In this document: positions 1 to 64,000 of the stretch, piece after piece
Position numbering within the stretch: position 1 is the first letter of the stretch
Layout of the letters: each line of letters begins with the position of its first letter
Assembly (NCBI RefSeq): GCF_003790525.1
Contig: NZ_CP033635.1
Strand: one strand, 5' to 3'
DNA: 64,000 bases
DNA from: Escherichia coli
Lineage (GTDB): Bacteria > Pseudomonadota > Gammaproteobacteria > Enterobacterales > Enterobacteriaceae
Notes under the pieces: model-generated
What the model saw: the letters and a program-made list of their open reading frames with translations, nothing else
Told to the model about the DNA's origin: nothing
The model's database searches: none
Made by a program: the position numbers and the translations under genes

Positions 1-2894
1 GGATCACGATGGACGGCAAACCCTGGCCGAGCGGAGCATTGACGCTGGCCTGGATACCGGAACAGGACGTTGGCGGCAAAGACAATAAACGCAGTGACGA
101 ACTCCGGATTCGTGCCAGTAATCTGGAGCTGGCAGGCCTGGAGGGCGTACGCCCGTTGGCCGCGAAACTTTCACCTGCACTGGGTGATGTTTGGCGCTCC
201 ACACAACCGAGCGGCAAGATTAACACTCTGGCGCTGGATATCCCGCTTCAGGCGGCAGACAAGACCCGTTTTCAGGCATCGTGGAGCGATCTGGCCTGGA
301 AGCAATGGAAATTATTACCGGGTGCGGAACACTTCTCCGGGACGCTTTCCGGCAGCGTAGAAAATGGTTTGCTTACTGCGTCGATGAAGCAGGCAAAGAT
401 GCCTTACGAAACGGTATTCCGCGCGCCACTGGAAATCGCCGACGGCCAGGCAACGATAAGCTGGCTGAACAATGACAAAGGTTTCCAGCTGGATGGACGT
501 AATATTGACGTTAAAGCCAAAGCCGTCCATGCGCGCGGCGGTTTTCGTTACCTGCAACCTGCTAACGATGAACCCTGGCTGGGGATTCTGGCTGGCATCA
601 GTACCGACGATGGTTCACAAGCCTGGCGCTATTTCCCGGAAAACTTGATGGGTAAAGACCTGGTTGATTACTTAAGTGGCGCGATTCAGGGCGGTGAAGC
701 GGATAACGCGACGCTGGTTTATGGTGGCAATCCGCAACTCTTCCCCTATAAACACAACGAAGGTCAGTTTGAAGTGCTGGTGCCGCTGCGCAACGCGAAG
801 TTTGCCTTCCAGCCGGACTGGCCTGCATTAACTAACCTTGATATTGAACTGGACTTTATTAACGACGGTTTATGGATGAAAACCGATGGCGTTAATCTGG
901 GCGGCGTGCGTGCGAGTAATCTCACCGCAGTGATCCCTGACTACTCAAAAGAAAAACTGCTGATTGACGCTGACATTAAAGGCCCGGGTAAAGCCGTTGG
1001 CCCTTACTTTGATGAGACACCGCTGAAAGATTCTCTGGGGGCGACCCTGCAAGAACTCCAGCTCGACGGCGATGTGAATGCTCGCTTACATCTCGATATT
1101 CCGCTGAACGGCGAACTGGTAACCGCGAAAGGTGAAGTGACGCTGCGTAATAACAGTCTGTTTATCAAACCACTCGACAGCACCCTGAAAAATTTGAGCG
1201 GTAAATTCAGCTTTATCAATGGCGATCTGCAAAGTGAACCACTGACAGCAAGCTGGTTTAATCAGCCGTTGAACGTGGATTTTTCCACCAAAGAAGGGGC
1301 AAAAGCCTACCAGGTCGCGGTGAATCTCAACGGTAACTGGCAACCAGCGAAAACCGGCGTTCTGCCTGAAGCGGTGAACGAAGCATTAAGTGGCAGCGTG
1401 GCGTGGGATGGTAAAGTGGGCATTGAGCTGCCTTATCATGCTGGCGCGACGTATAACGTAGAGCTGAATGGCGATTTGAAGAATGTGAGCAGTCACTTAC
1501 CTTCACCGTTAGCCAAACCTGCGGGTGAACCACTACCGGTAAACGTTAAGGTTGATGGCAATCTCAACAGCTTTGAATTAACCGGACAGGCTGGTGCGGA
1601 TAACCATTTCAATAGCCGCTGGTTGCTCGGTCAAAAGCTGACGCTCGATCGTGCTATATGGGCGGCAGACAGTAAAACGCTCCCGCCGTTGCCGGAACAA
1701 AGTGGCGTTGAACTCAATATGCCGCCGATGAATGGTGCCGAGTGGCTGGCCCTGTTCCAGAAAGGCGCGGCGGAGAGTGTCGGTGGTGCAGCGAGTTTCC
1801 CACAACACATAACGTTACGTACGCCTATGTTGTCGCTGGGAAATCAGCAATGGAATAACCTGAGCATTGTTTCGCAACCGACGGCAAATGGCACCCAGGT
1901 TGAGGCGCAAGGGCGTGAAATCAACGCCACGCTGGCGATGCGTAATAACGCGCCGTGGCTGGCGAATATCAAATATCTTTATTACAACCCAAGCGTGCCG
2001 AAAACTCATGGTGACTCAACGAATTCATCACCTTTCCTGACAACGGAGCGCATTAGCTTCCGTGGCTGGCCGGACGCACAAATACGATGCGCAGAGTGCT
2101 GGTTCTGGGGGCAAAAATTCGGGCGCATTGACAGTGATATCACCATTTCTGGCAATACATTAACGCTGACTAATGGACTGATTGATACTGGTTTTTCGCG
2201 GCTCACTGCCGATGGTGAATGGGTTAACAATCCGGGAAATGAACGCACTTCGCTGAAAGGAAAACTGCGTGGGCAGAAAATTGATGCCGCCGCAGAATTT
2301 TTTGGTGTCACGACGCCCATACGGCAGTCGTCATTTAATGTGGATTACGATTTACACTGGCGCAAAGCACCCTGGCAACCAGATGAGGCGACGTTGAATG
2401 GCATCATTCATACTCAACTGGGCAAAGGCGAAATTACCGAAATCAATACCGGACATGCCGGGCAATTGCTGCGCTTATTGAGCGTTGATGCCCTGATGCG
2501 TAAGCTGCGTTTTGATTTCAGAGACACTTTTGGCGAAGGGTTCTATTTTGACTCCATTCGCAGCACCGCGTGGATTAAAGACGGCGTTATGCACACCGAC
2601 GACACGCTGGTGGATGGCCTGGAAGCGGACATCGCTATGAAAGGGTCGGTAAATCTGGTACGTCGCGACCTGAATATGGAAGCGGTTGTCGCACCAGAGA
2701 TTTCTGCGACGGTGGGTGTGGCTGCGGCCTTTGCGGTTAACCCCATTGTTGGCGCGGCAGTGTTTGCCGCCAGTAAAGTGCTGGGACCGCTGTGGAGCAA
2801 AGTCTCCATTTTGCGCTATCACATTTCGGGTCCGCTGGACGATCCGCAAATCAACGAAGTGTTGCGACAACCGCGTAAAGAAAAAGCGCAATGA
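1..2894 (+). CDS. yhdP: AsmA-family inner membrane protein YhdP, C-terminal ~960 codons (5' end lies outside window)
   Basis: Open frame from window edge to stop at 2892-2894; translated sequence and position upstream of tldD match recalled E. coli YhdP. Confidence 0.85.
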   Translation, partial: ITMDGKPWPSGALTLAWIPEQDVGGKDNKRSDELRIRASNLELAGLEGVRPLAAKLSPALGDVWRSTQPSGKINTLALDIPLQAADKTRFQASWSDLAWKQWKLLPGAEHFSGTLSGSVENGLLTASMKQAKMPYETVFRAPLEIADGQATISWLNNDKGFQLDGRNIDVKAKAVHARGGFRYLQPANDEPWLGILAGISTDDGSQAWRYFPENLMGKDLVDYLSGAIQGGEADNATLVYGGNPQLFPYKHNEGQFEVLVPLRNAKFAFQPDWPALTNLDIELDFINDGLWMKTDGVNLGGVRASNLTAVIPDYSKEKLLIDADIKGPGKAVGPYFDETPLKDSLGATLQELQLDGDVNARLHLDIPLNGELVTAKGEVTLRNNSLFIKPLDSTLKNLSGKFSFINGDLQSEPLTASWFNQPLNVDFSTKEGAKAYQVAVNLNGNWQPAKTGVLPEAVNEALSGSVAWDGKVGIELPYHAGATYNVELNGDLKNVSSHLPSPLAKPAGEPLPVNVKVDGNLNSFELTGQAGADNHFNSRWLLGQKLTLDRAIWAADSKTLPPLPEQSGVELNMPPMNGAEWLALFQKGAAESVGGAASFPQHITLRTPMLSLGNQQWNNLSIVSQPTANGTQVEAQGREINATLAMRNNAPWLANIKYLYYNPSVPKTHGDSTNSSPFLTTERISFRGWPDAQIRCAECWFWGQKFGRIDSDITISGNTLTLTNGLIDTGFSRLTADGEWVNNPGNERTSLKGKLRGQKIDAAAEFFGVTTPIRQSSFNVDYDLHWRKAPWQPDEATLNGIIHTQLGKGEITEINTGHAGQLLRLLSVDALMRKLRFDFRDTFGEGFYFDSIRSTAWIKDGVMHTDDTLVDGLEADIAMKGSVNLVRRDLNMEAVVAPEISATVGVAAAFAVNPIVGAAVFAASKVLGPLWSKVSILRYHISGPLDDPQINEVLRQPRKEKAQ

Positions 2895-2964
2895 TTTGAC
2901 GAGGGCGCGTAATTGCCCCAATCTCATAGGATAATCGTTGCCAAAGGCCAACGAGCCAGAACAT

Positions 2965-3008
2965 AACCGTAGGCCGGATAGGGCGTTCACGCCGCATCCG
3001 GCAGCCGT
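2965..3008. repeat. REP (repetitive extragenic palindrome) element in the yhdP-tldD intergenic region
   Basis: Sequence gtaggccggatagggcgttcacgccgcatccggcag matches the REP consensus (GCCGGATG...CATCCGGC palindrome). Confidence 0.7.
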
Positions 3009-3034
3009 AAAAAATCCTCTACTGCAGTAACTAA

Positions 3035-4495
<1,461 letters not shown>

Positions 4496-4544
4496 TAATT
4501 TCAGTATTTTCAGAAGGATAATTAATCCTTCTCCGTGTACGAAC

Positions 4545-4585
4545 GGTCCCCTCGCCCCTCTGGGGTTAGGGTGAGGGGAACCCGT
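4545..4585. repeat. GC-rich palindromic intergenic repeat (CCCCTCGCCCCT...GGGTGAGGGGAA); second copy at 22396-22430
   Basis: Inverted repeat cccctc/gagggg seen directly; a near-identical motif recurs between nanA and nanT. Confidence 0.5.
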
Positions 4586-4622
4586 TGGCACAGGTTTGTA
4601 CTACGTAACAGTACAATATTAA

Positions 4623-5552
4623 TTACTTCTCTTTCCCGCGCCCGTGCATCTCCTGAAACAATTTACCGACCTCAACAAAATAATCCGTCAGCGAGTTGAT
4701 CACGACCTGTACCTTCAGCGGTAGCTTATCTTTTTCGGTATACAACGCATAAACCGGGCGTGGATCTGACTGGTAACGCGGCAGCAGGATCTCCAGTTCC
4801 CCGCGATTGATCTCGTTGATCACCCACATCAGCGGCACGTAGGCGATCCCGGCACCCGCCGTCAGCCAGCGCACCAGCGTCATCGGATCATTAGTCACAA
4901 ATCTTCCTTGTGGGATCAGGCGAGTCGAGATCCCTTCCGGTGCGATCAGTTCAAATTCATTGTCGGGCCGCACGCTGTATTCAAGCCATGAATGACTACT
5001 CAAATCGGCGGGTTTTTCCGGTATGCCGTATTGTGTGAGATAGCTTTTCGCGGCGCACACCACCATCGGCATCGCGCCCAGACGGCGGGAAAACAGGCTG
5101 GAATCCTGCAACGCGCCGACGCGGATCACCACATCCAGACCATCGGCAATCAGGTCGGGGGCAGGAATTCCGGTAACCAGATTGACGCTCAAACCTGGGT
5201 ATTCTTTCAGCATTTTTGCTGTCAGCCCGGCGAGAACATTTTGTGCCATAGTTGAAGAACAGCCAATGCGCAGCGTCCCGATGGGGGTGTTATTGAAGGC
5301 ATACAGTTGCTCATGAACATCCTGCACTTCATGGAGCATCCGACGGCAGCCCTGGTAGTAAATTCTACCGGCTTCGGTCAGGCCAATGCTGCGTGTGCTA
5401 CGGTTTAACAGCTTTACCTGTAACTCATCTTCCAGTTTTGACACCGTCTGACTGATGGACGAAACGCTCATCTGTAGCTGTCTGGCGGCGGCGGTAAAAG
5501 AGCCAAATTCAACTACTTTGGCAAACACCGACATGCGTTTTAGTCGTTCCAT
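4623..5552 (-). CDS. aaeR: LysR-family transcriptional regulator AaeR (309 aa)
   Basis: ORF with N-terminal HTH typical of LysR regulators; divergent from aaeXAB as in E. coli. Confidence 0.93.
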   Translation of the reverse strand: MERLKRMSVFAKVVEFGSFTAAARQLQMSVSSISQTVSKLEDELQVKLLNRSTRSIGLTEAGRIYYQGCRRMLHEVQDVHEQLYAFNNTPIGTLRIGCSSTMAQNVLAGLTAKMLKEYPGLSVNLVTGIPAPDLIADGLDVVIRVGALQDSSLFSRRLGAMPMVVCAAKSYLTQYGIPEKPADLSSHSWLEYSVRPDNEFELIAPEGISTRLIPQGRFVTNDPMTLVRWLTAGAGIAYVPLMWVINEINRGELEILLPRYQSDPRPVYALYTEKDKLPLKVQVVINSLTDYFVEVGKLFQEMHGRGKEK

Positions 5553-5734
5553 TATTCACTCTGACTTAAAAGTGATTTAGATCACATAATATAGATAACA
5601 GCATAACAGTTACGCTAATATATTAAATATCAATCTACAGCAATGTTGCTCTCGCCCGGCTTTCCATGCCCTTCTCTGCGGCGACAGATGCTGAAAATAA
5701 TAACGCCTGCTCTCTCTATACAACCAAGGTCAAC

Positions 5735-5938
5735 ATGAGTCTGTTTCCCGTTATCGTGGTGTTTGGGCTGTCCTTCCCACCGATATTTTTTGAATTGCTT
5801 TTATCACTGGCGATTTTCTGGCTGGTGCGCCGGGTACTTGTGCCAACAGGTATCTACGACTTTGTCTGGCATCCGGCGTTGTTCAACACCGCGCTCTATT
5901 GCTGCTTGTTTTATTTGATATCGCGACTGTTCGTTTGA
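5735..5938 (+). CDS. aaeX: Small membrane protein AaeX (67 aa)
   Basis: Internal Met of track ORF 5666..5938 gives the 67-aa hydrophobic protein [12 protein letters not shown]..., immediately upstream of aaeA. Confidence 0.85.
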
Positions 5939-5945
5939 GGTTGAA

Positions 5946-6878
5946 GTGAAAACACTAATAAGAAAATTCTCCCGTACGGCCATCACGGTCGTATTAGTCA
6001 TTCTGGCCTTCATCGCAATTTTTAATGCCTGGGTCTATTACACCGAATCCCCGTGGACGCGTGACGCGCGCTTTAGCGCTGACGTCGTTGCGATCGCGCC
6101 GGACGTTTCTGGACTCATTACCCAGGTGAATGTTCATGATAACCAGCTGGTGAAAAAAGGACAGGTACTGTTCACCATCGACCAGCCGCGTTATCAAAAG
6201 GCGCTTGAGGAAGCGCAAGCCGATGTTGCTTATTATCAGGTACTGGCACAGGAGAAACGCCAGGAGGCCGGACGTCGTAACCGTCTCGGTGTGCAGGCGA
6301 TGTCTCGCGAAGAGATCGACCAGGCCAACAACGTACTACAAACAGTTCTGCATCAGTTAGCGAAAGCGCAGGCGACCCGCGATCTGGCAAAACTGGATCT
6401 TGAACGTACAGTCATCCGCGCGCCAGCAGATGGCTGGGTGACCAACCTCAACGTCTATACCGGTGAGTTTATTACCCGTGGATCAACGGCGGTTGCGCTG
6501 GTGAAACAGAACTCCTTCTATGTACTGGCCTATATGGAAGAAACTAAGCTGGAAGGGGTGCGCCCTGGGTATCGTGCGGAGATCACGCCGCTTGGCAGTA
6601 ACAAAGTGCTGAAAGGGACTGTTGATAGTGTTGCCGCTGGGGTCACCAACGCCAGCAGCACGCGTGACGACAAAGGGATGGCGACCATCGACTCTAACCT
6701 TGAATGGGTGCGTTTGGCGCAACGTGTTCCGGTTCGTATTCGTCTCGACAACCAGCAAGAGAACATCTGGCCTGCGGGCACCACTGCTACAGTGGTGGTC
6801 ACTGGCAAACAAGATCGCGACGAAAGCCAGGATTCGTTCTTCCGTAAAATGGCCCATCGCCTGCGTGAGTTTGGTTAA
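5946..6878 (+). CDS. aaeA: p-Hydroxybenzoic acid efflux pump membrane-fusion subunit AaeA (310 aa), GTG start
   Basis: Full ORF; N-terminal TM helix then HlyD-like sequence; recognised as AaeA. Confidence 0.93.
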
Positions 6879-6883
6879 TCACG

Positions 6884-8851
6884 ATGGGTATTTTCTCCAT
6901 TGCTAACCAACATATTCGCTTTGCGGTAAAACTGGCGACCGCCATTGTACTGGCGCTGTTTGTTGGCTTTCACTTCCAGCTGGAAACGCCACGCTGGGCG
7001 GTACTGACAGCGGCGATTGTTGCCGCCGGTCCGGCCTTTGCTGCGGGAGGTGAACCGTATTCTGGCGCTATTCGCTATCGTGGCTTTTTGCGCATCATCG
7101 GCACATTTATTGGCTGTATTGCCGGACTGGTAATCATCATTGCGATGATCCGCGCACCATTATTGATGATTCTGGTGTGCTGTATCTGGGCCGGTTTTTG
7201 TACCTGGATATCCTCGCTGGTACGAATAGAAAACTCGTATGCGTGGGGGCTGGCCGGTTATACCGCGCTGATCATTGTGATCACTATTCAGCCGGAACCA
7301 TTGCTTACGCCGCAGTTTGCCGTCGAACGTTGTAGCGAGATCGTTATCGGTATTGTGTGTGCAATTATGGCGGATTTGCTCTTTTCTCCGCGATCGATCA
7401 AACAAGAAGTGGATCGAGAGCTGGAAAGTTTGCTGGTCGCGCAATATCAATTAATGCAACTCTGTATCAAACATGGCGATGGTGAAGTTGTCGATAAAGC
7501 CTGGGGCGATCTGGTGCGACGTACTACGGCGTTACAAGGTATGCGCAGCAACCTGAATATGGAATCTTCCCGCTGGGCGCGGGCCAATCGACGTTTAAAA
7601 GCGATCAATACGCTATCGCTGACGCTGATTACACAATCCTGCGAAACTTATCTTATTCAGAATACGCGCCCGGAATTGATCACTGATACTTTCCGCGAAT
7701 TTTTTGACACGCCGGTAGAAACCGCGCAGGACGTCCACAAGCAGCTCAAACGCCTGCGGAGAGTGATCGCCTGGACCGGGGAACGGGAAACGCCTGTTAC
7801 CATTTATAGCTGGGTCGCGGCGGCAACGCGTTATCAGCTTCTCAAGCGCGGCGTTATCAGTAACACAAAAATCAACGCCACCGAAGAAGAGATCCTGCAA
7901 GGCGAACCGGAAGTCAAAGTAGAGTCAGCCGAACGTCATCATGCGATGGTTAACTTCTGGCGAACCACACTTTCCTGCATTCTGGGGACGCTTTTCTGGC
8001 TGTGGACGGGCTGGACTTCCGGCAGTGGTGCAATGGTGATGATTGCGGTAGTGACGTCACTGGCAATGCGTTTGCCAAATCCACGCATGGTGGCGATCGA
8101 CTTTATCTACGGGACGCTGGCCGCGCTGCCGTTAGGGCTGCTCTACTTTTTGGTGATTATCCCTAATACTCAACAGAGCATGTTGCTGCTGTGTATTAGC
8201 CTGGCAGTGCTGGGATTTTTCCTCGGTATAGAAGTACAGAAACGGCGACTGGGCTCGATGGGGGCGCTGGCCAGCACCATAAATATTATCGTGCTGGATA
8301 ACCCGATGACTTTCCATTTCAGTCAGTTTCTCGACAGCGCATTAGGGCAAATCGTCGGCTGTGTGCTCGCGTTCACCGTTATTTTGCTGGTGCGGGATAA
8401 ATCGCGCGACAGGACTGGACGTGTACTGCTTAATCAGTTTGTTTCTGCCGCTGTTTCCGCGATGACTACCAATGTGGCACGTCGTAAAGAGAATCACCTC
8501 CCGGCACTTTATCAGCAGCTGTTTTTGCTGATGAATAAGTTCCCAGGGGATTTGCCGAAATTTCGCCTGGCGCTGACGATGATTATCGCGCACCAGCGCC
8601 TGCGTGATGCGCCGATCCCGGTTAACGAGGATTTATCGGCGTTTCACCGACAAATGCGCCGCACAGCAGACCATGTGATATCTGCCCGTAGCGATGATAA
8701 ACGTCGTCGGTACTTTGGCCAGTTGCTGGAAGAACTTGAAATCTACCAGGAAAAGCTACGCATCTGGCAAGCGCCACCGCAGGTGACGGAACCAGTACAT
8801 CGGCTTACGGGTATGCTCCATAAGTATCAACATGCGTTGACCGATAGTTAA
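6884..8851 (+). CDS. aaeB: p-Hydroxybenzoic acid efflux pump subunit AaeB (655 aa)
   Basis: Full ORF, multi-TM, 5 bp downstream of aaeA; recognised as AaeB. Confidence 0.93.
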
Positions 8852-8856
8852 GTCAA

Positions 8857-8885
8857 AACCGACGCCAAAAGCGTCGGTTTTTTCA
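8857..8885 (+). terminator. Rho-independent terminator after aaeB
   Basis: Hairpin aaccgacgc-caaaa-gcgtcggtt followed by a T-run. Confidence 0.8.
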
Positions 8886-8942
8886 TGGCTATACTTAGCA
8901 ATGAACGGCAGAACTCGCCGCGAAACGTGACGGTGGCAACAG

Positions 8943-9215
8943 ATGAATATTTATACCTTTGATTTTGATGAGATTGAGAGTCAGGAGGATTTTTATCGCG
9001 ACTTCAGCCAAGCCTTTGGTCTGGCGAAAGATAAGGTACGCGATCTCGACTCACTATGGGATGTGTTAATGAACGATGTCCTGCCGCTACCACTTGAGAT
9101 TGAATTTGTTCATCTGGGAGAGAAAACGCGTCGCCGTTTTGGCGCGTTAATATTGCTGTTTGATGAGGCAGAGGAAGAGCTGGAAGGGCATTTGCGTTTT
9201 AATGTTCGTCATTAG
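8943..9215 (+). CDS. yhcO: Barstar-like protein YhcO (90 aa)
   Basis: ORF translation [21 protein letters not shown]... recognised as YhcO. Confidence 0.88.
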
Positions 9216-9270
9216 CGCAAAAAAAAGCCCCCGAACCGGGGGCAATATCGTCGGACAAGACGATGAGGGT

Positions 9271-9534
9271 TTATTTGTACAGTTCAGCCGTAGCGTGCCA
9301 GGTGTCACCGCTACGAGCTTCCGTAATCTGGTAGGCCGTTGCGCCTTTCTCTTCTGCTTTTTTGTTCAGCATTTCACGCATATCCATTGGCGAAGACGCC
9401 ACACCACTTACGGATACGGTCCCGATTGCTTCACGATTTTGTGCTTGTGCAGCATCAATGGAGTCGGCAGCGAATGCACCGAAAGAGAGAACAGAAAGTA
9501 CGCTTAATGCAGCAACAGTGGTTTTGATTTTCAT
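9271..9534 (-). CDS. yhcN: Periplasmic stress-induced protein YhcN (87 aa, signal peptide; DUF1471 family)
   Basis: Internal ATG preceded by gaggtaaaaatc RBS; N-terminal signal peptide MKIKTTVAALSVLSVLSFGAFA. Confidence 0.88.
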   Translation of the reverse strand: MKIKTTVAALSVLSVLSFGAFAADSIDAAQAQNREAIGTVSVSGVASSPMDMREMLNKKAEEKGATAYQITEARSGDTWHATAELYK

Positions 9535-9898
9535 GATTTTTACCTCGACATAATCTTTTAGCTGGGCCTTTGTTTCGTGACCCATATCACAAAATCAAGT
9601 ATACACTAATTATTGAACTAATTAATACCACGCTAACTGTTTCAGTTGATACTAAGTGTTAAAAATGTGAATTTTAATAACAAAAAAGTATTAAAAACAC
9701 GGTTATTTATTATAAATACCATATTTTTCAATTAGATAATGGATTTTGCATAATGTGCTTTTTTTACCGTATGTATTCATTGTGTGAATGATATGTCGCA
9801 GTAAAACGCACTATTCGTTAAATTAATCGCAGGGGAAAGCAGGGGGTTGAGAGGGATAAGCAACATTTTCCCCGCCGCCAGAAGCGACGGGGCAGAGA

Positions 9899-10372
<474 letters not shown>

Positions 10373-10397
10373 TCACCCGATATGGTGGTTGATACAA

Positions 10398-10433
10398 CAT
10401 TATTGTGCATACAGATGAATTTTTATGCAAACA
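10398..10433 (-). promoter_or_regulatory. Putative ARG box operator(s) in the argR promoter (autoregulation)
   Basis: tgcatacagaTGAATttttATGCAaa resembles the ARG box consensus TGAAT-N4-ATTCA, immediately upstream of argR. Confidence 0.5.
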
Positions 10434-10728
10434 GTCAGCCCTGAAGAAGGCTGAAATAATGTTATGAAAGAGCGGGATTTTATCAAATTTCGTTATTGAG
10501 AAACATGCCTGCGTCACGGCATGCAAATTCTGCTTAAAAGTAAATTAATTGTTATCAAATTGATGTTGTTTTGGCTGAACGGTAGGGTATATTGTCACCA
10601 CCTGTTGGAATGTTGCGCTAATGCATAAGCGACTGTTAATTACGTAAGTTAGGTTCCTGATTACGGCAATTAAATGCATAAACGCTAAACTTGCGTGACT
10701 ACACATTCTTGAGATGTGGTCATTGTAA

Positions 10729-11742
<1,014 letters not shown>

Positions 11743-11757
11743 TTGATTAGCGGATAA

Positions 11758-11794
11758 TAAAAAACCGGAGCACAGACTCCGGTTTTTTGTTTTG
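11758..11794. terminator. Bidirectional rho-independent terminator between convergent mdh and degS
   Basis: aaaaaaccggagcacagactccggtttttt: hairpin flanked by an A-run and a T-run. Confidence 0.8.
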
Positions 11795-11804
11795 AGCGCA
11801 CGAC

Positions 11805-12872
11805 TTAATTGGTTGCCGGATATTCCTGAATGGTGACCTGCAGCGTTAACTGCTTATCATCACGCATCACTACAACCGGGATCACCGAGCCAGGGCGAAT
11901 TTCCGCCACCTGATCCATCGTCTCCAGAGCAGAGATGGCCGGTTTGTTATCCACCGAAATAATCAAATCATTGACCTGAATACCCGCATTCGCCGCCGGG
12001 CCGTCAGGTGACACTTCATTAACCACGATCCCTTGCAGTTGATCTATACCACCGCCCTGCGCGTGCAGTGGTGCGATCTCACGTCCGCCGATACCAATGT
12101 AGCCGCGGATCACGCGACCATCGCGGATCAGTTTATCCATAATTTTGGTTGCTAACTGGAAAGGAATCGCAAAGCCGATACCTTCCGGCGTTTCGCCATC
12201 GTTACTCTTATCAAACGACAGCGTGTTAATGCCCATCAGTTCGCCCAGCGAGTTCACCAGCGCGCCGCCAGAGTTACCGTGGTTAATGGAAGCATCGGTT
12301 TGCAGGAAGTTTTGCCGCCCGGTCGGGTTCAGACCGATTCGACCCGTGGCACTAATAATCCCCTGGGTAATGGTCTGCCCGAGGTTGTACGGGTTACCGA
12401 TCGCCAGTACCACGTCACCAATGTGCGGTACGCGACGTGCATTAATTGGAATGGTAGGTAAACCGCCAGTGGCATTAATTTTAAGTACCGCCAGATCGGT
12501 TAGAGAGTCAGATCCCACCAGCAATGCTTCAAATACACGTCCATCTTGTAAGGCGACGATGATCTGATCGGCGTCGTTGATGACGTGTTTATTGGTGATG
12601 ATATAACCGCGTTGATCCATGATTACACCGGATCCCAGGGTGCGGATCTCAAGCTGGTTGTGAGAGTTGGTGTTCAAACCACGGTTGTAAACGTTAACCA
12701 CCGCTGGCGCGGCGCGGCGAACCGCCAGATTATAGCTGGCAGGCGTCTCATCGGTACTGTCAAATTGCGGAGTGGAAAGCGGGTTAAGGCTGCGCAGCGA
12801 AGGCATGGCAACCAGCAGAATAGCGCCGACAATTAATCCAATCGCAACGGAACGTAAGAGCTTCACAAACAT
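11805..12872 (-). CDS. degS: Periplasmic serine endoprotease DegS (355 aa)
   Basis: Full ORF; trypsin-like protease plus PDZ domain; recognised as DegS. Confidence 0.95.
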   Translation of the reverse strand: MFVKLLRSVAIGLIVGAILLVAMPSLRSLNPLSTPQFDSTDETPASYNLAVRRAAPAVVNVYNRGLNTNSHNQLEIRTLGSGVIMDQRGYIITNKHVINDADQIIVALQDGRVFEALLVGSDSLTDLAVLKINATGGLPTIPINARRVPHIGDVVLAIGNPYNLGQTITQGIISATGRIGLNPTGRQNFLQTDASINHGNSGGALVNSLGELMGINTLSFDKSNDGETPEGIGFAIPFQLATKIMDKLIRDGRVIRGYIGIGGREIAPLHAQGGGIDQLQGIVVNEVSPDGPAANAGIQVNDLIISVDNKPAISALETMDQVAEIRPGSVIPVVVMRDDKQLTLQVTIQEYPATN

Positions 12873-12961
12873 GATGGAGGCATCGTTAAAAAAGGGAACG
12901 GCAGCAGCATACCACGAGTTAACCGGACATCACACGTCAGCCTGATGCCCGGTTTACGACA

Positions 12962-14329
12962 TTAACGCATCAGCAGATAGATGCTTTCATTGCCGCGTAC
13001 AATTTGCAGGGCGATGATGGCCGGTTTTGCCGCCAGCACTTTACGCATTTCAGCAATCGAGTTCACCCGATCGCGGTTGACGCCAATGATCACATCGTCT
13101 TTTTGCAAGCCAGCCTGAGCAGCTGGGCTTCCTTTGACAACCTCATCGATCTTAATACCTTTGCCGCCATCTTTTAGCTGACCATCGCTCAACGTTGCAC
13201 CTTCCAGCGCTGGCGTGATCATTTCAGCGCTGGCCGACGAAGAGGTGCTGGTATCAAGCGTCACTTCTACTTCCAGTGGTTTGCCGTTACGCAGCAGGCC
13301 AAGTTTCACTTTTGTGCCCGGCTCGGTGGTCGCGATACGAGAGCGCAACTCAGCAAAGCTATTCAGCGGTTTGCCGTTGAGGCTGGTAATAATATCGCCC
13401 GCTTTGATGCCCGCTTTTGCCGAGCCAGAACCTGGCAACACTTCGCTGACAAACGCGCCACGCTGCACGTCAAGGTTGAAGGCTTTGGCGATATCGGCAC
13501 TCATCTCTGTGCCTTTGATGCCTAACAGACCGCGTTTGATTTCACCGAAGTCGATAAGCTGCTGCGCCAGTGTTCGCGCCATATTACTGGGGATGGCAAA
13601 TCCAATCCCGACGCTCCCACCGCCAGGCGCAAGGATTGCAGTGTTGATGCCAATTAACTCACCGTTAAGGTTTAACAGTGCACCGCCGGAGTTACCGCGG
13701 TTAATGGAAGCATCTGTCTGGATAAAGTTTTCAAGACCTTCAAGATTCAACCCGCTGCGGCCTAATGCGGAAACAATGCCAGAGGTGGCGGTTTGCCCAA
13801 GGCCAAATGGGTTACCGACCGCCACGGCAAAATCACCGACGCGCAATTTATCGGAGTCGGCAATAGCGATTTGCGTTAATTTGCTCGGGTTTTGAATTTG
13901 CAACAGGGCGATATCGCTCTGGTCATCGCTACCAATCAGTTTTGCATCAAACTCGCGCCCATCATTGAGCTGAATACTGATTTTCTGTGCCTGATTAATC
14001 ACATGGTTGTTGGTCAGCACATAGCCTTTACTGGCGTTGATGATGACACCGGAGCCTAAACCTTCGAAGGGTTGTGCAGGTTGATCCGGTAAATCATCAC
14101 CAAAAAACTTTTTGAATTCTTCCGGGATTTTCTGTCCCTGACTGGCCGTTCCTTCCACCCGTACGCTCACCACTGCCGGAAGCACTTTTTCCAGCATTGG
14201 GGCCAGACTGGGGAGAGGGGCCTGATCGGCAACCTGGCCTGGAATCGACGCAACGGCCTGAAATGACGCCGAGAGAGTTAACCCGACACTTAACGCTAAT
14301 GCACTCAACAGCTGGGTTTGTTTTTTCAT
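12962..14329 (-). CDS. degQ: Periplasmic serine endoprotease DegQ (455 aa)
   Basis: Internal Met (MKKQTQLLSALALS... signal peptide) of track ORF 12962..14371; recognised as DegQ. Confidence 0.94.
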   Translation of the reverse strand: MKKQTQLLSALALSVGLTLSASFQAVASIPGQVADQAPLPSLAPMLEKVLPAVVSVRVEGTASQGQKIPEEFKKFFGDDLPDQPAQPFEGLGSGVIINASKGYVLTNNHVINQAQKISIQLNDGREFDAKLIGSDDQSDIALLQIQNPSKLTQIAIADSDKLRVGDFAVAVGNPFGLGQTATSGIVSALGRSGLNLEGLENFIQTDASINRGNSGGALLNLNGELIGINTAILAPGGGSVGIGFAIPSNMARTLAQQLIDFGEIKRGLLGIKGTEMSADIAKAFNLDVQRGAFVSEVLPGSGSAKAGIKAGDIITSLNGKPLNSFAELRSRIATTEPGTKVKLGLLRNGKPLEVEVTLDTSTSSSASAEMITPALEGATLSDGQLKDGGKGIKIDEVVKGSPAAQAGLQKDDVIIGVNRDRVNSIAEMRKVLAAKPAIIALQIVRGNESIYLLMR

Positions 14330-14482
14330 TATTCCTGCTCTCGTACCTGAATGATAAGAAAAGAGATTCAAAACAGTTTGATGTTATTGAATTTTCAGAC
14401 GGCTAACAATGAGACACCAGATTAAATGATAGTCGGGGAGGGAGAGAAGAGGAGGGCGCAATGGCTGCGCCCGAAAAATAAA

Positions 14483-14881
14483 TTAGTCGCGCTTCGCGCC
14501 AGTACGCAGCAGGCCGGATGCGCCTTCAGAATAGTCGCGAGGCATTTGCACCGGTGCCTGATCGTTGCTGGCTTCAGACTCTGCCAGACGATTACGGAAC
14601 GGGTTTGCTTCAGCAGACAGTTCCGGCAGCAGGCTGCTGGAGCTTTTCGCCATGTGTTGATACAGCTGGCGATAGTCGTGCGCCATGGTATCCAGTAATT
14701 CCGCGCTGCGGGCAAAGTGGCTAACCAGCTCTTCGCGATACTCGTCCAGTTCAGCTTTATTCTTTTCCAGTTCGTACTGCAACGCCTGTTGCTGGCGTAG
14801 TTTACGATTACCAAAACGCATGGCCACAGCACCAATAATGATGCCGACGACTAACCCAATTAGCGCATATTCCCAGGTCAT
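14483..14881 (-). CDS. zapG: Inner-membrane protein ZapG/YhcB (132 aa)
   Basis: ORF MTWEYALIGLVVGIIIGAV... with N-terminal TM helix; recognised as YhcB. Confidence 0.9.
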   Translation of the reverse strand: MTWEYALIGLVVGIIIGAVAMRFGNRKLRQQQALQYELEKNKAELDEYREELVSHFARSAELLDTMAHDYRQLYQHMAKSSSSLLPELSAEANPFRNRLAESEASNDQAPVQMPRDYSEGASGLLRTGAKRD

Positions 14882-15074
14882 GAACATCTCCCGTTGTCTT
14901 TTGTTTCCGTAGGGTGTTGGCTTCAGGCTCCATGCCTGCGGCTGATTATGCCACTATAACCGTTAATTCCACAGAAGTGGAATCCCGACTGCATATCGCG
15001 TAGTGTAGAACGGCCTTTTTTTCGTCAACCGTGAACAACGGCGCACCGATTATTCAAGGAATAACAATAAGATC

Positions 15075-16202
15075 ATGCAAAGCGTTACCCCAACATCGCA
15101 ATACCTGAAGGCGCTCAATGAAGGCAGCCATCAACCCGACGACGTTCAAAAAGAGGCCGTCAGCCGCCTGGAAATTATTTATCAGGAACTCATCAATAGC
15201 ACGCCTCCAGCCCCTAGGACGAGTGGGCTAATGGCGCGGGTCGGTAAGCTGTGGAGTAAACGCGAAGACACAAAGCATACGCCAGTGCGTGGCTTATATA
15301 TGTGGGGCGGTGTAGGACGCGGGAAAACCTGGCTGATGGACCTTTTCTATCAAAGCCTGCCGGGAGAGCGGAAACAGCGTCTGCACTTTCACCGTTTTAT
15401 GCTGCGGGTGCACGAAGAGCTGACCGAATTACAAGGCCAAAGCGATCCGCTGGAAATTATTGCCGATCGCTTTAAAGCAGAAACTGACGTGCTCTGTTTT
15501 GACGAATTTTTTGTTTCTGATATTACCGATGCCATGCTACTTGGCGGTCTGATGAAAGCCCTGTTCGCCCGAGGTATTACCCTGGTAGCGACGTCAAATA
15601 TTCCGCCGGACGAACTTTATCGAAATGGCCTACAACGTGCGCGTTTTTTGCCTGCAATCGATGCCATTAAACAGCATTGTGATGTAATGAACGTGGACGC
15701 TGGTGTTGATTATCGACTGCGTACACTCACTCAGGCGCATCTGTGGCTTTCGCCCCTCAACGATGAAACCCGGGCGCAAATGGATAAACTATGGTTGGCG
15801 CTGGCGGGGGCGAAACGAGAAAATTCACCGACATTAGAAATCAACCATCGGCCATTGGCGACAATGGGCGTCGAGAACCAGACGCTGGCGGTCTCTTTTA
15901 CTACGCTGTGCGTCGACGCCCGCAGTCAGCATGACTATATTGCGCTCTCACGCCTCTTTCACACGGTCATGTTGTTTGATGTACCAGTTATGACGCGGTT
16001 GATGGAGAGCGAAGCGCGGCGCTTTATTGCGCTGGTGGATGAGTTTTACGAGCGCCATGTCAAATTAGTGGTGAGTGCAGAAGTGCCGCTATATGACATT
16101 TATCAGGGCGAGCGGCTGAAATTTGAGTTCCAGCGTTGCCTGTCACGTCTGCAAGAGATGCAAAGCGAAGAGTATCTGAAGCGCGAGCATTTAGCGGGTT
16201 AA
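15075..16202 (+). CDS. zapE: Cell division ATPase ZapE/YhcM (375 aa)
   Basis: Full ORF; Walker A GGVGRGKT; recognised as ZapE. Confidence 0.93.
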   Translation: MQSVTPTSQYLKALNEGSHQPDDVQKEAVSRLEIIYQELINSTPPAPRTSGLMARVGKLWSKREDTKHTPVRGLYMWGGVGRGKTWLMDLFYQSLPGERKQRLHFHRFMLRVHEELTELQGQSDPLEIIADRFKAETDVLCFDEFFVSDITDAMLLGGLMKALFARGITLVATSNIPPDELYRNGLQRARFLPAIDAIKQHCDVMNVDAGVDYRLRTLTQAHLWLSPLNDETRAQMDKLWLALAGAKRENSPTLEINHRPLATMGVENQTLAVSFTTLCVDARSQHDYIALSRLFHTVMLFDVPVMTRLMESEARRFIALVDEFYERHVKLVVSAEVPLYDIYQGERLKFEFQRCLSRLQEMQSEEYLKREHLAG

Positions 16203-16333
16203 AACCTGCCACAAATCACAAAAAGGGGTCGATCTTTGACCCCGACTTCTCTATAATCCTGCGACCCCACGTTACAAGAAAGTTTTTTTCCCAAAACTTT
16301 TTGTGTGCTGGCATAGGCTATTCGAAGGGGTAG

Positions 16334-16849
<516 letters not shown>

Positions 16850-16861
16850 TCGGGATTATAG

Positions 16862-17257
<396 letters not shown>

Positions 17258-17290
17258 TTGGCTTCTGCTCCGGCAGAAAACAATTTGCGA

Positions 17291-17318
17291 AAAAACCCGC
17301 TTCGGCGGGTTTTTTTAT
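17291..17318 (+). terminator. Rho-independent terminator of the rplM-rpsI operon
   Basis: aaaaacccgcttcggcgggttttttt hairpin plus T-run. Confidence 0.85.
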
Positions 17319-17650
17319 GGCTAAATTCTGAATCAGCGTAAAAAATGGAAAGTTGCTTTTTGCTGCCGTCTGACAACAGGCAAAACAAAAACCACATCGC
17401 CAATAAGGGACTAAGTCAACTATTTCAGACTAAAGCGCATCTCTTTTTCCCCATTTCCGGCATCGACTCACCACAAAGGTCGCAAAATCTGGTAAACTAT
17501 CATCCAATTTTCTGCCCAAATGTCGGGTATTGCTCATTTTTTGTTTGATTTTCGAACAAAGAGAGTCGTTCCTTACTGGGTAACACAACTTCTGACTGGC
17601 CACCTGGTGGCTGGTAGCAGTAAAAATTCTGACTATACCTGGAGGTTTTC

Positions 17651-18289
17651 ATGGCTGTCGCTGCCAACAAACGTTCGGTAATGACGCTGTTTTCCGGTCC
17701 TACTGACATCTATAGCCATCAGGTCCGCATTGTGCTGGCTGAGAAAGGTGTAAGTTTCGAGATCGAACACGTGGAAAAGGACAATCCGCCTCAGGATCTG
17801 ATTGACCTCAACCCGAATCAGAGCGTTCCGACCCTGGTGGATCGTGAGCTGACCCTGTGGGAATCTCGCATCATTATGGAATATCTGGATGAGCGTTTCC
17901 CGCATCCGCCACTGATGCCTGTTTACCCGGTAGCTCGCGGTGAAAGCCGTCTGTACATGCATCGCATCGAAAAAGACTGGTACACGCTGATGAACACCAT
18001 CATCAACGGTTCAGCTTCTGAAGCAGATGCCGCACGTAAGCAACTGCGCGAAGAACTGCTGGCGATTGCGCCGGTCTTCGGTCAGAAGCCGTACTTCCTG
18101 AGCGATGAGTTCAGCCTGGTCGATTGCTACCTTGCTCCGCTGCTGTGGCGTTTGCCGCAACTGGGCATCGAGTTCAGCGGCCCGGGGGCGAAAGAGCTGA
18201 AAGGCTATATGACCCGCGTCTTTGAGCGTGACTCTTTCCTTGCTTCTTTAACTGAAGCTGAACGTGAAATGCGTCTGGGCCGGAGTTAA
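17651..18289 (+). CDS. sspA: Stringent starvation protein A (212 aa)
   Basis: Full ORF; GST-like sequence recognised as SspA. Confidence 0.96.
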   Translation: MAVAANKRSVMTLFSGPTDIYSHQVRIVLAEKGVSFEIEHVEKDNPPQDLIDLNPNQSVPTLVDRELTLWESRIIMEYLDERFPHPPLMPVYPVARGESRLYMHRIEKDWYTLMNTIINGSASEADAARKQLREELLAIAPVFGQKPYFLSDEFSLVDCYLAPLLWRLPQLGIEFSGPGAKELKGYMTRVFERDSFLASLTEAEREMRLGRS

Positions 18290-18294
18290 TCTGT

Positions 18295-18792
18295 ATGGAT
18301 TTGTCACAGCTAACACCACGTCGTCCCTATCTGCTGCGTGCATTCTATGAGTGGTTGCTGGATAACCAGCTCACGCCGCACCTGGTGGTGGATGTGACGC
18401 TCCCTGGCGTGCAGGTTCCTATGGAATATGCGCGTGACGGGCAAATCGTACTCAACATTGCGCCGCGAGCTGTCGGCAATCTGGAACTGTCGAATGATGA
18501 GGTGCGCTTTAACGCGCGCTTTGGTGGCATTCCGCGTCAGGTTTCTGTGCCGCTGGCTGCCGTGCTGGCTATCTACGCCCGTGAAAATGGCGCAGGCACG
18601 ATGTTTGAGCCTGAAGCTGCCTACGATGAAGATGCCAGCATCATGAATGATGAAGAGGCATCGGCAGACAACGAAACCGTTATGTCGGTTATTGATGGCG
18701 ACAAGCCAGATCACGATGATGACACTCATCCTGACGATGAACCACCGCAGCCACCACGCGGTGGTCGACCAGCATTACGCGTTGTGAAGTAA
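18295..18792 (+). CDS. sspB: ClpXP adaptor, stringent starvation protein B (165 aa)
   Basis: Full ORF with acidic C-terminal tail ending ...GGRPALRVVK (ClpX-binding); recognised as SspB. Confidence 0.96.
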   Translation: MDLSQLTPRRPYLLRAFYEWLLDNQLTPHLVVDVTLPGVQVPMEYARDGQIVLNIAPRAVGNLELSNDEVRFNARFGGIPRQVSVPLAAVLAIYARENGAGTMFEPEAAYDEDASIMNDEEASADNETVMSVIDGDKPDHDDDTHPDDEPPQPPRGGRPALRVVK

Positions 18793-18796
18793 TACT

Positions 18797-18830
18797 AAAA
18801 CAGGCCCTGGCGGCCTGTTTTGTCTTTTTA
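18797..18830. terminator. Bidirectional terminator between sspB and convergent dcuD
   Basis: aaaacaggccctggcggcctgttttgtcttttt hairpin flanked by A and T runs. Confidence 0.8.
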
Positions 18831-18835
18831 ATCGC

Positions 18836-20203
18836 TTAATAAAATAGCGTGATAGTGGCAATCATATTCACCACGAAACCGACTGCCATGGGGATCGCTG
18901 TCCGCTTCACTACCGCAAAAGGCGAAACGCCTGCAATTCCTGACGTAACGACCACCACCGCAGTAATCGGCGAAACAGCGCGCGCTAGCGTCGTGGCAAA
19001 ATGCATTGGCATAATCATTACAACCGCTGGTACATGTAGTCCGGCTGCGATATTCGGAATAAGACTGGCAAATGACATAAACGGCGCATTGCCTGAGCCC
19101 ATCACAATGGCACAAATGGCAATGACCAGCGCCATAATAATCATCACGCCAATACCGCCCAGACCAGAATGCTCCGCCCCCCTGATAACCGCATCGACAG
19201 TGCCAATCGTCGTTAAGCCTTTCGCAAATATTTCACCCGCGACCACCAGCGTTACCACGTTGGCAAACTGCGTACCCATGCCGTCAAAAAACGCCTGCAC
19301 ATCGTCCATTGTTTCGCGCAAGTTATGCTTGCGGAAGAACTCAACAAACATCGTCACCGTCAAACTCAGTAACATCACCACCACCAGATGCAGTTCTGAC
19401 TGCATCAGCCCGACGTGGGCAAGGAACAGCGAGCCGAGCATCAGGATTAACGGCATCACCGGTAAAATGGCGTAATAGAGCGGCGGGACATTATCGAGAG
19501 CTTTTTGCTCTGCCTGTTCGTGATTGATATGTTTATCTTTTTTGTCGAAAGCGCGTTGCACGAAAAAGTGGGAGATCGCCACCGAGATAATGACGCAAGA
19601 GGCGACCGGAAGCTGGTAGTGGAAGAAGTAAGTGGCAATTTTCATTCCTGCGACCTGGGCAGCAAAAATGGAGTTCGTTTCCAGAATCCCCCACTCAATG
19701 GACATGGTGGTTGCGATAACCGCCACCGCAGAGAGACGACTTACTCCCAGACTCACCAGCGTCGGAAATAAGGTGACCATCAGCAACATACCCAGACCGG
19801 AGGCGCTGGTAATAAACTGCGCCATGATTTGGCCGATGACGTAAGTTGCCGACAGAATAATATACGGCGAGCGAATGAGTTTTAACGGGCGGCTTAACAA
19901 GCTCACCATCGCGCGACTTGCCCCTATGCGCTCCATATAGCGGGCATAACCGCCCACTGCCATAATCGACAGCCCCAATCCGGCAATGCGGTTGGACAGC
20001 ATGCGCAGGATTTCATTATAAATATCGACGATCAAGTAGCCGCTGCTTTTGGCGGGATCGAGCACACCACCGAACCCTAACCAGACACCGCACATCATCA
20101 GGAAGATACCTGCGGCAGCCAGCACCACCTGAGGTTTGTAGTTTTTCAGGATCAAATAGCCCATCGTAATTAATACGATGACAGATATAATTATGCCGAA
20201 CAT
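18836..20203 (-). CDS. dcuD: Putative C4-dicarboxylate transporter DcuD (455 aa, DcuC family)
   Basis: Polytopic membrane protein; ATG at 20203 ([11 protein letters not shown]...) fits the recalled DcuD N-terminus; the track ORF extends 6 codons further upstream. Confidence 0.88.
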
Positions 20204-20582
20204 TGTTGAACTCCGTGTCAAAAGAAAACGGTCAATCCCATAAACGGCAGATTGAAAACAATGATGTTATATTTTTTGCAAGGCTATTTATGGTGCGGAT
20301 GTCGTGTTTTTAATTGTAGATGAGGTGATTTTTCATTAAAAAATATGCGCTTATGATTATTTTGTAAGAACACATTCATAATATTCATAATACTTGTTAA
20401 TAGTCTTATGAATAATTCAATCGGGATGTTTTTATCTGCGTTACATTAATTTTTCGCAATAGTTAATTATTCAGTTAATTATAGTAATGATGAGGCACAA
20501 AGAGAAAACCCCGCCATTTCCCCCTACTTTCAATCCTGTGATAGGATGTCACTGATGATGTTAATCACACTGACCTTACAGA

Positions 20583-21374
20583 ATGGGCCTTATGAACGCA
20601 TTTGATTCGCAAACCGAAGATTCTTCACCTGTAATTGGCCGCAACTTACGCAGCCGCCCGCTGGCGCGTAAAAAACTCTCCGAAATGGTGGAAGAAGAGC
20701 TGGAACAGATGATCCGCCGTCGTGAATTTGGCGAAGGTGAACAATTACCGTCTGAACGCGAACTGATGGCGTTCTTTAACGTCGGGCGTCCTTCGGTGCG
20801 TGAAGCGCTGGCAGCGTTAAAACGCAAAGGTCTGGTGCAGATAAACAACGGCGAACGCGCTCGCGTCTCACGTCCTTCTGCGGACACCATCATCGGCGAG
20901 CTTTCCGGCATGGCGAAAGATTTCCTTTCTCATCCTGGCGGGATTGCCCATTTCGAACAATTACGTCTGTTCTTTGAATCCAGCCTGGTGCGCTATGCGG
21001 CTGAACACGCTACCGATGAGCAAATCGATTTGCTGGCAAAAGCACTGGAAATCAACAGTCAGTCGCTGGATAACAACGCGGCATTCATTCGTTCAGACGT
21101 TGATTTCCACCGCGTGCTGGCGGAGATCCCCGGTAACCCAATCTTCATGGCGATCCACGTTGCCCTGCTCGACTGGCTGATCGCCGCACGTCCAACCGTG
21201 GCTGATCAGGCTCTGCACGAGCATAACAACGTTAGCTATCAACAGCATATTGCGATCGTTGACGCGATCCGCCGCCACGATCCCGATGAAGCCGATCGCG
21301 CGTTGCAATCGCATCTCAACAGCGTCTCTGCTACCTGGCACGCCTTCGGTCAGACCACCAACAAAAAGAAATAA
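20583..21374 (+). CDS. nanR: GntR/FadR-family sialic acid regulon repressor NanR (263 aa)
   Basis: Full ORF; recognised as NanR; directly upstream of nanATEK. Confidence 0.95.
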
Positions 21375-21437
21375 TGCCACTTTAGTGAAGCAGATCGCAT
21401 TATAAGCTTTCTGTATGGGGTGTTGCTTAATTGATCT

Positions 21438-21460
21438 GGTATAACAGGTATAAAGGTATA
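21438..21460 (+). promoter_or_regulatory. NanR operator: three tandem GGTATA repeats in the nanA promoter
   Basis: GGTATAacaGGTATAaaGGTATA seen directly ~40 bp upstream of nanA; matches the described NanR site. Confidence 0.85.
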
Positions 21461-21495
21461 TCGTTTATCAGACAAGCATCACTTCAGAGGTATTT

Positions 21496-22389
21496 ATGGC
21501 AACGAATTTACGTGGCGTAATGGCCGCACTCCTGACTCCTTTTGATCAACAACAAGCACTGGATAAAGCGAGTCTGCGTCGCCTGGTTCAGTTCAATATT
21601 CAGCAGGGCATCGACGGTTTATACGTGGGTGGTTCTACCGGCGAAGCCTTTGTACAAAGCCTTTCCGAGCGTGAACAGGTACTGGAAATCGTCGCCGAAG
21701 AGGCGAAAGGCAAGATTAAACTCATCGCTCACGTAGGTTGCGTCAGCACCGCCGAAAGCCAACAACTTGCGGCATCGGCTAAACGTTATGGCTTCGATGC
21801 CGTCTCCGCCGTCACACCGTTCTACTATCCTTTCAGCTTTGAAGAACACTGCGATCACTATCGGGCAATTATTGATTCAGCGGATGGTTTGCCGATGGTG
21901 GTGTACAACATTCCGGCGTTAAGTGGCGTTAAACTGAGCCTGGATCAGATCAACACTCTGGTTACGTTGCCAGGTGTTGGCGCGCTGAAACAGACCTCTG
22001 GCGATCTCTATCAGATGGAGCAGATCCGTCGTGAACATCCGGATCTGGTGCTCTATAACGGTTACGACGAAATCTTCGCCTCTGGTCTTCTGGCGGGCGC
22101 TGATGGTGGTATCGGTAGTACCTACAACATCATGGGCTGGCGTTATCAGGGCATTGTTAAGGCGCTGAAAGAAGGCGATATCCAGACCGCGCAGAAGCTG
22201 CAAACCGAATGTAATAAAGTCATTGATTTACTGATCAAAACGGGCGTATTCCGCGGCCTGAAAACGGTCCTCCATTATATGGATGTCGTTTCTGTGCCGC
22301 TGTGCCGCAAACCGTTTGGTCCGGTAGATGAAAAATATCTGCCAGAACTGAAGGCGCTGGCCCAGCAGTTGATGCAAGAGCGCGGGTGA
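21496..22389 (+). CDS. nanA: N-acetylneuraminate lyase (297 aa)
   Basis: Full ORF; recognised as NanA. Confidence 0.97.
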
Positions 22390-22395
22390 GTTTTT

Positions 22396-22430
22396 TCCCC
22401 TCGCTCGCCCCTACCGGGTGAGGGGAAATA
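22396..22430. repeat. Second copy of the GC-rich palindromic repeat (cccctcgctcgcccctaccgggtgaggggaa)
   Basis: Shares the CCCCTCGC...GGGTGAGGGGAA ends with the element at 4545-4585. Confidence 0.5.
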
Positions 22431-22497
22431 AACGCATCTGTACCCTACAATTTTCATACCAAAGCGTGTGGGCATCGCCCACCGCGGGAGACTCACA

Positions 22498-23988
22498 ATG
22501 AGTACTACAACCCAGAATATCCCGTGGTATCGCCATCTTAACCGCGCACAATGGCGGGCATTTTCCGCTGCCTGGTTGGGATATCTGCTTGACGGTTTTG
22601 ATTTCGTTTTAATCGCCCTGGTACTCACCGAAGTACAGGGTGAATTCGGGCTGACGACGGTGCAGGCGGCAAGTCTGATCTCCGCAGCCTTTATCTCTCG
22701 CTGGTTCGGCGGCCTGATGCTCGGCGCTATGGGTGACCGCTACGGGCGTCGTCTGGCAATGGTCACCAGCATCGTTCTCTTCTCGGCCGGGACGCTGGCC
22801 TGCGGCTTTGCGCCAGGCTACATCACCATGTTTATCGCTCGTCTGGTCATCGGCATGGGGATGGCGGGTGAATACGGTTCCAGCGCCACCTATGTCATTG
22901 AAAGCTGGCCAAAGCATCTGCGTAACAAAGCCAGTGGTTTTCTGATTTCCGGCTTCTCAGTGGGGGCCGTCGTTGCCGCTCAGGTCTATAGCCTGGTGGT
23001 TCCGGTCTGGGGCTGGCGTGCGCTGTTCTTTATCGGCATTTTGCCAATCATCTTTGCTCTCTGGCTGCGTAAAAACATCCCGGAAGCGGAAGACTGGAAA
23101 GAGAAACACGGGGGTAAAGCACCGGTACGCACGATGGTAGACATTCTTTACCGTGGTGAACATCGCATTGCCAATATCGTAATGACACTGGCGGCGGCTA
23201 CTGCGCTGTGGTTCTGCTTCGCCGGTAACCTGCAAAATGCCGCGATCGTCGCTGTTCTTGGGCTGTTATGCGCCGCAATCTTTATCAGCTTTATGGTGCA
23301 GAGTACGGGCAAACGCTGGCCAACGGGCGTAATGCTGATGGTGGTCGTGTTGTTTGCTTTCCTCTACTCATGGCCGATTCAGGCGCTGCTGCCAACGTAT
23401 CTGAAAACCGATCTGGCTTATGACCCGCATACTGTCGCCAATGTGCTGTTCTTTAGTGGCTTTGGCGCGGCGGTGGGGTGCTGCGTCGGTGGCTTCCTCG
23501 GTGACTGGCTGGGAACCCGCAAAGCGTACGTTTGTAGTCTGCTGGCCTCGCAGCTGCTGATTATTCCGGTATTTGCGATTGGCGGCGCAAACGTCTGGGT
23601 GCTCGGTCTGTTACTGTTCTTCCAGCAAATGCTTGGACAAGGGATCGCCGGGATCTTACCGAAACTGATTGGCGGTTATTTCGATACCGACCAGCGTGCA
23701 GCGGGCCTGGGCTTTACCTACAACGTTGGCGCATTGGGCGGCGCACTGGCCCCAATCATCGGCGCGTTGATCGCTCAACGTCTGGATCTGGGTACTGCGC
23801 TGGCATCGCTCTCGTTCAGTTTGACGTTTGTGGTGATCCTGCTGATTGGTCTGGATATGCCTTCTCGCGTTCAGCGTTGGCTGCGCCCGGAAGCATTGCG
23901 TACTCATGACGCTATCGACGGCAAACCATTTAGCGGTGCCGTGCCATTTGGCAGCGCCAAAAACGATTTAGTCAAAACCAAAAGTTAA
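22498..23988 (+). CDS. nanT: Sialic acid transporter NanT (MFS, 496 aa)
   Basis: Internal Met [14 protein letters not shown]... of track ORF 22468..23988; recognised as NanT. Confidence 0.95.
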
Positions 23989-24035
23989 TCCTGTTGCCCG
24001 GTCTATGTACCGGGCCTTTCGCTAAGGGAAGATGT

Positions 24036-24721
24036 ATGTCGTTACTTGCACAACTGGATCAAAAAATCGCTGCTAACGGTGGCCTGATTGTCTCCTGCCA
24101 GCCGGTTCCTGACAGCCCGCTCGATAAACCCGAAATCGTCGCAGCCATGGCATTAGCGGCAGAGCAGGCGGGCGCGGTTGCCATTCGCATCGAAGGTGTG
24201 GTAAATCTGCAAGCCACGCGTGCGGTGGTGAGCGTGCCAATTATCGGGATTGTCAAACGCGATCTGGAGGATTCTCCGGTACGTATCACGGCCTATATTG
24301 AAGATGTCGATGCGCTGGCGCAGGCGGGCGCGGACATTATCGCCATTGACGGCACCGACCGCCCGCGTCCGGTGCCTGTTGAAACGCTGCTGGCACGTAT
24401 CCATCATCACGGTTTACTGGCGATGACCGACTGCTCAACGCCGGAAGACGGCCTGGCATGCCAAAAGCTGGGAGCCGAAATTATTGGCACTACGCTTTCT
24501 GGCTATACCACGCCTGAAACGCCAGAAGAGCCGGATCTGGCGCTGGTGAAAACGTTGAGCGACGCCGGATGTCGAGTGATTGCCGAAGGGCGTTACAACA
24601 CGCCTGCTCAGGCGGCGGATGCGATGCGCCACGGCGCGTGGGCGGTGACGGTCGGTTCTGCCATTACGCGTCTTGAACACATTTGTCAGTGGTACAACAC
24701 AGCGATGAAAAAGGCGGTGCT

Positions 24722-24725
<4 letters not shown>
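24036..24725 (+). CDS. nanE: N-acetylmannosamine-6-phosphate 2-epimerase NanE (229 aa)
   Basis: Internal Met [24 protein letters not shown]...; recognised as NanE. Confidence 0.94.
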
Positions 24726-26058
<1,333 letters not shown>

Positions 26059-26204
26059 ACGTATTCGCTCAGGCAGGGGGCGCTGGTTGGGAACTCAACG
26101 TTGGCATGGTTTCGCTGCTCTTGTGTAGATGTGTTGCAGTTATTTGCGACATTCCGCCGGAGTAGCGGAACTATGGAAAACGGCAATTGGCGCTCTTATC
26201 CCTT

Positions 26205-26236
26205 AGCTTTGTAAGGCTTAATTTTGGTAGAATGGG
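26205..26236 (+). promoter_or_regulatory. Candidate sigma70 promoter with extended -10 (TGgTAGAAT) for the AT-rich two-gene module
   Basis: TGGTAGAAT at 26225-26233 seen directly; the -35 is weak (TTGTAA or TTAGCT with non-ideal spacing). Confidence 0.35.
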
Positions 26237-26264
26237 GAATCGTTTAACGGAAAAAAACAATCAG

Positions 26265-26759
26265 ATGATTTCTTTTCTATCCGATGAATTTGAGGAATTT
26301 CCGCAGGGAGATTTTTTAAATCATCTCTATAGGTTTTCGGTAGACCATCATCATTTTATCGTGATATTTAGCCCTATTGATATTAGCGATGCGGAGTACC
26401 ATCAATACCGTAGCGAGGAAGTTGGATTTGAAATCCCAACTAATTGTTTTGATGTGAAATTTGATAGGCAAGAAAACTTTGATAGTGGTAACTTTTACAT
26501 GCCCCCCGCCGCAACTGAATGCTCGAGGCGCAGACGCTTTACTGATGAACTCGCAGAGGCGCTAGCAACGATTATTGAAAAGCATTACATCATTTATCAT
26601 GCCAGGGCTTATCTTGCCATCGCAGAGAATGACAAGTTGAAACGTTACTATGACCGGATTTTACACAATGCCCCGGCTAATGTAGCATATAGAGTAATCA
26701 AAGATGTTGGAGAGGAGGAACGAGGTTATGCCATACAAACCGAATGTTTCCGAACTTAA
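26265..26759 (+). CDS. Hypothetical acidic protein (~164 aa from ATG 26265; alternative starts 26232 or 26187), no recognised domain
   Basis: Single long ORF in an AT-rich (~40% GC by eye) segment; MISFLSDEFEEFPQGDFLNHLYRF...; no motif I recognise; start ambiguous, weak RBS. Confidence 0.6.
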   Translation: MISFLSDEFEEFPQGDFLNHLYRFSVDHHHFIVIFSPIDISDAEYHQYRSEEVGFEIPTNCFDVKFDRQENFDSGNFYMPPAATECSRRRRFTDELAEALATIIEKHYIIYHARAYLAIAENDKLKRYYDRILHNAPANVAYRVIKDVGEEERGYAIQTECFRT

Positions 26760-26874
26760 GAAAATGACTGTTGCAGAGCGCAAGAAAGAAGCCATGCGCC
26801 AGCTTAAAGCATCCTTTGAGCGCGCCAGCATTGAAGGGACTTTGCATAAACGCTCTGCAAAGTCTGTTGCGTAA
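26728..26874 (+). CDS. Hypothetical small basic protein (48 aa), overlaps the 3' end of the preceding ORF by 32 nt in another frame
   Basis: Strong RBS GAGGAGG 7-13 nt upstream of ATG 26728; MPYKPNVSELKKMTVAERKKEAMRQLKASFERASIEGTLHKRSAKSVA; below the ORF-track length cutoff, found by reading. Confidence 0.5.
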   Translation: MPYKPNVSELKKMTVAERKKEAMRQLKASFERASIEGTLHKRSAKSVA

Positions 26875-26888
26875 TGAAAGATTTCAAT

Positions 26889-26914
26889 AACCCGCTGCGG
26901 CGGGCCTTTTTTTG
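26889..26914. terminator. Rho-independent terminator 15 nt after the small ORF (possibly bidirectional, facing the convergent VWA gene)
   Basis: cccgctgcggcgggcctttttttg: GC stem plus T7 run. Confidence 0.75.
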
Positions 26915-27095
26915 CCCTCAGAAAATCCCCTCTGACCTGCCTCAGGGATTATATACAACCTTCAGTTAATTAGCTGCGCACCATACGCGGCCCGAGCCTT
27001 ATCGCCTTGTTCAAATTCGACAATTCGTCGGCCAATTTCCCCGAACGTCGCGGTGCTAAGTACCGTATCCGTCCGGGCGTATCCGGCCAGAATTT

Positions 27096-28265
27096 TCAGG
27101 CGGTTTCTCTTGCTGTCACTACGCCATTTTGCGCAGCCCACAGATTCACATCTTCCTTACGAATGGCGGCGGCCATCATGCCGGGGAATAAATCTGGGGT
27201 ACAGGCAAAGGAGGGAATACCCATGGCGGCGAGTTTTCCTGCCAGTGACCGGTCGTAAAACGGCGCACCTTCATCGCTTAAGGCCAGCAGGGTAACCACC
27301 TGTACGCCGGACTGAATCAACTCACTGGCGCGTTGCAACAGATTGCGTTCCACCCCGCCTTCGTAGAGGTCGGAAATCAGCACCAGAATGGTATTGCGCG
27401 GATCGCGAATCAAAGACTGGCAGTAGCCCACCGCGCGGTTGATGTCGGTGCCGCCACCCAGCTGTACGCCAAACAGCAGCTCTACCGGATCGTCGAGCTT
27501 CTCTGTCATATCAACGACTGCGGTGTCGAAAACCACCAGATGCGTTTTTACCGCCGGGAGCGATGCCATTACTGCGCCAAAAATACTGGAATAGACCACC
27601 GAGGAGGCCATCGACCCACTCTGGTCGATACATAAAATGATCTCCTTTTGCGTGCGTTGAGACTTGCGCCCGTAGCCGATCAGCGTTTCAGGAACAATAC
27701 TTTTATACTCTTCCTGCCAGTGGCGCAGGTTGGCGCGAATGGTGCGCTGCCAGTCAATTTCCGCGTGGCGCGGGCGACGATTACGTACCGCACGATTAAG
27801 AGCGCCGCTTACCGCGCTACGCATTGGCTCTTCAAGCTGTTTCATCAATTGCTCGACAACTTTACGCACCACAAGCCTGGCGGTTTCTTTGGTTTTGGCC
27901 GGAATTACGCCATTCAGCGACATCAGCGTGGAGACCAGATGAACATCAGGCTGGACGTTTGCCAGCATCTCCGGCTCCAGCAACATACTGTGCAAATTAA
28001 GACGTTCAAAGGCGTCTTTTTGCATCACCTGAACCACAGAAGAAGGGAAATACTGGCGAATATCACCCAGCCAGCGAGCGACTTTGGGTGACGATCCACC
28101 CGTGCCGCCGCGTAATCCATGTTTACCCTCTGGCTGATACAGCGCCGCCAGCGCGGCATCAATCGCGGACTCTCTGGCATCCAGCGCCACGTTACAGGCA
28201 TTGTCGGCATCTTCTCCAAGGATCAGACGCCAGCGGCGCAGCCGTTCCATTTCGTTACTCGACAT
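27096..28265 (-). CDS. von Willebrand factor A (VWA) domain protein with complete MIDAS motif (389 aa); fifth gene of novel operon
   Basis: DQSGSM (DxSxS), GGGTD and LISDLYEGG motifs seen in the translation; start overlaps the upstream gene's stop by 11 nt. Confidence 0.85.
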   Translation of the reverse strand: MSSNEMERLRRWRLILGEDADNACNVALDARESAIDAALAALYQPEGKHGLRGGTGGSSPKVARWLGDIRQYFPSSVVQVMQKDAFERLNLHSMLLEPEMLANVQPDVHLVSTLMSLNGVIPAKTKETARLVVRKVVEQLMKQLEEPMRSAVSGALNRAVRNRRPRHAEIDWQRTIRANLRHWQEEYKSIVPETLIGYGRKSQRTQKEIILCIDQSGSMASSVVYSSIFGAVMASLPAVKTHLVVFDTAVVDMTEKLDDPVELLFGVQLGGGTDINRAVGYCQSLIRDPRNTILVLISDLYEGGVERNLLQRASELIQSGVQVVTLLALSDEGAPFYDRSLAGKLAAMGIPSFACTPDLFPGMMAAAIRKEDVNLWAAQNGVVTARETA

Positions 28266-30504
28266 GATTTTCCCTTTCGTGTGGTGGCAAAGCCAGAATG
28301 CGGCGCAGTAGCGGCAGCATTAACGCGGCACGCTGTTCATCCCATATACCGCTGGTCTCTTCTTGCTGCGCGACACGCTCGCCCTGCGCGGCGCGTTCGC
28401 CTAACTGGCGGCGTTCCGGGCTGGAAAAACGGCCGAATGTCCGCCGCAGCATCGGCAGGATCCGGGTGAAGTGATTGTCGTTCAGGCCGCTTAGCCAGGC
28501 ATCGATCAACTGCCATAATTCGCTATTGTGCAGTAGCACCATCGCGCTGTCGTTGAGGAAACCTTCCGCCCATGCGGCACTTTCCGCCGGGGGATTGGCT
28601 GGCGATAGCGCCAGGTTCATCAGCGTGCTGATCCGTTCTGTCGTTAACGTTTGCAGATCAAACAACAGGCGCGTCGCCGTTCCGCGAAGCAGCGCGTGTG
28701 CGGTACTGCCCTCTGCCAGCACCATCAACGCCTGCAACCAGCCCGCCAATAGATCTTCGTTATCCAGCAACCGCAGCGCGGCGTGGGCGTCGATAACTTT
28801 TTCTCTCATACTGGCGGCGCTGTCGTCGTTGAGCGCCGAACAGGCTCCGGGTAGGGCGATGGCGGCGCGCGGGGCGAGGCTCATCAGTACCTGCATTACC
28901 ATACCAGAGTCGGTCTGGCGCACGTTGCCGTAGCGGACAATCGCCACCAGTGGTGCCAGGGCTTCCAGCAACTGTTCGATATTGCCCTGAGTGGCAGCCA
29001 GTGATTCCAGTGTATTGGCGATGGGGGCAATCGCGGTCTGTAAATCGGCCAGTAGCACCTGTTGGATAAGCTTTGCCAGTTCCGGCAGCGTGCTGGCGTA
29101 TTGCGCCCTCACAATGGCATAGCGGGAGCTGGCCTGCTCAATGCTGTTACCCCAACGGCTGGCGGTAATGATGTTGATTGCCAGTGCCGGTTCCCAGCGC
29201 AGCGACCAGACTTCGTGGAACGTCCCTTTGCTGTTATTTCCTTGTCCAGCCAGACGGCCCCAGGAAATGTCGAGTAAGGTCAGGCGATGCAGTAAATGGC
29301 TACGCGCCAGATCGCCGGGTTTGCGCAGATCAAGATCCAGCACTTTTTCGCTGGCTTCTGCCTTCAGGCGCAGCGTTTTTTGCTGTTGCGTAATGTCGCG
29401 TTGGAGCGGCACGACGGGCGTATCATCCGGTACGCTTCCCAGCGCGTCGCCGACAATTAACTTCTGGCGAATCATCTGCATTGGCGCGCTTTCGCCCATA
29501 CACACTACGGTTTGCAGCGCTTCGCAAAGTTCGTCAAGCCCCGGCTGCGGGTGATGGCGCATAATCGCCAGCGTCTGCGCCAGCCGCGCCGCTTCGATAA
29601 TGTGGGCGCTGGAACAGTCGAGATCGGCTTCGCGAAACAGCCTTGCCGCGCGTGACAGCCAGCCGATATCGCGGTGAGAAGCGCCCTGATAACGCCACAG
29701 ATGATCGTACCATTCCGGTGACACCACCCCTGCGCCATAACCGCTGGCGCGGCTTAACGCCTCGTAGCTCCAGGGCGTCCAGGCTGCCGCGACCTTGCAC
29801 TTCGGCAAATTTTTCAGCAGTTCGTTATCATTCTTTGCGGGCGGCAGGTTTTCCAGCGCCGGAACGTGCCACGCACCGCAGACTACCGCGATGCGCGAGA
29901 AGCCCTCTTTTTTCGCCTGACGTAGCGTCTTGCGCATATACGCTTCACGCAGTTGATCTCTGGCTGAGTTTCGGGCTTCGGGAGTTGCCTGGCGTAGGGC
30001 AATCATCGCCTCGCGAATCGCCTCGAACAGAGACAAATCATCTTCGCGTTCCTCTACTCTGTGGCTCCACCAGCTTTCCCCATCGGTGTAACCGGCGGCG
30101 CGGCCCAGCCAGTCCAGCGGATCGCCGTCGGGACTGGCTTCAACGGCATCATCGTCATCGCTCTCTTTTTCGTCATCAAGCGCGAACTGATGACTGATGG
30201 GCAAGTCCATAAAGCGCACGGCGATATTTTGCTCAAAACCATAGCGCAGCGCCTGCCATTCCGGGGAGAACGCCGCAAAGGGGTAAAACGCGGCGTGATG
30301 TGAGTCGTCCGGGGCATAAATCAGTAGCGCGACCGGCGGTTGCATCTGTTCATGCTGCATAAAAGGCAGGATGGATTCGCCGTCGGGCGGCCCTTCCACC
30401 AGCAGGCAGTCGGGCTGTAGCGTCTCCAGCGCCTTTCGCAGGCTGCGCGCGCAGCCAGGGCCATGGTGACGGATGCCAAACAAATGAACGGTTTGTTCAG
30501 TCAT
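28255..30504 (-). CDS. Large hypothetical protein (749 aa), no motif recognised; fourth gene of novel operon
   Basis: Uninterrupted 2.25-kb ORF; AAGG RBS in the 17-nt gap after the AAA+ gene; acidic stretch DDEKESDDDDAVEASPDGD; helical Leu/Ala-rich C-terminal half. Confidence 0.8.
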   Translation of the reverse strand: MTEQTVHLFGIRHHGPGCARSLRKALETLQPDCLLVEGPPDGESILPFMQHEQMQPPVALLIYAPDDSHHAAFYPFAAFSPEWQALRYGFEQNIAVRFMDLPISHQFALDDEKESDDDDAVEASPDGDPLDWLGRAAGYTDGESWWSHRVEEREDDLSLFEAIREAMIALRQATPEARNSARDQLREAYMRKTLRQAKKEGFSRIAVVCGAWHVPALENLPPAKNDNELLKNLPKCKVAAAWTPWSYEALSRASGYGAGVVSPEWYDHLWRYQGASHRDIGWLSRAARLFREADLDCSSAHIIEAARLAQTLAIMRHHPQPGLDELCEALQTVVCMGESAPMQMIRQKLIVGDALGSVPDDTPVVPLQRDITQQQKTLRLKAEASEKVLDLDLRKPGDLARSHLLHRLTLLDISWGRLAGQGNNSKGTFHEVWSLRWEPALAINIITASRWGNSIEQASSRYAIVRAQYASTLPELAKLIQQVLLADLQTAIAPIANTLESLAATQGNIEQLLEALAPLVAIVRYGNVRQTDSGMVMQVLMSLAPRAAIALPGACSALNDDSAASMREKVIDAHAALRLLDNEDLLAGWLQALMVLAEGSTAHALLRGTATRLLFDLQTLTTERISTLMNLALSPANPPAESAAWAEGFLNDSAMVLLHNSELWQLIDAWLSGLNDNHFTRILPMLRRTFGRFSSPERRQLGERAAQGERVAQQEETSGIWDEQRAALMLPLLRRILALPPHERENHVE

Positions 30505-30521
30505 AGTGGTTGCCTTGCTGA

Positions 30522-31616
30522 TTACACAATTTCGCGGCAGGCGCGATAGAGATCGTTCCAGTCGCTGCGCTCTTTGACTATAGTTTCCAGATATTCACGC
30601 CATACCACGTCGTCCTGCACGGGATCTTTTACCACCGCGCCGATAAGGCTTGCGGCGATATCCCGCGGATGTAGCACGCCGTCGCCAAAATGGCCCGCCA
30701 GCGCCATACCGTTGTTGATAACGGAGATCGCCTCCGCGGTGCTGAGAGTACTGGTTGGCGACTTAATTTTCGTTTTGCCGTCAACCGTCAGGCCGTTTCG
30801 CAGTTCGCGGAAGATTTGCACGACTCGCTGGATCTCTTTAAGCGCTGGCGGTTCGGCAGGAAGTGCCAGCGCCTGACCCAGTTCGGCGACGCGGCGAGTG
30901 ACAATGTTAATCTCTTCTTCTTCGCTGGCGGGTACGGGCAAAATGACCGTGTTGAAACGACGTTTAAGTGCGGAAGAAAGCTCGTTAACGCCTTTATCCC
31001 GGTTGTTGGCGGTGGCGATAACGTTAAAGCCGCGCGTCGCCTGGACCTCTTCATTCAGTTCGGGGATAGGCAGCGTTTTTTCCGACAGGATCGTGATCAG
31101 CGTGTCCTGAACATCGGCAGGAATACGCGTCAGCTCTTCTACGCGGGCAATCTGCCCGCGTGCCATCGCCCGCATCAATGGGCTTTCTACCAGCGCCGAA
31201 CGTGACGGACCTTTAGAGAGCAACTCCGCGTAGTTCCAGCCATAACGCATTTGTTCTTCACCGGTGCCTGCGGTGCCCTGAATAATTAACGTTGAGTCGC
31301 CGCTGATGGCAGCCGCCAGATGTTCAGAGACCCAGGATTTCGCAGTGCCGGGTACGCCATACAACAGCAGTGCGCGATCGGTTGCCAGCGTGGCAACGGC
31401 GGTTTCGATAATCCGCCTGTTGCCGATATATTTCGGCGTGACCTCAAAACCATTTTCCAGTTGCCCGCCTAACAGATAAGTAGCAACGGACCACGGAGAA
31501 ATAGCCCAGTTTTCCGGGCGCGGATGAGTATCGTTTTTTTGCAGCTCATCCAGTTCTTCTGCAAATTGTTGTTCGGCATGTCGGCGTAAAACGGCGGCAG
31601 TAGCGGTGGAAGTCAT
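30522..31616 (-). CDS. MoxR-like AAA+ ATPase (364 aa from ATG 31616); third gene of novel operon
   Basis: Walker A LLLYGVPGTAKS (GxPGxAKS, MoxR-type), Walker B-like IARVEELTRIPADVQ, sensor-1 NVIATANN, Arg finger LKRRF; ATG overlaps the upstream stop as ATGA. Confidence 0.85.
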   Translation of the reverse strand: MTSTATAAVLRRHAEQQFAEELDELQKNDTHPRPENWAISPWSVATYLLGGQLENGFEVTPKYIGNRRIIETAVATLATDRALLLYGVPGTAKSWVSEHLAAAISGDSTLIIQGTAGTGEEQMRYGWNYAELLSKGPSRSALVESPLMRAMARGQIARVEELTRIPADVQDTLITILSEKTLPIPELNEEVQATRGFNVIATANNRDKGVNELSSALKRRFNTVILPVPASEEEEINIVTRRVAELGQALALPAEPPALKEIQRVVQIFRELRNGLTVDGKTKIKSPTSTLSTAEAISVINNGMALAGHFGDGVLHPRDIAASLIGAVVKDPVQDDVVWREYLETIVKERSDWNDLYRACREIV

Positions 31617-33217
31617 AAAGTAGTTTCTCCGACAAAAAACGAATGAAGTTGAATTCGGTGCGCCAGCGTGGCGCTCAGGGCAGTAAAGGCTGCCTCGCAA
31701 TAAGGCGTTTGTTGTGCGTCATGCGGCCACTTGTCAATGACATCATTGAGGACTTCGGGGGCCAGCAGGCAGGCGAAATCACTCATCACATGGCGCAGGG
31801 CGTAGTCAAAGCGCGCGGAATCATGTTTCACCCAACGGTGCAGCTCCGTGACCATTTGCTGGCTCAGGCGCAGGCTAAAGAGCGACGCATCCAGCGGTAA
31901 CAGGGCGATGTAGCGTTGTAAATGTTCGCCGCCCATTACCGAGAACAGTAACGTCAACACTGGCTCGTGTTCTTCTACGGGCAGGCATTGCAGAAGCTCA
32001 AAGGCGTTAATCTTCACGCCAGCAGGGGAATGAATGCTTATTCCGACGGGGAGTAGGGCGAGGAATGCCTGCGCCCACTGTGGATTTTTTTCGCGCAGGA
32101 CGGCGTGATACCAGGCGCGCAGTAGCGCCTCCTGCCAGTCGGTTTTCCCGGCCCAGCGCAGCAGTTCAACGGGGGTAGCCTGCAGTTGCGTTTGCCACCA
32201 GTCGAGCGGAACCGCTGCAACTATCTGATACAGCCACCATGCGCGCTGGCCCAACTTTTCGCCTTTGGGCTTAGTTTCTTCCAGCGCATCGGCCTTCCAC
32301 TCTGGTAAGAACGCCTCCGGGGCATCAAGGGCGACGCGCAGCATTTTTTCTTTGCCGGATAAGCCTTTTAGCCTTTCAAGTAAGGTCTCAGGAGCGGGGG
32401 ATGAACTGAGCAACGGCGCTAACCGAGACTTCATGCGCGAGATCCAGGCGCTTTCCGGCAGACAACACAGTAACCGTGCCGCAGTTTGCCGCACCTCTTT
32501 GCTGCGATCGGATAATGTCTGTTCCAGAAAGGCTTCGTCGTGTTGGGAGATCCCCACTTCCAGCACAGCCAGCAGCTGTGCGCGTTCGCGGGCATCCAGC
32601 GAACTCATCTCCTGCGCCAGCCGATCGCGACCCTGTTCCGGGGCGCGAATGCGCATTTGCGTCAGATATTGCAGACGCTGTTCGGACGTGCCGTGCAGCC
32701 ACATTTCTTCATCCAGCGGAGCGTCAGTGGAGGCGAGAACATAGCCCCAATCGGCGTTGATTTGCGCCAGCCAGCACCCGCGAGCGCCCAGAACATTGGA
32801 CAGGATGCCGCGTAGAGATGGCTTTTGCGCTCCATAATTCAGCAATGCTGGTAACAGCAGGGGCGGAGGAAGAAGTTGACGACGGACCAATAGATCAAGC
32901 GCCGACCACAGCAACCGCGGCGGTCCTTCTGACAGCAGCAGATGCAGCAGTCCCGCAAAAGCCGGGTTGTTTATTGGCTCGGCATTTTCTTTATCGATTT
33001 CCGGCAGCGGTGCGGGGTCAATCGCCTGCGGCACCCAGCCAGCCAGATGGCAGAGCGCCAGAACGCCCGCCGAGCGCAGTAGCTGTTGCTCTGCGGATGT
33101 GTTATTCGCCAGTTCAGACAGTAACAGCCCAATCTCACTTTGCGACGCCGACGGTGTAAACGCTTTTTTGTCTGTGCCGAGTAGCGCTGTGCGGGTTAAA
33201 TTTTGCCATTCGTTCAT
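31613..33217 (-). CDS. Hypothetical alpha-helical Leu-rich protein (534 aa from ATG 33217; 541 aa if 33238); second gene of novel operon
   Basis: Long ORF; ATG at 33217 forms an ATGA overlap with the SWIM gene stop; Leu/Ala/Trp-rich repeat-like sequence; no catalytic motif recognised. Confidence 0.8.
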   Translation of the reverse strand: MNEWQNLTRTALLGTDKKAFTPSASQSEIGLLLSELANNTSAEQQLLRSAGVLALCHLAGWVPQAIDPAPLPEIDKENAEPINNPAFAGLLHLLLSEGPPRLLWSALDLLVRRQLLPPPLLLPALLNYGAQKPSLRGILSNVLGARGCWLAQINADWGYVLASTDAPLDEEMWLHGTSEQRLQYLTQMRIRAPEQGRDRLAQEMSSLDARERAQLLAVLEVGISQHDEAFLEQTLSDRSKEVRQTAARLLCCLPESAWISRMKSRLAPLLSSSPAPETLLERLKGLSGKEKMLRVALDAPEAFLPEWKADALEETKPKGEKLGQRAWWLYQIVAAVPLDWWQTQLQATPVELLRWAGKTDWQEALLRAWYHAVLREKNPQWAQAFLALLPVGISIHSPAGVKINAFELLQCLPVEEHEPVLTLLFSVMGGEHLQRYIALLPLDASLFSLRLSQQMVTELHRWVKHDSARFDYALRHVMSDFACLLAPEVLNDVIDKWPHDAQQTPYCEAAFTALSATLAHRIQLHSFFVGETTL

Positions 33218-34536
33218 TGTGCGCCTCCGGTTGCCCAAATGACGCTACCGGCAAGCCAGGCGCTACAGGGCGTCAGCTGCTGACCATCCCATTCCCCCAT
33301 TAGCATAAACGGCGCGCCGCCGCTGGCCGCCAGTAACCGCCAACCCTCGTCCGACGACAGGTGCGTCGGTAAGTGCTGGCCCTGTGTCGAGACGAATCGC
33401 CAGCCGCTCTCGTGCGGGTAAATCAATATTTCGCTTACTCGCAGCGGCAGAGGCCATTGCCAGGGATTCGCGCTAAGCCGCTGCGCCATGTCATGCAGCG
33501 CGTCCGGGAGGGGTAATTCTGCAAGCGGGAATCTTTCACCGCGGGTAAACGGCTCCACAACCCGCGCCCGTAGCGGTGATGCGCCAGGGAAAAAGGCAAG
33601 CGCGCCCTGGCAGACTTGCCCGGTGATAAAGTGCTGGGGAAAGTTTTTACTACCGTGTGAATAGTCCAGCAGTAGCGCGGTGCGGTGGCTCTTTTCTCCG
33701 TACAGCCAGACCCGGCGTCGCCACAGATTATTCCCTTCTTGCGCGCTTTGACCTAAGACCTGCCAGTTATCGAGGCAGGTTAATCCGTCAGTGACGTCGT
33801 GTTTATCCGGGGGTATTCCCAATGCCGCATGGAGATCGCTAAGTTGTGCCGGGGATAACATTTGTTGCTGGCGCCAGGCGTCAATAATCAGCTGTAGCTG
33901 CCCCAGTTCTTTGCACAGGCTCGATGGCCATACCTCGGCGGTAGTAAAATGAGTGGTCAGATTGTTCAGGCGAGCGGCAATTCCCGGTAGTTGGGCGTCG
34001 ACCATGCGGGCGGCGATCCCGGCAAAAGGCAACTGTTGTGCAGAGATCTGCGCCAGACCGTGGCGGATCAGGTCGTGCATCCACTGTTCGAGGAAATCCA
34101 GCCCCGCCGTCATTTTTTGGTTGCGTGCCGCTTCCCGTTTGGCGGCAGCCTGCGGGTCGGCAGCTTTTGCCTCAGCCTGCTCTTTCTTCTCTTCTTTGCG
34201 AACCGCCCGCTGCTGGCGCGAGGTTAGCCACTCGCTTACCCATTCCGGCGGCTCGCCAGCGGTGAAACTTGCGGTGTGTTGCACCTGGAGAAAAAGCAAC
34301 GCAAGGCTATGTTTACAGGGGAATTTACGGCTGGGGCAGGAACATTTACAGGCCAGATCCTGTCTGTCGATTCGTACCTGATAAGGGCGGGAGCCGCTAC
34401 CTTTACACTCTCCCCAGAAGGCAGCCTCGCTATATCCGAGCGTCGGCCATTTTGCGGGAGCAACCAGGCCACGAGCCGCTTTAACCGAGGCGTCATCGGG
34501 CGCCAGGGCTTGCACTGATTCAACGGTCAGTTCCAT
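33214..34536 (-). CDS. SWIM zinc-finger domain protein (440 aa); first gene of novel operon
   Basis: CxCxnCxH signature at residues 63-76 (ACKCSCPSRKFPCKHSLALLF); first ORF downstream of gltD on the same strand. Confidence 0.85.
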   Translation of the reverse strand: MELTVESVQALAPDDASVKAARGLVAPAKWPTLGYSEAAFWGECKGSGSRPYQVRIDRQDLACKCSCPSRKFPCKHSLALLFLQVQHTASFTAGEPPEWVSEWLTSRQQRAVRKEEKKEQAEAKAADPQAAAKREAARNQKMTAGLDFLEQWMHDLIRHGLAQISAQQLPFAGIAARMVDAQLPGIAARLNNLTTHFTTAEVWPSSLCKELGQLQLIIDAWRQQQMLSPAQLSDLHAALGIPPDKHDVTDGLTCLDNWQVLGQSAQEGNNLWRRRVWLYGEKSHRTALLLDYSHGSKNFPQHFITGQVCQGALAFFPGASPLRARVVEPFTRGERFPLAELPLPDALHDMAQRLSANPWQWPLPLRVSEILIYPHESGWRFVSTQGQHLPTHLSSDEGWRLLAASGGAPFMLMGEWDGQQLTPCSAWLAGSVIWATGGAQ

Positions 34537-34649
34537 TACAATTCTCTATTGGCGTGGGGAAATCGATGGGGTCAAGGAGGCGTTAAGCAAAGCAGGAGGA
34601 GACTGTTTTCCGTAACAGCGTATTGCGCGTCCATCGCAAATTTGTAGTG

Positions 34650-34679
34650 AGTATAGCGGGCGGTAAATTCAGGAAACAA
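34650..34679 (-). promoter_or_regulatory. Candidate sigma70 promoter for the five-gene operon (-35 TTGTTT, 18-bp spacer, -10 TATACT on minus strand)
   Basis: Hexamers read on the reverse complement ~115-140 nt upstream of the SWIM start codon; heuristic only. Confidence 0.3.
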
Positions 34680-34721
34680 TGGCGGATAGCGGAAAGTGTA
34701 GTTTTTCGGAAAAAGATAACT

Positions 34722-34760
34722 TTATCCCGTGTAACCCGTTTTAAGCGGGCTACACGGGAG
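34722..34760 (-). terminator. Hairpin downstream of gltD (candidate terminator or attenuator)
   Basis: Inverted repeat cccgtgtaacccg / cgggctacacggg 10-45 nt after the gltD stop; the trailing U-tract on the minus strand is interrupted. Confidence 0.4.
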
Positions 34761-34768
34761 GCTGCAAT

Positions 34769-36199
<1,431 letters not shown>

Positions 36200-39100
36200 T
36201 TACTGCGCCTGCACGCGCAACTCTGCTGCGCTACGACTACGGTGACCCAGCAGTGCTTTTACATCACTGGACTTCGGTTTAACCAGCGCGAATTTCGTGG
36301 CGAAGGTTGACCAGTTCGCCAGAATCTCTTCACCGCGCTGGGAACCGGTATGCTGCACATGCTCGGTGATAAGACCACGCAGATGCTCTTCATGGATCGC
36401 CAAATCGTCAACGCTTAAGACCTCGACCAGTTCCGGGTTAACGCGTTTGCGGAAATCGCCGCTTTCATCGAGAACGTAAGCGAAGCCACCGGTCATGCCC
36501 GCGCCGAAGTTAACGCCGGTTTTACCCAGAATACAGACAATACCGCCCGTCATATATTCACAGCCGTTGTCGCCAATGCCTTCTACCACGGTGATAGCAC
36601 CGGAGTTACGTACGCCGAAACGTTCACCCGCGCGGCCTGCGGCATACAGACGACCTCCGGTCGCGCCATACAGGCAGGTGTTGCCGATAATGCTTGCTTC
36701 ATGGCTGCGGAAGGCTGAGCCAACCGGAGGACGAATGGCAATTAAGCCGCCCGCCATGCCTTTACCGACATAGTCGTTAGCATCGCCGGTCAGATACAGT
36801 TCCACGCCGCCCGCGTTCCACACACCGAAGCTCTGGCCTGCGGTGCCGTTGAAGTATGCTTTGATCGGATCGGCAGCCAGCCCCTGATCGCCGTGCGTCT
36901 GGGCGATATAGCCTGAAAGCGACGCGCCGACAGAACGATCGGTGTTGCGGATATCGAACCAGAAGGTTTTGCTCTGGCGTTCATCGACAAACGGTTTTGC
37001 CTGTTGCAGCAACTGCGCGTTCAGTAGGCCGTTATCAAACGGCGGGTTGTTTTCGGTGCAGTAGAGTGCCTTACCTGCATTTGGCTCGGCAGTTTCCAGC
37101 AGCTTCGACAGCGCCAGTTTCTGCTGTTTGGCGGTGAAACCGTCCAGCTCTTTCAGCAGGTCGGTGCGACCAATCAGATCCACCAGACGCGTTACCCCCA
37201 GCTGTGCCATCAGCTCGCGGGTTTCACGGGCGATAAACTCAAAGTAATTAGTCACTTTGAACGGCAGGCCGTGATAGTGATTCTTACGCAGTTTGTCATC
37301 CTGAGTTGCTACACCCGTGGCGCAGTTGTTCAGGTGGCAAATTCGCAGATATTTACAGCCAAGCGCTACCATCGGGCCAGTGCCGAAGCCGAAGCTTTCT
37401 GCGCCGAGAATCGCCGCTTTGATGATATCAACGCCGGTTTTCAGGCCGCCATCAACCTGCAAACGGATCTTGTGACGCAAGCCGTTGGCAACCAGCGCCT
37501 GTTGGGTTTCAACAAGCCCCAGCTCCCACGGACAGCCTGCGTATTTCACCGATGAAAGCGGACTTGCGCCGGTGCCGCCGTCATAGCCTGCGATGGTGAT
37601 TAAATCGGCATAAGCTTTTGCCACGCCAGTCGCGATGGTGCCTACGCCCGGTTCGGAAACCAGCTTCACGGAGATCATCGCTTTTGGATTGACCTGCTTG
37701 AGGTCGAAAATCAGCTGCGCTAAATCCTCAATAGAGTAGATATCGTGGTGCGGCGGCGGGGAGATCAGCGTCACGCCCGGCACCGAATAGCGCAGTTTGG
37801 CAATGTAAGGAGTGACTTTATCACCCGGTAACTGACCACCTTCACCCGGCTTCGCGCCCTGGGCGACTTTTATCTGAATGACGTCGGCATTGACCAGGTA
37901 CGCCGGAGTAACGCCGAAGCGACCGGACGCCACCTGCTTGATGCGCGACACTTTGTTAGTGCCATAGCGCGCCGGGTCTTCACCGCCTTCGCCGGAGTTT
38001 GAGTTACCGCCGATGCTGTTCATCGCTTCCGCCAGCGCCTCGTGGGCTTCCGGGCTTAACGCGCCGATAGACATCGCGGCGGTATCGAAGCGTTTAAACA
38101 GTTCGCTTGCCGGTTCAACATCGGCAATGTTGACTGCGTTTTCACCCGGCGTAATTGCCAGCAGATCGCGCAGCGTGGTTGCCGGACGCTCATTAACCAG
38201 CTTCGCGTATTCCTGATAGTCGCTATACTCGCCGCTCTGTACCGCCTGTTGCAGCGTGCGCACCACGTCCGGGTTGTAGGCGTGGTATTCGCCGCCGTGC
38301 ACGTATTTCAGCAGGCCGCCCTGGCTGATGGGCTTACGCGCCAGCCAGGCACGTTTCGACAGATTCAGCAGATCCTGCTGGAAGTCTTCAAAGCTAGCCC
38401 CCCCAATGCGGCTAACCGCCCCCTGGAAGCACAGGCCCACGACATCATCGTGCAGACCGACCGCTTCAAACAGTTTCGAGCAGCGGTAAGAGGCGATGGT
38501 GGAGATGCCCATTTTGGACATGATTTTGTACAAGCCTTTGTTGATGCCGTTACGATAGTTGAGCATCACGGTACGATAATCTTTGGCAATCGCGTGGGTG
38601 TCTACCAGACGGCCCAGCGTTTCATAGGCAAGGTACGGATAAATAGCCGTCGCGCCGAAACCCAGCAACACGGCGAAGTGGTGCGGATCACGGGCGCTGG
38701 CGGTTTCGACGATGATGTTGGCATCGCAACGCAGGCTTTGATCGACCAGACGGGTCTGGATCGCGCCAACCGCCATCGGAGCCGGAACCGGCAGGCGATC
38801 TTTAGCGATATTCCGGTCGGAGAGCACCAGCAGTACGGTGCCGCTACGTACCATTTTTTCGGCTTTGTCGCACAGTTCTTTCACCGTCGCTTCGAGCGTG
38901 GTTTTAGTGACGTCAAAGGTGATATCCAGCGTATCTGCGCGGTAGTGATCCTCTTTCATCGTCGTGAGCTGTTTGAAATCGGAATAGAGCAGAATCGGCG
39001 ATTTAAAGCTTAAACGGTGCGCCTGGCCTTCTGCTTCGCAGAAGACGTTCATTTCGCGGCCAATGCTGGTGGCGAGCGACATAACATGCGCTTCACGCAG

Positions 39101-40753
39101 CGGGTCGATTGGCGGGTTAGTCACCTGGGCAAATTGCTGGCGGAAGTAGTCGTAAATAATGCGCGGCTGACTGGAGAGCACGGCGAATGGGGTGTCGTCG
39201 CCCATCGAACCGACCGCTTCCTGACCGTTTTCACCCAGTACGCGGATCACCGAATCCAGCTCTTCCGCGCTGTAGTTAAATTGTTTCTGGTAGCTGGCAA
39301 GCGTGTCGTCGTCCAGTTCGCGGCTACCCACTTCTTCATCGGGCAGATCTTCAAACGGTACCAGACGGCGGACGTTTTTCTCCATCCACTCTTTATAAGG
39401 GTGGCGGCTTTTCAGATCGTCATCGGTTTCTGCCGAGTGCAGAATACGCCCACTGCGGGTGTCGATCACCATCAGTTCGCCTGGCCCCACGCGGCCTTTT
39501 TCGACCACTTCGTCAGGCTGATAATCCCAGATACCGACTTCAGAGGCGCAGGTAATGAGCTTATCTTTGGTGATGACATAGCGTGCCGGACGCAGACCGT
39601 TACGGTCGAGGTTACAGGCGGCAAAACGACCGTCAGACATCACGATGCCTGCCGGGCCATCCCACGGCTCCATATGCATGGAGTTAAAGTCAAAGAAGGC
39701 ACGCAGTTCCGGGTCCATATCCGGGTTGTTCTGCCAGGCGGGTGGCACTAACAGACGCATGGCGCGGATGATATCCATCCCGCCTGCCAGCAGCAGTTCC
39801 AGCATGTTATCCATGGAACTGGAGTCAGAGCCGGTTTCGTTGACGAACGGCGCGGCGTCGTGCAGGTCAGGGATCAGCGGCGTCTGGAATTTATAGGTAC
39901 GCGCACGCGCCCATTGGCGGTTACCAGTGATGGTGTTGATTTCACCGTTATGCGCGAGGTAGCGGAACGGCTGTGCCAGCGGCCAGCGCGGTACGGTGTT
40001 AGTGGAAAAGCGCTGGTGGAACAGGCAAATGGCCGATTCCAGACGCAGGTCCGCAAGATCCAGATAAAAGCGCGGCAGATCCGCCGGCATACACAGACCT
40101 TTATAGATGTTCACCAGATTCGACAGGCTACAGACGTAGAAGTCTTTGTCGGCTTCGAGACGCTTTTCAATGCGGCGGCGGGCGATAAACAGACGGCGCT
40201 CCATATCGCGTGGACGCCAGCCTGCCGGGGCGTTCACAAAAATTTGCTCAATGCGTGGCAGAGAGGAGAGGGCGATTTCACCCAGCACGCCTTCGTTAGT
40301 GGGGACATCACGCCAGCCCACAATCGACAATGTTTCGCGTTGCAGCTCTTCTTCAACGATGCGGCGTGCGGCAGCGGCGAGTTCAGGATCTTTATTCAGG
40401 AAGAGCATCCCGACAGCGTAGTTTTTTGCTAAACGCCAGCCGCGCTCCTGCGCAACGATGCGAAAAAAGCGATCCGGTTTTTGTAACAGCAAGCCGCAAC
40501 CGTCACCGGTTTTACCATCGGCGAGAATCGCGCCACGGTGCTGCATGCGGGCCAGTGCGTGTATTGCAGTACGCACTACCTTGTGGCTAGGTTCGCCTTC
40601 TATGTGGGCGATCAGGCCGAAACCACAGTTATCCCTCTCAAGGGATTTATCGTACAACATATCGTGAACCTCCCCCAGGCTCTGCGGGAACCCCACTTCC
40701 GAACCGCTGCGCACGGGCACAGAAAGAGCGTGGCGACGGGGTTTGCGTGTCAT
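36200..40753 (-). CDS. gltB: Glutamate synthase large subunit GltB (1517 aa including propeptide; mature N-terminal Cys after ...LERDN)
   Basis: 4.5-kb ORF; MTRKPRRHALSVPV... then CGFGLIAHIEG amidotransferase N-terminus; the track ORF starts 5 codons upstream; an alternative start at MLYDK (40660) is possible. Confidence 0.95.
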   Translation of the reverse strand: MTRKPRRHALSVPVRSGSEVGFPQSLGEVHDMLYDKSLERDNCGFGLIAHIEGEPSHKVVRTAIHALARMQHRGAILADGKTGDGCGLLLQKPDRFFRIVAQERGWRLAKNYAVGMLFLNKDPELAAAARRIVEEELQRETLSIVGWRDVPTNEGVLGEIALSSLPRIEQIFVNAPAGWRPRDMERRLFIARRRIEKRLEADKDFYVCSLSNLVNIYKGLCMPADLPRFYLDLADLRLESAICLFHQRFSTNTVPRWPLAQPFRYLAHNGEINTITGNRQWARARTYKFQTPLIPDLHDAAPFVNETGSDSSSMDNMLELLLAGGMDIIRAMRLLVPPAWQNNPDMDPELRAFFDFNSMHMEPWDGPAGIVMSDGRFAACNLDRNGLRPARYVITKDKLITCASEVGIWDYQPDEVVEKGRVGPGELMVIDTRSGRILHSAETDDDLKSRHPYKEWMEKNVRRLVPFEDLPDEEVGSRELDDDTLASYQKQFNYSAEELDSVIRVLGENGQEAVGSMGDDTPFAVLSSQPRIIYDYFRQQFAQVTNPPIDPLREAHVMSLATSIGREMNVFCEAEGQAHRLSFKSPILLYSDFKQLTTMKEDHYRADTLDITFDVTKTTLEATVKELCDKAEKMVRSGTVLLVLSDRNIAKDRLPVPAPMAVGAIQTRLVDQSLRCDANIIVETASARDPHHFAVLLGFGATAIYPYLAYETLGRLVDTHAIAKDYRTVMLNYRNGINKGLYKIMSKMGISTIASYRCSKLFEAVGLHDDVVGLCFQGAVSRIGGASFEDFQQDLLNLSKRAWLARKPISQGGLLKYVHGGEYHAYNPDVVRTLQQAVQSGEYSDYQEYAKLVNERPATTLRDLLAITPGENAVNIADVEPASELFKRFDTAAMSIGALSPEAHEALAEAMNSIGGNSNSGEGGEDPARYGTNKVSRIKQVASGRFGVTPAYLVNADVIQIKVAQGAKPGEGGQLPGDKVTPYIAKLRYSVPGVTLISPPPHHDIYSIEDLAQLIFDLKQVNPKAMISVKLVSEPGVGTIATGVAKAYADLITIAGYDGGTGASPLSSVKYAGCPWELGLVETQQALVANGLRHKIRLQVDGGLKTGVDIIKAAILGAESFGFGTGPMVALGCKYLRICHLNNCATGVATQDDKLRKNHYHGLPFKVTNYFEFIARETRELMAQLGVTRLVDLIGRTDLLKELDGFTAKQQKLALSKLLETAEPNAGKALYCTENNPPFDNGLLNAQLLQQAKPFVDERQSKTFWFDIRNTDRSVGASLSGYIAQTHGDQGLAADPIKAYFNGTAGQSFGVWNAGGVELYLTGDANDYVGKGMAGGLIAIRPPVGSAFRSHEASIIGNTCLYGATGGRLYAAGRAGERFGVRNSGAITVVEGIGDNGCEYMTGGIVCILGKTGVNFGAGMTGGFAYVLDESGDFRKRVNPELVEVLSVDDLAIHEEHLRGLITEHVQHTGSQRGEEILANWSTFATKFALVKPKSSDVKALLGHRSRSAAELRVQAQ

Positions 40754-41333
40754 ACGCGCACCTCGCATTCGCCCCCTTGTTGTCCTTTTCGCATCGGTTA
40801 ATACGGTGAAGAGGGGATCTCAATTACTGCATAAATATGATGAGCAGGCTGCTCATCCAGAAAGCTTCCAGCGGATTTCCAACTTATCGGGAAAGCTGAT
40901 ACAGGTCAAATGGCAAGCTTATTGGTACAGAAATGTGCTTTAGCGCAAAATTCTTTATTAATTGTCTGAAATTAAAGTGGATTTTCTATTTAAGGCTAAA
41001 AGGGCGTCGTTAGAGAAACAGTCAATTCCTGACTGTCATAAAGGCGTGTTAACCCTTATCCTGCCTTGAACTGACGAGAAAACCAGCATTTTATACTGCC
41101 TTAATTGGTAATAACGTTTCATGCTACTGTTTTTGCCTAAAATCCATAAGGAGATAAAAAAATCTGACACAAGATAAGCAAAAGTGATTTATGTGATTGT
41201 GCATGAAATTTCGGTAATTTTGATTGATTATGCAGTTGATAAAAGCAGGCCGGGACGATTGATCCAGGTCATCGCCGAATTGAGCTAAAAATGGCAGGCT
41301 TTGGCCTCTTTTCAAGGCGCGGTCTATCAGATT
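40754..41333. promoter_or_regulatory. AT-rich divergent control region between gltB and yhcC (gltBD promoter region)
   Basis: ~580-bp AT-rich intergenic region upstream of gltB; individual binding sites not resolved. Confidence 0.4.
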
Positions 41334-42263
41334 ATGCAGTTACAGAAATTAGTCAATATGTTTGGTGGTGATCTCACCCGTCGTTATGGGCAAAAGGTGC
41401 ATAAGCTGACGCTGCACGGCGGTTTTAGCTGCCCTAACCGTGACGGTACCATCGGGCGTGGTGGCTGCACATTCTGTAATGTGGCCTCGTTTGCCGATGA
41501 AGCGCAGCAGCATCGTTCCATTGCCGAGCAACTGGCGCACCAGGCGAATTTAGTTAACCGCGCTAAACGCTATCTGGCCTACTTTCAGGCGTATACCAGC
41601 ACCTTTGCGGAAGTTCAGGTGCTGCGTTCTATGTATCAGCAGGCGGTGAGCCAGGCCAATATTGTCGGTTTGTGTGTTGGTACCCGCCCGGACTGCGTGC
41701 CGGATGCGGTGCTGGATCTGCTTTGCGAATATAAGGACCAGGGTTACGAAGTGTGGCTGGAGCTGGGGCTACAAACCGCCCACGACAAAACGCTGCATCG
41801 CATCAATCGCGGTCATGATTTTGCCTGTTATCAGCGCACGACGCAGCTGGCGCGTGAGCGTGGGCTGAAGGTGTGTTCTCACTTAATTGTCGGCCTGCCT
41901 GGCGAAGGGCAGGCTGAATGTTTGCAAACGCTGGAGCGAGTCGTTGAAACTGGCGTGGACGGCATAAAGCTGCATCCGCTGCATATTGTGAAAGGCAGCA
42001 TTATGGCGAAAGCCTGGGAAGCGGGGCGTTTGAACGGTATTGAACTGGAAGATTACACGCTCACTGCCGGAGAAATGATTCGCCATACGCCACCGGAAGT
42101 GATCTACCACCGCATTTCCGCCAGCGCCCGTCGCCCGACGCTGCTTGCTCCTCTGTGGTGCGAAAATCGCTGGACGGGAATGGTCGAGCTGGATCGTTAT
42201 CTGAATGAACATGGCGTACAGGGATCGGCGCTGGGACGTCCGTGGCTACCTCCAACGGCGTAG
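41334..42263 (+). CDS. yhcC: Radical SAM family protein YhcC (309 aa)
   Basis: MQLQKLVNMFGGDL...; cysteine cluster CPNRDGTIGRGGCTFC; recognised as YhcC. Confidence 0.9.
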   Translation: MQLQKLVNMFGGDLTRRYGQKVHKLTLHGGFSCPNRDGTIGRGGCTFCNVASFADEAQQHRSIAEQLAHQANLVNRAKRYLAYFQAYTSTFAEVQVLRSMYQQAVSQANIVGLCVGTRPDCVPDAVLDLLCEYKDQGYEVWLELGLQTAHDKTLHRINRGHDFACYQRTTQLARERGLKVCSHLIVGLPGEGQAECLQTLERVVETGVDGIKLHPLHIVKGSIMAKAWEAGRLNGIELEDYTLTAGEMIRHTPPEVIYHRISASARRPTLLAPLWCENRWTGMVELDRYLNEHGVQGSALGRPWLPPTA

Positions 42264-42358
42264 GCCATTGAGGGGAATTCCGCATTTCTCACACAATTTA
42301 TAACGTAACTGTCAGAATTGGGTATTATTGGGGCAGGTTGTCGTGAAGGAATTCCCTA

Positions 42359-44695
42359 ATGAAGCAAATTCGTCTGCTGGCGCAGTATTATGTTGACCTG
42401 ATGATGAAGTTAGGTCTGGTGCGCTTCTCAATGTTGCTGGCGCTGGCCCTCGTCGTTCTTGCCATTGTGGTACAAATGGCGGTAACCATGGTGCTGCATG
42501 GTCAGGTCGAAAGCATTGATGTTATTCGTTCTATCTTCTTTGGTTTGCTGATTACGCCGTGGGCGGTCTACTTTCTATCGGTGGTCGTCGAGCAACTGGA
42601 GGAGTCACGGCAACGTCTGTCACGACTGGTGCAAAAACTGGAGGAGATGCGCGAGCGCGATTTGAGCCTCAACGTTCAGTTAAAAGATAATATTGCCCAG
42701 CTAAATCAGGAAATCGCCGTTCGTGAAAAAGCGGAAGCAGAACTGCAGGAAACCTTCGGCCAACTGAAAATTGAAATCAAAGAGCGCGAAGAGACACAAA
42801 TTCAGCTCGAGCAGCAATCCTCATTCTTACGTTCCTTCCTTGATGCTTCACCCGACCTGGTTTTTTATCGTAACGAAGATAAAGAGTTTTCCGGCTGTAA
42901 CCGCGCGATGGAGCTGCTGACCGGAAAAAGCGAAAAACAACTGGTTCACCTGAAACCTGCTGATGTTTACTCACCGGAAGCCGCCGCAAAAGTCATTGAA
43001 ACCGATGAAAAAGTGTTCCGTCATAATGTGTCACTGACCTATGAACAGTGGCTGGATTACCCGGACGGGCGCAAAGCCTGCTTTGAAATCCGTAAAGTGC
43101 CGTACTACGACCGCGTGGGTAAACGTCACGGTTTGATGGGCTTTGGTCGCGACATTACCGAGCGTAAGCGGTATCAGGATGCGCTTGAACGGGCCAGCCG
43201 CGACAAAACGACGTTTATCTCCACCATCAGTCACGAATTGCGTACGCCGCTGAATGGTATCGTCGGCCTGAGCCGCATTCTGCTGGATACCGAACTCACC
43301 GCCGAGCAGGAAAAATATCTCAAAACCATCCATGTTTCGGCCGTCACGCTGGGGAATATCTTCAACGATATTATCGACATGGATAAGATGGAACGGCGCA
43401 AGGTCCAGCTTGATAATCAGCCGGTTGATTTCACCAGCTTCCTTGCCGATCTGGAAAATCTCTCCGCCTTGCAGGCGCAACAAAAAGGATTGCGCTTTAA
43501 CCTGGAGCCTACGCTGCCATTACCGCATCAGGTCATTACCGACGGGACGCGTTTACGGCAGATCCTGTGGAACCTCATCAGTAACGCCGTCAAATTCACC
43601 CAGCAAGGCCAGGTTACCGTGCGCGTGCGCTACGATGAAGGCGATATGCTGCATTTTGAAGTGGAAGATTCCGGCATTGGCATTCCGCAGGATGAGCTGG
43701 ATAAAATTTTCGCCATGTATTACCAGGTGAAAGACAGTCATGGCGGTAAACCTGCCACCGGCACCGGTATTGGTCTGGCCGTTTCTCGTCGTCTGGCGAA
43801 AAATATGGGCGGCGATATTACGGTTACCAGCGAACAGGGCAAAGGTTCAACCTTTACGTTGACGATCCACGCACCGTCGGTGGCAGAAGAGGTCGATGAT
43901 GCGTTTGATGAAGACGATATGCCTTTACCGGCGCTGAATGTACTGCTGGTGGAAGACATTGAACTGAACGTGATTGTCGCGCGTTCTGTGCTGGAAAAAT
44001 TAGGTAACAGCGTTGATGTCGCCATGACCGGCAAGGCGGCGCTGGAGATGTTTAAACCGGGCGAATACGACCTGGTATTGCTGGATATTCAGTTGCCAGA
44101 TATGACCGGGCTGGATATCTCTCGTGAACTGACGAAGCGTTATCCGCGCGAGGATTTACCACCGCTGGTGGCCTTAACCGCTAACGTGCTGAAAGACAAA
44201 CAAGAGTACCTCAATGCTGGAATGGATGATGTGCTGAGTAAGCCGCTTTCTGTTCCGGCGCTAACCGCGATGATCAAGAAATTCTGGGATACCCAGGATG
44301 ATGAGGAGAGTACGGTGACGACAGAAGAGAACAGTAAATCAGAAGCATTGCTCGATATTCCCATGCTGGAACAGTATCTCGAACTTGTAGGACCGAAGCT
44401 GATCACCGACGGGTTAGCGGTATTTGAGAAGATGATGCCGGGATATGTTAGCGTGCTGGAGTCGAATCTGACGGCGCAGGATAAAAAAGGCATTGTTGAG
44501 GAAGGACATAAAATTAAAGGTGCGGCGGGGTCAGTGGGGTTACGCCATCTGCAACAGTTGGGTCAGCAAATTCAGTCTCCTGACCTTCCCGCCTGGGAAG
44601 ATAACGTCGGTGAATGGATTGAAGAGATGAAAGAAGAGTGGCGTCACGACGTAGAAGTACTGAAAGCGTGGGTGGCAAAAGCTACTAAAAAATGA
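42359..44695 (+). CDS. arcB: Aerobic respiration control sensor kinase ArcB (778 aa)
   Basis: Full ORF; H-box SHELRTPLN, receiver and HPt domains; recognised as ArcB. Confidence 0.97.
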   Translation: MKQIRLLAQYYVDLMMKLGLVRFSMLLALALVVLAIVVQMAVTMVLHGQVESIDVIRSIFFGLLITPWAVYFLSVVVEQLEESRQRLSRLVQKLEEMRERDLSLNVQLKDNIAQLNQEIAVREKAEAELQETFGQLKIEIKEREETQIQLEQQSSFLRSFLDASPDLVFYRNEDKEFSGCNRAMELLTGKSEKQLVHLKPADVYSPEAAAKVIETDEKVFRHNVSLTYEQWLDYPDGRKACFEIRKVPYYDRVGKRHGLMGFGRDITERKRYQDALERASRDKTTFISTISHELRTPLNGIVGLSRILLDTELTAEQEKYLKTIHVSAVTLGNIFNDIIDMDKMERRKVQLDNQPVDFTSFLADLENLSALQAQQKGLRFNLEPTLPLPHQVITDGTRLRQILWNLISNAVKFTQQGQVTVRVRYDEGDMLHFEVEDSGIGIPQDELDKIFAMYYQVKDSHGGKPATGTGIGLAVSRRLAKNMGGDITVTSEQGKGSTFTLTIHAPSVAEEVDDAFDEDDMPLPALNVLLVEDIELNVIVARSVLEKLGNSVDVAMTGKAALEMFKPGEYDLVLLDIQLPDMTGLDISRELTKRYPREDLPPLVALTANVLKDKQEYLNAGMDDVLSKPLSVPALTAMIKKFWDTQDDEESTVTTEENSKSEALLDIPMLEQYLELVGPKLITDGLAVFEKMMPGYVSVLESNLTAQDKKGIVEEGHKIKGAAGSVGLRHLQQLGQQIQSPDLPAWEDNVGEWIEEMKEEWRHDVEVLKAWVAKATKK

Positions 44696-44805
44696 CCCCG
44701 GCTAGACCGGGGTGCGCGAATACTGCGCCAACACCAGGGAAATCTTGGCTGCGCCGTAAATTATTATGATGAGTTACAAGGGCACAGCACTGTTTTTCAG
44801 GCCGC
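44687..44805 (-). ncRNA. arcZ: Small regulatory RNA ArcZ (SraH/RyhA), convergent with arcB and overlapping its 3' end
   Basis: Reverse complement reads GTGCGGCCTGAAAAACAGTGCTGTGCCC...GGCGCAGTATTCGCGCACCCCGGTCTAGCCGGGGTCATTTTTT, matching the recalled ArcZ sequence and terminator. Confidence 0.8.
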
Positions 44806-44924
44806 ACGCAGTTAAGATAGCAAAACTTAAATGATTTGTTACATGAATCAGTTAAATGTGTGATGCGTAGCATTTTTATTAAAAAAATTAATGTGTTTCA
44901 GTCAATTGCGAAAGGATGATCACA

Positions 44925-45578
44925 ATGAAGAAAATTGGCGTAATTCTGAGCGGATGCGGCGTCTATGACGGTTCTGAAATTCATGAAGCGGTGTTGACGT
45001 TGTTAGCTATTTCACGCAGCGGTGCGCAGGCGGTCTGCTTTGCACCGGATAAGCAGCAGGTTGATGTAATCAATCATTTAACTGGCGAAGCGATGCCGGA
45101 AACGCGCAATGTGCTGATTGAAGCGGCACGAATAACGCGTGGTGAGATCCGCCCTCTGGCCCAGGCCGATGCCGCTGAGCTGGATGCGTTGATTGTGCCG
45201 GGGGGGTTTGGTGCGGCGAAGAATTTAAGCAACTTTGCCCGTCTGGGGAGTGAATGCACCGTTGACCGTGAATTAAAGGCGCTGGCACAAGCGATGCATC
45301 AGGCCGGAAAACCGCTTGGTTTTATGTGTATTGCCCCGGCGATGCTGCCGAAAATTTTCGATTTCCCGCTGCGTTTGACCATCGGTACTGATATTGATAC
45401 CGCAGAAGTGCTGGAAGAGATGGGCGCGGAGCATGTGCCGTGTCCTGTCGATGATATCGTGGTTGATGAAGACAATAAGATTGTCACCACCCCTGCATAT
45501 ATGCTGGCGCAGAACATTGCAGAAGCGGCGAGCGGCATTGATAAGCTGGTTTCCCGCGTGCTGGTCCTGGCGGAATGA
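44925..45578 (+). CDS. elbB: DJ-1/PfpI-family protein ElbB (217 aa)
   Basis: [21 protein letters not shown]...; recognised as ElbB. Confidence 0.92.
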
Positions 45579-46303
45579 GTAAAAGCCGCTTAACGGTGTT
45601 TAGTTTCGTTCGCCGTTTTCTTCTGCGGTTAATGGTTGTCCTCGCCGTTTTCTGGGGCGGGGGCATCGCGTTGTTTAGCGTTGCGCCTGTTCCCTTCTCA
45701 GCGGTAATGGTTGAGCGGCAAGTCAGCGCCTGGCTGCATGGCAATTTTCGTTACGTGGCACATTCTGACTGGGTCAGTATGGATCAAATCTCGCCGTGGA
45801 TGGGACTGGCGGTGATTGCCGCAGAAGATCAGAAATTTCCTGAGCACTGGGGCTTTGATGTCGCTTCCATTGAGCAAGCCCTGGCGCACAACGAACGCAA
45901 TGAAAACCGTATTCGCGGTGCGTCAACGATTTCTCAGCAGACAGCCAAAAATCTCTTTTTATGGGATGGGCGCAGCTGGGTTCGAAAAGGGCTGGAAGCC
46001 GGATTAACGCTGGGGATAGAAACGGTCTGGAGCAAAAAGCGTATCCTGACGGTTTACCTGAATATCGCCGAATTTGGCGACGGTGTGTTTGGCGTCGAAG
46101 CTGCGGCACAACGTTATTTCCACAAACCCGCGAGCAAGCTTACCCGGTCGGAAGCTGCATTACTGGCAGCTGTATTACCTAATCCACTTCGTTTCAAAGT
46201 CTCCGCGCCATCGGGCTACGTGCGTAGCCGTCAGGCGTGGATTTTACGGCAGATGTATCAGTTAGGCGGTGAGCCGTTTATGCAACAACACCAGCTTGAT
46301 TAA
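45575..46303 (+). CDS. mtgA: Monofunctional peptidoglycan glycosyltransferase MtgA (242 aa)
   Basis: Full ORF overlapping the elbB stop; transglycosylase motifs ([13 protein letters not shown]); recognised as MtgA. Confidence 0.95.
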
Positions 46304-46932
46304 GCTTCGCGCGAAGTGAGGGCCAGCGTTTTGCTCTCACGAGGTTGCAGATCTTTCTGCAGGGCAATAGCCAGCGCCGGTTGGGCGATAAATCGTTTCC
46401 ACAACCGCTCTTGCTTACGCAGACAACACCACTTCGACCAGGTCGCCAGTGGAATCAATGTGCTTTCACCAATGTTGTCGCAGACGACGGGGATAACCTC
46501 TGACTCACTGATGCGATGACAAAGGATATTCTGCGGCTTCAGCGACATCGTCACGATACGGTTATCCTGTAAATAACGCTTCAGCTGTTTCAGTAGCTGG
46601 CGCAGTTGTGCAATGTCTTCTTCGTAACGGCATTGTTCAGCAAATTCGGTCAGCGTAATGGAGGGCTTGCCGTCAAAATCTGCAATCACATCGTAGACAT
46701 AACCGGTTCCGCAATCCGTCTCAACGGTACCGTGATAGCGCGGTATTCCACTCCAGTCTTTTAACCGGCGACCAAGATGCGCGTAGTACTTTAACTCACG
46801 GCGGATCTCTTTATCGCCACCATCGCCACGATGGTAGACAATCTTGATACAGCGTTGGGCATCTTCCGGATGCGCATAACATTTCCGATGTCTTCCGGTG
46901 CCCAGGGGACTTTGTTCAGATAAGCGAATCAT
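46300..46932 (-). CDS. yrbL: PhoP-regulated protein YrbL (210 aa)
   Basis: Internal Met [21 protein letters not shown]... of track ORF 46300..46989; recognised as YrbL. Confidence 0.88.
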
Positions 46933-46982
46933 GCCATCTCCTGGAAATATTTTCTGACGATCTCCAGTATGGTCGATTAACT

Positions 46983-46999
46983 TAAACAAAACCTAAACA
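46983..46999 (-). promoter_or_regulatory. PhoP box (direct repeat TGTTTA-N5-TGTTTA) upstream of yrbL
   Basis: Minus strand reads TGTTTAggtttTGTTTA ~50-65 nt upstream of the yrbL start codon. Confidence 0.7.
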
Positions 47000-47145
47000 A
47001 TGCCTCTTAAGGTTTTCTTAAGGTTCTTCTGAAAGTAAAAAGCGCACAAAATGTACAAATGACGTTGATTGAGAACGATTTCAGTACGTGATTTTCTTAT
47101 TGTCGGGGGGAGTTTGAAGGGAGTTGTATGTCAAAGTGATGAAGA

Positions 47146-47418
47146 TTAATCTTCATCAAAACCAGAATTAAAGAGGGCGATAACGGCGGCCAGTGCTTCC
47201 TCTTCCTGTGGACCGGTCGCTTCAACTTCAATCTGCCGTCCTTTGGCAGAATCCAACATCAGCAGCGCAATAACGCTGTTGGCTTCAGCCTCGGTGCCTT
47301 CGTCATTACGTAACAGCACTTCAGCGTCAAAACCTTGCATTAATTCAAACAGCTTCATTGCAGGCCGGGCATGCATGCCCAGCTTGTTTGTGATTTCAAC
47401 AGTTTGCTTGACGGTCAT
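47146..47418 (-). CDS. npr: Nitrogen-PTS phosphocarrier protein NPr (90 aa)
   Basis: Full ORF with HPr-like active-site region; recognised as NPr/PtsO. Confidence 0.95.
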
Positions 47419-48269
47419 GGTTTACGTTTTTCCAGCGTACGATGGCGTGACTGGACGTTTTTACCGCGCGAGCGGAAGTAGTCAGCCAGTTGCTCTGCAA
47501 TATACACCGAACGGTGCTTCCCGCCGGTACAACCAATGGCGACCGTCAGGTAGCTACGGTTGTTGGTTTCCAGCATAGGTAACCATAGCTCAAGATAGCT
47601 TCGCGTCTGGTAGATAAAATTGTGTACTTCTGTGTGGCGGTCGAGGAACGCGGCGACAGGCTTATCCAGACCTGTCATTGGACGCAGTTTCGGATCCCAG
47701 TGCGGGTTCGGCAAGAAGCGCACGTCAAAGACGTAATCTGCATCGATAGGGATACCGTGTTTGAAGCCGAAAGACTCAAAGACCATGGTCAGTTCGCGTT
47801 CACGTTTACCCAGCAGACGGGTACGCAGCATTTCAGCCAGCTCGTGAACGGACATTTCTGAGGTATCGACAATCAGATCCGCTCGCGAACGCAGAGGCTC
47901 CAGCAAATCGCTTTCTTTGTCGATAGCACTTTCCAGCGACAGGTTTTTGCTGGAAAGCGGATGCAGTCGGCGCGTGTCACTGTAACGACGAATTAAGGTA
48001 TTACGGTCGGCATCCAGGAACAGTAGTTGCGGTGAGAAAGCGTCAGGCAGGTTACTCATCGCCTGTTCGAATATTTCTGGTGACTCCGGCATATTACGAA
48101 CATCAATGCTGACGGCGGCAGAAATCTCGCGATCGGCCAGAGTTCGAGCCAGATCGGGTAACAACACTACGGGAAGGTTATCCACGCAGTAAAAACCCAT
48201 ATCTTCCAGCGCACGCAGGGCGACAGATTTACCTGAACCTGAACGTCCGCTGACGATCATCAGTACCAT
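47415..48269 (-). CDS. rapZ: RNase adaptor protein RapZ/YhbJ (284 aa)
   Basis: Walker A GRSGSGKS; recognised as RapZ. Confidence 0.95.
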
Positions 48270-48314
48270 GTACTGTTTCTCCTCACAACGTCTAAAAGAG
48301 ACATTACCGAATAA

Positions 48315-48806
48315 CTACGCTTCATCCGGAGTACCTTCGGTATCCGTAATGATTTGATACAGCTCTTCATCGCTCTGGGCTGCGCGTAAACGGCGGCAGA
48401 TGGTTTTGTCCGCCAGACGTTTCGCCACCAGTGACAGAGTATGCAGGTGCGTTTTAGTTTGGTCTGCCGGCACCAGCAGGGCAAAAAGTAAATCCACCGG
48501 TTGGTTGTCGATGGCATCGAAAGCTATAGGCGTTTCGAGCTGAACGAAAACGCCAACGGCGCGCAGAGTATCTTCTTCCAGTTTGCCATGCGGAATGGCA
48601 ATACCATTGCCGATACCGGTACTGCCCATTTTTTCCCGCGTCAGGATAGCTTCAAAAACCACCTGAGGCGGCAGGCTAAGTTGTTTCGCCGCCAGCTCGC
48701 TGATGATTTCCAGGGCGCGTTTTTTGCTCTGACAGTGGACGCGGCTTCGCGTACATTCCCTGTTAAGAACACTGCTAAGCTGTAGAGTTGTATCATTATT
48801 TGTCAT
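48315..48806 (-). CDS. ptsN: Nitrogen-PTS enzyme IIA PtsN (163 aa)
   Basis: Internal Met MTNNDTTLQLSSVL...; recognised as PtsN. Confidence 0.94.
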   Translation of the reverse strand: MTNNDTTLQLSSVLNRECTRSRVHCQSKKRALEIISELAAKQLSLPPQVVFEAILTREKMGSTGIGNGIAIPHGKLEEDTLRAVGVFVQLETPIAFDAIDNQPVDLLFALLVPADQTKTHLHTLSLVAKRLADKTICRRLRAAQSDEELYQIITDTEGTPDEA

Positions 48807-48923
48807 AATTTCACCTAAGAACCTGCCCACTCAAACAGTGGAACAGGCTCGGAGCATTAACCGTACAAATGGCCCGTTGTGCCGCACAACAGGCCGCCAT
48901 GCACATGCTAATTGCCCGGACAA

Positions 48924-49211
48924 TTAGTGTTGTTTCAGTTTATCTTTATGTTTGGTCAACTGGCGTGCCAGCTTATCAATTAAGCCATCAATGGCAGCGT
49001 ACATGTCCTGACCTTCCGCGCTGGCATGAATTTCACCACCGTTTACATGCAGTGTTGCATCTGAGGTGTGGGTGACTTTCTCCACTTTCAGAACAACATA
49101 GACCTGGTTGATTCGGTCAAAATATTGCTCAAGTTTGGCAAATTTGGCTGTAACAAATTCGCGCAGTGCCTCGGTGATCTCGACGTTATTTCCGGTAATG
49201 TTGAGCTGCAT
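48924..49211 (-). CDS. hpf: Ribosome hibernation promoting factor Hpf (95 aa)
   Basis: Internal Met MQLNITGNNVEITEAL...; recognised as Hpf. Confidence 0.94.
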   Translation of the reverse strand: MQLNITGNNVEITEALREFVTAKFAKLEQYFDRINQVYVVLKVEKVTHTSDATLHVNGGEIHASAEGQDMYAAIDGLIDKLARQLTKHKDKLKQH

Positions 49212-49233
49212 AGTGTCTTCCTTATCGGTTGGG

Positions 49234-50667
49234 TCAAACGAGCTGTTTACGCTGGTTTGACGGCGGAATGGATAAAGACTCTCGGTACTTCGCAACAGTG
49301 CGGCGTGCCACCATGATACCTTGTTCCGACAGCAAAGAGGTTAACTTGCTGTCGCTCAACGGTTTCGCTGGGTTTTCCGCCGCGATTAATTTCTTCACCA
49401 GCGCACGAATCGCCGTGGAGGAAGCTTCGCCGCCGCCCTCGGTATTGACGTGACTGGAAAAGAAATACTTCAGTTCAAAAATGCCTCGTGGACTATGCAG
49501 GTATTTTTGCGTGGTCACGCGAGATATCGTCGATTCATGCATTTCGACAGCCTGGGCGATATCGGCCAGTACCATCGGTTTCATATATTCTTCACCTTGC
49601 TCAAAGAAGGCCTGCTGCTGTTCAACGATACAGCGACTCACGCGCAGTAGCGTATCGTTACGGCTTTCCAGACTCTTGATCAACCATTTGGCATCCTGCA
49701 GATTGCTGCGGATAAACTGGCTGTCACCATCGTTGCGCGCGTTATTGCACATCGAGGCGTAGTGCTGGTTGATTTGCAGACGCGGAATGCTGTCACTGTT
49801 GAGTTCTACCGTCCAGTGACCGTTATGCTTACGCACCAGCACATCTGGAATGACATACTCAGGTTCGCCAGTCTGGATCGACTGCCCGGGGCGCGGATCG
49901 AGCGACTGGATCAGATTGACGGCTTCTTTCAGCACATCTTCTTTCAGACGCGTGACGCGCATTAAAGTGCGGAAGTCGTGATTGGCTAACAGATCGAGAT
50001 GATCGCTAATAATCAGTCTGGCCTCTTCCAGCCACGGCGTGGTTTTATCGAATTGGGAGAGTTGGATCAGCAGACAGTCACGCAGATCTTTTGCCGCCAC
50101 ACCGACTGGATCAAACCGTTGGATCCGCTTAAGGACGGCTTCAACTTCGTCGATGTCAATCTCTTCATCGCCCATACTTTCGAGAATATCTTCCAGCGGG
50201 ACAGTCAGATAACCGGTGTCATCAACGGCATCGACGATAGAGGTAGCAATAGCGCGGTCAGTGTCGGAAAACGGTGTCAGCTCGACCTGCCACATCAGGT
50301 AATCCTGCAAGGTCTGCGTCGTTTCGCCCTGATAGACCGGCAGCTCGTCGTCAATGTAGTCACCGCTGGTGCCGGATGGTGTACCAGCGGTGTAAATGGT
50401 GTCCCAACTGGCATCGAGCGGCAGCTCTTCCGGCATCTCTTTTTGTTCGAGCGCGTCGGCGGTGTCCAGCGTTTCACTGTCTTGCGTTTCGCGGGTGTCG
50501 ATTTCTTCATGAGTGTCGATTTGCTCAAGCAGCGGATTACTCTCCAGCGCCTGCTGTAGCTCCTGCTGAAGTTCCAGCGTCGACAACTGCAACAGACGAA
50601 TTGCCTGTTGGAGCTGTGGCGTCATCGCCAGTTGTTGGCTAAGCCTGAGTTGCAAACCTTGCTTCAT
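49234..50667 (-). CDS. rpoN: RNA polymerase sigma-54 factor RpoN (477 aa)
   Basis: Full ORF; RpoN box [10 protein letters not shown] near the C-terminus. Confidence 0.97.
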
Positions 50668-50714
50668 GTTCAGAATCGTACTCTCCTGCTAAAACGTCGC
50701 AAACTTCTACCCTA

Positions 50715-51440
50715 TCAGAGTCTGAAGTCTTCCCCAAGGTATACACGCTTAACGTGTTCGTCTTGTAAGATTTCTGTAGGCGTGCCGTGGGCGATCAAAT
50801 GCCCCTGACTGACGATATAAGCGCGTTCACAAACCGCCAGTGTTTCACGCACGTTGTGGTCAGTGATCAGTACGCCCAGGCCGCTGTCGCGCAGGTGTTC
50901 AATGATGCGTTTAATGTCGATAACCGAGATCGGGTCAACCCCGGCAAACGGTTCGTCGAGCAGAATAAATTTCGGATTCGCAGCCAGTGCGCGGGCAATT
51001 TCTACACGGCGACGTTCACCCCCGGAGAGTGACTGCCCCATGCTGTCACGCAGGTGCTCAATGTGAAACTCTTCCATCAGCTCGTTCGCGCGGTCTTCAC
51101 GTTGTTCAGCAGACAAGTCGTCACGAATTTGCAGTACCGCCATCAGGTTATCGTAAACGCTGAGGCGACGGAAAATGGAGGCTTCCTGTGGCAGATAGCC
51201 GATACCGCGGCGCGCGCGTGCATGCAGAGGCAGCAGACTGATATCGTCATCATCAATAATGATGTTGCCCGCATCGCGCGGCACAATGCCTACAACCATG
51301 TAGAAAGTGGTGGTCTTACCGGCACCGTTTGGCCCCAGCAGACCGACAATTTCCCCGGAGTTGACGGTCAGGCTGACGTCTTCTACCACGCGACGGCCTT
51401 TATAGGCTTTTGCAAGGTTCTTTGCAGTTAATGTTGCCAT
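50715..51440 (-). CDS. lptB: LPS export ABC transporter ATPase LptB (241 aa)
   Basis: Walker [13 protein letters not shown] signature LSGGERRR. Confidence 0.97.
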
Positions 51441-51446
51441 AACGAA

Positions 51447-52004
51447 TTAATTACCCTTCTTCTGTGCCGGGGTCTGGCCTTTGTTGTTTTTGTCCTGCAG
51501 CTGCGACGGCACCAGAACGGTGGTTACGCGCTTACCTTTGTCGCTGAAAGCCTGCATTTTCTGCTCTTTCACCAGGTAAGTGATCTTATCGCCCTTAATG
51601 TTGCTATCGACCTGCTGCAGATAAGCATTACCCGTCAGAACGACAAAATCTTTTGCCAGTTCGTAGTGCATCTGGGAAGCGTGACCTTCAACGGGTTTAC
51701 CATTGTCCTGCATCTGGTAGAACGTTGCCGGTTTACCGTAGCCGTCAATCACTTCTTTACCTTGTTCGCCGCCCGGACGGGTAACGACCACTTTGTCGGC
51801 ATTAATTTTGATGGTGCCCTGGGTGACGATGACATTACCGGTAAAGGTAACCACGTTGCCTTGCATATCAAGAGATTGCTGGTCCGATTCAATGTGGATC
51901 GGCTGATCAGTGTCTCCGGTTACAGCAAATGCCGGAATGCTGGCGGCCAGAAGTGAGCTGGCAAGCACAAGATTAAGGCTGAGTTTGTTTGTTTTGAATT
52001 TCAT
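51447..52004 (-). CDS. lptA: LPS transport periplasmic protein LptA (185 aa)
   Basis: Internal Met MKFKTNKLSLNLVLASSLLAASIPAFA (signal peptide); overlaps the lptC 3' end. Confidence 0.94.
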   Translation of the reverse strand: MKFKTNKLSLNLVLASSLLAASIPAFAVTGDTDQPIHIESDQQSLDMQGNVVTFTGNVIVTQGTIKINADKVVVTRPGGEQGKEVIDGYGKPATFYQMQDNGKPVEGHASQMHYELAKDFVVLTGNAYLQQVDSNIKGDKITYLVKEQKMQAFSDKGKRVTTVLVPSQLQDKNNKGQTPAQKKGN

Positions 52005-52548
52005 AGGATGTTCTAACCTTTTCAATCAGCTCGGCGTTCTTGCTGCGTAAGTTGCCGCGCATTTTCAGACCGCTGGAGTTAAATGTTGTTCCGTATAACG
52101 TGACGAGGTCTTCAGAGGTAACATCCTGCGTCACCAGATTGATCTGCGCGTTATCCGTCGTGATTCTGCGAAGTTGAGAGTCCGGCACAAGTGCGTTGAC
52201 TTCAACGTGTCCATATAAATAGAGCATCCGGTCATTGGTCAGCTTGGCTTTATCTGCTTTTACTGACCATGTCGGGATTTTATCCTTATCAAACGTGGTA
52301 AGTACCGGCTGCGTAAACCACGAAACGGCCTGATCGGAATAATATTCAACATGTTGAGCAATCAATCGATAGCTTAGTGCCCCTTCTGGGTTATAGACGA
52401 GCGTGTCCGTATGCTCGCTTTTATAGGTGGGATCATTGTTGTTGACGACCACCTGGGCGGTATCGTCTTTTTCGGCCATATTAATGCCGATCATCACCAG
52501 AACCGCCAGTGATAGCACAATGATAACCCAACGTCTGGCTTTACTCAT
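51973..52548 (-). CDS. lptC: LPS export protein LptC (191 aa)
   Basis: Full ORF with N-terminal TM anchor; recognised as LptC. Confidence 0.94.
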   Translation of the reverse strand: MSKARRWVIIVLSLAVLVMIGINMAEKDDTAQVVVNNNDPTYKSEHTDTLVYNPEGALSYRLIAQHVEYYSDQAVSWFTQPVLTTFDKDKIPTWSVKADKAKLTNDRMLYLYGHVEVNALVPDSQLRRITTDNAQINLVTQDVTSEDLVTLYGTTFNSSGLKMRGNLRSKNAELIEKVRTSYEIQNKQTQP

Positions 52549-53111
52549 ATCGATTGCCCTTTGGCTTCATCCAGTTTGCCCTGCGCCAGGAGTAATAAGT
52601 CGCAAACTTCTCGCACTGCGCCACGACCGCCAGCAATGCGCGTCACGTAATCGGCGCGCGGGATCAACAGTGGATGCGCATCGGCCACGGCGACGCTTAA
52701 CCCCACTTTTTCCATTACCGGCCAGTCGATGAGATCATCGCCGACATAAGCCACATTTTCCGGGGCAATCGCCAGTTTTTCCAGCAGATCGCTAAAGGCG
52801 ATCAGTTTGTTTGACTGCCCCTGATACAAGTGAGTGATCCCCAATGTGGCACAACGATCTTCTACCAGTTTAGCCTTTCGCCCGGTAATGATAGCGACTT
52901 CAATATCAGAGGTGAGCGCACAACGAATGCCATAACCGTCACGAACATTGAACGCTTTCAGCTCTTCGCCATTATTGCCCATATAAATCAGGCCATCTGA
53001 CAGTACGCCATCGACATCGAGGATCAGCAGACGAATATTCTCTGCTTTTGCCATAACGTCGGCGCTGACAGGGCCGTAACAGGTCGCAAGCGACGCACCT
53101 GCTTTGCTCAT
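52545..53111 (-). CDS. kdsC: KDO-8-phosphate phosphatase KdsC (188 aa)
   Basis: HAD motif LLILDVDGVL; recognised as KdsC. Confidence 0.95.
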   Translation of the reverse strand: MSKAGASLATCYGPVSADVMAKAENIRLLILDVDGVLSDGLIYMGNNGEELKAFNVRDGYGIRCALTSDIEVAIITGRKAKLVEDRCATLGITHLYQGQSNKLIAFSDLLEKLAIAPENVAYVGDDLIDWPVMEKVGLSVAVADAHPLLIPRADYVTRIAGGRGAVREVCDLLLLAQGKLDEAKGQSI

Positions 53112-53131
53112 TGTTGTTTATCCTTGAATCT

Positions 53132-54118
53132 TTACACTACGCCTGCACGCAGTAAATCATGCATATGTAACACACCGAGTAAATGGTCGCCATCGGCAAC
53201 CATCACGGAGGTGATATGGCGGGACTGCATTAAGTTCAGTGCCTCAACGGCCAGAATGCCAGGGCGCACACGTATTCCCCCCGGCGTCATCACATCGGCA
53301 ATACTTAACTGACGAACATCCACGCCCATATCGAAGACACGGCGTAAATCACCGTCGGTAAAGATGCCTTCAATCATCATATTGTCATCGCAAATGACAG
53401 TCATACCAAGATTTTTGCGGGTAACTTCCAGCAACGCGTCACGCAGACTGGCCGTTTTCTTAACATGCGGGATCTCATCGCCCGTATGCATAATATCGTT
53501 TACGCGCAGCAGAAGTTTACGACCCAGTGCGCCGCCTGGGTGTGAGAGCGCAAAATCTTCAGCAGTAAAGCCGCGTGCTTTTAACAGCGCGACAGCGAGG
53601 GCATCGCCCATAACCAGCGTGGCGGTGGTGCTGCTGGTCGGTGCCAGCCCTAACGGACAGGCTTCTTTCGCTACTTTAACACACAGATGCACATCTGCGG
53701 CGCGCGCCATGCTGCTCTCCGGGCGACCGGTGATGCAGATTAACGGTACGTGAAGACGCTTAAGCACTGGAATTAAGGCCGTGATTTCGCTGGATTCACC
53801 TGAGTTAGAGATAGCAATCACCACATCCTGTGGGGTGACCATGCCTAAATCACCATGCGCGGCTTCACCAGGATGGACGAAAAATGAAGGTGTACCGGTG
53901 CTGGCAAACGTTGCCGCCATTTTGCGCCCGATGTGCCCCGATTTCCCCATCCCCATGACGACAACTTTCCCTTTACACCAGAACATCTTTTCACAGGCAA
54001 GCGTGAAATTCTGATTGATGTATTGATCAAGCTCCGCCAGGCATTCACGTTCAATCGCCAGGACTTCTTTACCTGCTTGCTGAAAGTCAAAACCCGGTTG
54101 TAACTCTACGTGCGACAT
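53132..54118 (-). CDS. kdsD: D-arabinose 5-phosphate isomerase KdsD (328 aa)
   Basis: Internal Met MSHVELQPGFDF...; SIS plus CBS domains; recognised as KdsD. Confidence 0.94.
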   Translation of the reverse strand: MSHVELQPGFDFQQAGKEVLAIERECLAELDQYINQNFTLACEKMFWCKGKVVVMGMGKSGHIGRKMAATFASTGTPSFFVHPGEAAHGDLGMVTPQDVVIAISNSGESSEITALIPVLKRLHVPLICITGRPESSMARAADVHLCVKVAKEACPLGLAPTSSTTATLVMGDALAVALLKARGFTAEDFALSHPGGALGRKLLLRVNDIMHTGDEIPHVKKTASLRDALLEVTRKNLGMTVICDDNMMIEGIFTDGDLRRVFDMGVDVRQLSIADVMTPGGIRVRPGILAVEALNLMQSRHITSVMVADGDHLLGVLHMHDLLRAGVV

Positions 54119-54131
54119 AATGCGTTTCCAG

Positions 54132-55109
54132 TTATTCAACGAGTATTGGCGATAACCAGTACAACATCGCCAGCCATACGATAAATCCGCCAGTTAATAA
54201 TACCCCTACACCACGGCCCGATTGCGGGGAGCGCCGCCAGCACAGCAACGCAAAAATAATGCTCACCAGCAACATCACGCTGTAGTCACGACTGTACGCC
54301 AGTGGATCAATCTCTCCTGGCGTTATCAGCGCGGGTAAACCCAACACGATGACAATATTAAAGATGTTTGCGCCAATAATATTTCCGACCGCAATGTCGT
54401 TTTCACCTTTGCGAACCCCCGCTATTGCGGTTGCCAGTTCCGGCAGGCTGGTTCCGATAGCAATTGCCGTCAGACCCATCGTCAACTCGCTGATGGCAAA
54501 GTAATTCGCCAGCACCGTGGCGTTATCAACCACCATCCGCGTGGCCACTGGCATGATGATAAGCGCAATGCCGAGCCATAAAAACGCGACGGGCAATCCG
54601 CCGTCACGCGGCAGCTCTGCAAGCTGCTCTCTGGTCAGGCTGTCAGTCCCCTGACGTTCAGCCTGACGTGCAAGTTTAACAATGAACAGCAGCCATAGCA
54701 CAGCCAGAAAGAGGAGAAAGATACCATCGCTGCGACTAAGTTGTCCGTCATAGAGTACGGAACCGGCCACCACGCTGACCAACAACATTAAGGGTAATTC
54801 ACGGCGTAGAACATCGGAATGGACGGTAAAAGGACGAACCAGCGCAGCCAGACCGAGGATCAGCAATATATTGATAATGTTTGAGCCGAGGGCTGTACCA
54901 ACGGCTAAATCGCGTTGTTCGTGCAGAGACGCGGCAAGCGAGACGATGATTTCTGGTAACGATGTACCAATACTGACCACCGTCATGCCGATGATTAGCG
55001 GCGGGATGCCAAAGGTTCGGCAAAGAATAGACGCGGCAAAAACCAGGCGGTCGGCACTGTAAACGACCAAAAGTAAACCAACAATTAACAGTGCCGTAGC
55101 TAAAAGCAT
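54132..55109 (-). CDS. yrbG: Ca2+/Na+ antiporter-family membrane protein YrbG (325 aa)
   Basis: Polytopic membrane ORF; recognised as YrbG. Confidence 0.93.
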   Translation of the reverse strand: MLLATALLIVGLLLVVYSADRLVFAASILCRTFGIPPLIIGMTVVSIGTSLPEIIVSLAASLHEQRDLAVGTALGSNIINILLILGLAALVRPFTVHSDVLRRELPLMLLVSVVAGSVLYDGQLSRSDGIFLLFLAVLWLLFIVKLARQAERQGTDSLTREQLAELPRDGGLPVAFLWLGIALIIMPVATRMVVDNATVLANYFAISELTMGLTAIAIGTSLPELATAIAGVRKGENDIAVGNIIGANIFNIVIVLGLPALITPGEIDPLAYSRDYSVMLLVSIIFALLCWRRSPQSGRGVGVLLTGGFIVWLAMLYWLSPILVE

Positions 55110-55318
55110 CTAACGTCCTTTCTTCAGGTATACTCGCCGGTCCGCTGAAGATTTTCAGAAAGCCGTAACGGATTCTTAATTTTGACTTTATGCGGCTAAA
55201 AAGTAAAACAAATGCCAGCTTTCGCTAACCACGGCGGGTAATATTCTGTAAATATGTTGGGTTCAAGGTTAAATTGAGCGCCATGCTTAGAAAATCAACG
55301 CAAGACGAAGGGTGAATT

Positions 55319-56918
<1,600 letters not shown>

Positions 56919-56922
56919 GTTC

Positions 56923-57474
56923 ATGCAAACGAAAAAAAATGAAATTTGGGTGGGTATCTTTTTATTAGCAGCACTGCTTGCGGCGCTTTTTGTTTGCCTG
57001 AAGGCAGCGAACGTGACGTCTATACGTACTGAACCGACCTATACGCTTTATGCGACGTTCGATAACATTGGCGGCCTGAAAGCGCGCTCTCCGGTCAGCA
57101 TTGGTGGCGTTGTTGTGGGCCGGGTGGCGGATATTACGCTGGACCCGAAAACCTATCTGCCACGCGTAACGCTGGAAATTGAACAACGTTATAACCACAT
57201 TCCTGATACCAGTTCGCTGAGCATTCGTACTTCCGGCCTGCTGGGGGAACAATATCTGGCATTAAACGTCGGTTTTGAAGACCCGGAACTGGGGACTGCT
57301 ATCCTGAAGGATGGCGATACAATTCAGGACACCAAGTCTGCGATGGTGCTGGAAGATCTCATTGGTCAGTTCCTTTACGGTAGTAAAGGCGATGACAATA
57401 AGAATAGTGGCGATGCGCCTGCTGCTGCGCCAGGTAATAATGAAACCACTGAACCTGTGGGTACAACGAAATAA
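56923..57474 (+). CDS. mlaD: MCE-domain phospholipid transport protein MlaD (183 aa)
   Basis: Internal Met MQTKKNEIWVGIFLLAALLAALF...; recognised as MlaD. Confidence 0.94.
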   Translation: MQTKKNEIWVGIFLLAALLAALFVCLKAANVTSIRTEPTYTLYATFDNIGGLKARSPVSIGGVVVGRVADITLDPKTYLPRVTLEIEQRYNHIPDTSSLSIRTSGLLGEQYLALNVGFEDPELGTAILKDGDTIQDTKSAMVLEDLIGQFLYGSKGDDNKNSGDAPAAAPGNNETTEPVGTTK

Positions 57475-58127
<653 letters not shown>

Positions 58128-58128
<1 letters not shown>

Positions 58129-58421
58129 TGAGCGAGTCACTGAGCTGGATGCAGACGGGTGACACGCTGGCGCTATCCGGAGAGCTGGATCAGGACGTTC
58201 TGCTACCGCTTTGGGAAATGCGTGAGGAAGCGGTGAAGGGGATTACCTGCATCGATCTTAGCCGTGTGTCCCGCGTGGATACGGGTGGACTGGCACTGCT
58301 GCTCCATCTTATCGATCTGGCGAAAAAGCAGGGCAACAATGTGACGCTTCAGGGGGTAAACGACAAAGTGTATACCCTCGCGAAATTGTATAATTTGCCT
58401 GCTGATGTTCTGCCTCGTTAA
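58128..58421 (+). CDS. mlaB: STAS-domain protein MlaB (97 aa)
   Basis: MSESLSWMQTGDTLALSGELD...; ATG overlaps the mlaC stop (TAATG). Confidence 0.92.
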
Positions 58422-58580
58422 ATTTTTTCAGGCCGGATATGGCGTTAACCGCCTGTCCGGCAAACCTGCCTGCAAGTCGAGCCTTGTCTGATTTATCAGC
58501 GAGGCTTTTTGCTTATTTATGCCAGCGCAACTTTGCTCTAAGATGTTTCGCTGATTTATTAACTGATGATTGAAGATCCC

Positions 58581-58835
58581 ATGGAAAATAATGAAATTCA
58601 GAGCGTGTTGATGAACGCTCTCTCCCTCCAGGAAGTCCACGTTTCCGGCGATGGCAGCCACTTTCAGGTTATTGCCGTGGGTGAGTTGTTTGACGGCATG
58701 AGTCGGGTTAAAAAACAGCAGACGGTCTATGGCCCGCTGATGGAATATATTGCGGATAACCGCATTCATGCTGTGTCGATCAAAGCGTATACCCCTGCGG
58801 AGTGGGCGCGCGATCGCAAACTGAACGGCTTTTGA
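58581..58835 (+). CDS. ibaG: BolA-family acid stress protein IbaG/YrbA (84 aa)
   Basis: [33 protein letters not shown]...; recognised as IbaG. Confidence 0.92.
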
Positions 58836-58889
58836 GCTATGGGCGATTCGCCGGTAGCGGATATGAATTGTTAACTGAGAACAAACTAA

Positions 58890-60149
<1,260 letters not shown>

Positions 60150-60196
60150 TTGTCTGAGAGCTGGCAGCCCCGTTCGCGGGGCTACCGCCAGACCAC

Positions 60197-60475
60197 TCAT
60201 TTTTTCGGTTTAGTGTAGCTACGCATCAACTGCGTTCTGTCGATAAACTCATGGGTCTGCGGATCATGGTAGCGAGATGGCCAGATAATCCAGGGGTCAG
60301 TTCCCAGGGCTTTCGCAATAATCATCTCTCCTTTCGGCCAGGGGCGCGATAATGCGTTCGCCAGCGTTGAGGAACTCAAACCATTTCTGCGAGATTCCGC
60401 CGCCATTGACGTTCCCTTCTTGCGCAAACCCGCAATGATGTCAGCGGGATGCCAGTCAATGAAATTACTTTCCAT
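60197..60475 (-). CDS. sfsB: Ner-like DNA-binding regulator SfsB/Nlp (92 aa)
   Basis: Full ORF; recognised as Nlp/SfsB. Confidence 0.92.
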   Translation of the reverse strand: MESNFIDWHPADIIAGLRKKGTSMAAESRRNGLSSSTLANALSRPWPKGEMIIAKALGTDPWIIWPSRYHDPQTHEFIDRTQLMRSYTKPKK

Positions 60476-60703
60476 CTTTCCTCACTCCTTAAGTTAGTCG
60501 CTTTCATTCAGAACACTTCTTCTGTCGAGCATCACTATACTCCTGATGGCCTATTGCTCTAAAAAGTTCCTGTAAAGAGTGTGAATATTCAGAATATATA
60601 AAGATACATACACTGGTTTTTCAGGCGTTATTGCGCTGAATAAGTGTTTTTATGGAACTTATTGGAATCATCCCGCGCACTGCGCGGGATGAGGGGGAGG
60701 GGA

Positions 60704-61675
60704 TTAACGATCGCGTTGAACAGCGATGTGCGCGAGGCCGATGAGTGCTTCTCGCCACGGGGTGTCCGGGAGCACCTGTAACGCTGCGATGGCTTTGTCT
60801 GCTTCTTCCTCGGCACGCTGACGCGTCCATTCAAGAGATCCACAAGCGTTCATTGCTTCCAGAACCGGTTCCAGAAGATGGCGACCGTTACCCTGTTCGA
60901 TGGCGGTACGAATCATCTGTGCCTGTTCTGGTGTGCCATGATGCATTGCATGCAGCAGCGGCAGCGTCGGTTTACCTTCGTTCAGATCGTCGCCGATGTT
61001 TTTACCTAACTGTTCGCCATCGGCATTGTAATCGAGTAAATCGTCGATCAACTGGAAAGCAGTGCCGAGATAGCGCCCATAATCCTGCAGGCCTTTCTCC
61101 TCCTCCGGCGTACAGCCAGCCAGAATCCCGGAACACTGCGCGGCAGCCTCAAACAGACGCGCGGTTTTGCTATAGATAACGCGCATGTAGTTTTCTTCAG
61201 TGATGTCCGGATCGTTAACGTTCATCAGTTGCAGAACTTCACCTTCTGCGATGACGTTTACGGCTTCTGACATGACTTCCAGCACTTTGAGCGAGCCGAG
61301 GCTGGTCATCATCTGGAACGCGCGGGTATAAATAAAATCGCCTACCAGCACGCTGGCGGCATTGCCAAATGCGGCGTTGGCGGTAGCTTTACCCCTGCGC
61401 ATATCTGATTCATCCACAACGTCGTCGTGCAGCAGAGTCGCCGTGTGGATAAACTCGATCAGGGCAGCAATGGTGACATGCGCATTTCCCTCATAGCCAA
61501 CAGCTCGTGCAGCCAGTACAGCAATCATCGGACGAATACGTTTACCGCCGCCGCTGACGATGTAATAGCCTAACTGATTGATCAGTTGGACGTCGGAATT
61601 AAGCTGCTCAAGGATTGCCGCATTAACACCCGCCATATCTTGCGCGGTTAACTCATTGATTTTTTCTAAATTCAT
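60704..61675 (-). CDS. ispB: Octaprenyl diphosphate synthase IspB (323 aa)
   Basis: DDxxD motifs (LHDDVVDESD, DDLLD); recognised as IspB. Confidence 0.96.
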   Translation of the reverse strand: MNLEKINELTAQDMAGVNAAILEQLNSDVQLINQLGYYIVSGGGKRIRPMIAVLAARAVGYEGNAHVTIAALIEFIHTATLLHDDVVDESDMRRGKATANAAFGNAASVLVGDFIYTRAFQMMTSLGSLKVLEVMSEAVNVIAEGEVLQLMNVNDPDITEENYMRVIYSKTARLFEAAAQCSGILAGCTPEEEKGLQDYGRYLGTAFQLIDDLLDYNADGEQLGKNIGDDLNEGKPTLPLLHAMHHGTPEQAQMIRTAIEQGNGRHLLEPVLEAMNACGSLEWTRQRAEEEADKAIAALQVLPDTPWREALIGLAHIAVQRDR

Positions 61676-61897
61676 CGCAAAAGCCGGGCTTTTCGCCCCG
61701 ATTACCTTACTGTGAACAAAGGCAACTTAGGGTTTATGGTTAGGAATATAGGGTGATTGTACTGAAAAAATGGCACAGATAAACGTTACCGTACAAGTTG
61801 TGTTTTTTTTCTTCGTGTATTGACTGTAGCACTTGTCAAAGGCGTGCGTTTTGCGTAATATTCGCGCCCTATTGTGAATATTTATAGCGCACTCTGA

Positions 61898-62523
<626 letters not shown>

Positions 62524-62549
62524 GTTTTTCGCGTCCCGGTAACGGATGA

Positions 62550-62580
62550 AAGCCCCGCAACACGTTGCGGGGCTTTTTAC
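62550..62580 (+). terminator. Rho-independent terminator after rpmA
   Basis: aaagccccgcaacacgttgcggggcttttt hairpin plus T-run. Confidence 0.85.
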
Positions 62581-62649
62581 ATTCGATAACCGGTAAAAAT
62601 GCGCATGGTGCGACGTTAATCCGCAAATGCGCTTTGCAGGGAATACGGT

Positions 62650-63615
62650 ATGAAGCAGCAGGCAGGCATTGGCATTCTTTTGGCGCTCACCACAGCAATT
62701 TGCTGGGGGGCGTTGCCAATCGCAATGAAGCAGGTGCTGGAGGTGATGGAACCTCCGACAATCGTGTTTTACCGTTTCTTGATGGCGAGTATTGGCCTTG
62801 GTGCCATTCTTGCGGTGAAGAAGAGGTTGCCGCCATTACGCGTGTTTCGTAAGCCACGCTGGTTGATTTTGTTGGCAGTGGCGACCGCCGGGCTGTTTGG
62901 GAACTTCATCCTGTTCAGCTCATCCTTGCAATACCTGAGTCCGACCGCTTCGCAGGTGATTGGGCAACTCTCGCCAGTTGGCATGATGGTTGCCAGCGTA
63001 TTTATCCTGAAAGAGAAAATGCGCAGCACTCAGGTTGTAGGGGCATTGATGCTCCTGAGCGGCCTGGTGATGTTTTTTAACACCAGTCTGGTCGAGATAT
63101 TTACCAAGCTCACCGATTACACCTGGGGAGTAATCTTTGGGGTCGGTGCGGCGACGGTGTGGGTGAGTTATGGCGTGGCGCAAAAGGTTTTATTGCGTCG
63201 GCTGGCCTCACCGCAGATCCTGTTTTTACTGTACACTTTATGTACAATTGCGCTCTTCCCTCTGGCAAAGCCTGGAGTGATAGCGCAGCTTAGCCACTGG
63301 CAGCTCGCATGTTTAATTTTTTGCGGACTGAATACATTGGTAGGATATGGCGCCCTGGCGGAAGCGATGGCTCGCTGGCAGGCAGCGCAGGTGAGCGCGA
63401 TCATCACGCTCACCCCACTGTTTACGCTGTTTTTTTCAGATCTTTTATCACTGGCCTGGCCCGATTTCTTCGCCAGACCGATGTTAAACCTTTTAGGTTA
63501 TCTCGGTGCGTTTGTCGTGGTTGCGGGCGCGATGTATTCCGCCATTGGTCATCGTATTTGGGGCGGATTACGTAAGCATACAACGGTGGTATCGCAACCC
63601 CGCGCAGGCGAATGA
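62650..63615 (+). CDS. yhbE: EamA/DMT-family inner membrane transporter YhbE (321 aa)
   Basis: Polytopic membrane ORF; recognised as YhbE. Confidence 0.92.
   Translation: MKQQAGIGILLALTTAICWGALPIAMKQVLEVMEPPTIVFYRFLMASIGLGAILAVKKRLPPLRVFRKPRWLILLAVATAGLFGNFILFSSSLQYLSPTASQVIGQLSPVGMMVASVFILKEKMRSTQVVGALMLLSGLVMFFNTSLVEIFTKLTDYTWGVIFGVGAATVWVSYGVAQKVLLRRLASPQILFLLYTLCTIALFPLAKPGVIAQLSHWQLACLIFCGLNTLVGYGALAEAMARWQAAQVSAIITLTPLFTLFFSDLLSLAWPDFFARPMLNLLGYLGAFVVVAGAMYSAIGHRIWGGLRKHTTVVSQPRAGE

Positions 63616-64000
<385 letters not shown>

Follow-up and report, generated by a model that had tools for sequence, protein, structure and literature searches.

A cassette-specific spacer downstream of gltD in Escherichia coli, with a candidate promoter and a conserved leader for a rare MoxR-VWA-SWIM operon at the nanQ–gltD site

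In the 64,000-nucleotide stretch of E. coli DNA analysed here (the window; contig NZ_CP033635.1 of assembly GCF_003790525.1), a 232-nt spacer at positions 34537–34768 separates gltD from an operon whose first gene encodes a SWIM zinc-finger protein. How did this operon come to lie beside gltD, and what does the spacer between them do? An earlier note, made from the sequence of the window alone, had treated the spacer as the right-hand junction of an acquired island. The reading preferred here, to which a probability of roughly 0.6 is given, is that the spacer is a control region belonging to one cassette, a SWIM-DUF5691-MoxR(AAA_5)-DUF5682-VWA operon, which is itself one alternative filling of the nanQ–gltD interval. 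A vague “island junction” is thereby replaced by a precisely mapped swap site between two convergent core genes, at which at least five alternative cassettes start and end at stop codons. The junction is ordinary biology, and neither a new kind of mobile element nor a new mechanism needs to be invoked.

The boundaries of the variable segment coincide exactly with the stop codons of the convergent core genes nanQ and gltD. On the right, the aligned sequences of four locus types part directly 3′ of the gltD stop codon (TAA; 34769–34771, minus strand), and in the other E. coli (5,371 genomes) homology to the window begins at query position 370, which corresponds to 34769. On the left, comparison of the window with AR_0058 and K-12 places the breakpoint at the nanQ stop codon plus 1 nt (26056–26059, plus strand), and homology to all other E. 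coli resumes 1 nt past the nanQ stop, at 26059. The spacer itself is found only in operon carriers, which make up 33 of 5,426 complete E. coli genomes, at one copy per genome; 32 of these copies are identical and the remaining one differs by a single SNP. It shares no similarity with the nanQ–gltD interval of K-12, and the possibility that it is a diverged version of the ordinary gltD–gltF intergenic region was therefore ruled out.

Between the same two conserved genes, unrelated contents alternate among E. coli genomes. The site may be empty (947 genomes; the gap at the site in AR_0058 is 67 bp), may hold the gltF-yhc fimbrial cluster together with yhcG (gltF-yhcADEFG in K-12), may combine yhcG with the operon (N96, in which yhcG is intact), or may hold the operon with an additional module on its left; yhcG-bearing sites account for approximately 4,186 genomes. 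E. coli has replacement hotspots between core genes, among them integration and defence-island hotspots, that lack mobility genes and are exchanged by homologous recombination in their flanks. The nanQ–gltD site resembles such replacement hotspots in that a single pair of core genes brackets mutually exclusive contents, the breakpoints fall at the edges of conserved genes (34769 and 26059), integrases, tRNAs and repeats are absent, and the flanking gltD is unusually diverse. It differs from them in that the operon cassette contains no recognised defence system, and in that the operon is syntenic across species and genera and thus older than most hotspot cargo. Within E. coli the operon is always single-copy and always at this locus, and its copies diverge by 2–2.7% among carriers. 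The gltD alleles that it adjoins are about 4% apart between carriers, which indicates that recombination occurs at the gltD junction. The literature search returned no paper naming the nanQ–gltD locus and nothing useful on a gltD/yhcG hotspot. Exact breakpoints and the existence of natural empty-site strains should make clean gain and loss constructs easier to build.

The segment is composite at its left end. On its left, the operon cassette ends in the truncated remainder of the operon’s own terminator (27074–27095, minus strand); the full terminator, GGCCGGATGCGCCCGCTCCGGCCTTTTT, is kept in N96 and in the cryptic Escherichia genome L007, while its distal half is missing from the window, and homology to N96-type genomes begins at query position 1015, or 27074. 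Positions 26965–27090 (126 bp, minus strand) hold an internal remnant of yhcG (DUF1016/PDDEXK nuclease, approximately amino acids 22–68), annotated as a pseudogene by PGAP and recovered by tblastn, which matches the yhcG of ~4,186 genomes at 80–91% at the DNA level. This remnant had been overlooked in the earlier note. Its presence makes the segment from 26.06 to 34.77 kb a composite one and places the real left end of the operon at approximately 27.07–27.09 kb. Beyond it, at 26060–26964 (plus strand), is a separate 0.9-kb module with two ORFs, of 190 aa (26187–26759) and 48 aa (26728–26874), and an intrinsic terminator (26891–26913). Of the 33 operon genomes, 28 carry the module, which is absent from L007; relatives that are 45–55% identical are found on plasmids of Yersinia, Serratia and Klebsiella. 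A phage origin of the 190-aa ORF was considered and rejected, as no phage match was obtained. The idea of an island thus stands as far as an old, exchanged segment is concerned, but not as a single unit.

Copies outside E. coli bear on the age of the cassette. In cryptic Escherichia clades, the same operon lies between gltD and nanQ at 93% identity, matching its flanks; L007 is 92.65% identical to the window over 17.6 kb, with per-gene identities of 89.8–95.4% within the operon and 92.7–93.9% outside it. The operon also occupies the gltD–nanQ site in Klebsiella huaxiensis, where the operon is 74.6%, the nan genes 73.8% and gltBD 85% identical to the window. Exact protein matches assign the source organisms of these copies to unclassified or cryptic Escherichia and to K. 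huaxiensis. In Klebsiella, the operon is separated from gltD by a yhcG remnant; in Escherichia, yhcG is found on the other side of the operon, towards nanQ. These opposite positions argue for either two separate placements or a rearrangement, so that simple vertical descent from one insertion does not account for everything. More distant relatives, at 55% identity, occupy different loci and have unrelated DNA upstream. Two exact-pattern scans of 100,044 species-representative genomes gave zero relatives, the patterns (peptide words and a start-codon DNA pattern) being taken from the window and hence informative on close relatives only. As judged from these genomes, the operon type shared by E. 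coli and Klebsiella is rare. The shared location of the operon in cryptic Escherichia, with flank-like divergence, and in K. huaxiensis points to an old acquisition rather than a recent insertion, and the varied gltD alleles beside it in E. coli add to this; the earlier preference for flank recombination or an old island over a recent mobile-element insertion is supported on all these counts. The cassette may accordingly be pictured as an old resident that would have spread or been replaced through homologous recombination in gltD and in nanQ/yhcG, and that most E. coli would have lost or swapped.

Could the segment instead be a recently inserted integrative island or transposon that has since lost its integrase, att sites or IS ends? 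Three observations lean that way: a gene annotated as a transposase lies beside a truncated yhcG in strain 18KM2445, the left module has plasmid-borne relatives, and the position of the operon relative to yhcG is reversed between Escherichia and Klebsiella. The transposase gene, however, gives no match in Pfam or NCBIfam and is missing from the other carriers. As the earlier note had stated for both junctions, signatures of mobility are absent: no tRNA or tmRNA occurs in 20000–42000, no integrase or transposase domain was detected by Pfam or NCBIfam in any ORF of 26.06–34.77 kb, no direct or inverted repeats of at least 8 nt are common to the boundaries, and neither target-site duplications nor terminal repeats are present at the outer, operon or left-module boundaries. 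At the mapped breakpoints, no att sites or IS ends were found. The window thus contains neither the transposase, terminal inverted repeats, target-site duplication and multiple copies expected of an IS or transposon, nor the integrase or recombinase, tRNA/tmRNA target and att repeats expected of an integrative island. Further evidence against a recent insertion comes from the single copy at an invariable E. coli locus, from the 2–2.7% divergence among carriers, from the equal divergence of operon and flanks in cryptic Escherichia, and from a GC content of 55–61%, similar to the flanks. Recent insertion of a mobile element is considered very improbable, and the reading of an old cassette with its own control region is retained.

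The operon runs in the same orientation as gltBD (minus strand). Its first gene (33214–34536; 440 aa) encodes a SWIM zinc-finger protein according to Pfam and PGAP, and genes 2–5 (27096–33238) follow with ends that overlap or abut: a DUF5691 gene (31613/31634–33238), an AAA_5/MoxR ATPase gene (30522–31616), a DUF5682 gene (28255–30504) and a VWA_CoxE gene (27096–28265), all on the minus strand. AAA_5/MoxR, DUF5682, VWA_CoxE and SWIM families are thus combined in one operon by Pfam, as in the uncharacterised yehL-yehM-yehP-yehQ cluster of K-12, which encodes a MoxR ATPase, a DUF5682 protein, a VWA protein and a SWIM protein. Identities to the K-12 proteins are 41% (AAA_5/MoxR with YehL), 27% (DUF5682 with YehM) and 38% (VWA_CoxE with YehP). 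The two clusters differ in gene order: the operon starts with SWIM and DUF5691, whereas the SWIM gene is last in yeh. Outside the zinc finger the SWIM proteins cannot be aligned, and they do not appear orthologous; YehQ has no DUF5691 match whereas the operon has a separate DUF5691 gene, and the yeh cluster lies at another chromosomal locus with another upstream region. A search of PADLOC-DB 2.0 gave no significant defence match for the operon proteins, only marginal ones to IetA for the ATPase (E 0.001–0.003), and NCBIfam had no matches for the SWIM, DUF5691 and DUF5682 proteins or the 190-aa ORF. No paper mentioning DUF5682 or DUF5691 was found, and nothing useful on yehLMPQ. On protein sequence comparison, the operon is a rare, uncharacterised MoxR-VWA-SWIM type that is paralogous to K-12 yehLMPQ.

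With it, the cassette appears to bring its own transcript-end hairpin, candidate promoter and conserved leader. The hairpin lies at 34725–34759 (minus strand), nt 10–44 past the gltD stop, as the earlier note had indicated. It is a stem of 14 bp with a 7-nt loop, and its minimum free energy is −27 kcal/mol (z = −4.0 to −4.7), a value equalled by none of 200 shuffles. The imperfection noted earlier applies to the DNA, in which 15 of 17 positions are complementary; as RNA, its sole imperfection is one G·U pair, and the lone hairpin variant among five haplotypes, at 34734, converts this G·U to G–C. Like Rho-independent terminators, it is a stable, GC-rich stem-loop just 3′ of a stop codon. Unlike them, it has no U run (at least 5 U in 8 nt) directly after the stem, where the sequence is AUAAAGUUAUCUUUUU and the tail reads AUAAAGUU AUCUUUUU. 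The missing U-tract explains why a terminator scan did not call the hairpin. “Terminator-like” therefore remains apt for a stable stem-loop near the gltD stop, but not in the sense of a canonical intrinsic terminator; termination here is putative, and read-through from gltBD is possible.

Every locus type has its own, unrelated stable hairpin starting 9–16 nt past the gltD stop: the empty-site strain, K-12 and Klebsiella each carry a different one at the same position, at −24 to −30 kcal/mol. The native hairpin of K-12 and empty-site strains (AATTCGCCAGAC...GTCTGGCGAATT) shares with that of the spacer its stability, its position, its lack of a strong U-tract and its presumed function at the gltBD 3′ end. 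It differs in having no sequence similarity to it and, in empty-site strains, in also serving the convergent nanQ. Comparison of the locus types thus indicates that the operon-type hairpin replaces an unrelated native gltD hairpin. In the proposed arrangement, the hairpin would end or protect the gltBD transcript and so partly insulate the operon.

Downstream of the hairpin, the promoter-like element described upstream of the SWIM start is present on the minus strand, with a −35 hexamer TTGTTT (34674–34679; 3/6 matches) separated by 18 nt from a −10 hexamer TATACT (34650–34655; 5/6), and with 113 nt between the end of the −10 box and the SWIM ATG at 34536. The −10 box is close to TATAAT, whereas the −35 box is not close to TTGACA; the total of 8/12 is below the threshold of a promoter scan, which called no sites in the spacer. 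A match as good or better was found in 33% of shuffled spacers, so the motif by itself does not exceed chance expectation. The −35 hexamer is invariant among Escherichia haplotypes but is not kept in Klebsiella, where the sequence is TTACCG. TATACT is invariant in all Escherichia and Klebsiella sequences and sits at the upstream edge of the homology between the two genera. The candidate promoter is thus upheld by conservation of its −10 box across genera and not by motif strength. The operon may be transcribed from this weak sigma-70 promoter, with a poor −35 box and a start near 34643, and would then probably depend on an activator or on specific conditions.

The alternative that must be weighed here is that the operon lacks a dedicated promoter: the five genes would be a 3′ extension of the gltBD transcript, the hairpin a leaky attenuator or an RNA-processing or stabilising site, TATACT fortuitous, and the conserved leader active only after transcription. 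In the gltBDF operon of K-12, gltF has been reported to be expressed by extension of the gltBD transcript. The same could apply to an operon co-oriented with gltBD and only 232 nt away, behind a hairpin that lacks a U-tract, is not called as a terminator and replaces native hairpins likewise without good U-tracts, and the chance-level promoter motif fits as well. Against this, the −10 hexamer is invariant in two genera at exactly the point where Escherichia–Klebsiella homology starts, and in Klebsiella the operon is 784–978 bp from gltD with a decayed yhcG in between, so that co-transcription with gltBD cannot be a conserved requirement. Expression by read-through is therefore regarded as unlikely, and a control region with its own promoter as the better reading.

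The promoter-proximal segment with its leader of ~107 nt (34537–34659, minus strand) travels with the operon: these 123 nt, from TATACT to the ATG, are homologous between the Escherichia and Klebsiella copies (the local alignment to K. huaxiensis covers 34659–34538) and differ at one position from cryptic Escherichia, against about 7% elsewhere. Positions 34582–34644 show no variation across all Escherichia haplotypes. The spacer as a whole has 5 differences from L007 in 232 nt, against an overall divergence of 7.1% (binomial P = 8e-4), and has diverged less than its neighbouring genes; for comparison, identity to L007 is 92.4% and 88.4% in control intergenic regions. Within E. coli the spacer has 0–1 differences, with mismatches crowded on both sides of it, up to 34459 and from 34790 onward. 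Conservation extends into the SWIM gene, whose codons 1–20 have no synonymous changes between E. coli and Klebsiella.

Low divergence could also result from recent recombination patches or a sweep, in which case the spacer besides the hairpin would be filler. The alignment of the window with L007 is a mosaic with seven identical runs of 149–213 nt, mostly coding, so that patchy recombination could account for part of the conservation, and gltD alleles differ by ~4% between carriers. Such patches do not readily explain why the same 330 nt have stayed identical across four or more E. coli operon lineages despite dense differences to the left and right, why this stretch is the least diverged non-coding one relative to the cryptic clade, or why 123 nt of it, with a near-invariant 39-nt core, can be aligned to Klebsiella at 25% operon divergence. 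This explanation is accordingly held to be quite unlikely, and constraint on a control region is preferred.

The leader and the initial ~60 nt of the SWIM coding sequence may act on expression at the nucleic-acid level, through a weak Shine-Dalgarno sequence, a start codon within a small hairpin and hairpins with GGA loops. One such hairpin, CTGTTACGGAAAACAG (34603–34618, minus strand; 5–6 bp, GGA-containing loop), lies in the most conserved core and is kept as helix 3 through G–C/G·U changes, and a predicted 6-bp hairpin (34521–34538, minus strand; RNAalifold helix 5) spans the SWIM start codon. A long-range leader helix has two compensatory pairs, against none in slid controls, a covariation that rests on a single Escherichia–Klebsiella contrast. 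A bolder proposal is that ~180 nt from the −10 box through SWIM codon 20 (approximately 34477–34659) form an undescribed cis-regulatory leader that keeps the operon silent until a signal arrives, in the form of a structured 5′ UTR or of a platform for protein or sRNA binding. Near-invariance across E. coli lineages, the lack of synonymous change between E. coli and Klebsiella, the long-range helix, the GGA loops and the start-codon hairpin are consistent with it, but the proposal is a tentative one and is thought doubtful. In any case, the conserved leader offers a handle for asking when the operon switches on.

Several more specific identities for the spacer were considered and rejected. Exceptional thermodynamic structure in the leader was not supported, its folding energy being ordinary (z = 0.56 and −0.37). 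A known RNA family was ruled out, as the two best Rfam scores, both outside the spacer, were 18.7 bits (threshold 56.8) and 14.6 bits (threshold 94.9). The LexA core CTGT-N8-ACAG is matched at 34603–34618, one of two occurrences in the 64-kb window against 0.63 expected (at least two in 16% of shuffles); a LexA/SOS box was dismissed because the site scores 4.4 bits, and its Klebsiella version ~0, on a weight matrix of 27 known E. coli sites that score 11.6–27.4 bits when left out one at a time. The spacer also contains small ORFs, one of 35 aa on the minus strand and three of 32, 49 and 21 aa on the plus. These lack a Shine-Dalgarno sequence or a conserved start and, by our own count, show no third-codon-position bias at 16 variable sites; in Klebsiella, an indel of 1 nt breaks the frame of the 35-aa ORF.

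At 34702–34714, in the stretch from the hairpin to the −35 box, a 13-nt palindrome, TTTTTCGGAAAAA, can be read. It is disrupted by T>A at 34712 in cryptic-clade haplotypes; TTCCGAAAA also aligns in Klebsiella, yet local alignment gives no support for homology there, and the palindrome is probably not essential. A metagenome scan with the leader core recovered one additional cryptic-Escherichia copy, together with two chance matches.

The right-hand junction lies in a run of minus-strand genes. gltB (36200–40768 as the longest ORF, 36200–40660 as annotated) and gltD (34769–36187) are followed directly by a 232 bp spacer (34537–34768) and then by an operon of five tightly packed genes, which encode a SWIM zinc-finger protein (33214–34536), a DUF5691 protein (up to 33238), an AAA_5/MoxR-type ATPase (30522–31616), a DUF5682 protein (28255–30504), and a VWA_CoxE protein (27096–28265). 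To its left are a 126 bp minus-strand yhcG remnant (26965–27090), a 0.9 kb left module with ORFs of 190 and 48 aa (26060–26964), and nanQ, which ends at 26058 and is convergent to the operon and gltBD. Around the spacer, the window matches E. coli SMS-3-5 at 100% identity. The junction marks the clean edge of an old, non-mobile cassette and includes a conserved control region, which makes it useful, yet not surprising biology.

A 501 bp junction probe found matches in 5,404 of 5,426 complete E. coli genomes, only 33 of them full-length. In all other sampled genomes only the part of the probe from position 370 onwards is matched, and this position corresponds to the final base of the gltD stop (34769); on the left, identity to K-12 and AR_0058 ends one base beyond the nanQ stop codon. 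The variable segment thus fills the interval between the stop codons of two convergent core genes. Since the spacer shares no similarity with the K-12 nanQ–gltD interval and, at blastn sensitivity, is confined to the same 33 operon genomes (single copy in each), the alternative that it is ordinary conserved gltD–gltF intergenic sequence falls. The earlier note had reported no mobility signatures at either junction, and the searches bear this out: there is no tRNA within 20–42 kb, no integrase or transposase domain in any ORF scanned, and no boundary repeat of at least 8 nt common to both ends. A single carrier, strain 18KM2445, has a 101-aa gene annotated as a transposase between nanQ and a truncated yhcG (3452–3757 of its locus, L005); this gene has no Pfam or NCBIfam matches.

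The nanQ–gltD site is empty in 947 genomes; in AR_0058 the gap is 67 bp and contains one hairpin common to both genes. K-12 has yhcG-yhcF-yhcE-yhcD-yhcA-gltF at this site, and yhcG is carried by about 4,186 genomes. Among the 33 operon carriers, 28 (window included) combine the operon with the left module and the short yhcG remnant; in N96, two MFDS strains, and 2017-02-2CC, an intact yhcG lies to the left of the operon; and in 18KM2445 this place is taken by the annotated transposase gene and the truncated yhcG. In N96 the cassette's left edge lies about 130 nt upstream of where yhcG starts, immediately past the operon's own terminator. The 8.7 kb “island” of the earlier note is thus a composite. 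Its left boundary, drawn at 26.06–26.2 kb, has to be moved, since the operon proper ends on the left at about 27.07–27.09 kb.

In N96 and cryptic Escherichia, the operon terminator reads GGCCGGATGCGCCCGCTCCGGCC followed by TTTTT (L004, the N96 locus, 3985–4022; L007, the cryptic Escherichia locus, 17455–17560). In the window it is half deleted (27074–27095): about 51 nt are absent relative to L007, whereby the 3′-end of the VWA gene is fused to the yhcG fragment. This remnant, directly downstream of the VWA gene, is an internal fragment of a DUF1016/PDDEXK nuclease gene (about aa 22–68); other carriers keep more of yhcG, namely aa 19–102 in cryptic Escherichia, aa 1–105 in 18KM2445, and all of it in N96. 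The left module has a low GC content (39–47%) and its own intrinsic terminator (26891–26913). Of the 33 operon genomes only 28 have it, and its identity stays at 99.7–100% even where that of the operon falls to 97.9%. Relatives of its 190-aa protein (45–55% identity) are found on Yersinia, Serratia, and Klebsiella plasmids, with no phage relatives and no family assignment. In K-12, two diverged copies of one hairpin bracket the gltF-yhc-yhcG block (L002, K-12/TG1, 3618–3650 and 11958–11990), attctgcagacactgtctgcagaat adjoining nanQ and attcgccagacacagtctggcgaat adjoining gltD; empty-site strains have one copy of it (compared at 11960–11990 of L003). The K-12 pair resembles either a bidirectional terminator that was duplicated or the footprint of an old insertion. 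In EC17CM2 and e1-39 (H87 and H88), the island is matched in two pieces (97% covered) and the ATPase gene is annotated differently, which suggests an internal operon deletion of about 300 bp.

SWIM relatives at 90% and 68% identity have the same neighbours, with gltB-gltD upstream and nanQ-nanK-nanE downstream. The 90% type belongs to unclassified or cryptic-clade Escherichia, as judged by exact matches of flanking proteins. Its locus and the window are collinear across 17.6 kb (92.65% identity), with operon genes at 89.8–95.4% and gltB, gltD, and the nan genes at 92.7–93.9%. The 68% type is found in Klebsiella huaxiensis and a related Klebsiella sp., where identity to the window is 74.6% for the operon, 73.8% for the nan genes, and 85% for gltBD. 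Operon divergence among E. coli carriers reaches 2.7%. As operon divergence tracks that of the flanks and several lineages carry the operon, the comparison favours an operon that has long resided here and been exchanged via its flanks over a recent insertion, in agreement with the earlier note's proposal of an old island. E. coli core genes usually diverge by 1–2%. The gltD alleles adjoining the operon in E. coli carriers differ by about 4%; over gltD, divergence is 3.7% between the window and K-12, 4.7% between N96 and K-12, and 3.9% between the window and N96, and mismatches are very dense within the last 70 nt. This unusually high diversity is consistent with recombination at a hotspot edge. 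Two points temper the reading of long residence. In Escherichia yhcG lies between the operon and nanQ, and in Klebsiella its decayed fragments lie between gltD and the operon (L008 9382–9719 in K. huaxiensis; L014 2265–2702 in Klebsiella sp. RHBSTW-00215). Since these are opposite sides of the operon, a single ancestral insertion with vertical inheritance does not account for both arrangements. The cassette is also rare everywhere, as a species-representative genome set gave no close relative.

The hairpin that the earlier note described after gltD is present at 34725–34759 (14 pairs, 7-nt loop), 10–44 nt past the stop codon. Its minimum free energy is −27 kcal/mol (z −4.0 to −4.7), and no shuffled sequence folds equally well. 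It was not called by a consensus terminator scan because it is followed by AUAAAGUUAUCUUUUU instead of a U-tract. Each locus type has its own unrelated hairpin 9–16 nt past gltD: empty-site and K-12 strains have a AATTCGCCAGAC palindrome (folded segments of −24.5 and −30.3 kcal/mol), and Klebsiella has a third (−27.3 kcal/mol). The same position and stability despite different sequences suggest a needed function at the gltBD 3′-end, and since none of them has a U-tract, 3′-end protection or partial termination aided by factors seems likelier than a classical terminator. Within the hairpin of the window, five Escherichia haplotypes show one variant, which replaces a G.U pair with G-C. We think that this hairpin serves to end the gltBD message or to protect it. 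The main rival explanation is that the operon is co-transcribed with gltBD through a leaky hairpin; the gltD–SWIM spacer of Klebsiella, 784–978 bp of decayed DNA, argues against co-transcription as a conserved requirement.

We favour transcription of the operon from its own weak promoter, with TATACT as the −10 box and a start near 34643. The promoter-like element of the earlier note, TTGTTT (34679–34674) and TATACT (34655–34650) with an 18-nt gap, is present, but as a motif it does not exceed chance, since it matches the consensus at only 8 of 12 positions, a scan of 34300–35000 called no promoters, and a match as good turns up in one third of the shuffled spacers. Homology between Escherichia and Klebsiella begins at CCG-N-TATACTC and continues for 123 nt up to the ATG (34659–34538 in the window); the TATACT hexamer is invariant across all sequences, while the −35 region is unconserved. 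The leader has a near-invariant 39-nt core (GYTGTTAYGGAAAACAGYCTCYTYCTSCTTTG..TAACGCC). SWIM codons 1–20 (34477–34536) differ between E. coli and Klebsiella by one amino-acid change and no synonymous change, whereas roughly one third of codons past 20 have synonymous changes. The SWIM N-terminus MExTVESV is also present in the 53% operon relative (L011). Relative to the cryptic clade, 5 of the 232 spacer positions differ, against a regional average of 7.1% (binomial P = 8e-4), and two intergenic regions used as controls have identities of 92.4% and 88.4%; run length alone proves little, because the window–cryptic-clade alignment is patchy and contains seven stretches of at least 149 nt without a difference. 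Among E. coli carriers the spacer has 0–1 differences, with dense mismatches up to 34459 and again from 34790.

RNAalifold predicts a GGA-loop hairpin (34603–34618), a small hairpin enclosing the SWIM start codon, and a long-range helix (34631–34637/34552–34557) with two compensatory pairs, where slid controls give none; all of these predictions depend on one Escherichia–Klebsiella contrast. The folding energy of the leader is unremarkable, and an Rfam search of the spacer gave no family matches. We think that the leader, together with the opening ~60 nt of the SWIM gene, acts at the nucleic-acid level to hold expression back or to control it, through a weak Shine-Dalgarno sequence (GAGAA) and a start codon within a stem. 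Boundaries, distribution, conservation, and the lack of mobility features are thus observed, and the roles of hairpin, promoter, and leader are inferred from them. The conserved leader could be a new regulatory element for this operon of unknown function. CTGT-N8-ACAG in the leader was ruled out as a LexA box (4.4 bits, against at least 11.6 for known sites), as were small ORFs within the spacer as genes, which have no coding signature.

Core-gene-flanked replacement hotspots are a known concept in E. coli pan-genomes, and the nanQ–gltD locus behaves alike; no literature naming it as a hotspot was found. K-12 YehL, YehM, and YehP are paralogues of the operon ATPase, DUF5682, and VWA proteins (41%, 27%, and 38% identity), but their gene order is permuted and the SWIM proteins cannot be aligned. 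No function is known for either cluster, and a literature search for DUF5682 or DUF5691 returned no paper mentioning either. PADLOC gave no significant match, with marginal IetA hits only, for the ATPase, and NCBIfam gave none for the proteins scanned. The 53% relative is found at a different locus, adjoining helD, mgsA, and a StcE-like protease gene, and has a rhomboid-family gene inserted between its DUF5682 and VWA genes (L011 13265–13876).

Follow-up and report, generated by a model that had tools for sequence, protein, structure and literature searches.

The small RNA ArcZ (older names SraH and RyhA) is made as a 121-nt primary transcript that is bound by Hfq and from which RNase E releases a 3' fragment of ∼56 nt (PMC11331407). 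This fragment base-pairs with mRNAs, with the result that rpoS is activated and flhDC, mutS, sdaC, tpx, and others are repressed (PMC11331407, PMC4152358, PMC3937726, PMC5580658). At low oxygen, phosphorylated ArcA (ArcA-P) is reported to repress arcZ (PMC11331407, PMC4152358, PMC3937726, PMC5580658). Thus, ArcZ ties the respiratory redox state to the general stress sigma factor RpoS, and it connects oxygen/redox sensing by ArcB/ArcA with motility, mutagenesis, and biofilm formation as well.

Regulation between ArcZ and arcB is reported to be mutual. Two articles that cite Mandin & Gottesman 2010 describe repression of ArcZ by ArcA/ArcB and a lowering of arcB mRNA by ArcZ (PMC3937726, PMC4152358), and transcription of arcB is said, in the literature on ArcZ, to lower ArcZ in turn (PMC11331407, PMC4152358, PMC3937726, PMC5580658). 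One review states the overlap of the two genes as the cause of their mutual repression (PMC4152358); in a later review, from 2024, the antisense mechanism “is speculated” (PMC11331407). The overlap as the cause of mutual regulation is, at present, a published proposal and not an established fact. In E. amylovora, an arcB translational fusion was unresponsive to ArcZ (PMC6895013), a result that does not bear on the antisense idea because the arcB 3' end is not expected to be present in that fusion.

Results

Identity of the arcZ Gene

The window, that is, the whole 64,000-nt stretch of E. coli DNA that was analyzed, was scanned in its entirety against Rfam at gathering level, and ArcZ was the sole family to reach its gathering score anywhere between positions 1 and 64000. 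The ArcZ model (RF00081) matched the minus strand from 44807 to 44700 over its full length (model positions 1-106 of 106) with a score of 120.8 bits and E = 4.1e-27, the gathering threshold of the family being 66 bits. Alignment of 44687-44807 (minus strand) with arcZ of K-12 (b4450) gave 121 identical positions out of 121. A preliminary description of this DNA had called the gene ArcZ and had named both of these checks, a match of the Rfam ArcZ model to the interval and an alignment to annotated arcZ; the call is borne out by each. The interval it gave, 44687-44805, is correct at the 3' end and 2 nt short at the 5' end, which lies at 44807.

The arcB coding sequence, which appears in the list of open reading frames and in the RefSeq annotation of E. 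coli SMS-3-5, encodes a sensor histidine kinase of 778 aa and occupies 42359-44695 on the plus strand. It is therefore convergent with arcZ, which runs from 44807 to 44687 on the minus strand, and the two genes have 9 nt in common (44687-44695). The curated K-12 record describes the same situation, with the ncRNA gene arcZ (b4450) at 3350577-3350697 on the plus strand, arcB at 3350689-3353025 on the minus strand, and a 9-nt overlap. Convergence with arcB, overlap with its 3' end, and the view that the arrangement is a known one had all been put forward in the preliminary description, and on the last point the K-12 record and a review (PMC11331407) agree. Its further remark that the overlap underlies mutual ArcB/ArcZ regulation is too strong and would be better given as a published proposal. 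The downstream neighbor of arcB on the same strand, elbB (44925-45578, plus strand; RefSeq and open reading frame list), is divergent from the arcZ promoter, and the gene order arcB-arcZ-elbB-mtgA is the same in the window, K-12, and SMS-3-5.

Over 221 aligned bases, the window differs from K-12 at only two positions, both of which lie outside arcZ. One, on the upstream side and 63 nt away from the ArcZ 5' end, is a single substitution; the other is a synonymous change in arcB (GCT versus GCC, both Ala) located 4 nt past the ArcZ 3' end. The 501 nt surrounding the site match SMS-3-5 at 100% identity and recur in 5416 of the 5426 complete E. coli genomes; among the 5416 genomes with a match, 5395 carry the 121-nt arcZ at an identity of at least 99%. 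The only feature reported beneath the arcZ match in these E. coli genome searches was arcB.

The window corresponds to the reverse complement of NC_010498.1 3557997-3621996 (E. coli SMS-3-5); of its 64,000 bases, only two, at window positions 24202 and 41235, are mismatched. The RefSeq annotation of SMS-3-5 contains no arcZ feature at this site (NC_010498.1 3577190-3577310), and arcB, elbB, mtgA, and yrbL are annotated. Elsewhere in the window, a cluster of five genes is present on the minus strand (27096-34536) between gltD and nanQ, encoding SWIM zinc-finger, DUF5691, AAA_5 (MoxR-like) ATPase, DUF5682, and VWA_CoxE proteins. A PADLOC scan of the proteins of this SWIM/MoxR/VWA cluster matched none of the five. 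The place where the cluster sits is occupied in K-12 by gltF and the yhc fimbrial genes, so that the cluster looks like a strain-variable insert.

The Terminator Hairpin and the 9-nt Overlap

The arcB reading frame ends with ...GCT ACT AAA AAA TGA, the TGA stop codon being located at 44693-44695. The 9-nt stretch that belongs to both genes, AAAAAATGA (44687-44695), consists of the codons AAA AAA TGA (Lys-Lys-stop), and its complement is the ArcZ 3' tail UCAUUUUUU, comprising UCA and the U-tract. The sequence ccccggctagaccgggg is found once in the window, on the plus strand at 44696-44712. This hairpin begins at the first base past the arcB stop and so covers no arcB codon; it is situated in the arcB 3' untranslated region. 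Hairpin and U-tract together had been described as lying over the last codons and the stop of arcB, a placement that holds for the U-tract but not for the hairpin, which starts after the stop.

On the minus strand, the ArcZ terminator hairpin CCCCGGUCUAGCCGGGG (44696-44712) has the stem ACCCCGGT-CTA-GCCGGGGT followed by CATTTTTT and is the only terminator-like minus-strand site in 44400-45100. The terminator scan assigned it 8 pairs, 6 of which are G-C, followed by a T-run. In an alignment of the 3' part of ArcZ from 102 sequences, 99.4% of the cells of this helix were paired, compared with 24-49% in controls in which the pairing partner had been slid along the alignment. Three of the pairs showed changes on both sides, e.g. 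G-C to A-U in Photorhabdus, Xenorhabdus, and Proteus. As judged from the alignment, compensatory changes back the terminator hairpin, which is the sole ArcZ element with covariation support. Sequence and covariation place the end of ArcZ at this intrinsic terminator, with the hairpin directly after the arcB stop and a U-tract complementary to the last two Lys codons and the stop of arcB.

The Conserved 3' Core and the Variable 5' Half

Counted back from the annotated 3' end, the last 56 nt of ArcZ (44687-44742, minus strand) would correspond to the processed active form of the literature, where a 56-nt RNase E product is reported (PMC11331407), and contain the conserved core UUCCCUGGUGUUGGCGCAGU. 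The 20-nt core TTCCCTGGTGTTGGCGCAGT was found as an exact match in at least 120 Enterobacterales species genomes and forms invariant columns in the 102-sequence alignment. Within the core, the Rfam consensus structure has an inner stem-loop, GCGC-AGUAUUC-GCGC (44714-44728, minus strand), whose 4 pairs are invariant in all 102 sequences; this stem is uninformative on covariation because it never varies.

The 5' half of ArcZ varies in both sequence and length, with insertions and deletions, in an alignment of 16 Enterobacteriaceae. Such variation fits published accounts, according to which activity and conservation reside in the 3' part of ∼56 nt (PMC11331407). A minimum-free-energy fold of full-length ArcZ (z = -2.7) was also obtained and was set aside, its pairing between the 5' end and the core being different from the Rfam consensus.

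The arcB/arcZ Junction across Enterobacterales

Species-representative genomes were scanned with the exact 20-nt core, which yielded at least 120 loci. The named records among the matches listed were all Enterobacterales, and the genera represented include Escherichia, Salmonella, Citrobacter, Enterobacter, Yersinia, Photorhabdus, and Xenorhabdus as well as Proteus, Providencia, Edwardsiella, Erwinia, Pantoea, and Rahnella. For 118 of the loci listed, the convergent arcB C-terminus was located by tblastn and extended to the stop codon. The convergent layout of arcB and arcZ was observed in every one of these 118 species.

With the ArcZ 3' end assumed to coincide with the last base of the first T-run that follows the hairpin, the overlap amounts to 9-11 nt in 98 of the 118 species; in these, the complement of the stop codon (UCA or UUA) stands directly after the hairpin, and ArcB ends in Lys-Lys without exception (98 of 98). 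On the same assumption, 8 species have an overlap of 1-2 nt, 11 have none (0 to -58 nt; those named belong to Pantoea, Mixta, Hafnia, and Chimaeribacter), and a single species has an overlap of 23 nt in which arcB runs into the hairpin loop. The coding overlap is thus 0-2 nt or absent in 19 of the 118 species, from which it follows that it is dispensable for the retention of ArcZ. These counts agree with the statements of a review that the overlap is usually ∼ten bases and that it is not universal (PMC11331407). In Pectobacterium carotovorum, the overlap is reported to be missing (PMC11331407).

Several individual junctions were recorded in the course of this comparison. In Pantoea sp. 1.19 (L022), the arcB frame appears to cover 23 nt of ArcZ and to have its stop inside the hairpin loop, although a sequencing error may be responsible. 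In Chimaeribacter californicus (L079), arcB stops short of ArcZ, with 58 nt between its stop and the end of the ArcZ U-run. Gaps of 3-10 nt separate arcB from ArcZ at the junctions of L014, L019, L036, L037, L060, L075, and L087, and those among them with listed names are Pantoea species.

Where the arcB stop has moved away, GGGGUCAUUUUUU is nevertheless kept. Its retention despite the moved stop suggests that the ArcZ 3' end is constrained by the needs of ArcZ itself and not by arcB coding. As far as the sequences suggest, these needs may be termination, to which the literature would add Hfq binding.

Termination of arcB and Probable Read-through into arcZ

No plus-strand terminator was predicted between the arcB stop and elbB (44696-44925), and the only terminator-like site on this strand before the yrbL junction is located at 46065-46080, inside mtgA. 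In plus-strand RNA, the hairpin still folds right after the arcB stop; it is then followed by GCGCGAAU, with no U-tract. Given that the two genes converge and that no terminator is predicted for arcB itself, its transcripts probably extend over arcZ, in part or in full, in the antisense direction. The complementarity between arcB and arcZ may plausibly far exceed 9 nt, and the 9-nt coding overlap would appear to mark the arrangement rather than to be, by itself, the mechanism. Read-through from arcB would supply what the reported mutual repression requires, either extended complementarity or a collision of polymerases. It may also be that arcB is co-transcribed into elbB-mtgA across arcZ antisense. 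A literature search on the arcB 3' end, with respect to convergence and termination, returned nothing usable.

These observations have to be set against a rival account in which the gene is ArcZ and the coding overlap is an accident of tight packing that plays no regulatory part, the reported effects being exerted only through transcription control by ArcA and through pairing in trans. Nine coding nucleotides are too few for stable pairing alone, and the 19 species with a lost or 0-2-nt overlap have retained GGGGUCAUUUUUU; the account is also in keeping with the missing overlap in Pectobacterium carotovorum and with the description of the antisense mechanism as speculative (PMC11331407). By contrast, the convergent layout in all 118 species examined argues against mere accident, and an arcB gene without a predicted terminator would give an mRNA that is probably complementary to ArcZ wherever the stop codon happens to sit. 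An overlap without any regulatory part is, on this evidence, rather unlikely.

Much less can be said for the view that hairpin and T-run together are simply a bidirectional terminator of arcB and the neighboring gene, without a separate sRNA gene. It is true that the palindromic stem also folds in plus-strand RNA directly after the arcB stop and that the RefSeq annotation of the strain has no RNA gene here. However, on the plus strand, GCGCGAAUAC rather than a U-tract comes after the hairpin, and only the minus strand is assigned a terminator by the scan. Moreover, the 108 nt upstream on the minus strand match the full ArcZ covariance model (E = 4e-27), and the minus-strand sequence is identical to a curated ncRNA gene and is preceded by a conserved promoter. 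The full-length Rfam match and the identity to K-12 arcZ refute the bidirectional-terminator reading, the probability of which is negligible.

The Putative arcZ Promoter and Its Upstream Region

Inspection by eye of the region upstream of arcZ revealed a putative sigma-70 promoter at 44814-44842 on the minus strand, with GTAACA (44842-44837) as the -35 element, a 17-nt spacer, and the extended -10 element TGcTATCTT (44822-44814). Transcription would, from this position, be predicted to start at G 44807. GTAACA and TTGCTATCTT are invariant in the alignment of 16 Enterobacteriaceae. A sigma-70 scan of 44400-45100 gave no promoter at its threshold; the cut-off was 9 of 12 consensus positions, and the arcZ promoter is absent from the resulting list because its score of 8 of 12 falls below this value. 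In the proposed scheme, arcZ would be transcribed on the minus strand from this conserved sigma-70 promoter with its extended -10 element.

Upstream of the -35 element, a further block, TCACACATTT (44854-44863, minus strand), is near-invariant in the 16 Enterobacteriaceae and is a candidate regulator-binding site. Relative to the ArcZ 5' end, the block sits ∼47-56 nt upstream; it matched no known motif. The 15-nt ArcA box GTTAATTAAATGTTA was absent near 44808-44900 when up to 3 mismatches were allowed. At the same stringency (≤3 mismatches), 2 matches were obtained in the 64-kb window, a count no higher than chance, and neither was near arcZ. In a genome-wide ChIP study, the region upstream of arcZ was reported to be free of ArcA sites (PMC3798270), and the 2024 review has ArcA binding the arcZ promoter (PMC11331407). 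At the sequence level, direct ArcA binding at the arcZ promoter is weakly supported.

The suggestion that the interval encodes a 62-aa small protein, instead of or besides the sRNA, relies on an open reading frame (44685-44873, minus strand) that is present in the mechanically compiled list and spans all of arcZ, but it was rejected as exceedingly improbable, since its ATG (44873) precedes the ArcZ 5' end by 66 nt and falls inside the promoter region, which leaves the complete frame absent from the ArcZ transcript, and since conservation is RNA-like (invariant 3' core, compensated hairpin, variable 5' half), with 5'-half insertions and deletions in other genera of the 16-species alignment that would break the frame.

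Discussion

E. coli carries its chromosomal arcZ at this locus, an identification that goes far beyond chance and that nothing contradicts. The explanation given here as the best, with the promoter and read-through from arcB as probable parts of it, is assigned a probability of roughly 0.97. The arrangement of arcZ and arcB is an ordinary one that has been described before, and the site is a textbook sRNA locus, already known. The locus confirms only that a reader of raw sequence is able to spot an sRNA that is not annotated, and no new biology follows from it. A small addition comes from the comparison of species: where the arcB stop falls relative to the hairpin, together with the -KK terminus of ArcB, is the same in 98 of the 118 Enterobacterales sampled but is not universal.

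A more far-reaching version of the read-through model may be formulated, in which arcB is read antisense through all of arcZ and its promoter, and possibly on into elbB-mtgA, with transcriptional interference or a long duplex as the outcome and with the ArcZ terminator dictating the Lys-Lys end of ArcB. This version is tentative and is considered possible, at odds clearly below even. Were it true, the two genes would functionally overlap well beyond the annotated 9 nt, and mutual repression would arise from interference between convergent transcription events or from a long RNA duplex. The ArcZ terminator would, moreover, set the Lys-Lys C-terminus of ArcB in most Enterobacterales.

With regard to known systems, the closest is ArcZ itself (RF00081, K-12 b4450): the gene here has the same sequence and terminator, lies in the same orientation between arcB and elbB, and overlaps arcB by the same 9 nt, with zero differences from K-12 b4450 inside the gene. 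GadY likewise binds Hfq and is encoded in cis, on the strand opposite to a regulator gene, gadX, whose 3' end it overlaps, and its 3' complementarity affects the mRNA (PMC3937726). The effect of GadY on gadX/gadW is positive and proceeds by way of RNase III processing, whereas the reported effect of ArcZ is a lowering of arcB mRNA; also unlike GadY, ArcZ acts mainly in trans on unlinked targets. DsrA and RprA resemble ArcZ as Hfq-dependent activators of rpoS translation and have in common with it the rpoS leader as target and the outcome (PMC4152358, PMC3937726). They differ from ArcZ in being unrelated in sequence and genomic context, and neither of the two converges with the gene of its controlling sensor kinase.

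Follow-up and report, generated by a model that had tools for sequence, protein, structure and literature searches.

The closest described relative of the site reported here is the PhoP box of the Salmonella yrbL promoter, TCGTTTAGGTTTTGTTTAA, which Zwir et al. 2012 (PMC3335776) assign to architecture I, that is, a single box in direct orientation over the -35 region, with predicted class II activation. It is the only promoter there whose box is 11 nt away from the -10 hexamer instead of 12, and its elements are tabulated as a -10 of CATACT, a -35 of TAGGTT, an 18-nt spacer, a distance of 27 nt from the box centre to +1, and a leader of 32 nt (PMC3335776). S1 mapping detected a single start, present only in the wild type at low Mg2+ (Fig. 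S1A), and the box is protected by PhoP-P in a DNase I footprint (Fig. S3A, PMC3335776). For Shigella flexneri 2a, Lin et al. 2018 (PMC5775216) give the yrbL PhoP box as tTGTTTAggtttTGTTTAa; a promoter fragment carrying this sequence is shifted by PhoP-P in EMSA, and yrbL expression in a phoPQ deletion is 0.02x that of the parent, a 50-fold drop (PMC5775216). In an optogenetic study, E. coli yrbL reporters responded to induced PhoP, with the lowest PhoP sensitivity of the reporter set.

Among PhoP-activated promoters of other genes, the canonical class II examples, mgtA and phoP, likewise carry a single direct (T/G)GTTTA-N5-(T/G)GTTTA repeat over the -35 region, one helical turn upstream of the -10 (PMC3335776). 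They differ from yrbL in spacing, with 12 rather than 11 nt between box and -10 and 33 rather than 27 nt between box centre and +1 (PMC3335776), and in having no reported PmrA box; mgtA also has a 264-nt regulatory leader, whereas that of yrbL is short. The pmrD promoter (a "bi-fan," activated by PhoP and repressed by PmrA) shares with yrbL the placement of a PhoP box at the -35 and of a PmrA box farther upstream for negative feedback, but its PhoP box belongs to a degenerate submotif (PMC3335776), and in Salmonella its PmrA and PhoP boxes are ~38 bp apart, as opposed to ~23-24 bp at yrbL.

The window analyzed here (the whole stretch of E. coli chromosomal DNA, 64 kb in length) contains a site of this kind at 46983..46999, which we regard, with a probability of roughly 95%, as the PhoP-binding site of yrbL, in a sigma-70 promoter of class II ("architecture I") that PhoP activates. 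Our own analysis shows the motif, how rare it is, how it is placed, and how well it is conserved, and PhoP binding, dependence on PhoP and Mg2+, and repression by PmrA are taken from the literature, the yrbL PhoP box being an already known, published binding site. The plus-strand letters at these positions are TAAACAAAACCTAAACA; read on the minus strand, they form the direct repeat TGTTTA-GGTTT-TGTTTA (TGTTTAGGTTTTGTTTA), with an upstream half-site at 46994..46999 and a promoter-proximal half-site at 46983..46988, both on the minus strand. The box was recognized by reading the sequence, by pattern search, by position weight matrix, and through its orthologues. An initial annotation had claimed a TGTTTA-N5-TGTTTA repeat at 46983-46999 on the minus strand, and both the coordinates and the strand are right. 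In the orientation of yrbL, the site has no mismatches to (T/G)GTTTA-N5-(T/G)GTTTA, compared to eight on the reverse strand; its 3' end lies 50 nt upstream of the yrbL ATG, with both on the minus strand, and it corresponds to positions 3348385..3348401 in MG1655, where the -10 hexamer of the promoter occupies 3348413..3348418.

The downstream gene (46300..46932, minus strand; ORF list and RefSeq annotation) encodes a protein kinase-like domain protein of 210 aa that belongs to Pfam PF10707, a domain found on YrbL homologues. RefSeq names it "PhoP regulatory network protein YrbL" in strain SMS-3-5 and "protein kinase-like domain-containing protein YrbL" in MG1655 (b3207). The annotated gene order runs arcB-elbB-mtgA on one strand and yrbL-npr-rapZ-ptsN-hpf-rpoN on the other. 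Positions 46250..47450 match E. coli SMS-3-5 at 100% identity, and 5,425 of 5,426 complete E. coli genomes contain them. Over the upstream 231 nt (reaching into yrbL), a single base differs from K-12 MG1655, and because this base falls outside both the PhoP box and the neighboring PmrA box, results obtained in K-12 apply directly to the window.

The searches for yrbL also returned some observations on the gene family itself. On a human gut metagenome contig, two convergent genes of the YrbL family (PF10707) adjoin a Kdo-kinase-family gene (PF06293) and a glycosyltransferase, in what looks like an LPS-core context and may offer a hint to the function of the YrbL family; none of the yrbL promoter motifs occurs on this contig. 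In the assembly of Tannerella forsythia ATCC 43037, a 420-nt contig encodes a fragment 99% identical to E. coli YrbL and is almost certainly E. coli contamination of that assembly. In studies of RNA polymerase pausing, a "yrbL consensus elemental pause sequence" is used as a model (PMC11260103).

Extended by one flanking base on each side, the PhoP box of the window reads tTGTTTAggtttTGTTTAa and is identical to the Shigella 19-mer, leaving no difference between the two at box level; compared with flanks included, it departs from the published Salmonella box TCGTTTAGGTTTTGTTTAA by one base. Shigella lies phylogenetically within E. coli. The Salmonella enterica promoter resembles that of the window in the orthology of the gene, in its npr-yrbL-mtgA context, in its single direct PhoP box placed 11 nt from CATACT, and in TAGGTT, a leader of ~32 nt, and a PmrA box ~24 bp upstream. 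It differs in that the first half-site is CGTTTA rather than TGTTTA, that the second half-site is TATTTA in the Salmonella sequences fetched, and that one extra nucleotide lies between the -10 and the ATG. That yrbL is regulated by PhoPQ, with which the initial annotation had considered the repeat consistent, is supported by these correspondences to the Shigella box (PMC5775216) and to the footprinted box of Salmonella (PMC3335776).

To examine conservation, we scanned genomes for YrbL and aligned 12 sequences from orthologous loci in Escherichia species, Citrobacter, and S. enterica subsp. arizonae, and then widened the sample to 19 promoters with distant homologues from a protein search and their contigs. 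The 12-sequence alignment shows the intergenic region to consist of conserved islands amid variable sequence. The two PhoP half-sites have mean column identities of 0.90 and 0.89, with four of six columns invariant in each, and CATACT is fully conserved (mean column identity of 1.00, six of six columns invariant). Between them, the 11-nt spacer is invariant in length and variable in sequence (mean column identity of 0.69, with 2 of 11 columns invariant), and the far upstream region has a mean column identity of only 0.46 (2 of 74 columns invariant). CATACT occurs in all 12 aligned sequences and in 16 of the 19 promoters, and its distance from the box is 11 nt in every case. This phylogenetic footprint, in which box positions and the -10 are invariant and a spacer of fixed length drifts, fits a functional site.

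Across promoters, the box follows the consensus YRTTKA-N5-YRTTTA, with positions 3, 4, 10, and 14-17 invariant in 18 promoters. The perfect TGTTTA/TGTTTA pair is present in six of seven Escherichia sequences, and Citrobacter, Salmonella, Siccibacter, and Superficieibacter combine CGTTTA or TGTTGA with CATTTA or TATTTA. The Pluralibacter box is degenerate (AATTTG/AATTTA), and the Cedecea promoter has neither a PhoP box nor CATACT. As judged from these sequences, the canonical box is a feature of Escherichia that degenerates with phylogenetic distance, and in the more distant genera, where CATTTA, TATTTA, or AATTTA stands in the second half-site or, as in Cedecea, the box is absent, yrbL may have lost PhoP control or be under a weaker form of it. 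Within E. coli, a 101-bp promoter core is found in 5,421 of 5,426 complete genomes. Position 46988, the first base of the promoter-proximal half-site, is polymorphic: O157:H7 and B2 strains (a Nissle derivative and ST131) have CGTTTA in place of TGTTTA, and the B2 strains have an additional G-to-A change in the N5 spacer. CGTTTA is an accepted variant in the published PhoP submotifs (PMC3335776).

One of the promoters in the sample belongs to a non-syntenic yrbL copy (60% identity) of Enterobacter hormaechei, where positions 1375..1462 of the contig contain the box TGTTTA-ATGTC-CATTTA, a -10 of CATAAT, and a conserved upstream block described below, all at unchanged spacings. This copy is without a clean PmrA box, and its arrangement suggests that most of the promoter travelled with the gene.

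On the minus strand, the elements of the window's promoter follow one another in the order TGTTTAGGTTTTGTTTA, the 11-nt spacer AGTTAATCGAC, CATACT, GGAGATCGTCAGAAAATATTTCCAGGAGATGGC, and ATG. CATACT (46966..46971, minus strand), conserved as described and located 11 nt 3' of the PhoP box, with the same hexamer and distance as in Salmonella yrbL (PMC3335776), has no plausible competitor as the -10. Inside the PhoP box lies the nominal -35, TAGGTT (46990..46995, minus strand), which has only two of six matches to TTGACA and is separated from the -10 by an 18-nt spacer; the same TAGGTT is given as the -35 of Salmonella yrbL (PMC3335776). A generic sigma-70 scan of 46200..47500 found no promoter, as expected for a promoter that depends on an activator. 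The site presents the features of its class: a direct repeat, a single box in direct orientation over the -35 and 11 nt from the -10 (~12 nt in the class as a whole), a weak -35, and conserved geometry. Comparison with published promoter mapping, which the initial annotation had proposed, shows that both hexamers and the 11-nt distance match those of Salmonella yrbL exactly (PMC3335776).

The transcription start is predicted to lie within 46958..46964 on the minus strand. Transfer of the Salmonella S1 start would put it at 46963/46964, and the canonical distance of 5-7 nt after the -10 would put it at 46958..46961, so that the PhoP box would span approximately -35 to -19 or approximately -41 to -25, respectively; both placements are compatible with class II activation. 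In Salmonella, the mapped +1 is just 2 nt past CATACT, as opposed to 5-7 nt at most other PhoP promoters tabulated (PMC3335776), and because this distance is unusually short, the exact yrbL start is uncertain by a few nucleotides: either the Salmonella mapping is a few nucleotides off or the promoter is unusual. The supplements of the Cappable-seq, SMRT-Cappable-seq, Kim 2012, Conway 2014, 5'TNET-seq, and Shigella M90T data sets gave no yrbL start site. A mapped start at odds with the position of the box had been named in the initial annotation as the observation that would speak against it; the Salmonella start, transferred by way of the same 11-nt box-to--10 geometry, would instead accord with that position. 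The predicted 5' leader (46933..46964, minus strand; ~31-32 nt from the inferred start) is moderately conserved, with a mean column identity of 0.84, and contains the Shine-Dalgarno sequence AGGAG (46938..46942, minus strand) 5 nt before the ATG.

Two methylation sites fall in the same interval. A Dam site, GATC, at 46959..46962 lies on the inferred start and is not conserved outside E. coli, and a Dcm site (CCAGG, yrbL strand) at 46940..46944 overlaps the Shine-Dalgarno sequence; in one study, yrbL was among the genes most raised in a dcm deletion (+0.83 log2).

The alternative that fares best, although its probability is small, is that the repeat is a genuine PhoP site serving a promoter other than CATACT, either with another start site or in a repressing role. 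The atypical start in Salmonella, so close to CATACT, would leave some room for this, as would the conserved upstream block, which implies that there is more to the region than two known boxes. Against it, no hexamer other than CATACT is invariant in the interval from the box to the ATG, and its distance from the box is always 11 nt, the region offers no -35/-10 pair elsewhere, and Salmonella has a single, PhoP-dependent start (PMC3335776).

Upstream of the PhoP box, at a distance of 6 bp, there is a second repeat of the same overall layout. This PmrA/BasR-type box, CTTAAG-GTTTT-CTTAAG (CTTAAGGTTTTCTTAAG; 47006..47022, plus strand), can also be written as two 9-mers, CTTAAGGTT-TT-CTTAAGGTT, covering 47006..47025. 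It is unique in the window, where 0.06 occurrences would be expected even with one mismatch allowed. A PmrA box has been defined as a pair of XTTAAY hexamers with 5 nt between them, in which a TAA core is contacted (PMC10570014), and 47006..47022 conforms to this definition. According to the literature (including PMC3335776), PmrA binds and represses yrbL through a box ~24 bp from the PhoP box, so the PmrA/BasR box of yrbL, too, is already known; the centre-to-centre distance in the window is 23 bp. In the 12-sequence alignment, 14 of its 17 columns are invariant, and it is present with TTAA cores in 18 of the 19 promoters. The PmrA box consensus is YTTAAK-N5-YTTAAK. On the strand opposite yrbL, 15 promoters match it without mismatch, and the yrbL strand fits less well; these species variants indicate that the orientation of the box is opposite to that of the gene.

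In E. coli ST131 strain 4993, an 11-bp deletion (~47012..47022) removes exactly one PmrA repeat unit and leaves a single half-site, in what looks like slippage between direct repeats; the identity band to which this promoter belongs comprises 3 of the 5,421 genomes.

The presence of this second box bears on another reading, in which the repeat at 46983..46999 is mainly the target of a different regulator of the OmpR/PhoB family (for example, RstA or PmrA/BasR) and the PhoP dependence of yrbL is indirect. Members of this family bind similar 6-N5-6 direct repeats, a second such box is only 6 bp away, and yrbL has been reported to be under PmrA and Fur as well. The PmrA-type box is, however, separate and distinct, with its TTAA core, and PhoP-P itself protects the homologous box of Salmonella and shifts the Shigella fragment that contains the identical one. 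The response of the window to a matrix made solely from PhoP sites argues in the same direction. We built a PhoP log-odds matrix from seven published boxes of other genes, leaving yrbL out to avoid circularity, and the scan of the window with such a matrix, as the initial annotation had suggested, places the yrbL box first among ~128,000 positions (18.2 bits, z = 5.1). Taken together, this leaves the involvement of another family member as the main ligand very unlikely.

The second-best match to the matrix, TGTTAATTGTTGGTTTA (55074..55090, minus strand; 17.2 bits), falls within codons 7-12 of the CDS at 54132..55109, which we take to be yrbG from the gene order, and these codons encode a hydrophobic N-terminus. 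Allowing up to one mismatch to KGTTTA-N5-KGTTTA yields three matches in the 64-kb window, as opposed to 0.66 expected. The two PhoP-like matches other than the yrbL box (4739..4755 and 55074..55090) are both intragenic and were set aside as probably due to chance.

The exact pattern TGTTTA-N5-TGTTTA occurs once in the 64-kb window when both strands are searched, with 0.01 occurrences expected by chance (dinucleotide-preserving shuffles, 1 of 100 of which contained a match). That the repeat is itself a chance occurrence in A/T-rich intergenic DNA, with no regulatory role, is the least probable reading of all: the half-site is short and T-rich, and the two other near-matches, inside coding sequences, are probably fortuitous, but against so low an expectation, with an 11-nt distance to an invariant -10 that is fixed across genera while the spacer sequence drifts, and with binding and regulation published for identical or near-identical sites (PMC5775216, PMC3335776), the conservation pattern together with the published footprint and EMSA effectively refutes it.

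The most conserved part of the region is neither the PhoP box nor the PmrA box but a block farther upstream, TTGTACATTTnGTGCkCTTT, with a core of TGTACA-N4-GTGC (47039..47058, minus strand; ~75-94 nt upstream of the start site). In the 12 sequences from Escherichia, Citrobacter, and Salmonella, 18 of its 20 columns are invariant, and its flanks are not conserved. The core is unique in the 64-kb window, and it is found with zero to one mismatch in 17 of the 19 promoters, at a fixed distance of 84 nt (83-85 nt) from the -10; the non-syntenic yrbL copy of Enterobacter hormaechei is one of the 17. The block of C. amalonaticus is immediately preceded by an intrinsic terminator, which assigns the block to the control region of yrbL and not to the 3' end of npr.

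Several identities for the block were considered and rejected. As an RNA element, it yields only a meaningless snoRNA match in Rfam (E = 0.17) and a fold z-score of +0.45. If TACATT is taken for the -10 of a second sigma-70 promoter, a -35-like hexamer at 16-19 nt is lacking in each of 12 species, and the generic scan is empty. The AtoC operator is an inverted pair of the 20-bp sequence GCTATGCAGAAAWTTGCRCA, a consensus that we took from the region upstream of MG1655 atoD, where the site is presumably the AtoC operator; the block matches ~10 of 20 positions of one half-site and has no inverted partner. Comparison by hand with consensus sequences for sigma-54, CRP, RstA, the marbox, and Fis gave only partial, nonspecific matches. 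Fur was considered for both the block and the intergenic region, since yrbL is reported by Beauchene et al. 2015 to have a site in Fur ChIP-seq and to be regulated by Fur; the best match to the Fur box (GATAATGATAATCATTATC) in the npr-yrbL intergenic region (46933..47145) has 8 mismatches in 19 positions, no better than the window background, and a Fur site was rejected for lack of Fur-box similarity, although Fur ChIP and regulation are reported. It is conceivable, from its conservation and fixed position, that the block is the binding site of a third, undescribed regulator of yrbL, a suggestion that we offer only tentatively; if true, such a regulator might explain the reported Fur-dependent or PhoP-independent expression of yrbL.

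The arrangement of the PhoP box, the PmrA box, and the -10 points to a mechanism of the following kind. On sensing low Mg2+, cationic peptides, or acid pH, PhoQ would phosphorylate PhoP, and a PhoP-P dimer would occupy the two TGTTTA half-sites head-to-tail, the half-sites lying on one face of the helix because they are 11 bp apart. The repeat would take the place of the missing -35, ending 11 nt before CATACT, so that bound PhoP would recruit RNA polymerase to a promoter otherwise too weak; by analogy with mgtA, we infer that this recruitment would proceed by contact with sigma at the class II position. The product would be a yrbL mRNA with a leader of ~31-32 nt. From its box 6 bp farther upstream, PmrA/BasR would repress the same promoter as part of the PhoP-dependent PmrD-PmrA branch.

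The site was put forward in the initial annotation as a positive control for motif reading, and it has turned out to be just that: an ordinary box, correctly read and already published. Its value lies in calibration, since a reader with access to the sequence alone placed a 17-bp site with the right strand and the right gene, which supports trust in the other motif readings from that source. For the organism, the yrbL locus represents a textbook promoter with two inputs, PhoP as activator and PmrA as repressor, that controls a gene for a kinase-like protein.

Follow-up and report, generated by a model that had tools for sequence, protein, structure and literature searches.

What does the palindrome between ispB and sfsB do? 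In the 64,000-nucleotide stretch of Escherichia coli DNA analysed here, referred to as the window, it encodes a 3'-terminal stem-loop that marks the end of the ispB mRNA. It is an ordinary member of a class of mRNA 3'-end hairpins described before, and its position had been mapped earlier. Judged from orthologous loci, the structure and not the sequence of the hairpin is conserved across Enterobacterales. As to how the end is made, we lean towards a protective stem-loop with Rho-dependent termination downstream rather than a weak intrinsic terminator, the two not being mutually exclusive. The genes of the locus, as given by the open reading frames and by the RefSeq annotation of matching genomes, are:

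60704-61675, minus strand: ispB coding sequence (octaprenyl diphosphate synthase), whose transcript is ended by the hairpin
60197-60475, minus strand: sfsB
58890-60149, plus strand: murA
from 61910, plus strand: rplU

The palindrome lies in the 228-bp spacer between ispB and sfsB (60476-60703), where it is part of the following arrangement:

60704..60706, minus strand: ispB stop codon TAA
60693..60703, minus strand: C-rich, G-free spacer UCCCCUCCCCC from the ispB stop codon to the hairpin, part of a C>G-skewed stretch
60668..60692, minus strand: terminator-like hairpin of the ispB mRNA 3' end, 11 bp, -20.3 kcal/mol, with covariation and a homologue in PMC10687069
60692..60682, minus strand: RNA 5' arm of the hairpin, UCAUCCCGCGC
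60681..60679, minus strand: hairpin loop AGU, 3 nt
60678..60668, minus strand: RNA 3' arm of the hairpin, GCGCGGGAUGA

In the ispB-sense RNA these elements follow one another as UAA-UCCCCUCCCCC-UCAUCCCGCGC-AGU-GCGCGGGAUGA-UUCCAAUAAG. An earlier note on this DNA had described a perfect palindrome with 10-bp arms; the palindrome exists (atcccgcgcactgcgcgggat at 60670-60690), but its size has to be corrected, as the inverted-repeat arms (60668-60679 and 60681-60692) measure 12 nt each, are 100% complementary with 1 nt between them, and reach 2 nt per side beyond atcccgcgcactgcgcgggat. The note had further placed it just past the ispB stop on the transcribed strand and seen no strong U-tract behind it, and both observations hold: the palindrome begins 11 nt after the TAA, the tail reads UUCCAAUAAG, and a simple terminator scan returned 0 sites. 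Folding, proposed there as a check, likewise came out positive, with z = -5.5 against dinucleotide shuffles for a 101-nt stretch around the palindrome.

The palindrome is more than a chance match. With arms of at least 12 nt and a spacer of at most 8, the window holds 3 perfect palindromes against a mean of 0.01 in random sequences, and with arms of at least 10 nt it holds 7 against 0.59, the expectation being taken from 200 first-order-Markov sequences of 64 kb. Five of the other six palindromes with arms of at least 10 nt are classical terminators composed of A-tract, hairpin and T-tract; the ispB palindrome is the only GC-rich one of the seven without flanking A or T runs. The window also contains, at 47137-47158, a perfect AT-rich palindrome with 11-nt arms and zero spacer (TGATGAAGATTAATCTTCATCA), which does not resemble the terminator palindromes and has rather the look of a protein-binding site.

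The end of the ispB mRNA has been mapped directly behind the hairpin. In MG1655, where ispB occupies 3333710-3334681 and the hairpin 3334692-3334716, the TRS data (Nat Commun 2023, PMC10687069, Supplementary Data 2-4) contain a plus-strand 3' terminus with a peak at 3334715-3334728 and, depending on the dataset, a dominant position of 3334718, 3334720 or 3334721. This terminus is labelled 'Primary' for ispB and listed with the fold (((((((((((...))))))))))) with an energy of -20.2 kcal/mol, at most 2 U in a row and a 41-nt 3' UTR (PMC10687069). Measured from the stem end at 3334716, the published terminus of 3334718-3334721 thus lies 2-5 nt past the stem, which answers the earlier call for 3'-end data and agrees with the U-less stem-loops described by Dar and Sorek (2018, PMC6061677). 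Transferred to the window, it gives:

60663..60666, minus strand: inferred steady-state ispB mRNA 3' end, 2-5 nt past the stem, aligned from MG1655 3334718, 3334720 and 3334721

With it, the ispB transcript gains a defined end, a 3' UTR of about 40 nt that would close in a protective hairpin. The Term-seq tables consulted from Adams 2021 (PMC7815308) have no 3' end at the ispB hairpin, only the murA end at 3335196 (minus strand); low ispB expression is a plausible reason for the missing ispB end. Read densities in the TRS data are 0.057-0.108 over the sfsB coding sequence and 0.474-0.531 over ispB (a ratio of about 12-23%; PMC10687069), so that most ispB transcription does not run on into sfsB. 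Supplementary Data 4 of the same paper also carries two start sites from Thomason 2015, at MG1655 3334698 and 3334625 (window ~60686 and ~60760, minus strand). One of them falls inside the 5' arm of the hairpin, with no plausible -10 element upstream, and is probably a structured 5' end resisting the exonuclease used in TSS mapping rather than a promoter.

Within E. coli, 5,425 of 5,426 complete genomes contain the ispB-sfsB spacer (median 1 place per genome); the 37-nt hairpin region occurs in 5,421 of the 5,426, with a median of 2 places. We read the two places as the palindrome matching both strands at one site, and the hairpin hence as single-copy, the coordinates of both places being unchecked. 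An alignment of eight strains has an invariant core stem and a variable loop (U/C); its changes at the stem base are A-to-G in the 3' arm, so that the sense RNA still pairs there as G.U, where the antisense RNA has A.C mismatches. When six natural variants were folded on both strands, the sense strand was always at least as stable as the antisense strand (-19.3 vs -15.2; -16.0 vs -14.3 kcal/mol), which points to selection on the ispB-sense RNA rather than on symmetric DNA.

The same emphasis on structure is seen across Enterobacterales. An IspB protein scan of species-representative genomes yielded 80 loci, of which 79, from Escherichia to Photorhabdus, were analysed. All 79 species have a hairpin no weaker than -11.7 kcal/mol whose start lies at most about 60 nt past the ispB stop, and for most of them the distance is 2-27 nt. 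Examples of the arms are CAUCCCGCGC in Escherichia, UAUCCCGCG with a matching CGCGGGAUA in another Escherichia lineage, CAUCCCGUGC/GCACGGGAUG in Citrobacter, GUCUCCCUGCG in Enterobacter, UUAGCGCGCC in Buttiauxella and Cedecea, and GGGGCC in Pantoea; a spacer like that of the window, TAATCCCCTCC, is kept in Escherichia, Citrobacter and Enterobacter. Covariation of the window's 11 pairs was assessed on 30 Enterobacteriaceae, aligned with MAFFT without fitting to the structure: 39 cells are changed on both sides, whereas shuffles give 15.5 +/- 3.4 and none of 500 attains 39; the covariation score is 0.315, as against at most 0.176 with the partners slid by 1-3 columns. The hairpin, whose conservation had been named as a test of its relevance, is thus retained with compensatory changes. 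Since 3' ends map here as well, the refuting condition set by the earlier note fails in both its parts.

What follows the hairpin differs between genera. Photorhabdus, Hafnia and Edwardsiella carry a canonical U-tract; in Pantoea and Erwinia the tail is rich in U and C, with U-tracts in some Pantoea; some Citrobacter have AUUUUAU; and the U-tract is absent from Escherichia, Enterobacter, Kosakonia, Phytobacter, Buttiauxella and Cedecea. The orthologous U-tracts suggest that the ancestral ispB terminator was probably intrinsic. Terminators have been proposed to switch type in evolution through the gain or loss of uridines (PMC6061677), and we take the cross-genus series as an example of the intrinsic-to-Rho 'transition' proposed there. 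It makes for a clean comparative example, as the orthologous hairpin keeps its stem while the U-tract is present or absent by enterobacterial family. A tie between the loss of the U-tract and an adjacent sfsB was considered and rejected, since Hafnia and Edwardsiella keep their U-tracts with sfsB about 220 nt downstream.

How, then, is the ispB end made? An RNA-stabilising hairpin and a weak terminator, two of the three functions that the earlier note had offered, are both backed by the mapped end and the conserved structure, which do not separate them from each other. In E. coli, intrinsic and Rho-dependent transcripts alike end at equally stable stem-loops; the Rho-dependent ends have neither a U-tract nor an A-tract upstream, C mildly outweighs G behind them, and Rho stops transcription downstream, after which PNPase and RNase II trim the RNA to the stem (PMC6061677). 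The ispB hairpin resembles these ends in its stable GC-rich stem immediately upstream of a precise 3' end, in its tail of only two U, in the UCCCCUCCCCC in place of an A-tract before the stem and in the mild C>G skew around and after it, while its stem energy and loop size, as in that class, do not set it apart from intrinsic terminators. Between the last ~60 nt of ispB and ~100 nt beyond the hairpin, the C/G ratio is 1.6-2.5, and over the ~100 nt downstream it is 1.6-1.9, with G at only 10-13%. It is this match that leads us to favour Rho together with a protective stem-loop.

According to this scenario, most polymerases would probably pass the hairpin, the U-tract having been lost in Enterobacteriaceae, and Rho would release them in the C>G-skewed, untranslated ~100-190 nt before or around the sfsB promoter. 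The tail would then be trimmed back to the stem, where the hairpin presumably stops 3'->5' exonucleases (PNPase, RNase II), thereby setting the mRNA end and making it stable; for a minor share of polymerases the hairpin may itself be the site of termination, in the manner of a weak intrinsic terminator. Several features fit this less well. The strongest C-rich stretch lies upstream of and within the hairpin, whereas Dar and Sorek place rut sites downstream, and the conserved UUCCAnUAAnUUCC tail of ispB is neither a described feature of their class nor explained by a pure exonuclease barrier. An end 2-5 nt past the stem, moreover, fits trimming and direct termination alike. This distance does not discriminate: the TRS data put the end of the canonical rpmA terminator ~8 nt past its GC stem and the U-less talB end ~5 nt past its stem (PMC10687069). 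A text search of the literature for ispB with terminator and for sfsB with Rho returned nothing relevant, and the TERMITe and 3'-UTR-valve papers make no mention of ispB; the portion of the RhoTermPredict file that was covered likewise lacks a relevant entry.

The main alternative, possible but less likely, is that the hairpin is a weak non-canonical intrinsic terminator, at which RNA polymerase is released at the UUCC tail independently of Rho, possibly aided by NusA/NusG or by a pause in the UUCCAnUAAnUUCC motif, so that the observed 3' end would be the release site itself. The hairpin has the classical position just past the stop codon, 11 nt after the TAA, and the stem-loop of a canonical intrinsic terminator: 11 bp with 8 G-C pairs, a short loop of 3 nt and a stability of about -20 kcal/mol, as strong as that of canonical ones. 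The 3' end is sharp and close to the stem, orthologues in Photorhabdus, Hafnia, Edwardsiella and some Pantoea and Citrobacter have real U-tracts, and the tail motif is conserved, as would be expected of a role in termination. Efficient intrinsic release in E. coli, however, needs a weak rU:dA hybrid of ~7-8 nt. Past the ispB stem there are 2 consecutive U followed by CC, in line with the published longest U run of 2; the sequence is UUCCAAUA rather than a run of at least 5 U, there is no upstream A-tract, and a consensus scan (at least 5 T in 8 nt) returned 0 sites. A canonical comparator lies only 1.9 kb away in the same window, the rpmA terminator at 62549-62576, which reads AAAGCCCCGC...GCGGGGCTTT. 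Genome-wide, U-less hairpins characterise the Rho-dependent transcripts of E. coli, although inefficient intrinsic termination backed by Rho is also allowed for (PMC6061677).

In the tail itself, Escherichia, Enterobacter and their relatives have a conserved UUCCAnUAAnUUCC where distant genera have the U-tract:

60648..60667, minus strand: conserved tail motif UUCCAAUAAGUUCCAUAAAA in place of a U-tract, two direct repeats of ~10 nt of UUCCAnUAA

In Escherichia, Enterobacter, Kosakonia, Phytobacter, Buttiauxella and Cedecea the tail takes the form (U)UUCCA(A/G)UAA(G/A)UUCC. Directly past the hairpin, UUCCA(A/G)UAA(G/A)UUCCAUAAAA is found (also in loci L010-L044), although the hairpin sequence varies. 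Candidate roles for the motif are a pause or termination signal replacing the U-tract and a protein site upstream of the sfsB promoter. Hairpin and tail UUCCAnUAAnUUCCAUAAAA might even form one module, a U-tract-free termination or pause signal or a site for an RNA- or DNA-binding factor setting the read-through from ispB into the regulator gene sfsB, which we consider improbable; if true, such a module would be a conserved feature of Enterobacteriaceae matching neither textbook type of terminator.

The third function offered for the palindrome, a protein binding site, is disfavoured, as the arms differ between genera while the pairing stays and the natural variants favour the ispB-sense RNA fold. 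In its specific form, a DNA operator for a dimeric transcription factor such as an sfsB regulator or SfsB itself would find a target in a perfect intergenic palindrome with 12-nt arms ~105 bp upstream of the sfsB promoter. Yet the half-sites are unlike one another (CATCCCGCGC in Escherichia, TCTCCCTGCG in Enterobacter, TTAGCGCGCC in Buttiauxella and GCTTTCCCG in Phytobacter), with pairing kept by compensation, and variants within E. coli, though no longer symmetric as DNA, still pair as G.U in the sense RNA. A hairpin also follows ispB in Serratia, Yersinia and Photorhabdus, whose sfsB lies more than 1 kb off, and an RNA 3' end maps right past it, so that an operator appears very improbable. 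We likewise regard a bidirectional terminator as unlikely: on the plus strand the same stem would be followed by GGGGGAGGGG, and the tables of PMC10687069 contain no opposite-strand 3' end at this site.

Hardly any weight attaches to a REP/BIME-like or other dispersed or mobile repeat lying there by chance: the hairpin shares with REP elements, which serve as protective hairpins at about a quarter of Rho-dependent 3' ends (PMC6061677), the nature of an extragenic GC-rich palindrome at an mRNA 3' end, but it lacks the REP consensus, is single-copy by the both-strands reading given above, and has remained syntenic with ispB across genera, in the same place since before they diverged. Rather than many dispersed copies, genomes contain the 228-nt spacer at a median of 1 place, and the arms have no second copy among the palindromes of the 64-kb window. 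An Rfam search of 60100-61900 at E <= 10 gave four chance-level matches, none overlapping 60640-60710.

Downstream of the hairpin, sfsB has a promoter of its own:

60534..60563, minus strand: sfsB sigma-70 promoter TTTAGA-18-TATAGT, ~105 nt downstream of the hairpin, conserved across Enterobacteriaceae

A constitutive sigma-70 promoter of sfsB with the same hexamers has been reported in the ispB>sfsB spacer (PMC3946193). With its own promoter, sfsB is independent of read-through from ispB, and the two genes are separate transcription units. Upstream of the sfsB -35 element lies a block TCTTTATATATTCTGAATATTCACAC (60585-60612, minus strand) that is invariant in E. coli and whose core TCTGAATAT is conserved across Enterobacteriaceae; it may be a candidate regulator site for sfsB. 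In practical terms, the mapped end could be of use in the engineering of ispB (ubiquinone side-chain synthesis) and in the design of 3'-UTR parts, with little beyond annotation otherwise.

Some observations concern the locus more generally. Among 5,425 E. coli genomes, only 50 match the spacer 60476-60703 at 99% identity or more, whereas 5,287 match it at 90-95%, and the IspB proteins of the window and of Escherichia albertii NBRC 107761 (locus L010) are 100% identical, a pattern that suggests either an uncommon lineage or a region exchanged by recombination. In one E. coli isolate (L003, NZ_CM194533.1), an IS1 insertion at 1703-2400, within the ispB-sfsB spacer, separates the region of the hairpin from that of the sfsB promoter. 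Finally, the convergent genes murA and sfsB share a hairpin at window ~60150-60196, GCAGCCCCGTTCGCGGGGCTACCGC in murA sense, that ends both of them, with published MG1655 3' ends at 3335191-3335196 (minus strand) for murA and 3335229 (plus strand) for sfsB. In neither orientation does a clear U-tract directly follow the stem, a U run in the murA tail coming only ~15 nt on, and this may be another U-less 3'-end hairpin.
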